Made by a program: the position numbers and the translations under genes
NCBI GenBank assembly: GCA_002269645.1
Contig: NIVC01001985.1
Location: forward strand, 156,236-215,985
Direction of reading: 5' to 3'
DNA length: 59,750 nucleotides
From: Macrostomum lignano
Taxonomy: Eukaryota
Shown: positions 1 through 59,750 of the stretch, one piece after another
How the letters are laid out: the number at the start of each line of letters is the position of its first letter
How positions within the stretch are numbered: the stretch's first letter is position 1
The notes under the pieces: generated by a model
What the model was told of the DNA's origin: nothing
Seen by the model: only the letters and a program-made list of their open reading frames with translations
Database searches by the model: none

Positions 1-310
1 AGATCTAATTGAGGCTATGGATTGAGATCTAACTAAGGCTATGGGTTGAGATGTAATTGAGGCTATGGATTGAGATCTAATTGAGGCTATGCATTGAGAT
101 CTAATTGAGGCTATGGATTGAGATCTAACTGAGGCTATGGATGAGATCTAACTGAGGCTATGGATTGAGATCTAATTGAGGCTGAGGCTATGCATTGAGA
201 TCGAATTGAGGCTATGAATTGAGATCTAACTGAGGCTATGGGTTGAGATCTAACTGAGGCTAGAGGCTATGCATTGAGATCGAATTGAGGCTATGCATTG
301 AGATCTAACA
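1..310. repeat. 24-bp minisatellite (GAGATCTAATTGAGGCTATGGATT), about 12 copies, in MCM2 intron
   Basis: Head-to-tail units visible directly, no spacers. Confidence 0.95.
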
Positions 311-407
311 GGCCATGCATTTAGGTTGAAATGCCCTGGGATATTAAAGGAAGCCTAAAGAATTCAAATTGAATTGTAGAGTTGATATACTTAATTCAAA
401 GAATTAC

Positions 408-616
408 CTATCTAGCTCGGGAATATGGCCTATAGTCGTTCATCATATCGTCGCCAAACAGTTCCTCGCCATTGTCCTCTTCGCCATCTTCGCCGACTCC
501 GCCGCGCACCTCCGGAGCGGCCAGATTGGCGTCCTCGTCGTCGGAGCCGATGCCGCCGCCGGCGTTGGCAGCGGCGTCGTCTTCGAACGAGCTAGTGAAG
601 AATCGTCATCGGCCAT
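408..616 (-). CDS. MCM2: DNA replication licensing factor MCM2, N-terminal coding exon (frameshifted as written; rest of gene is left of the window)
   Basis: Minus strand reads SSFEDD...EEDNGEELFGDDMMNDYRP(+1)IPELD, matching the MCM2 N-terminal PFEDE and GEELxGDxMxxDYRxIPELD motifs. Donor AG|GTAATT at 407. ATG at 616 (MADDDSS) needs a shift near 600 to join this frame, or an acceptor CACTAG near 593 is used instead. Confidence 0.8.
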
Positions 617-930
617 GGCTAATGTTTAGTCAGTTATTTGTTACAAAATTTTTGTATTTTATTAGATTTCTTATTGTTTTACAGAAGCCGCGCCTCGCAA
701 AATCAAGCTGGTGAGGGAAATGAATACCGATTAGTTGCTAATATACTTAAAATTTGAATTTTCAGATGTTTGCTATGCTACTACAATAATACGATAAACA
801 GTAGTATAAATAGATTTTTACCAGCGAAAATCAATTAAACAACAAAATTCGATTAAAAAACCCCGTGAAAAATTATCGGATATATTTTAGGATCTTTCCC
901 AACGCCAACTGTTATAGAACTAGCGCCGAA

Positions 931-938
<8 letters not shown>

Positions 939-969
<31 letters not shown>
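939..969. repeat. (CA)n microsatellite
   Basis: Direct reading. Confidence 0.95.
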
Positions 970-970
<1 letters not shown>

Positions 971-1122
971 ATCTTAAAGTGTATAAATGAAAAATAGGTG
1001 ACTTGAGCGTATTAGTACACATGATAAGGAGAACGATAGAAATTTATTTAGCAAAAATGCAGTTTTTTAATTTGAAAAGCAGGAAGTTTATTAACGCGCT
1101 TGCAAATTCAATTGATTAGAAT

Positions 1123-1475
1123 TTAGAAGTCGGTGAGTCGCTGCGTTGGGTAAGTCTGAAATGAAATGAAAAATCAAGGCCAGTAATGTATGAATTATTA
1201 AATGCATTCAAGAAGTGCCTAGATTGTTTTCTTAACTCACCAAAATGCTCGGCTCCAATGCATAGCCATACTTAATCATCTCGATGGACACGTTGGCCGA
1301 ACAAAGACTACAGAGCAGTTGTACGGCGGCTGAAATTATTATTAGGGTTAGGGTTGTAAAATATATACTACAATACCGGACCAAGATAAAATGCATCCTT
1401 AATACTAGCTAGTAGTAATGTAGTAGTTAGTAGTAGTAGCAGTAGTAGTAGTAGTAGAAGTAGTGGTAATAGTAT

Positions 1476-1526
<51 letters not shown>

Positions 1527-1618
1527 AAGTAGTAGTAGTAGTGGTAATAGTAGTAGTAGTAGTAGTAGCAGTAGTAGTAGTAGTAGAAGTAGTGGTAATA
1601 GTATTAGTAGTAGTATTC

Positions 1619-1678
<60 letters not shown>

Positions 1679-1727
1679 GTATTCGTAGTAGTAGTAGAAG
1701 TAGTAGTAGTAGTAGTAGAAGTGGTAA

Positions 1728-1820
<93 letters not shown>

Positions 1821-4807
1821 CAGCAGTCTTAAATGTCTCGTACTAGGAATGCCTATGAATCTATTAACAAAGCGTGTATGCCTTAATGCGTGTCTGCACA
1901 TTGCTTGCAATAGTTTGTTTACCTCGTCCAGCAAAGTGCGCACAATTTGCACCGCCTTCGGCTCTGAGCTGTTCGTCATCAAATCGCAGAAAAAATTGCT
2001 AGCCGCCTCGCTCCACTGGCCGTTCGCATCCGTCGGCTTCAAACAGTCCAGATAGGCCAACGCCGTCAACTGACTGCAGGCGTCGGCAAATTGCCGCTTC
2101 AGATAATACAGATCCGTTAGGCTGACAATTTCTGAGCCGCTAGGCGGCTCGTCTAACGGCCGGACTCGAACCCGGCCGGCCCGGGGAGCGCCGTCGAATC
2201 CGAGCGCTTGGACGCGGATTAGTCGGCCATTGGCGCCGCCCAGTCTGGCAGCGCACAGCAGACCGCCTGTGGCTGCGTGACGACGTGAGATCGGCTGCCA
2301 ATCAGCGCAAGCTTTCATGTCGGCTTGGAGGCGTCGGCGCTGTTCGTCTAGCCGGCTGCTATGCACAGAGAGCAGCAGGTCGTCTGGGCAAGTGGCCTTC
2401 ACGCTCACCTGTGAAGGTAGTGTAATACTGTAATATAGTAGCTATTGTACTTGCAGCCATGCACCTACATGTACAGGGCTATTGAGACACCTAGTAGGGC
2501 GGTTAGACAGCGACTCTGGAGTCTGGTAGATTCTAATGAGTCTGGTGGACTCTGATGAGTCTGGTGGATTCTGATGAGGCTGGTCGATTCTGAAGAGTCT
2601 GGTAGATTCTAATGAGTCTGGTGGACTCTGATGAGTCTGGTGGATTCTGATGAGTCTGGTGGATTCTGAAGAGGCTAGTGGATTCTGAAGAGGCTAGTGG
2701 ATTCTGAAGAGTCTGGTGGATTCTGATGAGTTTGGTGGATTCTGAAGAGTCTGGTGGATTCTGATGAGTTTGGTGGATTCTGAAGAGTCTGGTGGATTCT
2801 GATGAGTTTGGTGGATTCTGAAGAGTCTGGTGGATTCTGATGAGTTTGGTGGATTCTGATGAGTCTGGTAGATTCTTATGAGTTTGGTGGATTCTGAAGA
2901 GTCTGGTGGATTCTGATGAGTCTGGTAGATTTTGATGAGTTTGGTGTATTCTGAAGAGTCTGGTGGATTTGTACGATATAGAGTAAAAGCAAGTCCAACT
3001 TACCCTGACAGTGCCAGTATTCGGATCGGCATATTCCGCTACAGGCAGCGGCTGCAGCTGGCAGCCAATGGGTACACAGTCGGCCGGAATTCCGTTACTA
3101 CCACTGTCCCCGTCGCCGTACGTAGACCAGGTGTCGCTCCGATCCAATTCGCTAATGCATGTATTGGTCATGGACTTCAGACCAACGGACGAGACGTCGC
3201 CGCCGCCGCCAGACGATGAAGACGAGGACAAAGGCGGCAGAGGTGGTGAATACAACTGTAGATTTTGCAAAGGTTGATGCAGCTCTTGAGGAAGCTTCGG
3301 TAGCTGCTCGTCTTCGGGCAGTTGCTGCAGTGGCTGCTGCTTGATACAGTTAGCCGGCAATTCGTTGCTGAAAAGCATAACGCATCGACTGCCGTCAATT
3401 TGACTGTCGAGCCTGACATGAACCTAACGTAAACTCATATCCTTAACCATAACGCTACTAACCTAACCTAAACCCTATAACCTAAAATCTAAAACGTAGA
3501 TTTCACACACGATTTTTCCCTAAGTAAAACATAAAAACAAAAAATTTATCTAGGTTGATTCATAATAAAAATTCGTAATAACAACAATATAATTAATTAC
3601 ACCTGCCCTACTGGGCAGTTTTGCAACAGACAGCTCAGCCCTAGCTAATTCAGGGTGAACTGAAGCAATGCAGAGTTAAGTGTCTTGCTCAAGGACACAA
3701 ATTGTTCCAAGTGAGTTGAGAATCGAACCCCCGACCTTTCCTGCGTGAGTCCGACGCTCTGACCACTAGGCCACAACCCCTAGCCTATGGGTTTAGTTAA
3801 GTAAATAAATAAGGTTAAATACATTAAACGGACTCCTAAATAGCTGTAATTGATGACATTGCCATTGAAATGCTTTGGGAATCAGGATGCAAAAATGGCA
3901 CTCGGATTTCTGATGAAAAAATCCGCAGATAATTAAATATGACTCACCTAGCAGGCGGTGCTGGTCGCAGGCTGTCGGCCAACTGTACCAGCGGACAGGC
4001 GCCTAATCGAGGCACCAGTCGCAGTCGCTTCTCCGCCTTTACCATCGCGTCGAAGCTGAGAAATCCCAGCTGCCGACAGGGCTCGAAGCCGTACTGGGAG
4101 CAATAGGCCTCGGATAGCTGATCCAGTGGCGCCGGGCCGTCAGGCCAGTTGGCCACCATATTGACCAGTTTATCGGAGTTCGGGTCGGTGACGTACAGGC
4201 CAGATTTAGCCGGCATCAGCCTGTGGTCGCCATTAGGCGTCTCAATGATGTCAATGACGCCGCAAGATTGCAGGAATCGCATAAATGATAGCATAGAATT
4301 GCAGGCAAACTGGTCTAGACGCAGTACAAAACCGTAACGTTGAAAATAAAGCCCGCCAAAGTGACCTAAACTGCAGCCTTCGCCGTTTTTAGCAAAGAAT
4401 TCTTCAACTAATTTGGCTATACGATTTCGCACCTGTTGCGGACAGCTGGGATTCCGATTGGCCGACTTTTTTTGAAAGCTAAAGCGACTTTTACCGCCGC
4501 GACAGCTTTTATTTTCTGTGTTAATTTTCTCGATAATGCGTTTGGAAGCATGGTTGGGCGGCTGGGTGCTTTTAGCGCACATGTTGGCGCCCACTCTGTA
4601 CATCGTCAGAGTGCCTGGCAGTGCAACTCTGATTAGCTCTTCAACGCTGCTAAAACCGTGTTCACGAAATGGCACCGGATGACCCATAGTTCTCTCGTAG
4701 GCTTCGGCTAACGATTGAAGAGTCACGTGACTGCCCGACTTGGTTGCCAGGACGTGAATAGAAGCTGAAAATACGCTTTTGATAACTTCAATGCTTGTAG
4801 GAGCCAT
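1123..4807 (-). CDS. TDRD5: LOTUS(OST-HTH)x3 + extended Tudor protein, TDRD5/Tejas-like piRNA-pathway factor; 5 exons, about 600 aa
   Basis: Exons 4807-3948, 3367-3004, 2408-1923, 1329-1241, 1155-1123, all GT-AG. Exon 1 has three LOTUS-like repeats (LAEAYERTMGHPVPFREHGFSSVEELI; FGGLYFQRYG..FACNSMLSFM; LSEAYCSQYG..LGFLSFDAMV). Exons 3-4 give one extended Tudor (LCAAR..RVQAL..WSEAASNFFCDL..NVSIEMIKYGYA). Splice phases agree except for a one-base conflict at exon 3/4. AATAAA at 1092-1087. One Tudor favours TDRD5 over TDRD7. Confidence 0.78.
1410..1820. repeat. (TAG)n microsatellite in TDRD5 intron 3
   Basis: Direct reading; source of the spurious poly-Leu and poly-Val ORFs. Confidence 0.97.
2510..2968. 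repeat. 19-bp minisatellite (GAGTCTGGTGGATTCTGAW) in TDRD5 intron 2
   Basis: About 24 tandem units. Confidence 0.95.
3596..3785 (-). mobile_element. tRNA-derived SINE with CORE-like body
   Basis: Minus strand has A box TGGCCTAGTGG and B box GGTTCGATTC, then GTGTCCTTGAGCAAGACACTTAACTC, which resembles the MIR/CORE motif GTGACCTTGGGCAAGTCACTTAACC. Second copy at 30773-31007. Confidence 0.75.
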
Positions 4808-7418
4808 CCCAATTGGTTTGTTGGTTCATGAATTGGAATATTGCCATTGTAGTGCCAGATTACAAAGCACAATTAGGAATAACCTGATGGCAGACAAGGG
4901 AATCAAAGATAAGTTCTTTAGCTTAATTTACCCATATGACATATTGCAGCCAAATTAACATGGATCACATACATCTCTATGAATTGACATAAAGAGGATA
5001 TGCAAAAAGGTAATAGAAAGCCTAAAAATCAGTCAACAATTAGAGATGGAGTATTAGAGATTAGAGTAATTCCTAAATTTTAAGAAGTATTGATTTCATA
5101 ACCATATATGTTTTGTCTAAGAACCTATATATCTATAACTTTCAATAGCAATATCTGTATCTACAATGGAGCTCTATATAAATAGTTTTGGTTGCAACTA
5201 TGTGAAAACAAATTTTGGCTTAACTATAATACTATATAATCTATCTCTATTAGGTCTTATATCACCTTCACCTAACAATTATTACTATGACACTAGCAAA
5301 AACTCTAGCCATATTGATTTTGCATATATGGGACCATTATATAGAACATTCCAATGATCATGAGATAAATAGGCCTAGGATAATTGGCAATCTTTCAGAT
5401 AATAATTACCAAGTAAATTGACTATCACCTTAATAACAGTTTTAAATAAATAAAGTAGAAGCTCTTAAAATAACATTACAAATGGTTTCTAGTATTAGCT
5501 CTTTTATAAATTAGCACTTTCCCTTGTGGCTTATATGTTATATCAGTTTTGGATAAAATCAATTCAAATATTAAAATTGTCCTAAAATGATCATATTTTA
5601 AAAATATAATAACTTTGTATATTTCGCATCTGGACTCTATATATTTAGAGAAATAGGGTCACATTGAGCTTTAAACCACTTGCACAGATGTCTCAAATGA
5701 ACTGGCTCTATTGAATAAGACCTCAGCTTTAATTCTACATATAAACATAGGCCTAATACAAAAAACTATAGGTTAAAAAGTAGAATGTAATATGTATCCC
5801 CCTGAATTTTGAAGATAGGCCTAATCATTTCAATATTACTAGTCTATAGTATAGACTCTATAGACTCTATACAAATGATTATTAATTGAAAGTATAATAA
5901 ATATTTTTGTGGAATATTTAATATATACTTGATGCAATACCTAATTATATCTATTAGAATAGAAGAGGTTGAAGCATTTTATTTTTAATTGTTTTTAGCA
6001 GTTTTGGAACATGATCATTTTTTTCTAAAAGTTTCATAGAAATGATTGCCTTTTAAAACAAATAATATATAGACTGACTATTTAAATGATATAAATATTA
6101 TAGGTTATTCTATTAGAATAGAACTAAATTATTAGGATATCAAAAATACTTTTATAAAATAGAGTCAAATTTCAATGGTGATTGTCTATTGAAATTGATA
6201 TATTAAGCAATGATGATCATTTAAAAGAATAGGCCTATTAGACAATTATATAACTATTATTATCAAATCAAAAGTTAAGACAAAAACTTTTGGCTAAATA
6301 ATTTGCCTTTGGCAAATCAATTGGCTAGCTATTTTTATTGATATTCATTAATAGTTCAATAGGCCTGCCTAGTAAATTTTAATTGCATGTTTTTAAATAT
6401 AGAGTACTTAAGCATAGCAGCCATGTCTAGTCTATAATATTTATGCTTATAGGCACAGCTATAATCATTGATATAAAATGTGTGTTCTATAAGGCTCTCT
6501 CATAATCAAATGGTGGCTTAGTGGATAAGATGATTGTCTTGTGATTGCATATAGCAAGGTTTGAATCCTAAGTGGTTGTAGTTTTTTTTTAATTTGAATT
6601 TTTTTTAGCAAATAGAAATTTTTGTGTCTTAAACTTTTTAAGTTTTTTAATTAATGACTGACTGACTGACTGACCATACATGCGCAACCTTCAAAATTTG
6701 GTCATCCATGCAACTTAGTTTTAACAAAAATGCGACATAGTTTTTGGCCAAAAATGCAACTAACATATAAAAAACCCTAGCATAAGTAGTGTAAAGCAAA
6801 ATTAACGCTACTATAGGTAGGGACTTCAATGAGGCAAAATTATCCCGTTCAAAATTGTAAAAATGGCAAAAAGGGCCTATCTTTCTACACTTATAACTAT
6901 TAAAAGGAGTAAAGTGTGAAGTAAAGTTAATATACTTTGAAAAGGCAACATTTTTTTCTTTCAAATAAGACCAGCTTTATTGAAAACCATTGATTTATTA
7001 CAAAGCTATACTTACTCAAAGTTTTGCTTTCTTTTCAAAAAAAAATGTATGTGTGACGGTTGCAAAAAATGCACATGTTTCGGAATTTGAATTTTTCTAA
7101 GAAATGCATCATTTTTTACGCAATGAAACGATTGTAATACAAAGGGAATACATTAGAGAACATTTTAAAGACTTTTCAGCCATATTTGTTATTATGCAAG
7201 TAGGAGAAAAACATGTTTTTTTTAGTTTTTATCATTTTACTCACTGAAGCTCCATAGCGCCGCAGTTCTCCCATAGCTAATCAGACGCCCACATTTGTTA
7301 GCTACAAGACGAAAAAAGAATCATGAAAATCGGTTGCTGCGCAATGCTGCGCGAGCAGTTTAAAGTCAGCCATCCCATTTGTGATCAAAGTAGGTTTTGC
7401 CCTTGAATCATTAGGGCA

Positions 7419-7858
7419 ATCATGAACTTTCCCGCGTTTAATTATTTTTTATCTTGTTCGTAAATTTCCAGCTTTGAAGACATTGAAGACATGGCCGGAA
7501 GACCTGCCGCACCAACAACTATAGTCGAGCCAGCCGATGTTCTTCCTGCCATTGAGCTGACCGAGTTGGACCTCAACCACCGTGAGCTGGCCCTGCTGAC
7601 GGATGACACAGCAGTCCAGTGGCTGGCACGGCACGGACTTCTGCGGAACAGCATCGACTGCCCGAACTGTGCCACCGCAATGTCCTATTCTGGATCTGCC
7701 ACTACTACCCCTGCTGACTGTGACTCTTTATTAACTAATAATCGTGGTACCTAGTGTTTTTTATGCCCCTGAACTTTAATAATACTAATTTTCATCACCC
7801 CGCACTTAAAGGTTACGAACAAGATAAAAAAATAATTAAACGCGGGAAAGTTCATGAT
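7419..7858. repeat. 45/46-bp inverted repeat pair (7419-7463 and 7813-7858) bounding a 440-bp cassette
   Basis: ATCATGAACTTTCCCGCGTTTAATTATTTTTT(T)ATCTTGTTCGTAA and its reverse complement differ only in one homopolymer base. Confidence 0.93.
7491..7700 (+). pseudogene. N-terminal zinc-ribbon fragment resembling ISXO2/IS1595-like (Merlin-type) transposases
   Basis: AVQWLARHGLLRNSIDCPNCATAM fits the AxxFLxxxGLL...CxxCxxxM start of these enzymes. Acceptor TTTCCAG at 7472. No DDE core follows. Confidence 0.55.
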
Positions 7859-7980
7859 CGCCTCATTAGTTTGTCATTCGGCTGTTTTTCTACTTGACCA
7901 TTATGATTATAACCGATGCTTGCATTTTAGGCAGCTTGCACATGCTTTCGTGCATTTCAGAAGCGATCAGGTTTCGGGGA

Positions 7981-8946
7981 TTAATCGTCATCCTCTAGCA
8001 TGTTCAGATCACCAGCGTAGAAGTCCGAGTACAGGTTGTACTCGAATCTTTCTCCAGGGAAATTGTCGAACTCGACCTCAAACATCCTGGACAGGATGTC
8101 CAAGTTCCGAGCCGTCGGCAACTCGCGGATGACGGCGCCCTCTTCCCACTGCTCCCCATCGGCATACAAGAACTTCACTTCAATTCTTCGTCCAGGCAGC
8201 TCTGGGCAGGACTCGAGCGTCCGAACTGTGGTTTCAGGAGCCTCGTCTGCAGCATCGTCATCGTCCTGAATTCTCCATCCTCGTCCCCTGCCTCTACCGC
8301 GTCCTCGGCCACGTCCTCGGCCGCGTCCTCGGCCACATCCTCGGCTGCGTCCTCGGCTGCGTCCTCGCTGAGGCGCCGGCGGCTGGACCTCACGTGGCTT
8401 CAGCTTCTTGGCCACCAGCTCACGGACTCTTGCGCTACATTCTTGGGGCGGCAGAACGTCTCCAGACGCAGAAGTGGAGGCAGAAGGGACAAGCTCCTGC
8501 TCTTGAGCATTCAGGATGTCAAGGAGCTCCCCCAGCTGATCCTGAAGCTGAGCTGTGCTGTGCTGCCTGCCTCTCTCCGAGAAGTGCAGCAGCGTAACCT
8601 TGCCTGGTGGCAGCGGAGCCTCTAAAATGTGTTAAATAAATTGCTTAGAATAGATAGCAAAATAGTCCCATGTATTCGTAGCTTACGCATGGCCTTGTGA
8701 AGTCGAAGCTGGGCTTTCACAGCCTGCTCGACGCTGTTGGCCGCGAGGGATGGGATGACCGCATTGTATAAGGGCCAAGTTGCTTCTGTCTGCTTAGGAG
8801 CAATGGCAGCCTCAATGACTCCAACTTCCAGCTGCTGCTGGTTGAGGGCAGCCTGAACAGCCATGCGGCCACCACTCTTAAACAGATCAAGAGCAGCCCC
8901 AATTGTCATGGAAGCTGGTAGGTCAGACATGCTGCCAAGTGCTAGG
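7981..8946 (-). CDS. 3' part of a spliced transposon-associated gene: helical region, RG repeat, C-terminal Spindlin/Ssty-like Tudor domain (5' exons absent)
   Basis: Exons 8946-8687 and 8621-7981 joined in phase by a 65-nt GTAAGC..TAG intron (AVKAQLRLHKAMQ|APLPPGKVTLLHFSERG). Ends LPGRRIEVKF..WEEGAVI..FEYNLYSDFYAGDLNML, like the Spin/Ssty end YxYxLLDDYxxGDLxI. Confidence 0.65.
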
Positions 8947-10694
8947 CTGGAAAGTAAACTTAAGGGTAAAGCCAAGGTATATCAAACAAGACTATGTAAG
9001 CTTTTAAAAGCATTATCATTAAGACAGTTACAGTTGTATGTCAGTTGAATTAATTCTGAATGCTGAAAAGTTGTTATATCTTATCATTTATATATAAATG
9101 CAATATTACTGCAATATTAGGTAGTGGCTATGTCATATGCATTCATGGATTATATGTATTCTTATATCAAAAAGTGTGCCCAATGAAAAGTCTTTTTTAG
9201 CTATAAAAATTTGAAAAAAATGGGAAAAAATAAGACCTCTGGCAACAAAATCCATCAAGAAATAAAAAAATTATAGCAAATTGATTTTCAAAAGTTACAT
9301 AATCTCCGAAAAATGATCACAGTGCCCTATGGAAAAAATACATTACGAGCTAGTACAAAAAATGTAGCACAAAATGTACCATAACTTTTTTAATACCCAA
9401 CCAATTTTTATAAATGAAATGTCACCATGCTCATAAAGCATGGATCTATATGATGAAGTACAAAAAATGGCCTAATTTTTAGTTTTAAAAACCTCACTGA
9501 AGTCCCTACTATAGGTAAACGGTAGGAGTAACTATGACTTTACTATGACTATAGTTATAGACTATGACTATGACTAATAAGACATAACTATGACTATGTC
9601 TTATTAAGTCAAAATGCCTCGTCAGCTACATAGTACTACTACTTTGGTATTTTTTGGGTGGGCACTTTTGCAACTTCCTTGTTTGGCCGCCAAATTGGTC
9701 AGCCAAATCAGCCGACTTGGCCAACTGTTGTGCATGTATGTGACTGACTGACTGACTTTTTTAGTAGCTACATATATTATTATTGCAGCTGCACTTTAAA
9801 AAAAGATTTTGTGTTATTCTTAAAATTAAAATTAATTTAATTTAAAAAATTCAAATAAAAAACTTTGACTTTTCAATTGATTGATCTTTTCATTTGATCA
9901 ATGATTATATACATGGCATGGCAGCCATGCCCATAAGCTCTAATATTAGAGACATGGCCACCCACCCATGTTTTTAAGTGTAAATCAATTCCATATTCAT
10001 GACACAACCATCCACTATGTCTCTAAATATGAACCCATTCAATATTAATGACATGGCTACCGTGCAAGTTTCATTGACACAGTGGCCATGTCTAATAGTG
10101 ACTAGGTCTATTTATAGACATAGCAGCCGTGTCTATAATGCAAATACTTATTTGAATTTTTGACACAGCCGCTTTCATAAGTAGGCCGTGTTTTATTTGA
10201 ATTTCTTTCAAGCTTTTAACAAACATTTTTACTTAAAAACATTATTCACGAAAAATCAGCCTAAATATCAGACAACGGTCGTTTATTCTGTAAAACAAAC
10301 ACACCAACTTAAAAGACAGAGAATTGAAAAAACAAAACAATTATATTTAAATCATACGAAAGTCTCCGTCCCCGCACCACCTGACCTGACCTGATCACTC
10401 GATTGCAGTCTCACGTCAGAAGCGTGGACGTGTGGCTGTTGAACGTTTGCAGATTTTTGCTGATTTAATTATATGAAACTGGCGTTTTCTTAATAAGAAA
10501 AGTCCATCTCTTTTATTGCCATTTTTATTCCTTTCTTAAAATGAGAACGCATTAATTGATCATTTTAGTTAGGCCTAGCATTTCTCGTTTCAGCTTTGTG
10601 CCTTGGCTTTAGTTCACAAGTCAAAAGTTTTTTATAGATAAAGAGTTTAAACACTACAAGCAACTTTCTTATTTTATCTTTTGAGGAATTCAGA

Positions 10695-13600
10695 ATGGTA
10701 AGTTAGGGCCTAAGTTGAAACTGGTAAAGTTTTAAATGGTAAATTAAACTAAATAATCATTCAGTCTAATTATGTTTATCATCCTTGTCAGACTATGTTT
10801 TATCCATTCTTAGAAATTGAAAGCAAATGAAAGTAATTTAAACGAAAAACTTTGTCCTTAATTACATAAATAAACCATCAAAGCTAGTTCACATATGCTT
10901 CACTTACGACTATTGCCTAATTATCTTTTCATTGTTAGTGACAACTTTTATAGCAGCTATAAAAATATCTCATTTAACTAGCATAATTTATTACGGCAGT
11001 TATTGTATGGCTAACTTTAATTATACGAGAAATAGTTTTAAATTGCATAAAAAATTAATTCCAGATGCTATCTATTTGATTGTTAATCGATGTACATGTA
11101 AAACTTTATGCAAGTGATATTATTTGTTTGCAAATTTAAGCACACATATGACTGGGAATTTTTATTGCGTACAAAAATGCTGCATTGTATAGTATTTAAG
11201 TGAAAAATATATTATTAAGTAGACTTACTGCATGGTCTATTCCCTAACTTGACATATTTTTAAAGACAATTTCTAAAATATTTTTAGATTCATTTTATGC
11301 TACTGTTCAGCAGGCAGGGTAAACTTCGACTACAAAAGTGGTACATCTCTCAGACGGACAAGGCAAAAAAGAAGATCACTCGAGATTTGGTCACTCTTAT
11401 TCTTGCTAGAAAACCAAAGATGTGCTCCTTTTTAGAGTGGAAAGAGTTGAAGATTGTGTATAAAAGGCAAGGACACACAATACCACTGTCAGCGTCATTC
11501 TCAGATATCGCATATTTAAAAAACTCTTCATGCCATTGGTACTTTTACAGATACGCGAGTCTCTATTTCTGCTGCGCTATTGAACAGCAGGACAATGAGC
11601 TTCTCTGTCTCGAAGTCATACATCGCTATGTTGAACTTCTTGATAAGTACTTTGGAAGCGTAAGTGCTCGTACTCAATGTACTATTCAGAAGTAGATTGA
11701 CTTTGTGTTTTTTATATACAAACAAAACAGGCTTGATTTAACTTCTACAGGTCTGCGAGCTGGACATTATATTTAACTTTGAGAAAGCCTACTTTATGCT
11801 GGACGAGTTTATACTAGGCGGTGAGGTTCAGGAGACAAGCAAAAAGAACGTGTTGAAGGCCATCGCCGCGCAGGATCTGTTGCAGGAGGTAAATTCTTAA
11901 TTATCAAGGATGTTTTTTGTACAGTGCTTGCACTCCAAAAGTGCTTCTTATGTTTGCTTGATTCAATAAATGCTTCTTGTTTATTTTTAATTAACAACGA
12001 ATGAGAAACATAGCAAAAATCTAACATGCACATTCATTGCTGTATGCTTATTTTTTGCATTTAACTTTTGCGTTTAGCTTTGTCCAACTCTGCTGTTTTG
12101 ACTGTCTCAAATGGAATTCAGGTGTCTCACAAGTGTCTCAGATGTTTAAACAATGTAGATCACACATGGATTTCAGGTGTCTCATATTCCTGGAATTTTC
12201 CTTGCACACACAATAGGAGTTAAGATGTCTTACTTGGCGATTTCAGGTGTCTCACAATGGATTTCAGGTGTCTCACAATGGATTTCAGCTGTCTCACATT
12301 GGATTTCAGCTGTCTCACAATGGATTTCAGCTGTCTCACAATGGATTTCAGCTGTCTCACAATGGATTTCAGCTGTCTCACAATGGATTTCAGCTGTCTC
12401 ACAATGGATTTCAGCTGCCACACAGGGGATTTCAGGTGTCTCAAGATGGATTTAATGTGTCTCACAGGGAATTTCAGGTGTCTTACGATGGATTTCGGGT
12501 GTCTCACAATGGATTTCAGGTGCCTCACAATGAATTTCACTGCCAATCCTAATATTCCACATGGTAAATGAAGAATGTGCTTTTAGAAAGTTCAGTAGTA
12601 TTTCGCGATTAGTTCAAACTTAGCAGAGAACTGTTAAGAATTAAGCCATTTAGGACACTAAGCCACTAGGACGGAAGCTAGTAGGACTGTCCTTCCGCGC
12701 AACCAAATTCAATTCAATAAGCGACTCAACCGCCCTCCAATAAATCTAGAACGATGCCCTTTTGGAAGCGCTAAAAGAATACGGATTGATTTAACCGAGT
12801 TGCAAGAACGCCATCATGCGATTCTCTATGCATAAGTCTACTATATAGTACTATATAGAACGAGCGAAAATATTTGCGTTATCGCAAGCCGAATTATTAC
12901 TCAGAAATTTGTTTCTTTGTCAGTGTTAGAAGATCCTTGTCTTTGTTATTTCCTGACAGTTCTATTATAAACTGTTTGTCACTATACTATTAATTATATG
13001 GCTGCCAATCCTAAACTGACAAATTCACTTATTTTCAAACACGATGCACCGCATTGATGATGTTGATTTTGTACTGTATCCCACCTTCACGTGCATTCCA
13101 GCATCAATTTCATTTATATAAGTACTGTCAACTGACTTCTATAAAAAATCTAAACCATTTTTGTTAAAACTTTCAGCTATATTTTGCTAGAATTTTAAGT
13201 CCGAATATTGCAGTATTAGCGACTCGTACGAGATTAAACAAATCGAAGATACGACACAGATTTATTTTGAATAATCGGTTTTAATGACGTGTTTTTTGAA
13301 AGTTGAATCTAAAACAAATTAAACTTTGGTATATCACTTTATTATATTATGCTTATAGTTTCTGTCAGATTGACTGTCTCGATCCAAATGCTCGTAAAAT
13401 GTGTTTTACCTACCTGCCAATTGCCCTTAAATGTAACTTAATGAGAAATGGAATCTGCACATTCTCGGTCGGGATCTCGCAAGCTGGTTTCTCAATTTTC
13501 AACAGCTTCAATTTTGAACAAATAGCTGACATTCCTTTTACCCGATTGTACGTGTCTAGGTATTAATAAAATATTAATGTTTTCAATAATCATTATTAGT

Positions 13601-14185
13601 GGAGTTCAATTACCTAGCAATAAAAGTACACAATATTTGTGTCACCTATTTCTAATCACGCCCGATTGTGTGATCATTTCCATCAATTAAGGAGGAAACG
13701 CCGCAGGGATTTTTCGAGGATCACGGTCTTGGATAATAATCGCAGCCTAGTCAGTAGCTACTATTAGTAGTATATCTTATTTTCCTACTAATAGCGAGTC
13801 GCTCATAAAAATTGTCAGAAGTTTTATTTTATTGGTGGTGATGGTTTTTTGTTTTTTTGTTACAGAAAACTTCCACAATTTTGCCATTTATTGTCGTTGT
13901 TGTTGTGGTGGTGGTTTCGCTTGCCTTATTAAATTCTCAGCCAAGTAGTAGCCATGGTTACAAGTTCATCCATTCTATTACCTAGATTTTCGTTAAGCTT
14001 AGCTAGCTACATTTCATATCGAAATTACCTTGTTGTGTCCATTAATGGATATAAGATGTACTTTAATATGAAACTCAATTGGTAATAAATATCGATTTCT
14101 CATTGATTTTCAGGACAGCAACGAGCCCAAATCCGTGCTAGAGGACCTGGGATTGGCCAACATTGCTAGCGCTTTGTCTTCTTGA
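10695..14185 (+). CDS. AP1S2: AP-1 adaptor complex sigma subunit; 5 coding exons
   Basis: Exons 10695-10697 (ATG|GTAAGT), 11288-11466, 11551-11659, 11751-11888, 14114-14185 give [24 protein letters not shown]|YASLYF..YFGS|[19 protein letters not shown]|[15 protein letters not shown]. The invertebrate gene is co-orthologous to AP1S1/2/3. Confidence 0.93.
12238..12545. repeat. 21-bp minisatellite (GGATTTCAGCTGTCTCACAAT) in AP1S intron 4
   Basis: About 14 tandem units. Confidence 0.95.
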
Positions 14186-15594
14186 GTTCCTCTTTGCGTG
14201 GTTGAACTTTTACTTGTTTACAAAAAGTTAAGGCATTGATCGTAGTTTTAACTAAAAAGCCAAAAAATCATTTCGGATCAGTTTGATGTATCTACTAGCA
14301 AGATATTACTTGTTTAGTAGCATTGCAGTAATAAGAATAAGATTAGGATTCGTATTACAGTATTGTGTAGCTTATTAACAGCTACAAGTGTGGAATATAA
14401 TATTTACACGCTTTTAAGATAGAAGCAATTCAAGCTTGTATAATGAGTCTCTTTCTTAAAACACTCGCTGCAATTTTGGTTGGAAGTTTAATCTTTTTAT
14501 ATTGATTTCCTGTTGTCGCTAACTGTTATCAGTAGCTCTAGTTTTCATCATATTTTACGCCCTAGTCATCAGTTTTATTTAGCTATACATGCTTCCTATC
14601 AATAAGATTTATTGGTTGTGTTATCTCTTTTTTAAGGCTTTTAAGCAGCTCTCGCGAATAATACGAGTTACTTACAAAAGTCACGTTGCAAAATGGGGAC
14701 TACAAAAAATCTATCGCGTTTTGCGTCTCCAGATGAATTCTTAAGTTCGTTAAATATATGATCCCTTTTTATGGCTTATCTATAGTGTAGCCCAGTAGAA
14801 TATTGAATGCATTTTAATCGATATTATTAAGCGTATTTTTCCCATATCTCTACTATCAGTAAAATATCAAATAAAAGTTCTTTATGAATAATTTTATACA
14901 TGTAATATTCTGTAATTTTTACTGTAAGTAAAGTAGCAAGCGCATGCTCTTTATTCTGATTGCCATTCTATCAATAAACGTATACGAAATAAAATATTAT
15001 ACTAGCTTGCTCTTCTCTGCTCAACAATGCAGTCTTCCTGATCGATTCTTCCCCTGGTTAATCTCTCTAAGCCTCTCTCTAGTTCTGATGAGTAGCTTTT
15101 TAGACAAATAAAATTACTCAAATTAAATTAATCGCTGGATTTATTTGATTAAAACAAAATTCAGACAGAAAATCTGCCCCATGCTCTGTTTTAATCGTTG
15201 ATTTTCCCGTATGAAGAGAATTGTTTTTTGTCTGAGACGAGCCCAGTAGTTACTCGTCGCGTTTAATTGGCTCTTTCAAATTACGAGTATTAAACTCGAT
15301 TTGTTTAGCGATTTTATCAGACTTAAGCCAGACGTATGTATGGCTATGTTGTTTCTGGGAATTTTCGTCTCAAGCTTCCAGGTGTTTCTCTGTAACCATT
15401 TTTTACCTCACAATACACGCCCCGCACTGGTATTATTGTTAAGTTGTTTTCTTTGAGCTGCAAAGAATGATAACAATTGATTTTTGGACAATGGTGTCTT
15501 AAACAAGCGGAAATTCTTCGAGTTTTAGTTTTATTTAATTCTTTTTTTGCTTGGTTAAATAGCAGCTGTGGAATTATCAATAGAATATATTTTA

Positions 15595-15735
15595 TGAGCA
15601 CACAAGCGCGCCAGTGCTGTAGGCAGGCACGCACTCACGCACACGCTCACACAGGGTGTACAGCGGCCCTGACTGTCTAATCGCCAGGCATGTACACTCT
15701 GTGTGCCATGGGGGTTGGCCTGCTCTGCATAAAAT
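15595..15735 (-). repeat. Dispersed hairpin element, copy C
   Basis: Shares ATGCCTG..GATT..CAGGGCCGCTGTACACCCTGTGTGAGCG..TGAGTGCGTG with copies at 16.3, 23.9 and 57.5 kb. Confidence 0.85.
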
Positions 15736-16329
15736 AACTTACCTAGTGTTACCTAGCGGACAGCTTGCTTCTATATATTGAGCCAGCTGTGTGGTAATCC
15801 ACCCGTGTGTGTGTCTAGAATCAAATCAACCTGCAATTGCTGCCAAACAGCCGGCAGCCCAGCTCCCTTTCTGCACCGCCCACATCTCGGCTCCCCAGCT
15901 AACCCGCAATCCGCCCTAGCTTTCTCCTCCTTCTCCCCCCCCTTTCTGGAGGACTCAAGTAAGGAGTCAATTAATTAATGAGTCTGGCTGAGTCATCTCG
16001 CATGCTTGGGGAGCCAAAGAACTCCTGGGCTCCTGCGGAGGCCGCTTCAGCAGGCCTGAAATAAAGTAAATGAAGCGATGCCCTAGGTCGGCCGTGAATC
16101 ATTAATGCAGAATCCACATTGTTACAGCATATAAATGTACTGCAGTGTATATACCGACTATGCGCTTGTTCGGTTAACATATTTTTGTTTGACTACCATA
16201 TATGGCTGGGTCTAAATTGTTTTTATACTGCTTTGAGTAACACTTCAAAATTATGGCAAGCCTATGATTGTATATTGAAAATTATATTTCTATCCATAGA
16301 GTAATAGTTTTTATTTCGACTAGTCTTGC

Positions 16330-16505
16330 GCATCACGCTGACCCCTGAGCACGCGGGGTGTACCAGCGGCCCTAATTTTCTCAAAGTCAGGCATGTAACA
16401 CACTGCGCCGTTAATAATCATGGATGAGAATCGCACGACAATTTCTGAGCACAATCGCCAAATGTATGTGGCTGCTCACGGAATCGAACCCTTGGCACAC
16501 TGCCC
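16330..16505 (-). repeat. Dispersed hairpin element, copy D (diverged), preceded by a B-box-like GGTTCGATTCC
   Basis: Minus strand: GTGCGATT..CATGA..ACATGCCTGAC..TTAGGGCCGCTGGTACACCCC; GGTTCGATTCC near 16482-16492. Confidence 0.7.
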
Positions 16506-18106
16506 GCGATCTCGCTAGTGTATTCCGAAGCAGAATTGGGGCCTTCAAATAATTCCCCATCATCTTGAAATGTTACGCGTCCTTCTTCTGTATGCTGCAA
16601 TGAAAAGCAGATGTGTAGCAGAAAAGCACTCAGTTGCTGAGGACACCGCATCATGCAGCATCTCTCGCATCTCCCTGGGAAGTTGCTAACTCAAAGGGGC
16701 GTGCGTGATCATAAATTTGAGTCGGGACTGTCTATCAGCCTCCGCTATGCGCGCGGCGGCATACAGTCTTAGCCACTATATAGCTATATCCTTATTTTGG
16801 CCGAGTCCAGTCCGCCGGACAGCCAGAAGCTGCGATGATAGAAAAGTCGAGGAAGAAAACTCGGACGGCCAAGACAGAGAAGTCATAAATATTCAGCCAA
16901 GTAGTGCATTCGCTGCCCCCGCTGCCTGCCCCCTTCAATTCCTTTTTCTTCTCCGAGCTCTCACGCCTCTCTCCCCATTTTAATCCCGCCGATTGCCTCG
17001 GCTTTCGTAATCCCGGGGGGTCTCTCGCGGGGCAGGGAGGCCGGGTGGGAGCTGGAGAATGGGAGGGGGAGAGTATTAGGAAATAAAGTCAAATTCGAAA
17101 CGACCTCGCTCCGCGCTGTTCCGCCGAACAATCGGCACCTCACATACAGAGAAAATGCCTGCGCCTAATTCTGCTGAAAATAAAATCCCAAACTGCATGA
17201 GCGGGTTTGCGGGAATTCCTCTCACTCAGCTTTCCCACTCCCTCTTCCCCTCTTGCGGCTCTCACACCCGATCCAACCCAAAAAACTCGCCCACTTCCCC
17301 CTCTCCCACAGAAAAAGAAGCAGAAAGATGGCGTTAGAGAGTGAAGAGTCCAAGAAATAGATTTGGCCTGCCGCAGAGAGAGTGGGGAGAGAAAAGAAAT
17401 TGGCAAAATACAGAAGACTTCTTCTGAGCCAATACGGCTTAGCGGCCTATGCCCGACGCGCTCGCTGAGCTGACCGAGCGCCCCTCCCACTGGCGGCCAG
17501 CGCCAGCGCCCCGGAGACTCATAAAAGACTCGCCATGCAGGCAGCACTAAGGGCCGGCTGCCAGCGCTCCCTCCCGCCGAGGCTTAATTGGCTTCTCTGT
17601 GAGGGGGGGGGTTGGGAGGCGGGCAGCCCGCGCTCAGATTCGCCTCAGCTTTCCCTCGTTCCGTCCCATCTCTCCCGAAAATGCCCAACGACTAACGGCC
17701 CCTACGCTGCAGTTTATAGCTGCTGCATTCATATGGCTCCCCCCACTGCAGTAGCCGCTGCCTCCGCTCCCTGCATTGCCCCTCTCTCATTCTCTTTGCT
17801 GTCTTTATACCCCAATGGACGCGCACAGTTTTTTGACATCAACTTTGACAAAGCGAGCTTCATTACATCGGCCGCTGCGATAGAACCGATCGGCATGGAA
17901 CTGGGAGACGCTGGCAAGTTGAATATGACTATTCCATTGTGCTCCTCATGATAGCTAGGCGCGGCCTTAGCTTTTGTATTCCTATTTGGACTGGTTAAAA
18001 AGCTCTCAAGAGAAAAAAGTTTAAAACAAGCATTGGTGCAGAACTGCAGGAGATACACAACTGGTGCTCATTTTTAGAGCACAGCAGAAATGAGTGCGTC
18101 TACATC

Positions 18107-19070
18107 TAGTTTTGTAGCAGCACTGAGCTAAGATCGAGTAGTTTTGTAGCAGCACTGAGCTAAGATCGAGTAGTTTTGTAGCAGCACTGAGCTAAGATCG
18201 AGTAGTTTTGTAGCAGCACTGAGCTAAGCTCGAGTAGTTTTGTAGCAGAACTGAGCTAAGATCGAGTAGTTTTGTAGCAGCACTGAGCTAAGATCGAGTA
18301 GTTTTGTAGCAGCACTGAGCTAAGATCGAGTAGTTTTGTAGCAGCACTGAGCTAAGATCGAGTAGTTTTGTAGCAGCACTGAGCTAAGATCGAGTAGTTT
18401 TGTAGCAGCACTGAGCTAAGATCGAGTAGTTTTGTAGCAGCACTGAGCTAAGATCGAGTAGTTTTGTAGCAGCACTGAGCTAAGATCGAGTAGTTTTGTA
18501 GCAGCACTGAGCTAAGATCGAGTAGTTTTGTAGCAGAACTGAGCTAAGATCGAGTAGTTTTGTAGCAGCACTGAGCTAAGATCGAGTAGTTTTGTAGCAG
18601 AACTGAGCTAAGATCGAGTAGTTTTGTAGCAGCACTGAGCTAAGATCGAGTAGTTTTGTAGCAGCACTGAGCTAAGATCGAGTAGTTTTGTAGCAGCACT
18701 GAGCTAAGATCGAGTAGTTTTGTAGCAGCACTGAGCTAAGATCGAGTAGTTTTGTAGCAGAACTGAGCTAAGATCGAGTAGTTTTGTAGCAGCACTGAGC
18801 TAAGATCGAGTAGTTTTGTAGCAGAACTGAGCTAAGATCGAGTAGTTTTGTAGCAGCACTGAGCTAAGATCGAGTAGTTTTGTAGCAGAACTGAGCTAAG
18901 ATCGAGTAGTTTTGTAGCAGCACTGAGCTAAGCTCGAGTAGTTTTGTAGCGCAACTGAGCTAAGATCGAGTAGTTTTGTAGCAGAAATCGGCTGTGCTTG
19001 AGTAGTTTTGTAGCAGAAATCGGCTGTGCTTGAGTAGTTTTGTAGCAGAAATCGGCTGTGCTTGAGTAGT
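18107..19070. repeat. 32-bp minisatellite (AGTAGTTTTGTAGCAGCACTGAGCTAAGATCG), about 30 copies
   Basis: Highly homogeneous direct repeats, no spacers. Confidence 0.97.
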
Positions 19071-20106
19071 TTCAAACGTGCCATTATATTCGACATTTCG
19101 AGTAGTTAAAAAACTAAAACAGGAATGTCTTCGCTCAGTAATTATTATCTGTCCCTCGTGTTTAGAGTCGAATGCAGTTCTGACTGTTGATGGGATCGCA
19201 CCTGCTCAGCAACCTGCACGGTCAAATAACTGCTATTCAGTTTTAGGGAATCATAGATGGGCTTTTTCTGTCCAATATGGCTCACTACCCGCTCTGAACT
19301 TTCACCGCTAGTAGCAGCCGCTTTTCAGCCAGTGAGTTTCTCCATACTCGCTCACTGACCCGCAATGCAGTCCTGAAGCTAGCCAGCCATCCCCCCATGC
19401 TGTCCATTAATCCTCGGGGCTGAAAGCTCAGCTGGAGCACAACCCCCTGGCTTTAGTTAGTGGCTTGTGCCAAACTTGTTTTATGACACACGATGGAGGG
19501 CTGCAGGGAGGAGTGAGGAATTGGGGGCAGAGAGAGAGGGGAGATTTCAAACCTGCATGCAACCCCCGAAAAAAGTTGCTTAGCACAGAAAGAATGAGAC
19601 TCCGCCTGCGTGAGCCGCTGCAGGACTTTCTCAGCTCCCCTAGTAGGTAGTCACAGGAGTTTTGAAAGAAAAAAACTACAGTGTTGTGCTGAAGCAGCTG
19701 CCAAGAGAAGACGAAAGAAAATGAGTTGCAAAGACTCGCGAGCTCGCATGCTAAGGCTTCGAGTCCGCCTGCGGGCACGCACGTCTCCAACTTGAGCCGC
19801 GAGTGGTCGGATTAAGATATTTATGGGGAGAGAGAGAGAGAGACGCGACTAGAAGAGGGGGTAGCCTGCGACGGATCCTTGAACTTCGTCTTTAATCCCC
19901 ACTCCGATGGCTTGTGCTGGGAGGGAGCGCTAGGATCCTCTATACTCTGCACACTTTCTCCTCGCGACATATTTGGAACGAGTCGGACCAGGAGCTCAGC
20001 TTAATGATCTGCAGCGTGTGTGCGTTGCCCCAGCTCTCTGCCGCGGGTAGGCGTAGGCAAATACTGAGTTCGTTTTGTCTTCTTCTAGTCTGACTGGATG
20101 CAACTT

Positions 20107-20790
<684 letters not shown>

Positions 20791-20791
20791 G

Positions 20792-20875
20792 TAATCTTGC
20801 ACGGAATCGAACCTGGGCCCTATGGCACGAGAGTCGGAGGCAATAAACGCTGAGCTGCTCTGCACCCCCGGATGC
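20792..20875 (-). mobile_element. tRNA-like SINE head abutting the (CTAA)n tract
   Basis: Minus strand GAGCAGCTCAGCG..CCGACTCTCGTGCC..CCCAGGTTCGATTCCGTG; no complete cloverleaf. Confidence 0.5.
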
Positions 20876-22304
20876 AGCTTCCTTTCAGTAAGCATTAGAA
20901 CCATGAAGCGTCATTATCGTTACCATCACAACAGCGGTGAGTCACTGAGGAAGCGGCACCGTCGTTGTTTGGTTTGAAATTTAGGAAGTGTTAATAAGAG
21001 TCGCAGCCCGATGGAGCGCGGGCAGCTGGACACCCCAGCTTTATCGGGGACGGGGGAGGCAACTTCTGACCGTCCGACCGTCGCGTGCGTAAGAATCGAT
21101 GCTGGAAACTTGATCCCCGCACCTGAAGTCCTACCCAGCTTAACTTAACTCAGCTGAGCTCAACTGAACTCAACACAACTATAGACTCAAGCCCGGCTTA
21201 ACTCTCAAAAATTCTCTATTGGGTTTCTACGCCTGTGCAGGAATTGGAAGCGAGAGTTGGGGAAAGCGACAACAATTGCTTGCTTGCTGGCCTGCAGAGA
21301 AAGTTGCCGGGAAGGAATTAAAGGTAACTGCAGTGATGATGGCGGCAGGGGGGGGGCAAAAGCAGCGGGAGGAAGGCGAAAGCAGCAAGTTTCCGTGCTC
21401 TGCCCCTCCAGTCAGTCCCCAAGCGAAGGCTCAAGGAAAACGGCTGAGCCGAGTGTAGGTGAGGACCGACCCGTCAGGAGTGACAGACAGGTGAGGCAGC
21501 GGGGGATTTGCCCTCAGTTTTTTAAAGGGCGGGTGAGGTGGACGGGTTTTAGCCAGCTAGCCCCATTTTCTTCACACCTTTCGCTCGGGCCTCGCAAACA
21601 GCGCCCTTCCCCTCTCAGCTTTAATACTTGCTGCTGCTTGGTTTGGAGTTGGCCTAAAATTTTCCTCTCAGTTCAACTAAAAGCAACTCAAGCCTCTTTT
21701 TATATATCCAAATTAAGATCTCTAGATTTCCCTTAAAAGCCTCCCAGGCTCGTGTGAAAGGAACTGGGCTGAGAAATTGGATTGGCAATGGCAGGGGTAT
21801 CTCTATAGATTAGCATGTAACAATAAATCTGATTGATTGCCTTCTTTATTCGAACATTTGAATTCAAAGCTTCCAGCTCGGGAGGGAGGGGAAATGATTG
21901 AAGCTGGTGGTCAAGGCCGCGTGCTTAAATGATGCCGCCTCGGGGGGCGTTCTGAGCTCAGTATAGCTTAAGTAAAAGCAGTTTAACAGCAGAAAATTCT
22001 CATAAATGCGCTTCCCATTCGGCTTTCCTGTTTGAGCTGCATGCAATTTCATTCGGACTGTTAGCCAAATGAGTGAGGCCTGGCGAGAGTCGGAGAGTCA
22101 ACTCTTTTTTTCTCAGCTCCATTAGAGGAGACAAAAGCGATGCGAGCCCAGTGATGAGAACTCAGCCTCGCCTACCACCCTCATGGGCGGTTCACCCTCT
22201 TTCTCTTTTCTACCTGCATTGTAACCTCTACCTATGCAGAATCTTTCACTTTGGAAATTTCTCCATCTGGCTATAAATATATTTATTTTATTCTTTCGGG
22301 TCAG

Positions 22305-22675
22305 ACATGTGATGTGCCAGTCATGTAATCAGTCGGTCGTGTGATTGTCAGTCATGTAATCAGTCGGTCACGTGATGTGTCAGTCATGTAATCAGTCGGT
22401 CATGTCATGGGTCTGTCATGTAATCAGTCGGTCATGTGATGGGTCTGTCATGTAATCAGTCGGTCGTGTGATTGTCAGTCATGTAATCAGTCGGTCACGT
22501 GATGTGTCAGTCATGTAATCAGTCGGTCATGTCATGGGTCTGTCATGTAATCAGTCGGTCATGTCATAGGTCTGTCATGTAATCAGTCGGTCATGTCATG
22601 GTCTGTCATGTAATCAGTCGGTCATGTGATGGGTCTGTCATGTAATCAGTCGGTCATGTCATGGGTCTGTCATGT
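22305..22675. repeat. 31-32-bp minisatellite (TCATGTAATCAGTCGGTCATGTCATGGGTCTG)
   Basis: About 12 tandem units. Confidence 0.95.
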
Positions 22676-23834
22676 GGCCGTTTTTAAAAAACTTGCTAAG
22701 TTGACTAAGAACTCAGTTTCAAAGTAAAAAAGCCAAAACATTGTTTTGAATTGATTTTGCTCAGATTTGAATATTTTTCATTCAGAAATTAGATTCGATA
22801 GAGTCCCATTCAGAGTTGTTCAAAGCTAAAAGCTCAAATCATTGAGCAACAGCAATGTCAATTTATAACCTATACAGTAGTTGTACTGTTCTATATTTAG
22901 CCGCTTGAAGACATAATCATAAGTTCATAAATCACAAATCATGTCTCACTGTCTAGTGTTAAAACTGTCTGATCTAATTCCAATTTTAGAAACAAACTAA
23001 ACTGAGTCTAATTGTCTGGCCTGAGCTGATCCGGAGCGGAGGCTGCAATGGAAAATCAACTAATCCTAATCCTTGGTCAATACTGATTACAAAAAGATAA
23101 AACGCCAGCATTTTAAACTGCACGAACTTAAGTCTATTTTTAAAGAAGTAAATAAAAAAAGTAAACTTTAAGCTTTATTGCTTTCGATCGTGATTCAAGC
23201 ATAATAATTTGTACATAGTCGAATTCTGTTTAACTCTCATATAGCACTGATGCTGATATCATATCTCATTGTCTAGTTCGCCTATAATATTCATAAAACA
23301 GCTTCAATTATCCTCATTCGCCATTGTTTATCGTCAGCAGTTAAAAACGAATACAATGCTCTACTCATTTTAGTAGCAATATAAAAGTAATTAGTCAGAT
23401 CAGTAGTTATCTTTCTGTTCTGTAATGAGTTTAATCACTGCCCTAGACTTAGCCAATGCATGTGTCCCTGGCGCACTGGGTGGCAATATTATAGTCCTAG
23501 CATTAGCTTTCTTAGTGTTATAACATGACGTTTATGTTTTTGATGCTTGTTTTTTCTGTGCTCCTTTGCTGACCTCACCGTACAAGGCGTGACCTGTGAT
23601 AGAATTGTTAAATAGATTGTCTGCGTTGTTTAATTTAAACAAACAAATAAATCCTTCATATTCGAGCGTTGAATATAATATAATACAAACTATATATAAT
23701 ACAAATGTAACAGTTTATAAAAGCAAGTTGTCTATTTAAACTTATTTTGGATAAAGTTCAGGAGTAAGACGAAGCTAATAAGGAAAAGTTCGTCAAATTG
23801 CTTGTCAGCATTGTGGCAACTACAATATTGCTTT

Positions 23835-23995
23835 ACATTCCTTTGGGGGCTTGTGTGCACGAATATTGTCTATAGGGGGGGGGTTGTGGTGCGATTCACA
23901 CCCGTGATAATGCAGTGTACATGCCTGACGATTGAAAACTCAGGGCCGCTGTACACCCTGTGTGAGCGTGTGTGTGAGTGCGTGTGCTGAGGAGG
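23835..23995 (+). repeat. Dispersed hairpin element, copy B
   Basis: GCTTGTGTGC..GTGCGATTCACA..GTGTACATGCCTGACGATT..TCAGGGCCGCTGTACACCCTGTGTGAGCG. Confidence 0.85.
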
Positions 23996-26679
23996 CAGCG
24001 GAATGGGCAGAATTCATTTGGCTAATATCCAGGATCTCTGCATGGTTGTGACAGAGAGGCTTCGTTATCGCTCAGGCGGCAGCTGACCTATCAATGCTAG
24101 ACTATTGCAAATTGAGTCACTAGCCAAGCCAGCAGTTGTCACGCGTAAATGAGATGTCGCTAACCGTTTGAGTCAGTAGGCCAAAAGTTGAGCAGATGAA
24201 TGAATATACGCTTGTAGGCAAGTGAAGTTGCTAGAGCAAGCTGAGACTTTCAGCCTTTTGTAGATTAAGTGGCAGCTCCAAGTTGCGGTAGAAATATTGA
24301 GAACACGACGAAGAACTGCGTGCACAGGCGTTCAAATAATAAAGACGTCAAAAAGTTGATGGATAATAACTGGATAGAATGCAACAAGCTTGATGGTAAC
24401 TTTTATCCAGTTAACTTTGTTAAAAACGCACGCGCATTCGGAGAATTCGGTTCGGCATGAGGTCGAAAATGGTCACGGTAAAAAGAGAGATTGATTGGCC
24501 CGATTAAAAAACTCAGCCCAACCTTACAGGCATCTTCCGGGGCTCGGCATCCGGGATTTCAAGTATTGTAGCTATAGAGAGCCTGGAAAGGTTGAGAGAG
24601 GCCTGCCATCATAGCAGGGCGAGTTGCCTCACTCAACTCTCTCTCTCTCTCTCTCTCTCTCGCTCCATTGCGTGACAACCAACTATATTGCAATCGCTTG
24701 CTTGTTCGACGAAGGACAACGGGAAGCTGCTCAAGCTGATGGAGGCAGGGAGATCTTAAAAATGAGAGTCTGGCATGCGAAGTCTCACCCCAAGCTTTAA
24801 GTACGAATTTAATGAATTGTATGATTTTTCTGTCCGGTTTTATTCTGACGTTTAGAAAACGGTGTTATTTGAGCACATCTGTGAAAGCCAGCAGTGGAGA
24901 TTTAAAATGAGTACCTAGCTCGTAGTTGACAAGAATTGCTGTCACCCTTTGTCGCGTCTGATAATTAGGATTTAGGGGAAGAGTTGTTATAGCTATTCCA
25001 GATTCTAGTTTCAAGATCTCCATGGCTGAGAATCTGGCTTGTGAGATGCAGTTGGGGAGAGAAAGTTTTTAGCAAGTGCCCTCCCTAGCTGATAGCTGCT
25101 CAGTCTCGGGAGCTCGCGATTGGGGGGAGAGTGGTTGGAAATCCCATATTGCCAGCAGCACACATGATAGACAAATTCGAAAGAAGGAAATTGAGAATTC
25201 GAATCCCACCCCCGGAGAGGAATTACTGATTTTTTTCGTAATCGGCAGGTTTGGCTGAAGGATTAGTAGCCATGGACGGCGCTAGGAAGCTATCTGGACT
25301 GCAGGGCAAATAAATCAGTCAAGCTGCTTGGGATTTCGGAAATTAGCCTGCTAGTCTTAGTTATACAAAAAGGCCGTTTTGTAAAGAGCTGCACACACAG
25401 GCAAAAAACTTCAAAGGCAGCAGCAGGTCTACAGAAACGGTCCAAGCCCAGAAACAGCTCCCCCAATCAACCTTTCTTTTGATAGTTTTGCCAAGAAAAA
25501 AATTGAGGACTCGGACTGAAGAGGAGCCTGCTAAAGCAGACGTGACCCACTTAATGGCCAAGAAGAGGAGTCGACTAGAGCAACTCTGCGGATGAATAAA
25601 TAGCCGTCGTGAATAAATGAGATGCAAGCTATTAGCAAGAAATACGCGGCATAAGAGCTGGGAACTGAAGGAGGACTCGATGCCGATCGAAGATGCAGAT
25701 CTCAGAGCAGAGCTGTCATCTCATTCTCAACAAGAGAAGGCCGCCTCTCGAAGCCTTCCTTCAGAGGAATTCGCTTATCGTTATCGGGGCCGCGAGCGCG
25801 GGATTTCTCATTCGTTAATCTCAGCTATTGCCACTGCGTGTTGGCCTGGTTTTCCTGCCCGGCCCTGTCTGATGAAAGCGAAATGAATGCATACTGCTGA
25901 GCTGGATTAGCAAACGGAGCAATCCAGCCTCTCCAACACAAGTGAGAGAGAGAAAATCAGTTTGCTGGACAGGCGTTCCAGCTTTGCTTCTAGTAGACAG
26001 GGAGGAGCAGATAGAGATATTTATCCATATAGCTCAAAGCGAGCCCGCTCTCCCTGCCCGCCTCAACAACTGGCGCGGCAGTTGATCCGTTTCCGCAGTT
26101 TTACGCTTTGAATAATCAATCCATAGCGACGATACCGGCTAATCCGGCCGCCTTGAAATCCCACACACAGAGAACCCCCGCGCCATGCAGAGCTGCGGCA
26201 GGCAGGTCTCATCTTACCAATACAAGGCCTTAGCGGCGACTTTGTTTCTCTGCGAATCCCACGCTTGAGCACGAATTTTCCCCTTTGACTTTGCAAGCGA
26301 CAACGACAGCGCAAAGAGAGGCTCAAAGAGAGTAGCGGATGAGAGTAGCTATGGGCTACCTCGGAAAGTCATGCCTGCTCCATTGCACTGTGCATTATAA
26401 TCAGCTAATTTTCGGCCGAAGGAACCGAGTCTTAAAAGGCAACATCCTGATATGCTAGGGTTGGTTCGTAAATTATAGCTCTAATTCTGATAGAATTATC
26501 CGATGCTCATATGAGCTGTTTAAAGCAATAATAATTATTTTAAAGGCAAGTCAACTTAGATTTCAATTTCAGTGGCAACAGTAACTGTTGCCTCTCAAAA
26601 TCCTGAAGCATAATTTGAATACACACCCGGATTCGAAATTCCATTTACACACTTAGATTAATGGAGATCTCACCCCCGG

Positions 26680-27330
26680 ATTATCAAACTAGCCGAAATC
26701 TCACACCTGGATCAGCGGAAATCTCACACCTGGATCAGCCGAAATCTTACACTTGAATTACCCAAAATCTTACACCCGGATTAGTAACCCAGCCGAAATC
26801 TCACACCTGGATCAGCCGAAATCTCACACCTGGATCAGCCGAAATCTCACACCTGGATTAGCCAAAATCTCACATCTGGATCAGCCGAAATCTCACACCT
26901 GGATTAGCCAAAATCTCACATCTGGATCAGCCGAAATCTCACACCTCTCTCACATCTGGATCAGCCGAAATCTCACAACTGGGTCAGCAAACCAGCCGAA
27001 ATCTCACAACTGGGTTAGCAAACCAGCTGAAACCTCACACCTGGATCAGCCGAAATCTCACACCTGGATTAGCCAAAATCTCACATCTGGATCAGCCGAA
27101 ATCTCACAACTGGGTTAGCAAACCAGCCGAAACCTCACAACTGGGTTAGCAAACCAGCCGAAACCTCACACCTGTATCATCAAACCAGCCGAAACCTCAC
27201 ACCTGTATCATCAAACCAGCCGACACCTCACACCTGTATCATCAAACCAGCCGAAACCTCACACTTGTATCATCAAACGAGCCGAAACCTCACACCTGGA
27301 TTAGCAAACGAGCCGAAATCTCACACCCCT
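26680..27330. repeat. 23-31-bp compound minisatellite (CAGCCGAAATCTCACACCTGGAT and variants)
   Basis: Tandem units with a gradient of variants. Confidence 0.93.
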
Positions 27331-28244
27331 GGATAAAATGATGCCTCTGAAGTATCAAGCTTCATCAAAAACCATTCCCTAGACCATACGCAGAGCTCTG
27401 AAGGGAAGATGAGAGCTCAGCTATACATATAAGCTTTACAGTTAGCTTATTACTTATTAAACAGCGGCGCAAGTGTGCTGAAGAATATTCCAACAAACCG
27501 GCCCCCAAAGGCCTGGACATAGAAGATAACCATCCAGAATCCGTCACTACAAGCGTAATATAGAATTTAATAAATTGTAATGCCCATCGGGCGGACCCAG
27601 AACGCGCTCAGAATGGAATACAGCAAGTGGAATAGCTGATTAAGCCGACACGGTCTCCAGCTGCAGGCGAAGCACAAGTGACAATCGAAATTTCTCACTC
27701 TCGAGAATGCAGTGAAGCTACAGCATACGCAGCTTCTATTGCGAGAAGGGAATCGTTCTTTCTTTTAAGAAGCAGAAATTCAATCTGAATATTTGATTAC
27801 TCCTAGCTAAGGGGCAGAGAGCCAATTTTTTATCCCTGGACTTTTGGGGCTACTAGACCGTTTGCTATGTGTATCTACAGAAAATTTCTAAATAAAATTT
27901 CTTGTCAAACTACTGCTGTTAATTTGGGTGATCAGTAGTAAAATATGTGCATAAATACGACACAAACCAAGCCAACGCATTCTATATTTAACTATAAATG
28001 AACATACAAAAAGAGCACCACATAGTCAACTGTATAATTTGTTTCCGAAAAAAATATTACAAGCAATTGGAATTCTGGGAAAGCACAATAGATTTTACTA
28101 GAGCTACAAGTAATTTACAATGCATTTAGAATGGGCGGATATAAGCTGAGTTCAGGCCTGGTGTTGCCTTAGACAGAAAATCAGTACTCAGATGTCTTAA
28201 AAATGTTTCATGGTGAGGATGTCTCACAGATTTCAGGGCTGGGG

Positions 28245-29027
28245 TGTCTCAGACATTGCAGGAATAAGGGAGTCAGACATTGCAGGAATAAGGGAGTCAG
28301 ACATTGCAGGAATAAGGGTGTCTCAGACATTGCAGGAATAAGGGAGTCTCAGACATTGCAGGGATAAGGGAGTCTCAGACATTGCAGGGATAAGGGTGTC
28401 TCAGACATTGCAGGAATAAGGGAGTCAGACATTGCAGGAATAAGGGAGTCAGACATTGCAGGAATAAGGGTGTCTCAGACATTGCAGGAATAAGGGAGTC
28501 TCAGACATTGCAGGGATAAGGGAGTCTCAGACATTGCAGGGATAAGGGTGTCTCAGACATTGCAGGGATAAGGGAGTCTCAGACATTGCAGGGATAAGGG
28601 TGTCTCAGACATTGCAGGAATAAGGGAGTCTCAGACATTGCAGGAATAAGAGAGTCTCAGACATTGCAGGGATAAGGGAGTCTCAGACATTGCAGGGATA
28701 AGGGAGTCTCAGACATTGCAGGGATAAGGGTGTCTCAGACATTGCAGGAATAAGGGAGTCTCAGACATTGCAGGAATAAGAGAGTCTCAGACATTGCAGG
28801 GATAAGGGTGTCTCAGACATTGCAGGAATAAGGGAGTCTCAGACATTGCAGGGATAAGGGTGTCTCAGACATTGCAGGAATAAGGGAGTCTCAGACATTG
28901 CAGGAATAAGAGAGTCTCAGACATTGCAGGGATAAGGGTGTCTCAGACATTGCAGGAATAAGGGAGTCTCAGACATTGCAGGAATAAGGGAGTCTCAGAC
29001 ATTGCAGGAATAAGGGAGTCTCAGACA
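28245..29027. repeat. 24-26-bp minisatellite (TCTCAGACATTGCAGGAATAAGGGAG) just downstream of the TUBGCP5 stop
   Basis: About 30 tandem units. Confidence 0.96.
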
Positions 29028-29051
29028 GGCAGACCTACAGTGTTCACGAGC

Positions 29052-32000
29052 TCAGGCCATGGCGGACACCAGTGGCTCGATGTGCTCAGCCAGGCCAGTC
29101 TTGGCGAAGGTGGCAACAAATGCGGCGAAAAACTGCCGGCCAGAGTCCAGCTTGGCCTGCATGGATTCAACAATGTCTGCTGTGAGCCGGTCGTCCGACC
29201 AGCGACGCGAGAACACCACGGCGGAGCGGAACAGGCCAGACATCATCTGGCGGACCCGGGGAGCCGCCGACGACTTCCCAGCGGTGGCGGCGGCGGCCTC
29301 GCCAGTGTCAATCAGGCACACCTGAGCGCATCTGGTGGCGAACTGGTCGAGAACGGAGCGCAGCTCGTCCGGCCCAGCCTGGCAGGCAGCCAGACGGTCG
29401 GGCAGATCGGCCGCAGTAGCCAGACGGTGCGCTGTGACCTGATGAAAAGCTGTCAGCAGGTGCAGCAGCTGCTGTCGAAGGCTGTACACCTGATAGCGCA
29501 GGCCGGAATCGTCGGCGCAGCGAAGGCCGTCAAAGCGGAGACGTTCGAGCAGCTCCTTGGCGCAGCGAAGCTTCAGCAGCCAGCGGAAGGACTCGGAGTA
29601 CACCTGCGCATGGCGAGTTACTACTTAAAGTAGAATACTATTTAAAGCGGCATATGAATGATTTCTAATTGGGAAAAATAGAATAACTAACAGAAATATG
29701 CCTGACCGACACTACAAGATGGTCAGGTGTGCAGCGCTGGCACCGTGGGGGTCACTGCATCCCCCAGAGGGGCGACACCAAACCTCTATTAAGCTGCGTA
29801 CTAACCGCGGCCAGCTCTACTTAACTTATACAATGCTAGATTATTGAAGAACCAATAAAAAACCATGCATACCCGCAGCGTAGTCTCCGTAAATACGACG
29901 CCAAGTGGCCAAGGCGGTTCGCAATTCAGCTTGAGGCTGTCAATCAACAGCAGGCCGCCGGCGGCCGACTCAGAGCCGTGCTCAACGGCGGCGGTGGCAG
30001 CTGGTGAAGTCAGCGTCAGCCATACGGAGTTGGCAAACTGGGCCGAGTGGCAGGCCGGCTGTCCGGCTAGCAGGCAGGCGCGCAGACTGAGATTCAGCGC
30101 CAGCTCGTCGCTGGTCGGTTGGCCGACGCGCAGTTCAGCGTAGAGCAGGTCGCACAGCGGCGTGAGCAGGTCCCGGTCAAGCATTAAGAACAGGCTGTGC
30201 GCGAATGCGACAAAGTCCGCTAAGCGAAGCTGCGGCCCGATCAGGGACTCAACAGCCAGCCGGTTCACCTGACGGCACCGGTTGCGGATCGCTGATTGGA
30301 CTAGGCGTTCGACCGAAGCGGATGTCGGCATAGCGTTGCTGTCGGAGGCCGCCGAGTCGCCGCAGTTTCCAGAAACAGCAGGCGGTGGAAGCAACTGGAC
30401 GCTGCGCCACAGGAGAGGCGCCTCCATGCGGAGCTGGTCAGCATCCGTGTGCGGCAGGGCGAGCGGGTAGCTGGGCGGATTTGAGGCGAGGATTGCACTT
30501 TTTATGCCTAATCGTAATGCTACTTGTCTAGAGACCGATTCAGAGGTCAAATCTAGAGACCGATTCAGAGGTCAAATCTAGAGACCGATTCAGAGGTCAA
30601 ATCTAGAGACCGATTCAGAGGTCAAATCTAGAGACCGATTCAGAGGTCAAATCTAGAGACCGATTCTGAGGTCAAATCTAGAGACCGATTCTGAGGTCAA
30701 ATCTAGAGACCGATTCTGAGGTCAAATCTAGAGACCGATTCTAAGGTCAAGTATAGTTGAATAATAATACACTACACCTGCCCTAATACCCCAACCGACA
30801 GCTCAGCCGCAGCTATCGCGCGGCGCATCTGAAGGCTGCGTACGGCTGTTCAGTCCAAGGACTGGGGGTTCGCCACACACCCTCAATTACCCCAGATAAT
30901 GCTGGCACCCATTTTACAGCTGGGTGAACTGAAGCAATGCAGAGTTAAGTTTCTTGCTCTTTCAGTCGTGAGTCCGACGCTTTAACCACTAGGCTACAAC
31001 CCCTAGCGGCTAATGAGCAAGGCAATACAGATTGGTTGAGGTTAGTCAAGAGGTAATCGTTATCGCCATCCAGCAACTCACCGATATTCGACCGGCGCCT
31101 CAACGGAAAACGACTGCTGACCATCGCGAACGTCAGCAAGCAGCCGGTGCAGCGGGGCCGCCTCGCCAAGCTGAGTCAAGCTTCGCCAAATTTTAGGCAG
31201 ATGCCGCCTCTCGCTGACAGCCTTTAACAGGTGGGCGGACATCGCTGCCGAGGTCAGGTCGGGCAGCAGCGGGCGCAGCAACTGCGGCACGGCCCGATCG
31301 ACAATCGGCAGCGGAGCCAGCCAGTAGGCCGACTCAGGCGGCGGGTCGGCGGGCAGCGGCGGCAGGAAGGGCAGGCCGGGCGCTGGTCCAGCTGTTCCAA
31401 CAGCGGCTGAAGGCACAGACGGAAGGCCCGCCGAGAAAAGGCGGCGTAGATTGGCGATTCGGTCAAGTCGGCTCGGGCAGCCTGGCGCTCCAGGCAGTCG
31501 AGCAGTCGAACTCCGGCTGCCGGATCTTTGACTGCCGCGTCAGCGTCCGACCAGGCCACTCTGTTGACCAACGCGGCAGCCCCGGCGATAGCGCGTTGCC
31601 ATGGCAACATGGCCGAGCGCAGGCGCATCAGACTTGACTCGGTCTCTAAGCGGAGTAAACCGTTTTGAAATGGCGCCAACAGGTCCGCATGCAGCCGGCC
31701 GGCCAGCGCCGACACCGACGGAGACAAATCAGCGCCGTTGCTACGCAACAGGCGTTCGGCTAGCAACCGCAGCCTAGCAACGGAGGTGCCCAGATTGGCG
31801 AAATCGGCTAGCAGCCGGTCAAAAGCGCCGTCGGTCAGATGAGGCATGCACCCACGGCCGGAGACCGTAACTGAAGGCGTATTGGCAGTGGAGTCCCAGG
31901 TGTACAGCATGGAGTCCCTGGACCCGGACAGCATCCAGATTGTCTCCCGGACAGCCTGGTATTGAGTCACTTCAACTCGAGCAGCTCCGGAGATGGCGCC

Positions 32001-33129
32001 GCCGGCTGGCGTTGATCGAAGAAGCAACTGCTGCCAGTCCAGACGGAGCTGGCCCCAGCGTTCCGCCTGGTGCTCGTTGCCATAGCAATCACCAACGACA
32101 CCGTTACCTGGGTCTTTCCAGTACTCCGGCTGCAGGTGTGAGCGCAGATAAGCCTGGTGCCGCTCGGCTTGCATCAGCAATGCCTGCTGTTGCTGCTGTT
32201 GTTGCTGCTGCTGCTGCTGCTCCGACGACTGTTGTTGAGGCTGTTGTGGAGGTCGCGTATTCGAGTCCCGACTTGGGCCCGCCTGAGGCTGACGTTGAGT
32301 TTGAGCATTTCGGGCTGGTCCGGAATTGGAAATCCTGCAATTGTTTGTTTGAACAGACATAAGATCATATTTTATGATCATAGATCATAAGCCCTAATAA
32401 ACCCTACTAAGAGGTTTAGTAGGGTTTAAGAGGGCGATTCTGTATGGGGCTGGGAGGGCGACTCTGAATAGAGCTGCGAGGGCGACTCTGAACAGAGCTG
32501 GGAGGGCGACTCTGAACAGAGCTCGGAGGGAACAAAAAGAGCGATTGTAAACAGTAACAAAAGCAAGTTTCCAGCACTTACGAGTTCGCATCACTATCTT
32601 CATCATCACTGCCAGACTCCGAGTCCGTCTCGCCGCCGTAGTCGGACTTGACCTCGATGCCGTCAGTCAGCAGGGCGTGCCAGTCTATAGCCGCTTCGTC
32701 GGCTGCCCGTTTTTTATCTTTCTCGGCGTCGCGCCGCTTGTCCTCGGCCTCGTCATCGGACGGGAGATCAGCGGCGGCGCCGCCGGCCCAGCAGGCCACG
32801 GGGCTGTTCGAGGAGGCCAGCAGGAATGCCAGCAGATTGTGCCGCAGCTCGCTGTCCGGCAGCAGCTGATTAAGCCGCCCAGACCGGTGCTCCAATAGTC
32901 GAGCCTCTCGGTGCATCGCGTGGACTCGCAGCTTATCGGCTAAGCCAGTCAGCTGCTGCCTGACGCCCGGCCAATCAACGCCTGCGAACCGATGATTGCG
33001 CAACGTGTGCAGACAGCGGGCCAGCGATTGGCGCCGGGTGTCTGACGCTTTGACGCCGGCGCTGGAGAATATAGCATCGGCTAGCTGTTCCAGTAGGCTG
33101 GCCTGCTCGTCTGTGACTCGGTGCGACAT
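29052..33129 (-). CDS. TUBGCP5: Gamma-tubulin complex component 5; 4 exons, about 1000 aa, one frameshift near 31385
   Basis: Exons 33129-32582, 32334-31082, about 30527-29873, 29603-29052. N-terminal HRFAGV..LADKLRVH..LLAFLLASSNSP..IDWHALL matches GCP5 (HRFLDV..LLLCLSDSP..FDWGKYL). GRIP2 motif LKLNCEPPWPLGVVF..|VYSESFRWLLKLRCAK. Exon 3 acceptor is uncertain. Confidence 0.88.
30527..30752. repeat. 25-bp minisatellite (TCTAGAGACCGATTCAGAGGTCAAA) abutting TUBGCP5 exon 3
   Basis: About 9 units. Confidence 0.95.
30773..31007 (-). mobile_element. Second copy of the tRNA/CORE-like SINE (B-box region deleted, longer body)
   Basis: Shares CTAGGGGTTGT(A/G)GCCTAGTGGT..AGCGTCGGACTCACG, TTAACTCTGCATTGCTTCAGTTCACC and the terminal GGGCAGGTGTA with 3596-3785. 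Confidence 0.8.
32430..32530. repeat. 25-bp tandem repeat (GGGCGACTCTGAACAGAGCTGGGAG) x4 in TUBGCP5 intron 1
   Basis: Direct reading. Confidence 0.85.
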
Positions 33130-33317
33130 GGCGCGCCGTGCAGGATTATGAAAAATGATAGATTCCAGCTCAAGGTTTGCGTCTTTTCTCAACTCGCTGC
33201 TCTCTAATCTCCTCCCTTCTCTTCTTTCGTCTCCTCTTCTACTTTATTCCCTCGCTTCTTTCAACCGCAACCAACTCTGCTTAACTTTCAACAGTATGAC
33301 CCGCTCGACTAGCGATT

Positions 33318-33498
33318 CTATCAATAAAAAAATTAAAGAAGGAACAAAACAGAAAAGTTGAATTTTGCGAAAAAAATAGTATATGAATTAATTGATAGAT
33401 TGAAAAATAGAAATCGATAATATGAGTATAATAACTATTGACTAACAAAAACAGGAAGGAATTTCCTTTATAAAACTCAGCTTGATATAAAATTTATT
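33318..33498 (-). promoter_or_regulatory. PAH/TUBGCP5 junction: AATAAA (33498-33493) then an unpaired 3' splice acceptor (AG 33319-33318)
   Basis: Minus strand CTTTTCTGTTTTGTTCCTTCTTTAATTTTTTTATTGATAG lies 188 nt before the GCP5 ATG. Confidence 0.5.
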
Positions 33499-33991
33499 GG
33501 CAATGAGATTTGTGGCAACAACCTGAGAACGCATTGCTGCTCCTAGCCGAGTGCGGTACACGTGAATATTTATTCTCATATTGCGAAAGGCTTTATAAGG
33601 AATATTAAATAGTTTAAATGTTTTAGATAAATATACTGAGATAGAGAGATATTGGCAAAATTGGTAAATTGTAAAAAATGCATGCAGATGAAATAATACC
33701 GGTAGGTATACTCGTGTGAAAAATATTGTTCCATTTCAAAAGTTTAATTTATCAAATGACAAACTTCAAAAATATTTTCATTTACTGATAATTTGAAACG
33801 AATCCTTGAAAGATTTGATTGAAAGATGGGCTCTGAAAACTCTATCCAGTATTATTGGCAGAAATTTTTACGCATAGAAAATGTTAATAATCCTGTATTG
33901 GTTATATTTGTTACTATTTTGACAGGAAAGGGTTTTATGTCGTAAATTAGAAGGTAGATAGGTTTACTTCAATCAAAATTTAGCCTAGATT

Positions 33992-34380
33992 GGGGCAGGA
34001 AGCGAGTGTACATTGAGGGGTTAGAGGGGGCAGGAAGCGAGTGTACATTGAGGGGTTAGAGGGGGCAGGGAGTGAGTGTACATTGAGGGGTTAGAGGGGG
34101 CAGGAAGCGAGTGTACATTGAGGGGTTAGAGGGGGCAGGGAGTAAGTGTACATAGAGGGGTTAGTGGGGGCAGGGACTTAGTGTACATAGAGGGGTTAGT
34201 GGGCAGGGAGTGAATGTACATTGAGGGGTTAGAGAGTGAGTGTGTATAGAGGGGTTAGTGGGCAGGGAGTGAGTGTACATAGAGGGGTTAGTGGGCAGGG
34301 AGTGAATGTACATAGAGGGGTTAGTGGGCAGGGAGTGAATGTACATAGAGGGGTTAGTGGGCAGGGAGTGAGTGTACACT
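33992..34380. repeat. 33-35-bp minisatellite (GGGCAGGGAGTGAATGTACATAGAGGGGTTAGT) downstream of the PAH stop
   Basis: About 11 units. Confidence 0.93.
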
Positions 34381-34527
34381 TATGGGGTTTGTGAGGGAAG
34401 GAAGCGAACGTAAAGGTCATTACTAAAAAAGAAACGAAGTTTACATTGTTCCAAACACTTCGACTATTGTATAACTCTTATTTCCGTGAACAAATTCAGT
34501 AGCAGTTTCGCTTTTTAGAAAAAAGTT

Positions 34528-37500
34528 TCAAGCGCAAGCATGAACATCTTGCAGCTTCTCCATGGCCTCGGAGACCAGGCTCAGCTCCGCAATGGAGTCG
34601 CGGACAACCTTGCGAATCTGCTTGTCAGTGTCAAGCACTTCCACACTCTGTGTGTAGGGATTGTAGCGCACGGTGAACGGACGGCCAGAGCACCTGCAGA
34701 TTGACACAGGGGATAGGCGCGTATACAGACACACTGACACACTTACAGATAGGTTAACAGCCGCACAGGCAAACAGATAGATAGATAGACAGACATACAG
34801 GTGAACAGATAAGCACGTTTCAAAGTCTCACTTAGAATAAGCGGCAATCTTTCTCTTGGCCTCTTCAAAAGACTTGGCCACAAAGTACACGGGCTGGTAC
34901 TCTGTGATTGGGTACTGCTGCACGGCGGTCTCCGGTGGCTCAAAGCTGCGCACAGTCGGCTTGTCACTCAGGCAGTACTGCAGCTCGCCGAATGAGCTCA
35001 ATAACCCGGCGCCGTAGGCCTTCAAACTGCCGTCCTGCATGCATAGGCCGAATTCTACGGTGAACCAGTAGCAGGTAGCCAGCTTCATTATGAACTCGTC
35101 GCTGGCGCCGAGGCTGGCCAGGCCGATCTCCTGGGAGAACTGGGCAAAGTCCGGATCGGCGAATAGCGGCGCGTGGCCCAGCAACTCGTGGCAGACGTCC
35201 GGCTCGGGCGTGTACAGCGGGACACTGTGGTGCCTGCCGAGTTGAAGGGAAACGTGTTAGTATAAACCCTGACAGCTCTTAGCAACATTTGGCACTTTGA
35301 GTAGAAAACCAGACAGACCCTACTCGTGCCAACGTTGTCTGACAAATCCTGACAGTCTCAGGATGAAGGACGATAAAACCTCACCATTCTCAAACAAAAC
35401 ATGAAATCGTCAAAACCACAACCCGACAACCTCATACTCGTACAAAACCTGACGAGACACCCTCCGACAGAATCTGACAACATCAGAGAAACACCTGACA
35501 TTCTCGAGCAGAACCTGAAAAGCAAAAACCTGACATCCTCTGATAGAATATACCATTTTCTGACAGAACCTGAATCCCTTAAAAAGCTGACAGAGAATCT
35601 GACATCATCTGACAGAATCTGACAGACAACCTGACATGATCCGAAAGAACCTGATATCCTCCAAAAAACCTGAAAACCTCATACTTATCCTAGCAAACTA
35701 TGACATCCTCCGTCATAAATCTGACAGCTCCCAACAAAGATGCGACAATCTCTTTGACAAAAACATGATAATCTTAAACAACCTCAAGGGAAATCCATAC
35801 AATTATAATTACAACTTTGAAGAATTGCATTAAGCGGCTTTGATAAGTATGTATCAGTGCGCCCAACTTTTACTAACAGTAGTAAATTAAAAATAAGCAT
35901 TGTTATAGTAAATTACCTAATGTACTGAGTAGAATGGAACACCCGGAAAGCGAGACCGGCCAAGAAGTCTCTCGAGCTGAGCAGGCCGGCCACAGGGCGG
36001 AGCCGGAAGCCGGTGCAGTCCTGCAGAAAGTCGGACACATCCTGCAGCTGGGGAATATTATCCTCTCTGTAGCCGCAATTGTCCATCAGCAAAGGAAACA
36101 CGTGATTAAACTCGCGACAGGCGTGAGTCGGGTAGAGTGTCACCAGCTCGCGGAATACGGTGCGCCAGGTGTTAATCTGGTAATTGATGCGCGCTTAGCT
36201 TAAATAGGCATTACAAAAATCTGAGCAATCAGTGAGCTACTGCAGACATTCTCACCCACCTGACCAATCAGTGAGCTACTGCAGACATTCTCACCCACCT
36301 GACTAATCAGTGAGCTACTGCAGACCATTCTCATCCACCTGACCAATCAGTGAGCTACTGCAGATCTTCTCACCCACCTGACTAATCAGTGAGTTACTGC
36401 AGACATTCTCACTCACCTGACCAATCAGTGAGCTACTGCAGATTATTCTCACCCACCTGATCAATCAGTGAGCTACTGCAGACCATTCTCACCCACCTGA
36501 CCAATCAGTGAGCTACTGCAGATCATTCTCACTCACCTGACCAATCAGTGAGCTACTGCAGATTATTCTCACCCACCTGATCAATCAGTGAGCTACTGCA
36601 GATCATTCTCACTCACCTGATCAATCAGTGAGCTACTGCAGACCATTCTCACCCACCTGACCAATCAGTGAGCTACTGCAGATCATTCTCACTCACCTGA
36701 CCAATCAGTGAGCTACTACAAACCATTCTCACCCACCTGATAAAGCTAAGGTGAGATACAAAACCATCCTATTTACCCAACCAGTGAGTCATATAAGTTG
36801 GAGTTAAAACCCAGGCTTTACACCACTATTGAGTACCTCTTGCTCGCTGTACTCCACCCGGGGAATTGTGTCCCCATGCCGATAATTGAAAGCGATATCG
36901 GCAAAGTACTGCCGACGGTCCCTGTACACTTTGTCGGTGAAGCCGGGATGATCGGAGTCCAATTCGTTGCCATAGCTGAGTATCTGGTTAGCAAACCGGT
37001 CCAAGTCTTTAATCTTGCGCGGAAACCAGGGAATTGAGTCGTCCGGAGCGTCGGTCTGGCTGCCAGGACTCAGCACCTGATTATTTTGGGTAATTAGGAT
37101 GAGGATTAAGAAGCAAATCAAGACAGAAATTTAACGTTTTTAGTTCAAATTCGCGCTAAAAGCTTATACATACGTGCGCAACACTGCCCCACGTAGTACT
37201 AATTACATAACGAGGCATTTAGCCTTAAAAATACAGTTACAGTTTTTCCTGCCGTTTAACCAAAATCACGTCAATCTTGCTTAGGTTTCTTTCATAGGTA
37301 AGTCGCATCTTTGGTCAAAAAGTAAATCAGAGGGGTTGCTCATGTATGATCCACTACAAGATTGCGGAGATACACAACTCGCTGAGCTGCTACCATATCA
37401 CGGCAGGGTAAACTGGAGCTCAGTTAAATTGACCGCTCGTTTACGGTGGCTGTCTTTGTATGCTGACCCAAGCCGCTTATCAAGCTTTGACTACATTGAT

Positions 37501-38508
37501 TAGATTGAGGTATGACTTGACTACTCGTAGACAAAAGATGTGACCAACGGTCAGCTAAGCCTTTCTATTTGGCCCTCGGGACTTTACAATAGCAATCTGG
37601 CCCCCGCTAATGGTTTAGATGTCTTTTCAGCTCACTTCTCAGCTCTCCCTCCCTTTTCCTTCTCTCTGTCCATGTCACTCTTGGTCTCGTTTTCCGTCTC
37701 TTCTCTCCCCCTCTACTTTATCTCTCTCTCTCTCCCTCTCTCTCGCCCGTTAACCGCTAGAGCTACTCACAGATACTAGAAAACTAGATGGGCCACTCAG
37801 CACATTTGCGTGTAAGCTACTTTCATTTCAGTAGTAAGTTAAACAGAAGCATTTTTATGTATTTTTAAAGTCAAGGCTCTTTTATTGGCATTTTATTGTA
37901 TTTTTAAAGTCAAGGTTCTTTTATTGGCATTTTATTGTATTTTTAAAGTCAAGGCTCTTTTATTGGCATTTTAATGTATTTTTAAAGTCAAGGCTCTTTT
38001 ATTGGCATTTTATGTTCATTATTGCTCAACCAATTAGCAAGTTGTTTACGCCTGCAAGCTTGGGCTTCTAAACTTATCAAAGTGATTTCAGCTGCCTTTA
38101 TTTTGGCCTCCTGTAGCGAAAGATTAGTGTCGTACTCACCTGTACATAGGTGGAGATGGCCTCCAGATCGGGCAGCAAGTCTTTCACATCGGAGGCGCTG
38201 CTGTCGCACTCGACAATAAAATCGTGACTATTAGCCACTCGCTTAGACGGCCGACTTTCGATGTGCTCCAGATTGACTTGGTGCTTTTTAAAGATTTCCA
38301 GAGCGGCACTGAGAGCGCCAACTCGTTCGGGCATGCTGAATACAATTGACACGCGTTTCAGAGTTTCCAAGCCGCTGACATAATAGCCCTGCGTGCCGGC
38401 TCGCCTGCCCTTGCCGAAGCCATCGTTGCCTTCTCCGTTAGCGGCTGGCGCCTTTTTACCGCTAGAATTATTATTATTATTACTACCGCTGGTCACGTGA
38501 GCGTCCAT
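34528..38508 (-). CDS. PAH: Phenylalanine-4-hydroxylase; 5 exons
   Basis: Exons 38508-38140, 37076-36837, 36176-35917, 35233-34832, 34693-34528, all in phase. ACT domain ([10 protein letters not shown]), [32 protein letters not shown]|[42 protein letters not shown]. Motifs are closer to PAH/Henna than to TPH or TH. Confidence 0.93.
35340..35720. repeat. Degenerate AACCTGACA/AATCTGACA-rich tandem region in PAH intron 3
   Basis: Repeated CTGACA cores. Confidence 0.65.
36225..36742. repeat. 39-40-bp minisatellite (CCAATCAGTGAGCTACTGCAGACCATTCTCACCCACCTGA) in PAH intron 2
   Basis: About 13 units. Confidence 0.95.
37855..38012. repeat. 39-bp AT-rich tandem repeat x4 in PAH intron 1
   Basis: GTATTTTTAAAGTCAAGGCTCTTTTATTGGCATTTTATT repeated. 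Confidence 0.9.
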
Positions 38509-38515
38509 AGTGCTA

Positions 38516-38618
38516 CTATAAAAGTAGTTAGTGCTGATTCGTTAGCATGAATATTAATGGTTAAAATAGGTGCATATACTACGTTTTCAAAGAAATGGAT
38601 GCTTGAATATTTTTTATT
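38516..38618 (-). promoter_or_regulatory. MRPS24/PAH junction: AATAAA (38618-38613) then branch point and acceptor CTAACTACTTTTATAG, 7 nt before the PAH ATG
   Basis: Read directly on the minus strand; about 100-nt spacing. Confidence 0.6.
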
Positions 38619-38918
38619 TAAATGGGGTTTCTTACTAGCTAGATGCAAACTGTATTGAGGAAGTGTTACTAAAACTTACTCTAATTACCCTTACTTCCCC
38701 AGCTACCCGACACTGCATAAGACCTACACCTTTAAAGTATATAGATATTTAGAAAAAAAGAAACAGCAAACGACTTTACAGAGAAAAAACAAGCAAAATA
38801 TATTACTACTGATAACAGTACTAAATGTCCAATTTTACACTAAATTGCGCAACAAATCCAGTAAACCATGGAAGCAATCGCATGATGGAACAATGCTAAA
38901 CATCTGTCTACTAGACGA

Positions 38919-40457
38919 TTAGATAAACTTGTACACTAGGTCGACCTCGCTGTCCACCGTTTGAACTTCCAGTCGTACAACGCAGCGCATGAGTAGTGAC
39001 AGCATCTCCTCAGCGTAGCCAATCAGAAATGCGTAGCGCATGCACACAATTCTAGGATTTGTGTCCATCCTGTCTCGCTGCTTTAGTAGCAGAGCAACTC
39101 GAATTGTATTGCCCTGCAAAGGATAAGGGAATACCACTGTCATAACTGGAAACTTATGCTGATGCTGAAATTGCAGTTCCTTTGTTTATAAAATCTACCC
39201 TTTGCTCGATGTCCTTGTTTTTTTACCGGTTATCCATGCTCACCTATCACCACCTCTAGCACCAGTTCGCTAATCACCACCTGAAATCTCTGTTAGCCAA
39301 TCATCCCACCTGTGTGATCCATGTTAGCCAATCACCACCTGTGTGATCCCTGTTCGCTAATCACACATGTGATCCCTGTTAGCCAATCACCACCTGCTAT
39401 CACTGTTTGCTAATCACACATGTGATCCCTGTTAGCCAATCACCACCTGTGATCCCTGTTAGCCAATCACACATGTGATCCCTGTTAGCCAATCACACAT
39501 GTGATCCCTGTTAGCCAATAACCACCTGTGATCCCTGTTAGCCAATCACTACCTGCTATCCCTGTTTGCTAATCACACATGTGATCCCTGTTAGCCAATA
39601 ACCACCTGTGATCCCTGTTAGCCAATCACTACCTGCTATCCCTGTTTGCTAATCACACATGTGATCCCTGTTAGCCAATCACCATGTGTTATCCCTGTTC
39701 GCTAATAATCACCGCCTGTTATCCCTGTTCGCTAATAATCACCACCTGTTATCCCTGTTCGCTAATAATCACCTCCTGTTATCCCTGTTCGCTAATAATC
39801 ACCTCCTGTTATCCCTGTTCGCTAATAATCACCGCCTGTTATCCCTGTTCGCTAATAATCACCACCTGTTATCCCTGTTCGCTAATAATCACCTCCTGTT
39901 ATCCCTGTTCGCTAATAATCACTACCTGTGATCTCTGTTCGCTAATAATCACCGCCTGTTATCCCTGTTCGCTAATAATCACTACCTGTGATCTCTGTTC
40001 GCTAATAACCACCACCTGTTATCCCTGTTCGCTAATAATCACCAGTCATCCCCATGCAGTCCTGAATAGACGTGCCAATTACCTGTCGCTTAATAACGAT
40101 GCACTCGGAGGCCAGCATCTCGGGAAAGGTGCCCCGCAGCAGAATGCGAATTAATTGATCCTGATAATTAGTAGTGCCAGCGTCAAAGCTCTGACTTTCG
40201 CCAAGCAAGCCGGCCGTATTCCAGCTCTGCCAGGCCTTCTGCGCCCCAATCTGCTCGGGATATTTGGCCTGCTCGTAGGTGATCGGCCTGGACCGATCGC
40301 GCGTACCTTTTAGCACGGCAGCCCGACGATTCTTCGGCGGTATTCGCCGATAAGGTTTTGGTAGCTCGCCGAATTCCCATAATCGATTGGCGCTGGTGTG
40401 CAAGGCCGATAGCTGCTGCGCCCGTTGCAGCAAGGGCGGCCGAAACGAGGAGAGTAA
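38919..40457 (-). CDS. MRPS24: Mitochondrial ribosomal protein S24 (uS3m); 2 coding exons, no genomic ATG in the first exon
   Basis: Exons 40457-40083 and 39113-38919 in phase: PITYEQAKYPEQIGAQKAWQSWNT..GTFPEMLASECIVIKRQ|GNTI..AFLIGYAEEMLSLLMRCVVRLEVQTV, matching the MRPS24 motifs TYEQA..IxHRKxW..SEIIIKR..FLIGYxEELLS..VKLEIQTV. Confidence 0.9.
39270..40045. repeat. 27-30-bp minisatellite (ATCCCTGTTCGCTAATAATCACCACCTGTT and GCCAATCA variants) filling the MRPS24 intron
   Basis: About 27 units in two variant blocks. Confidence 0.95.
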
Positions 40458-40633
40458 CTGAAAAAACGGTATAATTTAATAAAAAATAACAAGCGTATTC
40501 CTATAGACTACTGCTAATTATGTAATACTAGTAGACAATTTGCAAATAGCTAGAAAATTCAACGATAGAAAAAATGAAAAAAACGAAAACCTAATATAAA
40601 AAAACAATAATTTAGACAATTTAGACTTTTATT
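40458..40633 (-). promoter_or_regulatory. EI24/MRPS24 junction: AATAAA (40633-40628) then acceptor CCGTTTTTTCAG (AG 40459-40458)
   Basis: Read directly; the acceptor opens the MRPS24 frame in phase 0. Confidence 0.6.
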
Positions 40634-41459
40634 AAAAATTTACAGATAAATTTAGGCAATAAAATATATATACGTTACAGTGCCAAACCACACTACTGGC
40701 CAATAATCAATCTGGTTATCGGTAACATGACAGGGCGCAAAGCGGAATTTTATTTAGTCACTAGGAGGACGCTCGAAGTCTGAGAAAGCAATGTCTTCCG
40801 GGAAAAGAACATTATTCGACAAGTATTTAAAATACGCAACGAATATAAGTACACTTGTAGTATGAAACGAGTCGAATTAAAATGACACGAATCATAAAGA
40901 CTCGCATTGCACTCTGCAATAGAGATCAAATTCAATATCAGACACGGCAGGTGGAGAAAACAAATGAAAGCGACGAAATACATACTTTTGTAACCTCTAA
41001 ACAACGAGCGAATCTGTTAACACCATATGGTCCAAGCTGATTGGCCGTACAGGCATGGGGAAGGGTTTACTGACTTCTGATTGGTCGGAAGACAAATAAA
41101 ACGTACTTAATGACCCCTTAGCGATAGATTAAAAACACGATGAAAATCGGCGAACAACAGGCAAACAGACTTGCATGTGCAATGCAACAGCACAATTGTA
41201 ACACAAAGACTATGAAAGAACGAAAGTTGATTTCCAATTTAAACATATGCAAGTCACGTCATTCAAAAAGCAGCCATTAACAGACCAAGTCGATCAAGCT
41301 CAGTTGAAAGAATCATAAAAGAGCATATTCCACTCATAGCGAAGCCTTCGCTGGGAGCAATACAAAAAGCTATATATATATACATGATAAGAAGAAAAAC
41401 AACTGGGGATTTCATCCCCATTTTGGGAAAATTGACAAATTCAGAATTAAAAATTAGTT

Positions 41460-43833
41460 TCAGACACGATCCGGCACTACCAACAGGATTCTGTTGATCA
41501 GGTACAGGGAAGGCTTCATCAGTGGCAGCGGAATAGGCGCTCTGAAATTATAAAGTAGTTATGATAACAGATGTTAAAAATATTTCGCTACTTATGCTAC
41601 TATTAGTAAGCGAAAGTTGTTCTTCTGACTTTTACGGTCACGTGACATAAAAAAACTTATTTAAAATGCAATATAAAAGTGCCAAAACCTGAGTGCGTGT
41701 CCGCTCACCTGTACAGTCGATAATATTGCGCGCACAATGCGCTCACAATGCAGATCGGATAGCAGATTGACAGGAAACAGATCGACAGGCCGTACCAGGG
41801 CGACAGCCATGTGATAAGAGCCATAGGCAGACCGAATGCAAGAAAATATGGCCAGTGATGCTCGATGTACATGGCGCGACTTTGGAATACCATGCCTGTC
41901 GGGCAGCATACAAGTGAAATGGATAGGCTTTCCGCAAACTTTCAGTTTCTATCTCCCATTTGATGCCATTTTTGACATCCCCTGTCTCCTATCTGATGCC
42001 ATTTTTGACATCCCCAATCTTCCATTTGATGCCATTTTTGACATCCTCTATCTCCAATCTGATGCCATTTTTGACATCTCCTATCTCTTATCTGATGCCA
42101 TTTTTGACATCTCCTATCTCTGATCTGATGCCATTTTTGACATCCCCTATCTCTGATCTGATGCCATTCTGATGCCATTTTTGACATCCTCTATCTCTGA
42201 TCTGATGCCATTTTTGACATCCTCTATCTCTGATCTGATGCCATTCTGATGCCATTTTTGACATCCCCTATCTCTGATCTGATGCCATTTTTGACATCCC
42301 CTATCTCTGATCTGATGCCATTCTGATGCCATTTTTGACATCCCAATCTTGGGATCTCTGGGCTTTGAACTCACCCCTGCTAGACCAGCGATAGTCAAAC
42401 ACGTACAGAGAGTAGAGCAGGCACATGTGGCACAGGTAAAGCAGCTCGGACACAAGCGGCACGGGGATTTGCCTGGCCAATTTAGCCTGACACAGAAACA
42501 GCAGTTCAACTAATAGGCCGTAGGCTTGATCAGCCAAAACCTTGCCAATCCGTTTGCCGTCTCCGGTGCGCTGCTCTCGCTTAGCAACAATATAAACCAG
42601 CTGGCCGACATCTTTAAATGAGAAATAATTCACTACTTCCAATACGACCACTACTGGCAGAATCCACAGCGCATTAAATAGCCAGGTAATTATTGGCACA
42701 AGGTAGTCGCTAACCCAGGGACCTTGAAACCGGTCGGCCGTCCACAGTAGCACCGGCAGCACCATCAGGTTAAATACCAGCACACTGCACTGTCATTTAT
42801 ATGTTGAACATAAAAATGAAATTTTGTCAAGAGTTAATGCTTGTAATTGACCGGAAGTGGGCGGGGCACAGAACTATAACAGTTTAAACAAATCGACAAA
42901 TACAAATAAGTGGCCAGGTTAGAAAACTTACGCCAAGAACTACTGCGTTCCAAAACCACGTGCGCTTGATTGTGCCGATAAGGGACAGTTTACTGGAATA
43001 CAATTTACAGCGGGGTTGCTATTGAACCGACCGGAGCGTGTCACAGGTTATGCAGCACTAGGGTGCGCAGAAATGTAGAAAAAAATGCGCTAAAATGCTG
43101 AATTTGAAATGTTAAACGATTCTGGTCTTGCCTTCAAGGCAAACGAAAGCTTCCATAGACAACTGAAGGACAAACCGCTAAATGACTCGCGAAACAGGTC
43201 ATTGTATTTCTTGAGCAGTCATTATCCACACTCCCATGAACTCTTGAGCATCTGTCGTTACCTGCACTCTCGTGAACCCTTGAGCATTGGTCATTACCCG
43301 CACTCCCATGAACTCTTGAGCATTGGTCATTATCATTACTCGCACTCCCATGAACTCGTGAACATTGGTCATTACCCGCACTCTCACGAACTCTTGAGCA
43401 TTGGTCATTACCCGCACTCCCATGAACTCTTGAGCATTGGTCATTACCCGCACTCCCATGAACTCTTGAGCATTGGTCATTACCCGCACTCCCATGAACT
43501 CGTGAGCATTGGTCATTACCCGCACTCCCACGAACTCTTTGAGTATTTGTCATTGCCTGCAACCATCTACTGATGATTGGCACAAGTATAAAAAATAAAA
43601 CACCCTACTAATTAACTAAACATATTAACTTACTCCTTTGTCTCCTTGGCCTGTATGTAGGATCTCTGCGATCTAGGATCCATCTGGCTTGCTCTGTAAG
43701 CCTCTATGCGGGCATTGAGCGAGCGAAGCTGCACCAAGCCAGTAAAACAGTCGCGCAGGCCAGCAGCAAATCCATACAAATAATGAAGAGATGACAACTC
43801 TGCTGCTGTACTGGGACTACTGGAGCTTTGCAT
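41460..43833 (-). CDS. EI24: Etoposide-induced protein 2.4 (EI24, autophagy membrane protein); 5 exons
   Basis: Exons 43833-43634, 43177-43132 (GC donor), 42789-42375, 41895-41709, 41541-41460, all in phase. FAAGLRDCFTGLVQLRSLNARI (cf. LARGIKDSIWG..LDARI), LWILP..VVN..FKDV, HMCLLYSLYVFDYRW, IEHHWPYFLAFGLP. Confidence 0.88.
41955..42345. repeat. 33-bp minisatellite (TGATGCCATTTTTGACATCCCCTATCTCTGATC) in EI24 intron 3
   Basis: About 11 units. Confidence 0.93.
43205..43545. repeat. 36-bp minisatellite (CATTACCCGCACTCCCATGAACTCTTGAGCATTGGT) in EI24 intron 1
   Basis: About 9 units. Confidence 0.93.
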
Positions 43834-44292
43834 TGCAGTAAAATTTCCCTATGTACAGTTAAACTTTTCAGTCAGACTGTATAGGTGCTGGTCAGGCACA
43901 ATATTATTCCACAGTATAGATTGAAGCACTTTAGCATGTGCCTAGATTATTTATCTGAAACTGAATGTTTTCAGCTTAGTATAAATAAAGGCTGAATATG
44001 AATCAAAATATACTACATGTCGATTTTATTAATGCAAAAAAGTTAAAATAAGCCAAATACTTGTTTTAATGCCTTCATATAAACAAAATCTAATGTGTTA
44101 CATTTAAATATAAATGATAATATTTTAACACTAGCTACTTAAAATAAATGGGACTTAGAAGACTTAAAAGATCATACAGCCCTTGAGTATTGAGTTTATG
44201 GATACATAAGGATAAAGGAATAGATATGAATGAATATAAATATTTTCAAAGCTTTTGTCAAAACTGTTAAGACTCCATAGTCACAGAAAATT

Positions 44293-44478
44293 CTAGCATA
44301 GAAAATGGTCTAGCACTGCATTATCTAGCACAGTGCAGCATAGAAAATGGTCTAGCACTGCATTATCTAGCACAGTGCAGAATAGAAAATGGTCTAGCAC
44401 TGCATTATCTAGCACAGTGCAGCATAGAAAATGGTCTAGCACTGCATTATCTAGCACAGTGCAGCATAGAAAGTGGTC
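44293..44478. repeat. 42-bp tandem repeat x4 (GCATAGAAAATGGTCTAGCACTGCATTATCTAGCACAGTGCA)
   Basis: Direct reading. Confidence 0.92.
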
Positions 44479-45204
44479 CAACTCTATACTACCCAGTGCA
44501 GATAGCACAGTGAAGCATATACAAATTTGTAAGAAATAAAGCATATCTTGCACAATACCAAGAAGAAAAATGAATTATGCAAATCTTTATAAAATGCATT
44601 TTTCTGTAAAAAAATTGTTTTTAGATTTATGCTGTGGCTTTTGGCCTAGCCACAAGGGGAAGGCAGCTATCCCCCCTTTCCTAGCCCCCCTCTCCTTTCC
44701 CTTAAATCCACCCTTGTAAGTTAGGCCTAAACTACCTTTTTGATTATGATAAGATTTAAGTCCCTAGGTTTAGAGATTTTTATGCTATATAAACATTGTT
44801 TGAGCTAAAATTAAGGCATAGGGCTAGGCCTAGGTCATAGATACTAGAACAACAAGATGTCACTCATGAAAAAATTGTGAAAAATTTAGTGTCTACTTTT
44901 TTGTAATAGACACATTTGGGACATGCCCCCAAATTTTTAGCGCATGCTAAAATAAAAAAATATTTTCTTTCCTCACTGCCTGGCCGTGGTTGGCATCTTT
45001 GTCTTGTGTGGAATGTGTGTATATACAAAGTATAGCATATGAGCATAAGAATCATAAACAAGATTTAGATCCCCTCTCAGTAGGAAGAGTGAAATCATTG
45101 ATCCGCAGAAGACAAACTAGTGTGTACATAGGTCCCCTAATAAGAGAGAAAGGCTGATGCCAGGCTTCCCTTCTTACCATATGTAATCTTTTTAATTTTC
45201 CAGG

Positions 45205-46980
45205 AATTGATATCCATGCCATTTTTCTATCACCCTGTGAGCTTAAAGTCTGTATATATCATTATAGATGTACCATATTGCCTTAAAAACCTGCAAAATT
45301 CTCTCAAAAGAACCACATGGCTTTTGACAATAATAAGCTTGCAAAATGGCTACATGTAGAAGAATGTAACAAAGCAGATAGCAACCATTCTTTTTGATTG
45401 GCAAATCAATTGAGTGACACACATATTACCTTGCCACTTGGCTAGAAGATGCATGTCTCAATTGCAGCTCAAGTACTTAGCCATTTGATATCTACTAGTA
45501 TTCAAACACTTGTGCACCATTGGGAAATGGAGCTCAGCACATTGCATATAGCTGAGTTTTTACAGCGAGTGAATAGCATGTTCAATATGCTGAACTCCAT
45601 GCACATGTTTGACAAAGGCTTCATGAAACCAATCTCTAATGAGTCCCTTTCTGCCCAAATAAATGAGCTGTGCAAGGCTAAAGACTTTCTAGAGAGCTTG
45701 GGGGTTTTCCCCAGGAATGGCAAAGCAGAAAAGTCCTTGAAGATGAAATTACAAGAGGCCTAGTGCTTTTCAGCTGCAGCGATATGCAAGCTATCAACTG
45801 CACTGATCAATGATAAAGGCTTTGACTTCATCTGTACTCGCAGGCTGACTCAAGATAATGTAGAAGTGAGTGAGCATATAAATCAATATGAGTAATAATG
45901 GGTATTAATTACATTGGAATATAATCACTTGCATTGTATCACATATCAATGCATTCCAAAATCTCTTTAGCATCATCAGAGGCTGAAATGTTTTTAATGA
46001 GAAGCCCAAACTCATAGCATTTATTGGAGCATTGAGATCTATGCAGTGGCATAGCCAGGGGGGGGGGGGGGGCTGGGGGGCCATCCCATTCCATCCCCTT
46101 CCAATCACCTAGGTGAGGTGAGGGTAGGGTTGGGTGTAGCGGGTACCAAAAACCATGAAGCAATTGAGTGTCTGTAGCACTAAAATGAGTGCCTGCAGTA
46201 CTAAAGTGAGTGCCTGCAGTGCCAAAATGAGTTCCTATAGCACTAGAAGTGGCAATGACATAAGGCATAGCCAGCCAGGCCAACCCACCCCCCCCCCAAT
46301 TGAAATTCCTGGCTATGCCACTGGATCCATGGCAGCAAGCAGACTCAATTGCCCTGATTCTGCAGCGTGGAATTGTGAAGATGACAGATGCACCACTGCT
46401 GTTACAATTGGTCTTGAGTCTGCTTCTGTTGAGTCTGCTTCAGCAAATGTCAGCTGAGTATCTCAAACTGGCTCTTAAAAAACCAGGGTCCAATTGAAGG
46501 CATTGCAGCCTGCATATAATATAGATATGATTCTCACTGTAGCCACCAAGTATATAGGCAGCTTTGTGCTCAAGAGCAGCTATGTCCTTAACTATTGTGC
46601 ATGCAAAGAGCTGCTGACTGGCACTGGCCTTTACGTGTGCATTTGATTTTGAAGAACAAGCTACACTTACATACAATTAGTGGATTGATGCAACCATCAG
46701 TTGCAGCCTTTAAAACATTTTCCAAAGTGGAAGCTTTCTTTGTGGTGCAAGTTAAGACCTACATTTTATATCTAAAAGTAGCTGCGCTGATTGTTGAGAA
46801 GCTTTTTTCTAATGAAATCCACTTTCCAACATGCAGTTCACACTCCAATAAAGCACATTGCAGTATCTTCACAGCATTTGTTTGCTTATAGTTGTACCAC
46901 TGGTGTTGCAAAAAGATACAGAGACTGTGAATTGCTGCCATCAAGTGATGTCCAACTCAAAAAGCAAAAAATCAACTAAT
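45205..46980 (+). pseudogene. Degenerate P-element/THAP9-type transposase remnant
   Basis: Ordered motifs IIIDVPYCLKNLQN (cf. DxPHLLKNxRN), KMHVSIAAQVLSH..AEFLQRVNSMFNMLNS (cf. KMxVxLAAQVFS..FDxLNS), ICTRRLTQDNVE (cf. LTxxxxQDxLE), KYIGSFVLK..CKELL, GLMQPS; many stops and frameshifts. Confidence 0.85.
46044..46323. mobile_element. 280-bp hAT-type MITE nested in the P transposase remnant
   Basis: TIR CAGTGGCATAGCCAGG at both ends; 8-bp TSD GATCTATG/GATCCATG (7/8). Confidence 0.85.
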
Positions 46981-48501
46981 TTTTGTTTTAAGATTTCCAT
47001 TAAGTATTCAGGCAATTAAGCATTTTTTGCTTACTTGAAAATGTTGAGCCCTTTAATTTGTTACTTTGTATTGCAGAAGTAATTAAAAAAACTCTTACTT
47101 AATCTTTTTAGTTTTGAAATTTGTGTATATAGGCCTAAGGCCTAATATAGTATAGTATAGCCTGTATAGGTGCAGTCCTATTAGGCCTTACCAATTTTTT
47201 CTTTTAAGCCTCATTTTTATGCCTTAAAGTTAAAATGAGAAAATAACTTTGATTAAGTCATAGGCTATAACAAATCCATTGTTCCATTTGCTAATATGCA
47301 ATATGTTCCAATATTAAAAATGATCAGAAGTTAAAAATTAGGCCTATTGACCAGATTCACTACCACCACAAGCTAAATGTGTTGGAAACCCTGTACTCTG
47401 TACATCAAACAGTTAAAGCCTACCCTAAATGTACAACTGACAGGAAAGGTGGCTAGTACTATTCTTTGAACTTTTGACTATTCTCTATGGCTAGACCTAC
47501 CTACTTAAACCTGTTTCAAAACTCTTGGCCCATACTTTCATTTTATTACCTTCCAATTACAAAATACTGTCACCCGACAATGCTGCAAATTGCACATGTG
47601 AATAAAAATAAAATATTTTCGTCATAATATTCGTCATAATACTTTCGTCAACAATATCAATTGAAAAAAATGCACATGTTTGCAATCATCTTCTTCGTTC
47701 TTTTTTTTTGCGTTCCTTATTTAAGCGAAATAGCATTCCTAAAATTTACTTTGAGATAGCCAATCGCTACGACAACATCTTCATGATTCAGTTGTCAAAA
47801 ACTCTGATTCAATTAAGCCGATGACAAAGTGAGCGAAATAAGTGACTTTTGAAAGTTAAGTCCTGAATGATGAATATCCACTTTTAACCTTTAAAACTAG
47901 TCAGTAATTCTATCGATAGTCTGAATTCAATTCTTATTCATTCAAATGATTATTTTTCTTTATATTGAGTTTTATATTCAGCTGGACTGCCTTTGACTCA
48001 TTTTTACTAAATTCAGTATATTTTCTGTTTTAATTCAGAAAATAAATTTCAAAGTTTCTGTTTTCTATGAAGTATGCTCTAGTGCCTGCCGATAAAAGAA
48101 AGTTTTTAGCCTTGTAAATCGTTCACACTATTTACCAACATGAATTTGAGTACAGTGCAGGTTTTACTTTTTTAGCTTGATTTAGTAATGCCACTAAAGA
48201 CAAAGTAAATCAATATTGAACTCACAGCATATTGTGTTTTTGACAGAAGCCAAGGGGGCCATGAGCCAAAAAAGGGCCATACTTTTTGGCCTGTAACTAT
48301 TCAAGGTATATTTTTAATGTTAGAATTTATTTGCTTGGTATAGCTTGCCCCCCCCCTCAAAAAGTTTCTAGATCCACCCCTGATTTTTTATATGTTGCTT
48401 AGTTCTTATGTTTTATTATTGTACTTGCTCCACTGGTTTTTAACCAAGCTTATTATTCTTTCTATAGATACTACATTTATATTATATTAATATATTATAT
48501 A

Positions 48502-48768
48502 CTCAGCAACATCGAAAAGTCGCCATCACAGAATATTCTGTCTGTAGTTGCCATTTTTGAGAGTTCAGGTAAGTCTCAATCTTTGCAAGTGATGCAACTT
48601 AGCTACGCCCCGGCAGACTTGAGTTGAGGAATGAAGTGGGGGAGCGGTGTGTGAGGGATGGACAGATTAAAGCTACCCCGATAAACTTTTTTGTATGTTT
48701 TAATTCAGAATAGTCCAAGAGAAATTGCCTACTGGGGCAAAGAGTGGCAACTTTTCAATGTTGCTGAG
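48502..48768. mobile_element. 267-bp MITE with TA flanks
   Basis: TIR CTCAGCAACAT(C/T)GAAAAGT(C/T)GCCA; TA on both sides. Confidence 0.75.
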
Positions 48769-49749
48769 TATATAGTTCTACTGTAGCTACAGATATGGCT
48801 ATGGGAAGTTATGGATAGGATATATAGGTTTTTTGGCAAAGCATATGGATATAGATTATGGTTACAGGAACACATAATTCCTATATCTAGTTCCCATATC
48901 TAGTAATACTACTCAATCAAGAATTGAAAGACTATCAAAGTTATTAATTTGATAAAGTTAAGATAGGCCTAGTAGAAATAAATGAAGGTTGCTAGTTTCA
49001 AAGTGAGGGGAACTCATAAGTCCTGGAAGTTAGGCCTAGGACTCAAGCATCAATAGATTGTCAATGCCATGTTGTGGTTAGGTGGTAAGAGCTAAAGTCA
49101 AGATAATTTTTTTTATTTTCAAAGGGGAGCTCTTAAGTCCCTACTTCCTGCATGGATTTAGGGACTTAGCAATAGGGTTTTAATACTACATACATGTTGT
49201 GGTAATTAAATGGTAGGGGGCTAATGTTAAGATTAGAGCCTAGAATGTTTTCACTTTCAAGGGGAGCTCCTAAATTCCTAGGGTTGGGGACTAGGATAGG
49301 GTTGGGATGTTGGAGACTGAATTTAAGATAAATAGCCTAAAATAGGCCCTATTTTCATTTTCAATGTAAGAGAAGCTCTTAAGTCATTACAATTAAGGAC
49401 TCAAGCAAAAAAGACAGAAATGTTTTTACACTATATGCACATTGAGGTTGGATTAAAATAGGGGAAGTTAAAGTTAGGCCCCCCTACGATATGTTTTCAC
49501 TTTCAATACAAAGGGAGCTCTCAAGTCCCTAGGGTTAGGGACTCAAACAACATTTTGACACTATATGCACATTATGGTTGGAATGGTAGGGGTTTAAGTT
49601 AAGATAAATGAAGACAATGGGGAAGCCACTTAGCATCTGCCACTATCAAAGAAGGTAGATTGCAAAGGAGGCTTCTTGGAAGCCAACTGATAAGTAGGCT
49701 ATCGCCATTGTAAATTTTGGTAAGAATTAGAGATTTTGTTACTTTAGTT

Positions 49750-50228
49750 CAGGGGTCGGCAAACTTTTTACCTCAAGGGCCAGATAAATAATCTAAACCA
49801 TTGATGCGGGCCAGATGAGAGTAGAAAGGAGTGGGAATGGGGGAGCAAGAAGAATAAAGAGGAGATAACAGATGACAGAATAGAGGAAAGGTGAAAGTCG
49901 ATGGGAGGAGAGGAGGGAGAGAGGAGAGCAGTTCACTAAGAGGAGAGAGAGGAGAGTAGAAAGAAGAGGAGAGAGAATAGAGGAGAGAAGAGGAGAGAGG
50001 AGAGAAGAGGAGATGAGAAGAGAGAAGAGAGAAAAGGAGATGAGAAGAGAGAGAAGAGAAAATGAGATGAAAGGAGAGAGGAAAGAAGAGAAAAAAAAAA
50101 AGAGATAAGAAAACTGAGAAGCGAAATAAACCTTGGATCGCTATCATGAAGTTTCAAAAGACCTGAGGGCCGGATAGAGAGGCTTTGCGGGCCGCATGTG
50201 GCCCATGGGCCGAGTATGCCAAACTCTG
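49750..50228. mobile_element. hAT (Buster/Charlie-like) MITE with purine-rich interior
   Basis: TIR CAGGGGTCGGCAAAC and a degenerate right end; perfect 8-bp TSD CTTTAGTT (nnnTAnnn). Confidence 0.88.
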
Positions 50229-50740
50229 CTTTAGTTACTTAAACAATATAAAAAAGATAAAGGGGAGAGAAAGGAGAGAGAAAAGAGGGAGAAAATAATA
50301 AGAAGGGAACAGAAAAGAGAGGAGAGGGGAGAGAAAAGAGATAAGATGGCAGAGAAAAGAGAAGAAAATAGACAAGATGGAAAAAGGGATAAAATAGAAG
50401 ACATTTGCCCTTGGCCTCACCTATGTGGTCCCTGCAGACAAACAGTTTTAGAAAAAGGCTTTTTGTCTACCTAGCAAACAAACTGTCAATGGACAAATGA
50501 ACTAGAAACCAAATAGTTGTAGTACAATAGTATGTTCTATTGACATCACCAATACCAAATTGTAATGGTACTTGTTGTTCTACCTTCTAAATGATCTCAA
50601 CTCATAGCTATTACCAATATTGTTATAGTGTTCAATTCTACTTTTTTAGCAATGTATTAGCATAACTAGTATAGTTTTAGTAGTATCTTAATATAATTCT
50701 ATAGTGTCTTAGTATATTTCTATAGGCCTAAGCAGTATAT

Positions 50741-53105
50741 TCCTGGCATAAAATGGTTAGCATGGTTGTGACACTCAAGGACACTTGCACTTTCACAGCC
50801 TTCCAGAAATGACACTAAATGACACTTATCTCTACTGTCGCTGGCATGACACTGACATGCGACACTGCCATATAACATTGGCCTAGACTGTTGCTGGCAT
50901 GCTAAAATGTGACACTGCCTCACAACACTCATCCAACACTCATCTGACAGTCATTTGGCTCCTCCCTCACCTGTAACTTAGATGTATATATTTCTGGCAT
51001 TAAGTATACCGACTGTTGTTTACTTGAAAATAAACTGAAATTCGCTGCCAATCATGCAAAACAGTTAGTATCAGACTGTCAGTGGTTGACTTTCTTCATC
51101 TCAAAGGCCCTGCACAAAGCCCTGCACAAAGCCTCAATTTTCAAGGGCCCATACTCCACTAAGGGAGAATTGGAAGTTGCCTTCAAGTGCTGAAGGCTAC
51201 AGCCGCTGGTATCAAACATCAACTTGGCTAGTGGGTGCACTTGTTGCCCTGCTCTGCAGCAAGACCTTTTGAGTTTGTGCACCAAAATGGAAAAAAACAT
51301 GTGGCTACGTGACAAAGAGCATTGCACTGAACATAGTCTGACTGCAAGCAGAGATCTTGTGGTTGCAAGAACAAGTTGAGAAGTTGCATTTGTCAGCAGC
51401 TGCCAACAGACAAAGCGCAGAACAGATACTATACAAATATAAATAGAGCGTCGAGATGCTTGAGACTGAGTGCTCCATCCTAGATGAGGCATTCACTGAT
51501 GCCTCACTGGCTATGATTTGAGATATAAATGTTGTTAAGGATAGCAAAAAGTCATAGCTACAATCTCCATCACTCAGTCACAGTCCGGAGATGACCGCCA
51601 GACTGCATGAGGCTACAAAAGCACTGGAGAGTATAGCAGTCTGCAGCATCATCCCAAACAGCAATAGTGCTGGAAATGATATGTCATTGCTACAGAGCAG
51701 TGGTCTGTTTGAAGTTGGCAAGGATGCTTCAACCAAGGCTCAGGCCAGTTATGCTAACCTGAATGCAGATATCAAAATTCCAGCCAGTAGCCTTGCCTTG
51801 CCATGGCAAAATGAGCTTTTTGTGAGCACTTAAAGGTTGCATCTGCCAGTTCTAACAAAGGTGACTCCCAGAAAACAATCAAGCAGGGAAAGAAAGGCTC
51901 ACAGAAGTCTGATACCACAGCATTGGACAGAGGTCTGTTAGTTCTCCTTTGGGCATGTTTCACACCCAAGGAAATGGCCAAAACATCTTACAAAGGAAGA
52001 GCCATCAAAGATAGTGCCAACAGACTGGCTGCCAACAAACATAAAAGAACAGCCATTTAATCTTATCTAGATTCAATGGGGCTGAAAAGTGTCAGTCTGC
52101 ACATAATCCTGCATCTATAGAGTCACACGTCAGAAGCTGTGAGAAAGAAGATGAACATTGGCAATGACAAGGCATGTGACAGCAGCAATAAGGCAGGTGA
52201 CAGCGGCAATAGGCAGATGATGGTGGCAATAAGGCAGGTGATGGCAGCGATAAGGCCGGTGACATCAACAACAAGGCGAGTGATGGTGGCGACAAGAAAG
52301 ATGACAACAGTGACGAGGAAGATGATGCCAGCAACAAGGCTGATATGGTAGGTGAAGCCAGTGGCAAGACTGGCATGGGAACTTACTGAAGTTTTCTTAA
52401 AATGCACTGACAGTGTATCGAGTGACCTGAATATCTTTTTGTGACCCAACATCTTTTTGTGCAATTACTTAGTGAATAAAAAAGAAATACACAATTTGCT
52501 TAATAGACAGACTAAGCAAACTTACTTCTTTGGATACAAAAATTCATTCCCTACTTCTTGATTAGCTTTGCTACACCAGTTTCAGGCAGTGTCAGATGAC
52601 TGTCAGATGAGTGTCAGATGACTGTTGGATGAGTGTCAGATGAGTGTCAGGCAGTGTCGGATGAGTGTCAGACGTGTCAGACGAGTGTCTGATGAATGTC
52701 AGACAAGTGTTGGGCAGTGTTGGATGAGTGTTGGATGAGTGTCAGACAAGTGTTGGGCAGTGTCAGATGAGTGTCAGACAAGTATTGAGCAGTGTCAAAT
52801 GAGTGTCAGACAAGTATCAGATGAGTATCAGACAAGTATTGGATGAGTGTCAGATGAGTGTCAGACAAGTGTCAGATGACTAGTGTCGTTAGGCAGTGTT
52901 GTTTTAGCCAAACTCAACAGTGATAACCACTGTCATATTTTAAGTGTCAGTCACCGTCAGTTCAGTGTCACTTTTTTACTTTTTCACATGGAGTGTCATT
53001 TTGCAGTGTTGTTGCAGACCCCTTTGCACTGTCACAACATTGTCATTTTGGCCCAGTGTCAACAAGTGTCCTATAGTGTCAAAACCATACCATTTTCTGC
53101 CGGGA
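50741..53105. mobile_element. 2.4-kb TIR element with GACACT/AGTGTC subterminal repeats carrying a decayed non-transposase ORF
   Basis: Imperfect TIR of about 45 bp, TCC(T/C)GGCA(T/G)AAAATGG..ATGGTT(G/T)TGACACT..AGGACACTTG. Oppositely oriented subterminal repeat arrays at 50770-50950 and 52580-53080. Confidence 0.7.
51150..52390 (+). pseudogene. Degenerate coiled-coil ORF with a 7-aa D/N/G-rich repeat tail, unidentified
   Basis: TKGELEVAFK..CTCCPALQQDLL..AEILWLQEQVEKL..MTARLHEATKALES..GNDKACDSSNKAGDSGN; several in-frame stops. Confidence 0.5.
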
Positions 53106-54177
53106 TTACTAGTATAGGCCTAGTATATATTATCTCTAGTCCTAGATATTACCAAGATTAGAGAATCATAGCACTAAAGCCTTAGTCTTTAGGTATATTT
53201 AAAACAAAAATTAAATATTAATTATTTTTTGCAATTTGAAACAAACATTTTTTCTCACAAATTTACTAGTAAAGCATTTCTAAGAAACTAGAAACTTCAT
53301 AGTAGTATATAATAATATTTGACCTAAGTCTTAAGAAAGCTTTACTCTAATAAGTTAATTGTTTGTTTCTAAATGGAAAGATATTAAAAATCCAAAAGTT
53401 GATACAAATTATAATATGTTATATATAGATATTTTTAGTAAACAATAAATCTTAAAGAATTTGTTATTTTTGTTATCTAATAGTGATTGACTTAAGATTA
53501 ATTTTTTATAGGATTGTACACTAGATTCAAGTTAGCTAATAGTGCCATATATTGATAGTTACAAACAATGCTATATAACTGTAGTACTCTACTAATTCAA
53601 CTTTGCTTATTTAATTTTTAATTTCCAGGCCTAGGCCATATTCTGCAACATGTCAATGACTTTATTTGCCATGAGGTTCTGGGATGAAGGATATGTAGAG
53701 GATCCAGTCATGGAAAGTAATTGTAATTCCATACCAGATCAGGAAGCTATCAGGAAGCTATCCATGTTGTCAAAATACTGACAATATTGATTTGGGTTTC
53801 GACGAGATCATTAACCATTAATTGACTAATGATTGATAGTTTAACTTTAATGCTACTTTCAGTTTCAGGTATTCATTCTGTGAAAAAATAATGTTGATTT
53901 AATTATTGTTACATTTTTCTCTGTAGCGCCCCTCTGACTATAGACCAAGAGGCATTCTTGTTCAGTTTGCATTTTTTTCTAGTTCTGACAACAATGTGTT
54001 GGCTTCTTTATTTATTGTTAGCTGGACGCAGTTTCGCGTTTTATATATTCTTTGTTGTGATTTTATGAACGCTCGGAAATTCTCGAGTGTGTCCTGTGTG
54101 AAGCATTTTTAATAGAAAACTCATCTTTGCCAAAAATCGGTTTGTAATATCTGCTTTGCAATTGGATAGGCCTAGCC

Positions 54178-54450
54178 CAGGGGTCGGCAAACTTCGGCCC
54201 GCAAAGCCTCTGTATCCGGCCCTCGGATCCTTTTAAATTTCACAATAGCAATTCGGCCCGCTCAAGGTTTGTCTCTCTTCTCAGCTCTTCTCTCTAATCT
54301 CCTCTCATCTTTTCTCTCCTCTCCTCTCATCTCCTCTCCTCTCTCATTCTCCTATCTCTCTTCCCTCTCCTCTCTCCCCTCCTCTGGCCCGCAATCATGC
54401 GCTATGTTCTCTATCCTAGCCCTTGAAGTAAAAAAGTTTGCTGAGCCTTG
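54178..54450. mobile_element. hAT (Buster/Charlie-like) MITE, same family as 49750-50228
   Basis: TIR CAGGGGTCGGCAAAC / GTTTGCTGAGCCTTG; perfect 8-bp TSD GCCTAGCC. Confidence 0.88.
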
Positions 54451-55314
54451 GCCTAGCCTTTGTCTGCCCTGGTTTGCAATAAATCAGTTGTTAATTTTCA
54501 GTTTATTTTTGTTTCTAATGCTTATGAGCTATTTGTTTTCGATCCAGTTTTGGATTAGTTGATATTGATATTGATAATATACCTCTATCGAAACATGATC
54601 AAACGTTAGCCTTTTGCTAAACTGCTTGTTTCCGTTTTGAGTTAGTTTACCAGCAATCTTAGCCACTTAGCAGGCCAACAAAATGCCAATCATAAAAAGC
54701 TCAATTATAATAGACTATATATTCTTTTTCTAGCACAGTTACCAAATAATCAGACAAACTTACAAGAGTCGCAGTTTTTTAGTTTGTAGTTTTCGAACAG
54801 TTGCCAACTAGCCAGCTAGCAACTATATATTTCCAATGAAAACAAAACTCTGTACGGTCAGAATCCATTCATATTTTTCTATCATTTTTTTCTGCCCGAG
54901 CCAGTGGGAATGAACTTTATGGTCATTACTGAACACCATTAATCAGCATGGGAATCAGCATGGGAGTCATCGCGAAAGTCCTTCGCAATTGCTAATGCTT
55001 GATAGCAGCCTAGTCTAATAACTGACAATGATGATTATCGAGAGGTTATCGAGTGATTAAACAACTGCCATAGCGTCTTTGTGTGTGAAGCGTTACCTCT
55101 TGATAAATTGTGTCTATTTTCGTCCAAAAACCAATGGCTATTCCCAGACTTGTTCACTAAGCGATTCTAGGGATTCGTGTAATAGGCATTTTCCACTTGG
55201 CGCAAGCCAAATGATGGCCATAGACTAAACGTCTGGAACGAAAAGTTACGCGGAACAGCCTGAAATTATCATAGACAAAACGTTAAATAAAGTTGTGGTC
55301 TTATAAGCTGGAAC

Positions 55315-55919
55315 CAAAGAGTATTGAGGTCGCCTAGTATAGAGTGCCAATAAAGATGAAAATCTGAAGCCGATTTTTAGAATCCACCCACCCCTCCGGT
55401 CACCAAGCTTTTTAGTCTATGGCGCAAGTTGTGGCTAGTACAAAGCCGATGCTCAGAAATATACATAGAGTGCATGAGAAAAATACAAGTAGCTAATGTA
55501 GCTGGACGAATACCATGTATGCTTAAAACGTCCTCAAGACTTTATTTCTGTATCCATACTGTAACCGTACGTACATTGATTGCATTGTGTAAGGAGAAAA
55601 TAAGTTGAGCAGGATTCTTGCAGCAGAGTCGGAAAGACAAAAACATAAGTGATAAACAGGCAGAGTGAAGGTGCAGCAGAGGGAAAAGCAAAAAACATAA
55701 GTGATAAACAGGCAGAGTGAAAGAAAACAGTACTATGAGCAAATAAGCAGGAAGTAATGTAGCAAACATGTCAAGTGAGAGAGGAGATGAGTCATAGCCT
55801 CTATGTATATTTCTGAGCATCAGCTTTGTACACCATTCTAGCCACAACTTGTGCCATAGACTAAAAAGCTTTAGTATTTATTATCTGTGCTCTATACTAG
55901 GCGACCTCAATACTCTTTG
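55315..55919. mobile_element. 605-bp foldback MITE with long TIRs, P-superfamily-like ends
   Basis: Begins CAAAGAGTATTGAGGTCGCCTAGTATAGAG; imperfect inverted arms over 100 bp; perfect 8-bp TSD GCTGGAAC. Confidence 0.85.
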
Positions 55920-55976
55920 GCTGGAACAGCAGAGGACACATGTTCCTGTTTCCTCCGTTTGCCCTAACCTCTATTC

Positions 55977-56240
55977 ATGCCACTCATACGAATGATAAAT
56001 TGGTCGAATTTGCCGATTGAAAGCATTTACGGCTTGAATGGAAATGAGGTCAACTTTCTCAGCGACTTGAGTATGGGTGGACGTGATGAGGCGGATGACA
56101 AAGAGTTGATGGAGTTCATCCGATTCATTGAATGCGGTAACGATGATGCTCTGCCACACTGCCAAGCAAAGAAGAGGCTTGCCCGAGGATCCCATGCGGA
56201 ACAAACCATGCAATTCGGCCGATGTGAGTGTAACGTCTAA
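55977..56240 (+). other. Unidentified coding-like fragment (also open antisense, 55971-56246)
   Basis: 87-codon frame with a GTGAGT donor near 56224; no family recognised. Confidence 0.3.
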
Positions 56241-56428
56241 AGACATTTCTTATATAAATAAGACATTTCTTATTATTTTTCTTTTCGTACATGTATACAA
56301 TCTGTTTATTCAGCTTTGTTGTATTGAATAAAGAATATCCTCGCAAACGCATTGATACAACAACAAAATACGTTGTCAAGATGGCAAAAGTCAGCGTCAC
56401 AGGGCGCGCTTCATGGCTTGGGCGCGAA

Positions 56429-57436
56429 CAAAGGCGTAGGAACGTTTTAAAAAGTGGGGGGGGGCAGGTTCAGTGGCGGATTAGGGGGGGGGGGCGCACA
56501 GGGTGTACGCCCCGTCGGGTTAGATTTTTTATATGGAAAATGCACATTACTATGTACCAATTATTTTCAGAATCCGTCTTGTCAGCACTCATTTTATAAA
56601 GCGCCGCAGGCACTCATTTTAGCGCCGCAGGCACTCATTTTAGCGCCGCAGGCACTCATTTTAGCGCCAGGCACTCATTTTGGCGCAGCAGGCACTCATT
56701 TTAGCGCCACAGGCACTCATTTTAGCGCCACAGGCACTCATTTTAGCTCCGCAGGCACTCATTTAGCGCCGCAGGCACTCATTTTAGCGCCGCAGGCACT
56801 CATTTTAGCTCGCGCAGCGGCACTCATTTTAGCGCGCAGGCACTCATTTTAGCGCCGCAGGCACTCATTTTAGCTCCGCAGGCACTCATTTTAGCGCCGC
56901 AGGCACTCATTTTAGCGCCGCAGGCATCATTTTAGCTCCGCAGGCACTCATTTTAGCGCCACAGGCACTCATTTTAGCGCCGCAGGCACTCATTTTTAGC
57001 GCCGCAGGCACTCATTTTAGCGCCACAGGCACTCATTTTAGCGCCGCAGGCACTCATTTTAGCGCCACAGGCACTCATTTTAGCGCCACAGGCACTCATT
57101 TTAGCGCCGCAGGCACTCATTTTAGCTCCGCAGGCACTCATTTTAGCGCCGCAGGCACTCATTTTAGCGCCACAGGCACTCATTTTAGCGCCGCAGGCAC
57201 TCATTTTAGCGCCGCAGGCACTCATTTTAGCGCCACAGGCACTCATTTTGGCGCTGCAGGCGCTATGTTTTGTTGCCCTGCAGCAAAATGCATTCATGCA
57301 AAGCAGCAAAAACCAAAAATAAGCAAGAAGTCTACATTTTACTTTTAAAATGGGGGGGGCACATACCATTACTGGCCCCCATTTAAAAAGCGGAGGGAGG
57401 CCATGGCCCCACTGTCCCCCCGTTCCTACGCCGATG
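56429..57436. mobile_element. About 1-kb MITE-like element with an expanded internal 21-bp array
   Basis: Inverted ends CA(A/T)(A/C)GGCGTAGGAACG; second MITE-like end CAGTGGCGGATT at 56471; no TSD found. Confidence 0.6.
56597..57260. repeat. 21-bp minisatellite (GCAGGCACTCATTTTAGCGCC), about 31 copies
   Basis: Direct reading. Confidence 0.97.
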
Positions 57437-57514
57437 CTCCAACGGCTCATCGAATATCTACCGGTCGAGGACACACATATACATGTCAAATTCTTGTGGA
57501 TCACAGAGCTCGTA

Positions 57515-57690
57515 TGCTCGTGGGCTTGTGTGCTCGAAAACTGACCAGTGGGTTTTTCGTGCGATTCACAGCCATGAGGGCCAACCCCCGCACAGAGAAT
57601 GCCTGACGATTCAGAGGCCGGAGCCGCTGTACACCCTGTGTGAGCGAGTGTATGAGTGCGTGCCTATTTAGAGTATGGGCGCGCTTGCAT
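57515..57690 (+). repeat. Dispersed hairpin element, copy A
   Basis: GGGCTTGTGTGCTCGAA..GTGCGATTCACA..ATGCCTGACGATT..GCCGCTGTACACCCTGTGTGAGCG..TGAGTGCGTG. Confidence 0.85.
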
Positions 57691-57977
57691 GTGCTGATCG
57701 AGGAGTCAGCGAAGAATTCAGCGCTGGTTGCGGGACGATGTTACCGAAGGCGTTGCGCCAGGGTGCCCGGCGCGCAACCCTCCAGCGACTATTAACTGGA
57801 CAATCAGGACCCGGTCCAAATCGTAACCTGACGATTTTTAATCTACTTTATCACATAATTCATATGCTATAAAAGAGAAAATCAAGCAAACACCACGTTG
57901 CAAGAACCTGCACGGTACCTATACATGTATGTTACTGGAGTTTAATATTGTTGGTGCTAATAAACGGTCGAATTTGC

Positions 57978-58682
57978 TCATTTGAAATTCGGCGGCCGTC
58001 TGCTATAGTACACAGCGCAGCTGGGACTCTTCATAGCCAGCTTATTGCTTCCGTCGGTCAGTTGGCAGCAGCCAAAAACGGACGGACATCCACCGACCAG
58101 TGGCCGAAGATGTCGCTCGTCGATCCGATGTTCCGGCGCCAACCGTCGGGTCCGTCAGCAGCTGACCATGATCGTCGTAGCAGCACTGCTGCCTGGCCGA
58201 CGTTCCGTCAGGCAGCTCCAGCGGCCAGCTGCGCACGCAGAAGTCCGCCCCGATGTGGAAGCCGCAGTCTGGGCCGCCGCACAGCCAGGACTTCAGCCAG
58301 CTGGGTGCTGCTAGCCATGAGCCTGCATTCGTCGAACTAGACGCGGCGCACGGCAGCAAAAGTCGCTCCGCCAGGTTCCATCGTTAACAGCAGCAGTAGC
58401 AGCGGTCGCATCGTCGGACAAGGATAGCGGATGCGCAGCCGGTGTAGCCAGTCTGGCACAGTTTCCGAGGCGGCTTCGGCGCGGGCCCACTCGGAGCAAC
58501 GATCAGTGGCGACGTCTGACTTGGGTGGAACTTTGTTGCAGTCGCTGTCGTCGCGGCTAGTACAGAAATCCTGCTGCTGCTGCTGCTGCCTGCTGCTGCT
58601 CCTTGTGGAGGCTGCTAACAGAGGCTACAGACGTGGCTACCATGATGCAGCAAATCAGAATAGCGAGATAGTGCTTTGCCAT
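57978..58682 (-). pseudogene. Secreted AMOP-domain protein (isthmin/SUSD2-type domain), intronless, about 5 frameshifts as written
   Basis: Signal peptide MAKHYLAILICCIMVATSVA, then across frames RCSEWARAE..DWLHRL..PCP, DGTWRSDFCC, CGFHIGADFCVRS..QQCCYDDHGQL..GAGTSDR, GHWSVDVRPF, CCQL..CAVYYSRRP. Confidence 0.8.
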
Positions 58683-59014
58683 CGATGCAGACCGCCAGAG
58701 TTCTGCTGCGGAGATTCAGGCGGTTGTACAGCATTTTTTATTGAATTCATCAGAGATTTTTAACCGCCAGCCACTTTCCCATAGACATAGCCGCTGCTGT
58801 TCCCGCTCAGCCCCATACAAGGGAGAATAAGCCAGTTAAAAATCAAGAATCCAGAAAATAGAGAAAATAGAGCCAGACAAAGAAATCCCTGAATTTTACC
58901 CGTAGACGACTGGTAGATTACTCTATAGATTACTATATATTTTTTTGGTTGTAACAAGAGTTTCGAGCGTTTTTTACTCAACTTTGAATTCATTTTTCCA
59001 ATCCCATAACAGTT

Positions 59015-59430
59015 TCAATTCCAGGATATAATCACGATCCTGATCAATGACCTGTTGCCATCTGGCGATGAGATCGTGAATTCCCTTCTTGATAATTCAA
59101 GTGGCAGCAATTTGAAGTATTGCTCGAGCCAGGCTTTCACCTCCTCGTCTTTTAACGTCACGCCATTTATGTGTTCTGCATAGAGCGACAAGTGCAGGTG
59201 GTAGTCTGATGGCGCAAGATCAGGCGCGAGTATGGAGGGCGGGGCATGACTTCCCAGCCCAGCTCGAGCAGCTTCTGCAGTGTCTTTCCTTATTGAACTG
59301 CGCGAACCAGGCACGGCAGCGTTGCTCACAGTAAATATGCGCGAATGAGGTGACGTTGATCGTGTTGTTGCGTAGCCATTGTAGCTGAAGGTTTAGCATA
59401 TCCAAGCGGATATACGCTAGTGCGCACACT
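59015..59430 (-). mobile_element. Internally deleted mariner transposase remnant
   Basis: HTH-like RAWFAQF joined directly to the C-terminal LGWEV..PP..PDLAPSDYHL..EEVKAWLEQYF (YSPDLAPSD family motif); most of the catalytic domain is missing. Confidence 0.85.
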
Positions 59431-59750
59431 CTTACGAGCGTAAATGCCCCCCATAGAACATTGTCGTTCTGCTGATTTACCTAATTGTGTCATACTGTGC
59501 CAAATGTGCCGAAAAGGACAGCTGAGGACAATTAAAATGTGCTAATTGGCATAACTGGGGTGGTACAGTTGGCAGAATTGCAGATTTTGCTAGGACAATT
59601 ATTTCCCGCCGGGAGTACGAAGTACATTTAAGTCGATGATGGTGCGCGCATCATAGTAAATATAAGAGATAGCCAATTTTGATTATATGAATCAGCAAGA
59701 AACTACATATCTCGTAGATCAAGCGTTGTTGGCCCGCACCATACGAATAT

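What the first reader, a model, noticed from the sequence alone, without database searches (positions are those of the whole stretch)
7981..8946. Transposon-borne spliced gene with an RG repeat plus a Spindlin/Ssty-like Tudor domain
Seen: an open, in-phase spliced frame inside a TIR element ends in about ten RG dipeptides, an acidic linker and a domain with the Spin/Ssty-like terminus. Established: Spindlin Tudor domains read methylated H3 tails and SPIN1 takes part in piRNA-directed transposon silencing; RG repeats are methylated by PRMTs and bound by piRNA Tudor proteins. Inference: a chromatin-reading integration module or a mimic/antagonist of host silencing. The TDRD5-like gene 1.9 kb away may be coincidence.
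Basis: partly seen in the sequence, partly recalled or inferred. Interest (0 to 1): 0.72.

Follow-up and report, generated by a model that had tools for sequence, protein, structure and literature searches.

The report
Transposase remnant with Spindlin-like reader domain
A cut-down copy of a flatworm DNA transposon still encodes the tail of its transposase: an arginine-glycine repeat followed by a single Spindlin-type Tudor domain that probably reads methylated histones, a domain not reported on a cut-and-paste transposase in the papers I could search.

Summary
On the minus strand an ATG at 8930, a 65-nt GT..AG intron (8686-8622) and an exon ending at the stop at 7983-7981 give an in-phase 294-aa protein. 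It has 12 RG dipeptides in a 30-aa tract, an acidic linker and a 70-aa C-terminal domain.

That domain is a real Spin/Ssty homologue:
- A family profile finds only Spindlin-1 to -4 in the PDB (E 1e-7 to 3e-5).
- hhalign against SPIN1 gives 92.7%, on repeat 2.
- The AlphaFold model (pLDDT 81) has Spindlins as its top 42 Foldseek hits.
- The four SPIN1 H3K4me3 cage positions are F/W/F/F here.
- No member reaches Pfam's Spin-Ssty model.

The gene is transposon-borne but is not a cargo gene. It is the last two exons of a roughly 900-1100-aa transposase. Full-length relatives occur in Macrostomum lignano and in metagenomic eukaryotes. The catalytic core is missing here.

The copy lies in a 2.7-kb non-autonomous element (6818-9507) with TAGGGACTTCA inverted ends and an 8-bp target duplication. 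That element is nested in a MITE and itself holds a third small element.

The hAT assignment rests only on motif order, ends and duplication; profile tests failed. Chromatin tethering is inferred, not shown.

The parts
8687..8930 (-). Coding exon 1 of the truncated gene (ATG 8930; 81 codons + 1 nt). Its last ~30 aa (..W..SLAANSVEQAVKAQLRLHKAM) are homologous to the post-catalytic region of full-length family members.
8622..8686 (-). 65-nt phase-1 intron (GTAAGC...TTTTAG). Position and phase are conserved in the L001 full-length paralogue.
7981..8621 (-). Last coding exon including the stop (7983-7981).
8500..8613 (-). Family-conserved motif LPxGK..LL.FS..G...s.AQLq.qL.E(L/V)L(D/E)IL, function unknown.
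8278..8367 (-). RG tract (aa 167-196, 12 RG dipeptides), encoded by an in-frame 12-nt tandem repeat.
8233..8265 (-). Acidic linker DDDDAADEAPE.
7984..8193 (-). Single Spin/Ssty-like Tudor domain (aa 225-294). The cage-equivalent residues are F232 (8170-8172), W240 (8146-8148), F266 (8068-8070) and F274 (8044-8046).
6818..9507 (-). Inner non-autonomous, hAT-like element that carries the gene. The ends are TAGGGACTTCAATGAGG (6818-6834) and CCTCACTGAAGTCCCT(A) (9492-9507/8), matching 16/17.
6810..6817 (.). Target-site duplication ACTATAGG, left copy. The right copy is at 9508-9515.
   Evidence: same geometry in L001 (ATCTAAGA)
9508..9515 (.). Target-site duplication ACTATAGG, right copy.
9290..9507 (-). 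5' subterminal non-coding region, 72% identical to the sibling element in L001. It is better conserved than synonymous sites of the coding part.
6675..9740 (.). Outer MITE-like element into which the inner element inserted. The TIRs are CATACATGCGCAAC (6675-6688) and GTTGTGCATGTATG (9727-9740), flanked by TGACTGAC on both sides, within (TGAC)n.
7415..7862 (.). Third, innermost element. It has 49-nt inverted ends and is flanked by TCATTAG (7408-7414 / 7863-7869). It carries an 87-aa ORF (7491-7754, +).
37169..37348 (.). 180-bp MITE with the same TIR as the outer element. It was used to show the empty site.

Best explanation
What it is. The window holds an internally deleted, non-autonomous copy of a DNA transposon, in what is probably Macrostomum lignano. 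The family's transposase is about 900-1100 aa. It has an N-terminal coiled coil, a DDE-type core with hAT-like motif order, a conserved linker, often an RG tract, an acidic stretch and one C-terminal Spin/Ssty Tudor-like domain. The window copy has lost the coiled coil and the whole catalytic core. It keeps only the last two exons as an intact 294-aa frame.

How it most likely works (inferred). In the full-length enzyme the Spindlin-type barrel has an aromatic cage equivalent to SPIN1 repeat 2. It probably binds a methylated lysine, or less likely a methylated arginine, on a histone tail. This would tether the transposase to marked chromatin and bias where the element lands. The basic RG tract would add non-specific nucleic-acid binding, nuclear import or a methylation-regulated contact.

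The truncated copy cannot transpose by itself. It is mobilised in trans through its conserved ends. Its reader-only product, if made at all, could at most compete with the full-length enzyme.
For: Shown by tools:
- In-phase spliced 294-aa frame, with the intron position and phase conserved in a distant paralogue.
- Homologues carry the same C-terminal domain at the end of long transposase-like proteins. P0010 is 907 aa in a single ORF. The L001 minus-strand copy is multi-exon and about 1137 aa by conceptual joining. L006 has core exons followed by P0004.
- RG tracts sit at the same position in the window copy, L001 copy 2 and P0004.
- Spin/Ssty homology. The 8-sequence family profile against 177,635 PDB sequences hits only Spindlin-1/2/3/4, at E 1.4e-7 to 3.2e-5; the next hit is at E 0.099. 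Repeat 2 scores 28.8 bits against 3.3 and 1.2 for repeats 1 and 3. hhalign against SPIN1 50-262 gives 92.7% probability and E 4.3e-7 over 73 columns on repeat 2.
- Fold. The AlphaFold2 model has pLDDT 81.4 and five strands. The top 42 Foldseek PDB hits are all Spindlins, with probability 1.00, TM 0.65-0.68 and about 24% identity; SGF29 follows.
- Cage. The SPIN1 K4me3 cage is F141/W151/Y170/Y177 (PMC3967050). These align to F232/W240/F266/F274. Across 8 family members W is invariant, two positions are always aromatic and the fourth is aromatic in 5 of 8.
- Purifying selection. pN is 0.36-0.40 while pS is saturated at 0.74-0.86.
- Transposon structure. There are 16/17-nt TIRs plus a perfect 8-bp duplication here. 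A sibling in L001 (TIRs 9217-9232 / 12188-12203, duplication ATCTAAGA) shares homologous subterminal regions at both ends.
- Joining the flanks restores a MITE that aligns across the junction with the copy at 37169-37348.

Inferred: the hAT-like class, histone binding and target-site bias.
Against: - No family member reaches Pfam Spin-Ssty, or any Tudor model, at E<=10. The best is Agenet at E 0.11-0.17 in one member.
- The domain is a single repeat, whereas Spindlins are integrated triple repeats. It is unknown whether one repeat folds and binds alone.
- The fourth cage position is H, G or V in 3 of 8 members.
- I could not inspect cage geometry in the model.
- The transposase class is unproven. 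Pfam gives nothing. The PDB profile search gives nothing for the core. hhalign against Hermes gives 0.4-0.5%. The AlphaFold core model is unusable at pLDDT 36.
- No TIRs were found around the full-length L001 copy. The link between these ends and this transposase therefore rests on two truncated copies.
- RG tracts are missing in P0010, P0003 and P0001. In the window the tract is a slippage-prone 12-nt repeat, so its length may be accidental.
- There is no expression or binding evidence.
Confidence: 0.6

Rival explanations
1. Dead relic. The window copy is a recently deleted, non-functional fragment. Its frame is open only because too little time has passed. Nothing is made from it and it has no role.
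For: - The catalytic core is absent.
- The upstream 560 nt are AT-rich non-coding sequence.
- A near-identical relative, P0001, shows the lineage is young.
- Internal deletion derivatives are the usual fate of cut-and-paste elements (established knowledge).
- The sibling in L001 kept only the last exon and has no RG tract.
Against: - The 885-nt frame is intact and the splice sites are intact.
- An acceptor-like TTTCCAG lies 19 nt before the ATG.
- Two anciently diverged lineages both survive as '5' end + last exon(s) + 3' end' forms with open frames.

This rival concerns only the window copy. It is compatible with the family-level explanation.
Confidence: 0.5
2. Silencing decoy. The RG tract, once methylated by PRMT5 like PIWI N-termini, and/or the Spindlin-like cage titrate host Tudor proteins or compete with a host Spindlin. 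This would blunt piRNA-guided silencing of the element.
For: - RG tracts recur in three divergent members.
- Methylated RG motifs are the ligands of germline Tudor proteins, and SPIN1 has been tied to piRNA-directed silencing in mice (established knowledge, recalled, not checked here).
- M. lignano expresses PIWI/piRNAs in stem cells as well as in the germline (PMC4604429, title and abstract seen).
Against: - There is no direct evidence.
- The tract is missing from several members with an intact domain.
- The domain and tract are covalently part of the transposase. That fits a targeting or regulatory role for the enzyme itself more simply.
- The weak Pfam hits (EBNA2 core, FoP, C19orf84) are composition matches to the RG run.
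Confidence: 0.1
3. Host gene. The frame is a domesticated or ordinary host gene that merely lies between chance inverted repeats.
For: - The frame is intact and spliced.
- Purifying selection acts at family level.
- The region is gene-rich with ordinary host genes.
Against: - The TIRs come with a perfect 8-bp duplication.
- A second copy elsewhere has the same ends, a different duplication and homologous subterminal regions.
- The empty site can be reconstructed.
- Several divergent paralogues lie in one M. lignano contig.
- GC content differs sharply from the surroundings.
Confidence: 0.05
4. Barrel without reader function. The C-terminal barrel is used as a DNA- or protein-binding SH3-like module, as in retroviral integrase C-terminal domains. 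It would not be a methyl-mark reader.
For: - SH3/Tudor-like barrels are versatile.
- The fourth cage position varies.
- Pfam Tudor-type models are not reached.
Against: - Sequence-level homology is specific to Spindlin repeat 2, the H3K4me3-binding repeat.
- W is invariant, two further cage positions are always aromatic, and the D184 and GDL equivalents are kept.
Confidence: 0.15

Closest known systems
Spindlin-1 to -4, Spin/Ssty repeat 2 (the H3K4me3 reader)
   Same: - Significant profile-to-sequence homology.
- The same five-strand barrel comes out as the best PDB match.
- All four K4me3-cage positions are aromatic in the window copy.
- The ...Y.L..D(Y/F)..GDL.I(L/M) end motif and an acidic/serine tail are shared.
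   Different: - One repeat instead of an interlocked triple repeat.
- Fused to the end of a transposase.
- An extra 7-residue loop between strands 2 and 3.
- Does not reach the Pfam PF02513 threshold.
hAT superfamily DNA transposons (Ac/Ds, Hermes)
   Same: - An 8-bp target duplication in two independent insertions.
- Short TIRs starting TAGGG, as at one end of maize Ac (from memory).
- Motif order: D in ..TDGT(S/T)KK.., D in ..(S/T)DR..VN.., C-x2-H in ..CG.H.I.N.., E in ..(S/G)ER(I/M)F.. Hermes has ..DLWTDN....VTDRGANV....CSSHLLSNV....SERTFS.., with similar spacing.
- Deletion derivatives are mobilised through conserved ends.
   Different: - No statistical support for homology of the core.
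- A coiled-coil N-terminus, with no detected BED or other zinc finger.
- A C-terminal RG tract plus a Tudor-like domain.
Chromoviruses (Ty3/gypsy integrases with a C-terminal chromodomain)
   Same: A mobile-element enzyme ends in a Royal-family methyl-mark reader, which is thought or shown to steer integration (established knowledge).
   Different: Those are retroelements with a chromodomain. Here it is a cut-and-paste DNA transposon with a Spindlin-type Tudor domain.
RG/RGG tracts of PIWI N-termini, Sm tails and RGG-box proteins
   Same: A run of RG dipeptides of the kind methylated by PRMTs and bound by Tudor domains, nucleic acids or transportin (established knowledge).
   Different: No evidence of methylation or partners here. 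The tract is variable or absent between family members and sits on a minisatellite.
Ds-like / KP-like internally deleted elements
   Same: An internal deletion keeps the ends and part of the transposase frame.
   Different: KP keeps the N-terminal DNA-binding part and represses. This copy keeps only the C-terminal reader part. A regulatory effect is conjecture.

Membership tests
Spin/Ssty (Spindlin) Tudor-like repeat | Match to Pfam PF02513 (Spin-Ssty) at the gathering score | tested here: not met
   No hit at E<=10 for the window protein, its last 90 aa, or any of 8 family members.
Spin/Ssty (Spindlin) Tudor-like repeat | Statistically significant sequence homology to bona fide Spindlins | tested here: met
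   The family profile against PDB sequences gives 17 Spindlin sequences at E 1.4e-7 to 3.2e-5 and nothing else below 0.099. A 3-sequence full-length profile gives E 4e-5. hhalign gives 92.7% and E 4.3e-7.
Spin/Ssty (Spindlin) Tudor-like repeat | Four core beta strands plus one extra strand forming a Tudor-like barrel | tested here: met
   The AF2 model has pLDDT 81.4 with strands 17-24, 27-39, 51-56, 63-66 and 77-80. The Foldseek top 42 PDB hits are all Spindlins, TM about 0.67.
Spin/Ssty (Spindlin) Tudor-like repeat | Aromatic cage (SPIN1 F141, W151, Y170, Y177) | tested here: met
   These align to F232, W240, F266 and F274. Family conservation is 7/7, 8/8, 8/8 and 5/8 aromatic. This is at alignment level only; geometry was not inspected.
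Spin/Ssty (Spindlin) Tudor-like repeat | Three tandem repeats packed into one globule | tested here: not met
   There is one repeat only, at the extreme C-terminus.
Spin/Ssty (Spindlin) Tudor-like repeat | Binding of methylated histone peptides | not testable with these tools
   Needs peptide arrays or ITC.
hAT superfamily transposon | 8-bp target-site duplication | tested here: met
   ACTATAGG in the window and ATCTAAGA in the L001 sibling. Both require the right end to be read as ...CCCT. If the end is ...CCCTA, the duplication is 7 bp.
hAT superfamily transposon | Short TIRs of the YARNG type | tested here: met
   TAGGGACTTCAATGAGG / TAGGGACTTCAGTGAGG, and TAGGGACTCCAGTGAG / TAGGGACTTTAGTGAG in L001.
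hAT superfamily transposon | Transposase with an RNase H-like DDE core, insertion domain and hAT C-terminal dimerisation region, detectable by profile | tested here: inconclusive
   There are no Pfam hits and no PDB hit for the core. hhalign against Hermes 174-612 gives 0.4-0.5%. The AF2 core model has pLDDT 36. Only motif order and spacing resemble Hermes D180/D248/CxxH/E572.
hAT superfamily transposon | Full-length copies flanked by the same TIRs | tested here: not met
   No TIR/TSD pair was found around the full-length L001 copy within the flank held. L002 has a TAGGGATGCCACTGAG palindrome, but its relation to the gene is unclear.

The most novel reading that the evidence does not exclude
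A family of cut-and-paste DNA transposons chooses its landing sites by reading a histone methyl mark with a Spindlin-type cage, perhaps H3K4me3 at promoters. Its reader-only deletion derivatives, such as this copy and the L001 sibling, are kept as trans-acting competitors or as decoys for host Tudor/piRNA factors. A corollary is that single Spin/Ssty repeats have been moved around animal genomes by transposases.
Probability: 0.2. Interest if true: 0.8.

Novelty: new variant of a known kind. Interest (0 to 1): 0.58.

Why it matters
Retroelements are known to carry chromatin readers that steer integration, such as the chromodomains of chromoviruses. I found no report of a Spindlin-type Tudor domain, or of an RG tract paired with one, on a cut-and-paste transposase in three full-text searches.

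If the cage reads a histone mark, this family would be a natural example of mark-guided DNA transposition. It occurs in a flatworm whose stem cells run a piRNA pathway and which can be made transgenic. It would also provide a compact single-repeat Spindlin module for structural and tool use.

If the domain does not bind methyl marks, the finding reduces to an ordinary deletion derivative of an unclassified DNA transposon.

Tried and rejected
- Pfam on the whole protein gave only composition hits to the RG run (EBNA2 core, FoP, API5, C19orf84), which I rejected as low complexity.
- Single-sequence phmmer of the last 90 aa against the PDB gave only noise, such as sialyltransferase at E 0.4. A family profile was needed.
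- The word-indexed homologue searches were nearly blind. One search gave 2 hits, one of them an RG-only false positive (P0002). One search returned only the query. One search gave 3 short hits.
- The metagenome contig scan failed with alignment A3. With A9 it gave one bacterial false positive, a dephospho-CoA-kinase-like ORF with 'GGEEWCEGVVVV'.
I have no copy census and no transcript evidence.
- Classifying the catalytic core failed by every route: Pfam on whole proteins and segments, PDB searches with single sequence and profile, hhalign against verified Hermes 174-612 and AlphaFold2 with a 2-row alignment (pLDDT 36.5, unusable, not sent to Foldseek).
- A search for TIR/TSD around the full-length L001 copy gave only an AT-rich chance pair.
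- The L002 match 'GAGGGATTCCAATGAA' just after the P0010 stop is part of a ~69-nt tandem repeat, so I rejected it as a TIR.
- Rfam found nothing in 5000-11500.
- The 87-aa ORF in the innermost element looked to me, from memory, like an IS1595/Merlin-type transposase N-terminus. Neither Pfam nor NCBIfam supports that.
Full report
WHAT IS THERE

The region 7981-8946 is coding on the minus strand. An ATG at 8930 opens an exon of 244 nt that ends at a GTAAGC donor. An intron of 65 nt (8686-8622) ends in TTTTAG. A second exon of 641 nt runs to the stop at 7983-7981. The two exons join in phase, with the split codon C|AG, and give 294 aa.

The coding part has 58% G+C against 30-33% in the flanking non-coding DNA. 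Residues 167-196 read RGRSRGRSRGCGRGRGRGRGRGRGRGRGRG, which is 12 RG dipeptides. They are encoded at 8278-8367 by an in-frame 12-nt tandem repeat of 5.9 copies. Then come WRIQ, the acidic stretch DDDDAADEAPE (8233-8265) and a 70-aa terminal domain (7984-8193).

THE TERMINAL DOMAIN IS A SPINDLIN-TYPE TUDOR DOMAIN

Pfam does not see it. No Spin-Ssty or Tudor model is reached at E<=10 by the window protein or by any of eight family members. One member touches Agenet at E 0.11-0.17. A single-sequence search of PDB sequences gave only noise.

An exhaustive phmmer search of 1.84 billion representatives with the last 90 aa found seven real relatives. A profile of eight such domains (alignment A3) then hit only Spindlin-1, -2, -3 and -4 among 177,635 PDB sequences. 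The E-values were 1.4e-7 to 3.2e-5, and the next hit was at E 0.099. The match falls on Spin/Ssty repeat 2, at 28.8 bits against 3.3 and 1.2 bits for repeats 1 and 3. A three-sequence profile of whole proteins gave the same result.

hhalign of A3 against human SPIN1 residues 50-262 gave 92.7% probability and E 4.3e-7 over 73 columns, again on repeat 2.

AlphaFold2 on a seven-row alignment gave a confident five-strand barrel with mean pLDDT 81.4. Its top 42 Foldseek matches in the PDB are all Spindlins, with probability 1.00, TM about 0.67 and about 24% identity. SGF29 follows.

Su et al. (PMC3967050, read) define the H3K4me3 cage of SPIN1 as F141, W151, Y170 and Y177 of repeat 2. In the hhalign register these are F232, W240, F266 and F274 of the window protein. 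Across the eight family members the tryptophan is invariant. Two positions are always aromatic and the fourth is aromatic in five members. D184 and the GDL motif are also kept.

The limits are these. There is one repeat rather than three. There is an extra loop between strands 2 and 3. I could not inspect cage geometry, and there are no binding data.

IT IS THE TAIL OF A TRANSPOSASE, NOT A CARGO GENE

The same domain ends long proteins in three other places:
- P0010 is a 907-aa single ORF on a metagenome contig.
- A multi-exon gene lies on the minus strand of M. lignano contig NIVC01003425, locus L001, about 18.2-13.85 kb.
- A JGI metagenome contig, L006, has core exons that continue through an intron into P0004.

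Aligned together, these proteins share several features in order:
- an N-terminal coiled coil;
- ..TDGT(S/T)KK..;
- ..(S/T)DR..VN..;
- ..CG.H.I.N..;
- a long helical stretch containing ..RGNRLY.IF.. and ..AGCRAL..;
- ..LxDHLxGG..;
- ..(S/G)ER(I/M)F....P.M....RE......N..;
- a conserved LPxGK..LL.FS...AQLQ..L.E.L.IL motif;
- an RG tract in the window copy, L001 copy 2 and P0004;
- an acidic stretch and the Spindlin-like domain.

The window protein begins only after the ..ER.F.. block, so it has no catalytic part. The intron after ..AQLRLHK.. has the same position and phase in the window and in L001 copy 2.

Between lineages, synonymous sites are saturated (pS 0.74-0.86) while pN is 0.36-0.40. 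The frame has therefore been under purifying selection over a long time. In the held sequence, L001 copy 2 has a frame shift just before its RG tract. I cannot tell a real mutation from an assembly error.

WHICH KIND OF TRANSPOSASE

The order and spacing of the D, D, C-x2-H and E blocks resemble Hermes: D180 in DLWTDN, D248 in VTDRGANV, CSSHLLSNV, and E572 in SERTFS. The catalytic residue numbers are also from memory.

No statistical method supports homology of the core. Pfam gave nothing. PDB sequence and profile searches gave nothing. hhalign against Hermes gave 0.4-0.5%. The AlphaFold model of the core from two rows is unusable, with pLDDT 36.5. I therefore call the family hAT-like and rate that at about 0.6-0.7.

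THE ELEMENT AND ITS NEST

The gene lies in an element spanning 6818-9507. Its ends are TAGGGACTTCAATGAGG and the reverse complement of TAGGGACTTCAGTGAGG, matching 16 of 17. They are flanked by a perfect direct repeat ACTATAGG at 6810-6817 and 9508-9515.

A sibling element in L001 carries the last exon only (protein P0003). It has TAGGGACTCCAGTGAG / TAGGGACTTTAGTGAG ends and a different perfect 8-bp repeat, ATCTAAGA. The two elements share about 225 bp of 72%-identical 5' subterminal sequence and a weaker 3' subterminal similarity. The ends are thus better conserved than synonymous sites, as expected for sequences required in cis.

An 8-bp duplication and TAGGG ends fit hAT. The duplication is 8 bp only if the right end is read as ...CCCT; otherwise it is 7 bp.

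This element is itself inserted in a MITE-like element, 6675-9740. That element has TIR CATACATGCRCAAC and TGACTGAC on both sides, within (TGAC)n. A 180-bp copy of it lies at 37169-37348. Joining the flanks of the inner element gives a 368-bp sequence that aligns with this MITE across the junction, 51 nt at E 5e-5.

Inside the inner element there is a third small element, 7415-7862. It has 49-nt inverted ends and flanking TCATTAG, and it carries an 87-aa ORF.

SETTING

P0001 and P0003 are M. lignano proteins, and P0001 is 91% identical over the matched stretch of the domain. The window is therefore most likely M. lignano.

The nest lies in the 6.5-kb space between two divergently oriented host genes. 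One is a gene with three LOTUS/OST-HTH domains (ATG 4807, minus strand). The other is a clathrin-adaptor small-chain gene (11297, plus strand). The rest of the window holds ordinary host genes: gamma-tubulin complex component, aromatic amino acid hydroxylase and EI24-like. A landing site in a divergent promoter region fits a promoter-mark reader. It also fits the general habit of DNA transposons, and one case proves nothing.

MECHANISM

Shown:
- the architecture;
- homology to the H3K4me3-binding repeat of Spindlin;
- retention of the cage positions;
- purifying selection;
- transposon ends and duplications.

Inferred:
- In the full-length enzyme the domain binds a methylated histone residue and tethers the transposase to marked chromatin.
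- The RG tract adds nucleic-acid binding, nuclear import or a methylation-controlled contact, possibly with the element's own cage.

The window copy cannot move by itself. Whether its reader-only product is made, and whether it competes with the full-length enzyme or with host factors, is open. I give about even odds that it is simply a relic.

NOVELTY

Three full-text searches found no report of a Spindlin-like or Tudor domain on a hAT or other cut-and-paste transposase. The library is incomplete, and Repbase and Dfam could not be consulted.

I rate the finding a new variant of a known kind: a mobile-element enzyme with a chromatin-reader tail, carried here by an ordinary deletion derivative.

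Noticed in passing
window 7415-7862 (ORF 7491-7754, +): A 448-bp element with 49-nt near-perfect inverted ends, flanked by TCATTAG on both sides. It is GC-rich and encodes an 87-aa ORF (..WLARHGLLRNSIDCPNC..). From memory this ORF looks like the zinc-ribbon N-terminus of IS1595/Merlin-type transposases. Pfam and NCBIfam give no hit.
   Followed up: partly
window 6675-9740 and 37169-37348: A MITE family with TIR CATACATGCRCAAC and TTGGCCAA-like subterminal motifs. The large copy is flanked by (TGAC)n, with TGACTGAC on both sides. The 180-bp copy shows no clear duplication.
   Followed up: partly
window 1368-4807, minus strand: A host gene with three LOTUS/OST-HTH domains (E 2.9e-19), followed downstream by a Tudor-like stretch that Pfam does not call. 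Coding-strand tandem repeats (19-nt and 9-nt periods) produce long poly-L/poly-V ORFs at 1340-3060.
   Followed up: partly
L001 13850-14600 (minus strand): The full-length paralogue needs a frame shift just before its RG tract to join the body to the RG plus Tudor part. The annotated 940-aa model stops in the other frame. This is either a real pseudogene or an assembly indel.
   Followed up: no
L001 3400-5700: A 766-aa ORF with Pfam DUF1258 and CxxC motifs lies next to the two family copies. It looks like another transposase-type gene and is unrelated to P0010 by BLASTP.
   Followed up: partly
L002 6414-6446: A perfect palindrome, CTCAGTGGCATCCCTA-C-TAGGGATGCCACTGAG, on the contig that carries full-length P0010. 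Its arms match 13 of 16 positions of the M. lignano TIR and share TAGGGATG with the maize Ac end (from memory). It may be two abutting element ends.
   Followed up: partly
L001 10860-11010: A tRNA-like, SINE-looking GC-rich insert lies in the 3' part of the sibling element, after a poly-T run. I did not run it through the tRNA tool.
   Followed up: no
window 17979-19174, 19971-20900, 28242-29150, 39235-40126, 56579-57314: There are many long minisatellite arrays, with periods of 8, 21, 26, 30 and 32 nt, across the window. Some create spurious long ORFs.
   Followed up: no
window 11297-11695, 29801-32381, 34828-38508, 42301-42783: Ordinary host genes: clathrin adaptor small chain, gamma-tubulin complex component 5-like, biopterin-dependent aromatic amino acid hydroxylase with an ACT domain, and EI24-like.
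   Followed up: partly

Follow-up and report, generated by a model that had tools for sequence, protein, structure and literature searches.

The four minus-strand genes EI24, MRPS24, PAH, and GCP5 (TUBGCP5) of Macrostomum lignano probably form a spliced-leader (SL) operon, a reading to which we assign a probability of about 0.8. That a polycistronic transcript of this locus is resolved by SL trans-splicing had been the core claim of a preliminary description, and it is supported by the tags g1–g4 that the public annotation gives to the four genes in a sister locus, as well as by MRPS24, which begins right at its predicted splice acceptor and lacks a genomic start codon. The operon is already known, as it is recorded in the published genome annotation by means of GenBank locus tags. 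Since the published annotation already records the unit, the finding is correct but ordinary, and it is of little import beyond the locus. It demonstrates that raw sequence reading alone can recover a real operon.

Identity and Order of the Four Genes

The window, i.e., the whole stretch of 59,750 nucleotides that was analyzed, matches M. lignano scaffold NIVC01001985.1 at 100%. The genes are arranged on the minus strand in the order EI24 > MRPS24 > PAH > GCP5, with the following models:

41460..43833, minus strand: EI24 CDS, gene 1; exons 43833-43634, 42992-42932, 42789-42375, 41895-41709, 41541-41460; 314 aa
38919..40457, minus strand: MRPS24, gene 2; exons 40457-40083, 39113-38919; open from the first exon base
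34528..38508, minus strand: PAH CDS, gene 3; exons 38508-38140, 37076-36837, 36176-35917, 35233-34832, 34693-34528; 478 aa from the ATG
29052..33129, minus strand: GCP5 (TUBGCP5) CDS, gene 4; exons 33129-32582, 32334-31082, 30470-29873, 29603-29052

The identities that had been proposed for the four genes were borne out by Pfam and PDB searches. EI24 matched Pfam family PF07264 (1.9e-10) and MRPS24 matched PF14955 (1.3e-38). The top PDB matches of PAH were human and rat PAH (6e-176), and human GCP5 was the top PDB match of the fourth gene, whereby the Pfam families GCP_C_terminal and GCP5-Mod21_C were matched as well. The spliced EI24 model is exactly PAA61942/PAA61953/PAA66933 (Mlig010485g1, Mlig007410g1), and the PAH model is exactly PAA61943 (Mlig007410g3) and, with eight additional N-terminal residues, PAA61951.

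The operon criteria used were those of Ustyantsev and Berezikov 2021 for M. lignano (PMC8629364). With regard to strand, the four genes follow one another on the minus strand, uninterrupted by any gene of the opposite strand, which agrees with the GenBank scaffold list. No convincing CDS for a fifth gene 3′ of GCP5 was found on either strand in the region from 12.5 to 29 kb, and thus the unit ends at GCP5. Rfam, tRNA, and SL-sequence searches of the window were all negative, the last of which indicates that the window contains no SL RNA gene.

Public Annotation of the Unit

In GenBank, the genes of a sister locus, which is 98–100% identical to the locus in the window, carry the tags Mlig010485 g1, g2, g3, and g4 for EI24, MRPS24, PAH, and GCP5, respectively. 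On the window scaffold itself, EI24 is tagged as Mlig007410 g1 and PAH as Mlig007410 g3 and Mlig022443 g3. Genes numbered in this way were excised from a single transcriptional unit that had been assembled from RNA-seq data (Wudarski et al., 2017, PMC5730564; naming in the legend of supplementary figure 5), whereby the TBONE pipeline cuts such units by SL-read and poly(A)-read signals only (PMC5730564). No hit was obtained when papers and supplements were searched for the locus tags; within the searched literature the operon is present as database annotation only, without individual discussion.

In an older gene model, the four ORFs are merged into a single protein of 1764 aa. Gene predictors often fuse ORFs across operons. 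The “partial” CDSs at the locus are artefacts of SL trimming and, together with frame-shifted GCP5 copies (see below), represent two annotation problems of which users of the locus should be aware.

The RNA support for the unit is second-hand, as it comes by way of the gene names and CDS limits in the annotation. In short-read assemblies, neighboring genes can be merged into one transcriptional unit via read-through or overlapping UTRs.

Spacers and Poly(A) Signals

All sequence features that had been listed for the locus in the preliminary description were found at their minus-strand coordinates. The intergenic regions contain the following elements:

40754-40749, minus strand: second copy of AATAAA after EI24
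40628..40633, minus strand: AATAAA, candidate EI24 poly(A) signal; same in the sister locus
40458..40627, minus strand: spacer 1 (EI24-MRPS24), 170 nt; 51% T, 23.5% GC; without ATG, without GT[AG]AG; ends in ttttttCAG
38613..38618, minus strand: AATAAA, candidate MRPS24 poly(A) signal; AACAAA in the sister locus
33574-33569, minus strand: second copy of AATAAA after PAH
33493..33498, minus strand: AATAAA, candidate PAH poly(A) signal
33318..33492, minus strand: spacer 3 (PAH-GCP5), 175 nt; 51% T, 22% GC; without ATG, without donor; ends in gaTAG at 33320-33318

The gaps from AATAAA to the acceptor amount to 170, 78–97, and 175 nt for MRPS24, PAH, and GCP5, respectively, in agreement with the distance of about 100–175 nt claimed earlier for each junction (measured as 170, 97, and 175 nt). 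Taken from AATAAA to acceptor, the intergenic distances are thus below 1 kb, the limit that the criteria set for the repeat-adjusted distance, and fit a mode near 100 bp. In M. lignano operons, intergenic distances peak near 100 bp, and this mode sets operon pairs apart from the remaining gene pairs (PMC8629364). A GT[AG]AG donor was not found in any of the three gaps, which is consistent with the former statement that the acceptors have no obvious donor partner. The designation of the 3′ splice sites as strong held for MRPS24 and GCP5, whose T content ranks at the 98th and 99.9th percentile, respectively, among all AG sites of the window, but the PAH site is only moderate.

AATAAA occurs in the window about once per kb and strand. 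After shuffling of the 400-nt stretch that precedes each acceptor, an AATAAA 95–180 nt upstream was obtained in 4.4, 6.4, and 6.6% of the trials. Judged by these per-acceptor rates, the AATAAA placement at three of three junctions exceeds chance, although the acceptors were picked post hoc. Because the sister locus has AACAAA at the corresponding position, the role of the MRPS24 AATAAA is uncertain. Since the two loci are 98–100% identical also in the spacers, their comparison is uninformative on constraint.

MRPS24 and Its Predicted SL-Donated Start Codon

The best evidence for the operon reading within the sequence comes from MRPS24. The GenBank CDS of this gene (PAA61952/PAA66932, “Mlig010485g2, partial”) comprises 189 aa and begins at 40457, on the first base after ttttttCAG at 40460-40458, which conforms to the published SL-acceptor motif [T/C]TNCAG (PMC8629364). 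Starting at 40457 and continuing across a single intron, the reading frame stays open until the stop at 38919. Upstream, an in-frame stop lies at 40478-40476, and the frame does not contain an in-frame ATG before the Pfam MRP-S24 domain (residues 46–190). The SL of M. lignano has a length of 35 nt and ends in ATG (PMC8629364). In the slORF tests we find an SL ending in ATG, an acceptor exon that is open in frame from base one, and no genomic start before the domain. In the part of PMC9851317 that cites Cheng 2006, the SL AUG is presented as an established flatworm initiator. Since MRPS24 can be read in frame from the very first base of its exon and lacks its own start codon, the SL AUG would have to initiate MRPS24 translation, and we infer that it supplies the start codon of this gene.

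Splicing of ...GCAUG onto UUACUC at 40457 would give M-LLSSFRPPLLQRAQQLSALHTSANRLW... as the N-terminus. The leader predicted in this way is basic, has zero acidic residues in its first 28 positions and comprises 42 residues, compared to 38 in shark MRPS24, whereby the predicted N-terminus resembles a mitochondrial leader. Read from the sequence, MRPS24 would be a clean case in which a gene for a mitochondrial ribosomal protein is untranslatable without trans-splicing and receives its start codon from the leader.

Proposed Processing and the 5′ Ends of PAH and EI24

In the proposed mechanism, transcription would begin upstream of EI24, presumably at a single promoter, and cross all four genes; it is the common unit prefix in the published RNA-seq assembly that speaks for one primary transcript. 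Each upstream message would be cleaved and polyadenylated past an AAUAAA-type signal, at poly(A) sites whose exact positions are predicted. About 60–150 nt beyond, the 35-nt SL would be trans-spliced onto an acceptor without cis donor and would provide the capped 5′ end of the downstream message; for GCP5 and EI24, use of the SL is presumed. In GenBank, the CDSs of MRPS24 and PAH are 5′-partial at or beside CAG acceptors, which, like the missing ATG of MRPS24, indirectly supports the presence of the SL on these mRNAs. For PAH, two candidate sites have to be considered:

38534..38536, minus strand: CAG acceptor implied for PAH; the exon would start at 38533
38516..38518, minus strand: tttaTAG, PAH acceptor proposed in the preliminary description; cACTAAC and a brief pyrimidine stretch lie upstream; unused in the deposited models

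The deposited CDS PAA61951 (“Mlig022443g3, partial”) has 486 aa and begins at 38532, one base past the CAG, whereas the copy in the sister locus begins about 3 nt further downstream. The PAH acceptor that had been placed at 38516 is not supported, as the annotated 5′ end indicates the CAG 18 nt upstream. The TAG at 38518-38516 could be an alternative PAH acceptor. On the PAH mRNA, the SL AUG would open an upstream frame of one codon, and PAH’s own ATG would initiate translation.

For EI24, the following site had been named as acceptor:

43849..43851, minus strand: caTAG; 15 nt before the ATG at 43833

An AG is indeed present 15 nt before the ATG, but its pyrimidine tract is weak, ranking at the 30th percentile among the AG sites of the window, and the annotation conflicts with its use. 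The TAG at 43851-43849 doubles as an in-frame stop upstream of the ATG, and the deposited EI24 CDSs are all complete, none of them being 5′-partial. From this completeness, and going by the annotation style of PAH, it follows that the annotated mRNA should reach upstream of 43849. It is therefore unlikely that the TAG at 43849 marks where the annotated EI24 mRNA begins.

GCP5 and Alternative Explanations

The GCP5 frame is broken in the window copy by a 19-bp deletion near 31389, and both assembled GCP5 copies carry frame-breaking indels, which are different in each; the sister locus has a 1-bp deletion. A model of 545 aa was retained; one canonical GT-AG intron only fits the annotated range and length. 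Upstream of the ATG lies a possible leader region:

33130..33317, minus strand: purine-rich 188 nt, possible GCP5 5′ UTR, between the candidate acceptor and the ATG

The GCP5 acceptor proposed at 33318 is present, and it is the site with the T content at the 99.9th percentile, but the GenBank CDS of GCP5 is 5′-partial at 33138, which is 179 nt downstream of it. Within 30 nt upstream of 33138 there is no AG. As the annotated start is not beside any AG, the 5′ end of gene 4 may be of a different nature. The interval from the PAH stop to the GCP5 ATG is the longest of the three (1.4 kb) and contains a minisatellite. These observations speak for a reading in which only EI24, MRPS24, and PAH form the operon, while GCP5 is expressed mainly from its own start at about 33139-33140 (a CA dinucleotide), ~10 nt before its ATG, and is joined to the unit only by read-through; an exon boundary at 33140 in the older fused model points in the same direction. 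However, in the sister locus, with 99.8% identity over this part, GCP5 is g4 of Mlig010485. Furthermore, the 188 nt before the GCP5 ATG contain no ATG where about four would be expected (P = 0.013, shuffles), as fits a 5′ UTR reaching up to the acceptor at 33318, and the model start at 33138 could merely mark the end of read coverage. Overall, we consider a separate start of GCP5 outside of a three-gene operon to be unlikely. It also appears rather improbable that GCP5 is a hybrid in the sense of being polycistronic and having in addition its own non-SL start ~10 nt before the ATG, in a gene that, to judge by the different indels of its two copies, is perhaps decaying after the recent genome duplication. 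If this was true, the GCP5 start would represent an internal promoter within a flatworm operon, as in hybrid operons of C. elegans.

The SL operon of four genes has also to be weighed against explanations that do without a polycistron. About 60% of the trans-spliced M. lignano genes are located outside of operons (PMC8629364), and accordingly the genes might have four separate promoters in or after the upstream 3′ UTRs, each gene being SL-spliced singly with a short outron. This is very improbable given that the published assembly combines the genes into a single transcriptional unit and that spacers of 78–175 nt leave barely any space for a promoter plus outron, but lie within the ~100-bp mode that is typical of operon pairs (PMC8629364). 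Hardly conceivable is a conventional organization without any SL, in which cis-spliced 5′ exons are hidden in the upstream 3′ UTRs and carry the ATG for MRPS24. Although an ATG followed by GT occurs at 41026 in the EI24 3′ UTR, spacers 1 and 3 have neither an ATG nor a consensus donor, and the RNA-seq-based annotation shows no such exon but leaves MRPS24 and PAH 5′-partial at acceptors. A cis-spliced 5′ exon as source of the MRPS24 ATG was rejected as unlikely.

Comparison With Known Trans-Spliced Operons

Among known systems, the SL operons of M. lignano (PMC5730564, PMC8629364) comprise in fact the same locus, and the EI24–GCP5 unit shows no essential difference to them: the genes lie on one strand, the spacers are far shorter than 1 kb, the genes are conserved housekeeping genes, and MRPS24 has a YTNCAG-type acceptor. 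Initiation at the SL AUG in Schistosoma mansoni, as far as PMC9851317 presents it with reference to Cheng et al. 2006, is comparable to the case of MRPS24, which can be read in frame from the first base of its exon. According to the same part of PMC9851317, the S. mansoni case was shown by cDNAs and translation assays, whereas the MRPS24 case is deduced from genomic sequence together with the label “partial” of its CDS.

With SL2-type operons of C. elegans, the unit shares a poly(A) signal ~100 nt before the acceptor, a U-rich spacer, and functionally unrelated genes. In contrast to C. elegans, M. lignano is reported with one 35-nt SL for all sites, which ends in AUG, and no specialised SL2 is described (PMC8629364). 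The EI24–GCP5 locus is not assigned to the C. elegans-type SL2 operons. Operon size is again a shared feature, with two to eight or nine genes in C. elegans, and in M. lignano about 10,458 genes genome-wide belong to operons, which have at most nine members.

The Four Genes Probably Form an Annotated Trans-Spliced Operon

From the sequence alone, the preliminary description had proposed that EI24, MRPS24, phenylalanine hydroxylase (PAH), and gamma-tubulin complex component 5 (GCP5) form one minus-strand operon, whose RNA is resolved by polyadenylation and spliced-leader (SL) trans-splicing. The four gene models were rebuilt with canonical GT-AG introns. Pfam and PDB searches confirmed all four identities, and the deposited proteins are exact translations of the rebuilt EI24, MRPS24, and PAH models. 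Macrostomum lignano has a single 35-nt SL (CGGTCTCTTACTGCGAAGACTCAATTTATTGCATG), about 30% of its genes are trans-spliced, and operons of two to nine genes hold about 15% of its genes (PMC8629364). For the genome paper, RNA-seq data were assembled into “transcriptional units,” about 7% of which are polycistronic precursors, and the TBONE pipeline split these into genes by SL-read and poly(A)-read signals only; according to the legend of supplementary figure 5, unit Mlig030697.1 gives genes Mlig030697.g1 and.g2 (PMC5730564).

The locus is present twice in the Mlig_3_7 assembly (GCA_002269645.1), since M. lignano is a hidden polyploid of recent origin (PMC10468722). Window positions 28919-50457 match NIVC01001985.1 with 100% identity, and a sister locus on NIVC01001520.1 is 92-99% identical with unchanged gene order. 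With the MRPS24 translation as query, a 100% identical M. lignano protein, “BOX15_Mlig010485g2, partial,” was retrieved.

Deposited names of the four genes, by exact look-up
EI24: sister scaffold, Mlig010485g1; window scaffold, Mlig007410g1
MRPS24: sister scaffold, Mlig010485g2, partial; window scaffold, PAA61952
PAH: sister scaffold, Mlig010485g3, partial; window scaffold, Mlig007410g3 (478 aa, complete) and Mlig022443g3 (486 aa, partial)
GCP5: sister scaffold, Mlig010485g4

The sister-scaffold accessions are consecutive (PAA66933 to PAA66930). As the tags g1-g4 stand under one unit, the proposed four-gene unit is the output of the authors' RNA-based pipeline. The proposal was right in substance but erred on several individual sites, and the probable operon is an ordinary, previously annotated member of a well-described class. 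At the RNA level the support is indirect, through annotation names and CDS boundaries. GCP5 is assigned to the unit by its g4 tag in the sister copy; over the GCP5 upstream interval this copy and the window are 99.8% identical.

In an older gene model (UniRef A0A1I8GI44, P0010, 1764 aa), the sequence reads as a fusion of all four ORFs, with EI24 running straight into the first codon past the MRPS24 acceptor, at 40457. The 979-aa models P0005 and P0011 are probably fusions of the first three genes, judged by length and the PAH name. Such fused models draw unrelated proteins into a single 90% sequence cluster of the protein collection.

Spacers and Acceptor Sites

All proposed AATAAA hexamers and acceptors were found:
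43851-43849, minus strand, TAG before EI24, T tract poor
40460-40458, minus strand, CAG before MRPS24, very T-rich
38518-38516, minus strand, TAG before PAH, moderate
33320-33318, minus strand, TAG before GCP5, very T-rich

“Strong” holds for the MRPS24 and GCP5 acceptors, only moderately for that of PAH, and not for that of EI24. CAG occurs at one of these four sites and at 10/10 cis acceptors of the four genes; the motif enriched at M. lignano acceptors is [T/C]TNCAG (PMC8629364). The AATAAA-to-acceptor spacers measure 170, 97, and 175 nt, and repeat-adjusted operon spacers in this species have a mode near 100 bp (PMC8629364). No GT[AG]AG donor occurs in the three spacers, in agreement with the stated absence of an obvious donor partner. 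In spacers 1 and 3, T makes up 51% of the bases and ATG is absent. In shuffles, an AATAAA 95-180 nt upstream of each acceptor arose in just 4-7% of trials.

The strongest evidence for the operon within the sequence itself is MRPS24. Its deposited CDS begins directly past ttttttCAG, with 40457 as its first base; the frame is closed upstream by TAA (40478-40476) and open from 40457 on, and no in-frame ATG precedes the conserved domain (residues 46-190). Joined to the terminal ATG of the SL, the frame yields a 190-aa protein with a leader of 42 residues, compared to 38 residues before the homologous region in shark MRPS24; the leader contains five arginines, and acidic residues are absent from its first 28 positions. 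We infer that the SL AUG would be the MRPS24 initiator at this locus, by analogy with Schistosoma, for which such use is described as established (Cheng 2006, via PMC9851317). The sole AATAAA of the MRPS24 3' UTR (38613-38618) reads AACAAA in the sister locus (about position 12070); either a variant hexamer serves as poly(A) signal or the signal is located elsewhere.

For PAH, the proposed TAG is present, but the annotated partial CDS, starting at 38532, one base past gaatCAG, points to that CAG (38536-38534), 18 nt upstream. The TAG, preceded by ACTAAC, may be an alternative site. The sister-copy CDS starts about 3 nt further on, and the annotated boundaries are therefore accurate to a few bases only. 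Spliced to either acceptor, the SL AUG would open a frame that a stop ends after one to six codons; the predicted start is the gene's own ATG at 38508.

Where no in-frame stop lay upstream, as seen on PAH, the annotation pipeline extended the CDS to the mRNA 5' end and called it partial. The deposited EI24 CDSs (3/3) are complete from ATG 43833, and the in-frame stop above this ATG is the TAG of the proposed acceptor itself. Judging from the PAH annotation, the annotated EI24 mRNA must therefore begin upstream of 43851-43849, which, together with the poor T tract, speaks against this acceptor; CAG 43879-43877 is one candidate start site. The 15-nt stretch that precedes the EI24 ATG (43834-43848, minus strand, GGAAATTTTACTGCA) has TTACTGC in common with the SL and is similar to the SL 3' end (AATTTATTGCATG), probably by chance (about 0.03).

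At GCP5, the T-rich acceptor at 33318 is followed by 188 nt without ATG up to the start codon (about 4 expected, P = 0.013), which fits a putative 5' UTR starting there. However, the deposited window-scaffold CDS is 5'-partial from 33138 (RRAM...), and only a single GT-AG intron is compatible with its length and range. No AG occurs in the 30 nt upstream of 33138, so the CDS does not start at a canonical trans-splice site; 33138 may mark a transcription start, or simply the point where read coverage ended. In total, the 404 nt before the start codon (33130-33533, minus strand) contain no ATG (about 8.5 expected, P about 0.0002 in shuffles) and hold a purine-rich (GA) block at 33180-33300.

Both assembled GCP5 copies are broken, at different places. 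The window copy lacks 19 bp in exon 2 (about 31389, minus strand), flanked by GGACC/CGACC microhomology, which shifts the frame and gives a deposited product of 545 aa with its tail out of frame; this deletion is probably real, since it is also in the gene model of the older ML2 assembly. The sister copy lacks one C in an exon 1 C-run (sister position 19070, window 32803), and its annotated protein therefore starts at an internal Met.

Repeats and Flanking Sequence

Nearly all introns and 3' UTRs of EI24, MRPS24, PAH, and GCP5 carry a minisatellite of their own (units of 25-44 bp, 4-30 copies), with copy numbers differing between the two loci:
28242-29027, 30527-30750, 33993-34378
36221-36740, 37849-38013, 39271-40044
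41949-42344, 43218-43561, 44295-44478

These repeats lengthen genes and spacers, as reported for the M. lignano genome (PMC8629364). The opening of a stretch in GCP5 intron 2 (30780-31010, minus strand, gggttgtagcctagtggttaaagcgtcggactc...) resembles a tRNA; ARAGORN and Rfam gave no call on it, and it may be a tRNA-derived SINE. Coding sequence was not evident in the 16 kb upstream of EI24, nor downstream of GCP5 at 12.5-29 kb of the window. Further features are:
1368-1850, long CTG/CAG-type repeat, reading as poly-Leu or poly-Val
3944-4807, minus strand, OST-HTH/LOTUS-domain ORF (2.9e-19)
11297-11695, plus strand, first exon of a clathrin adaptor small chain (2.2e-31)
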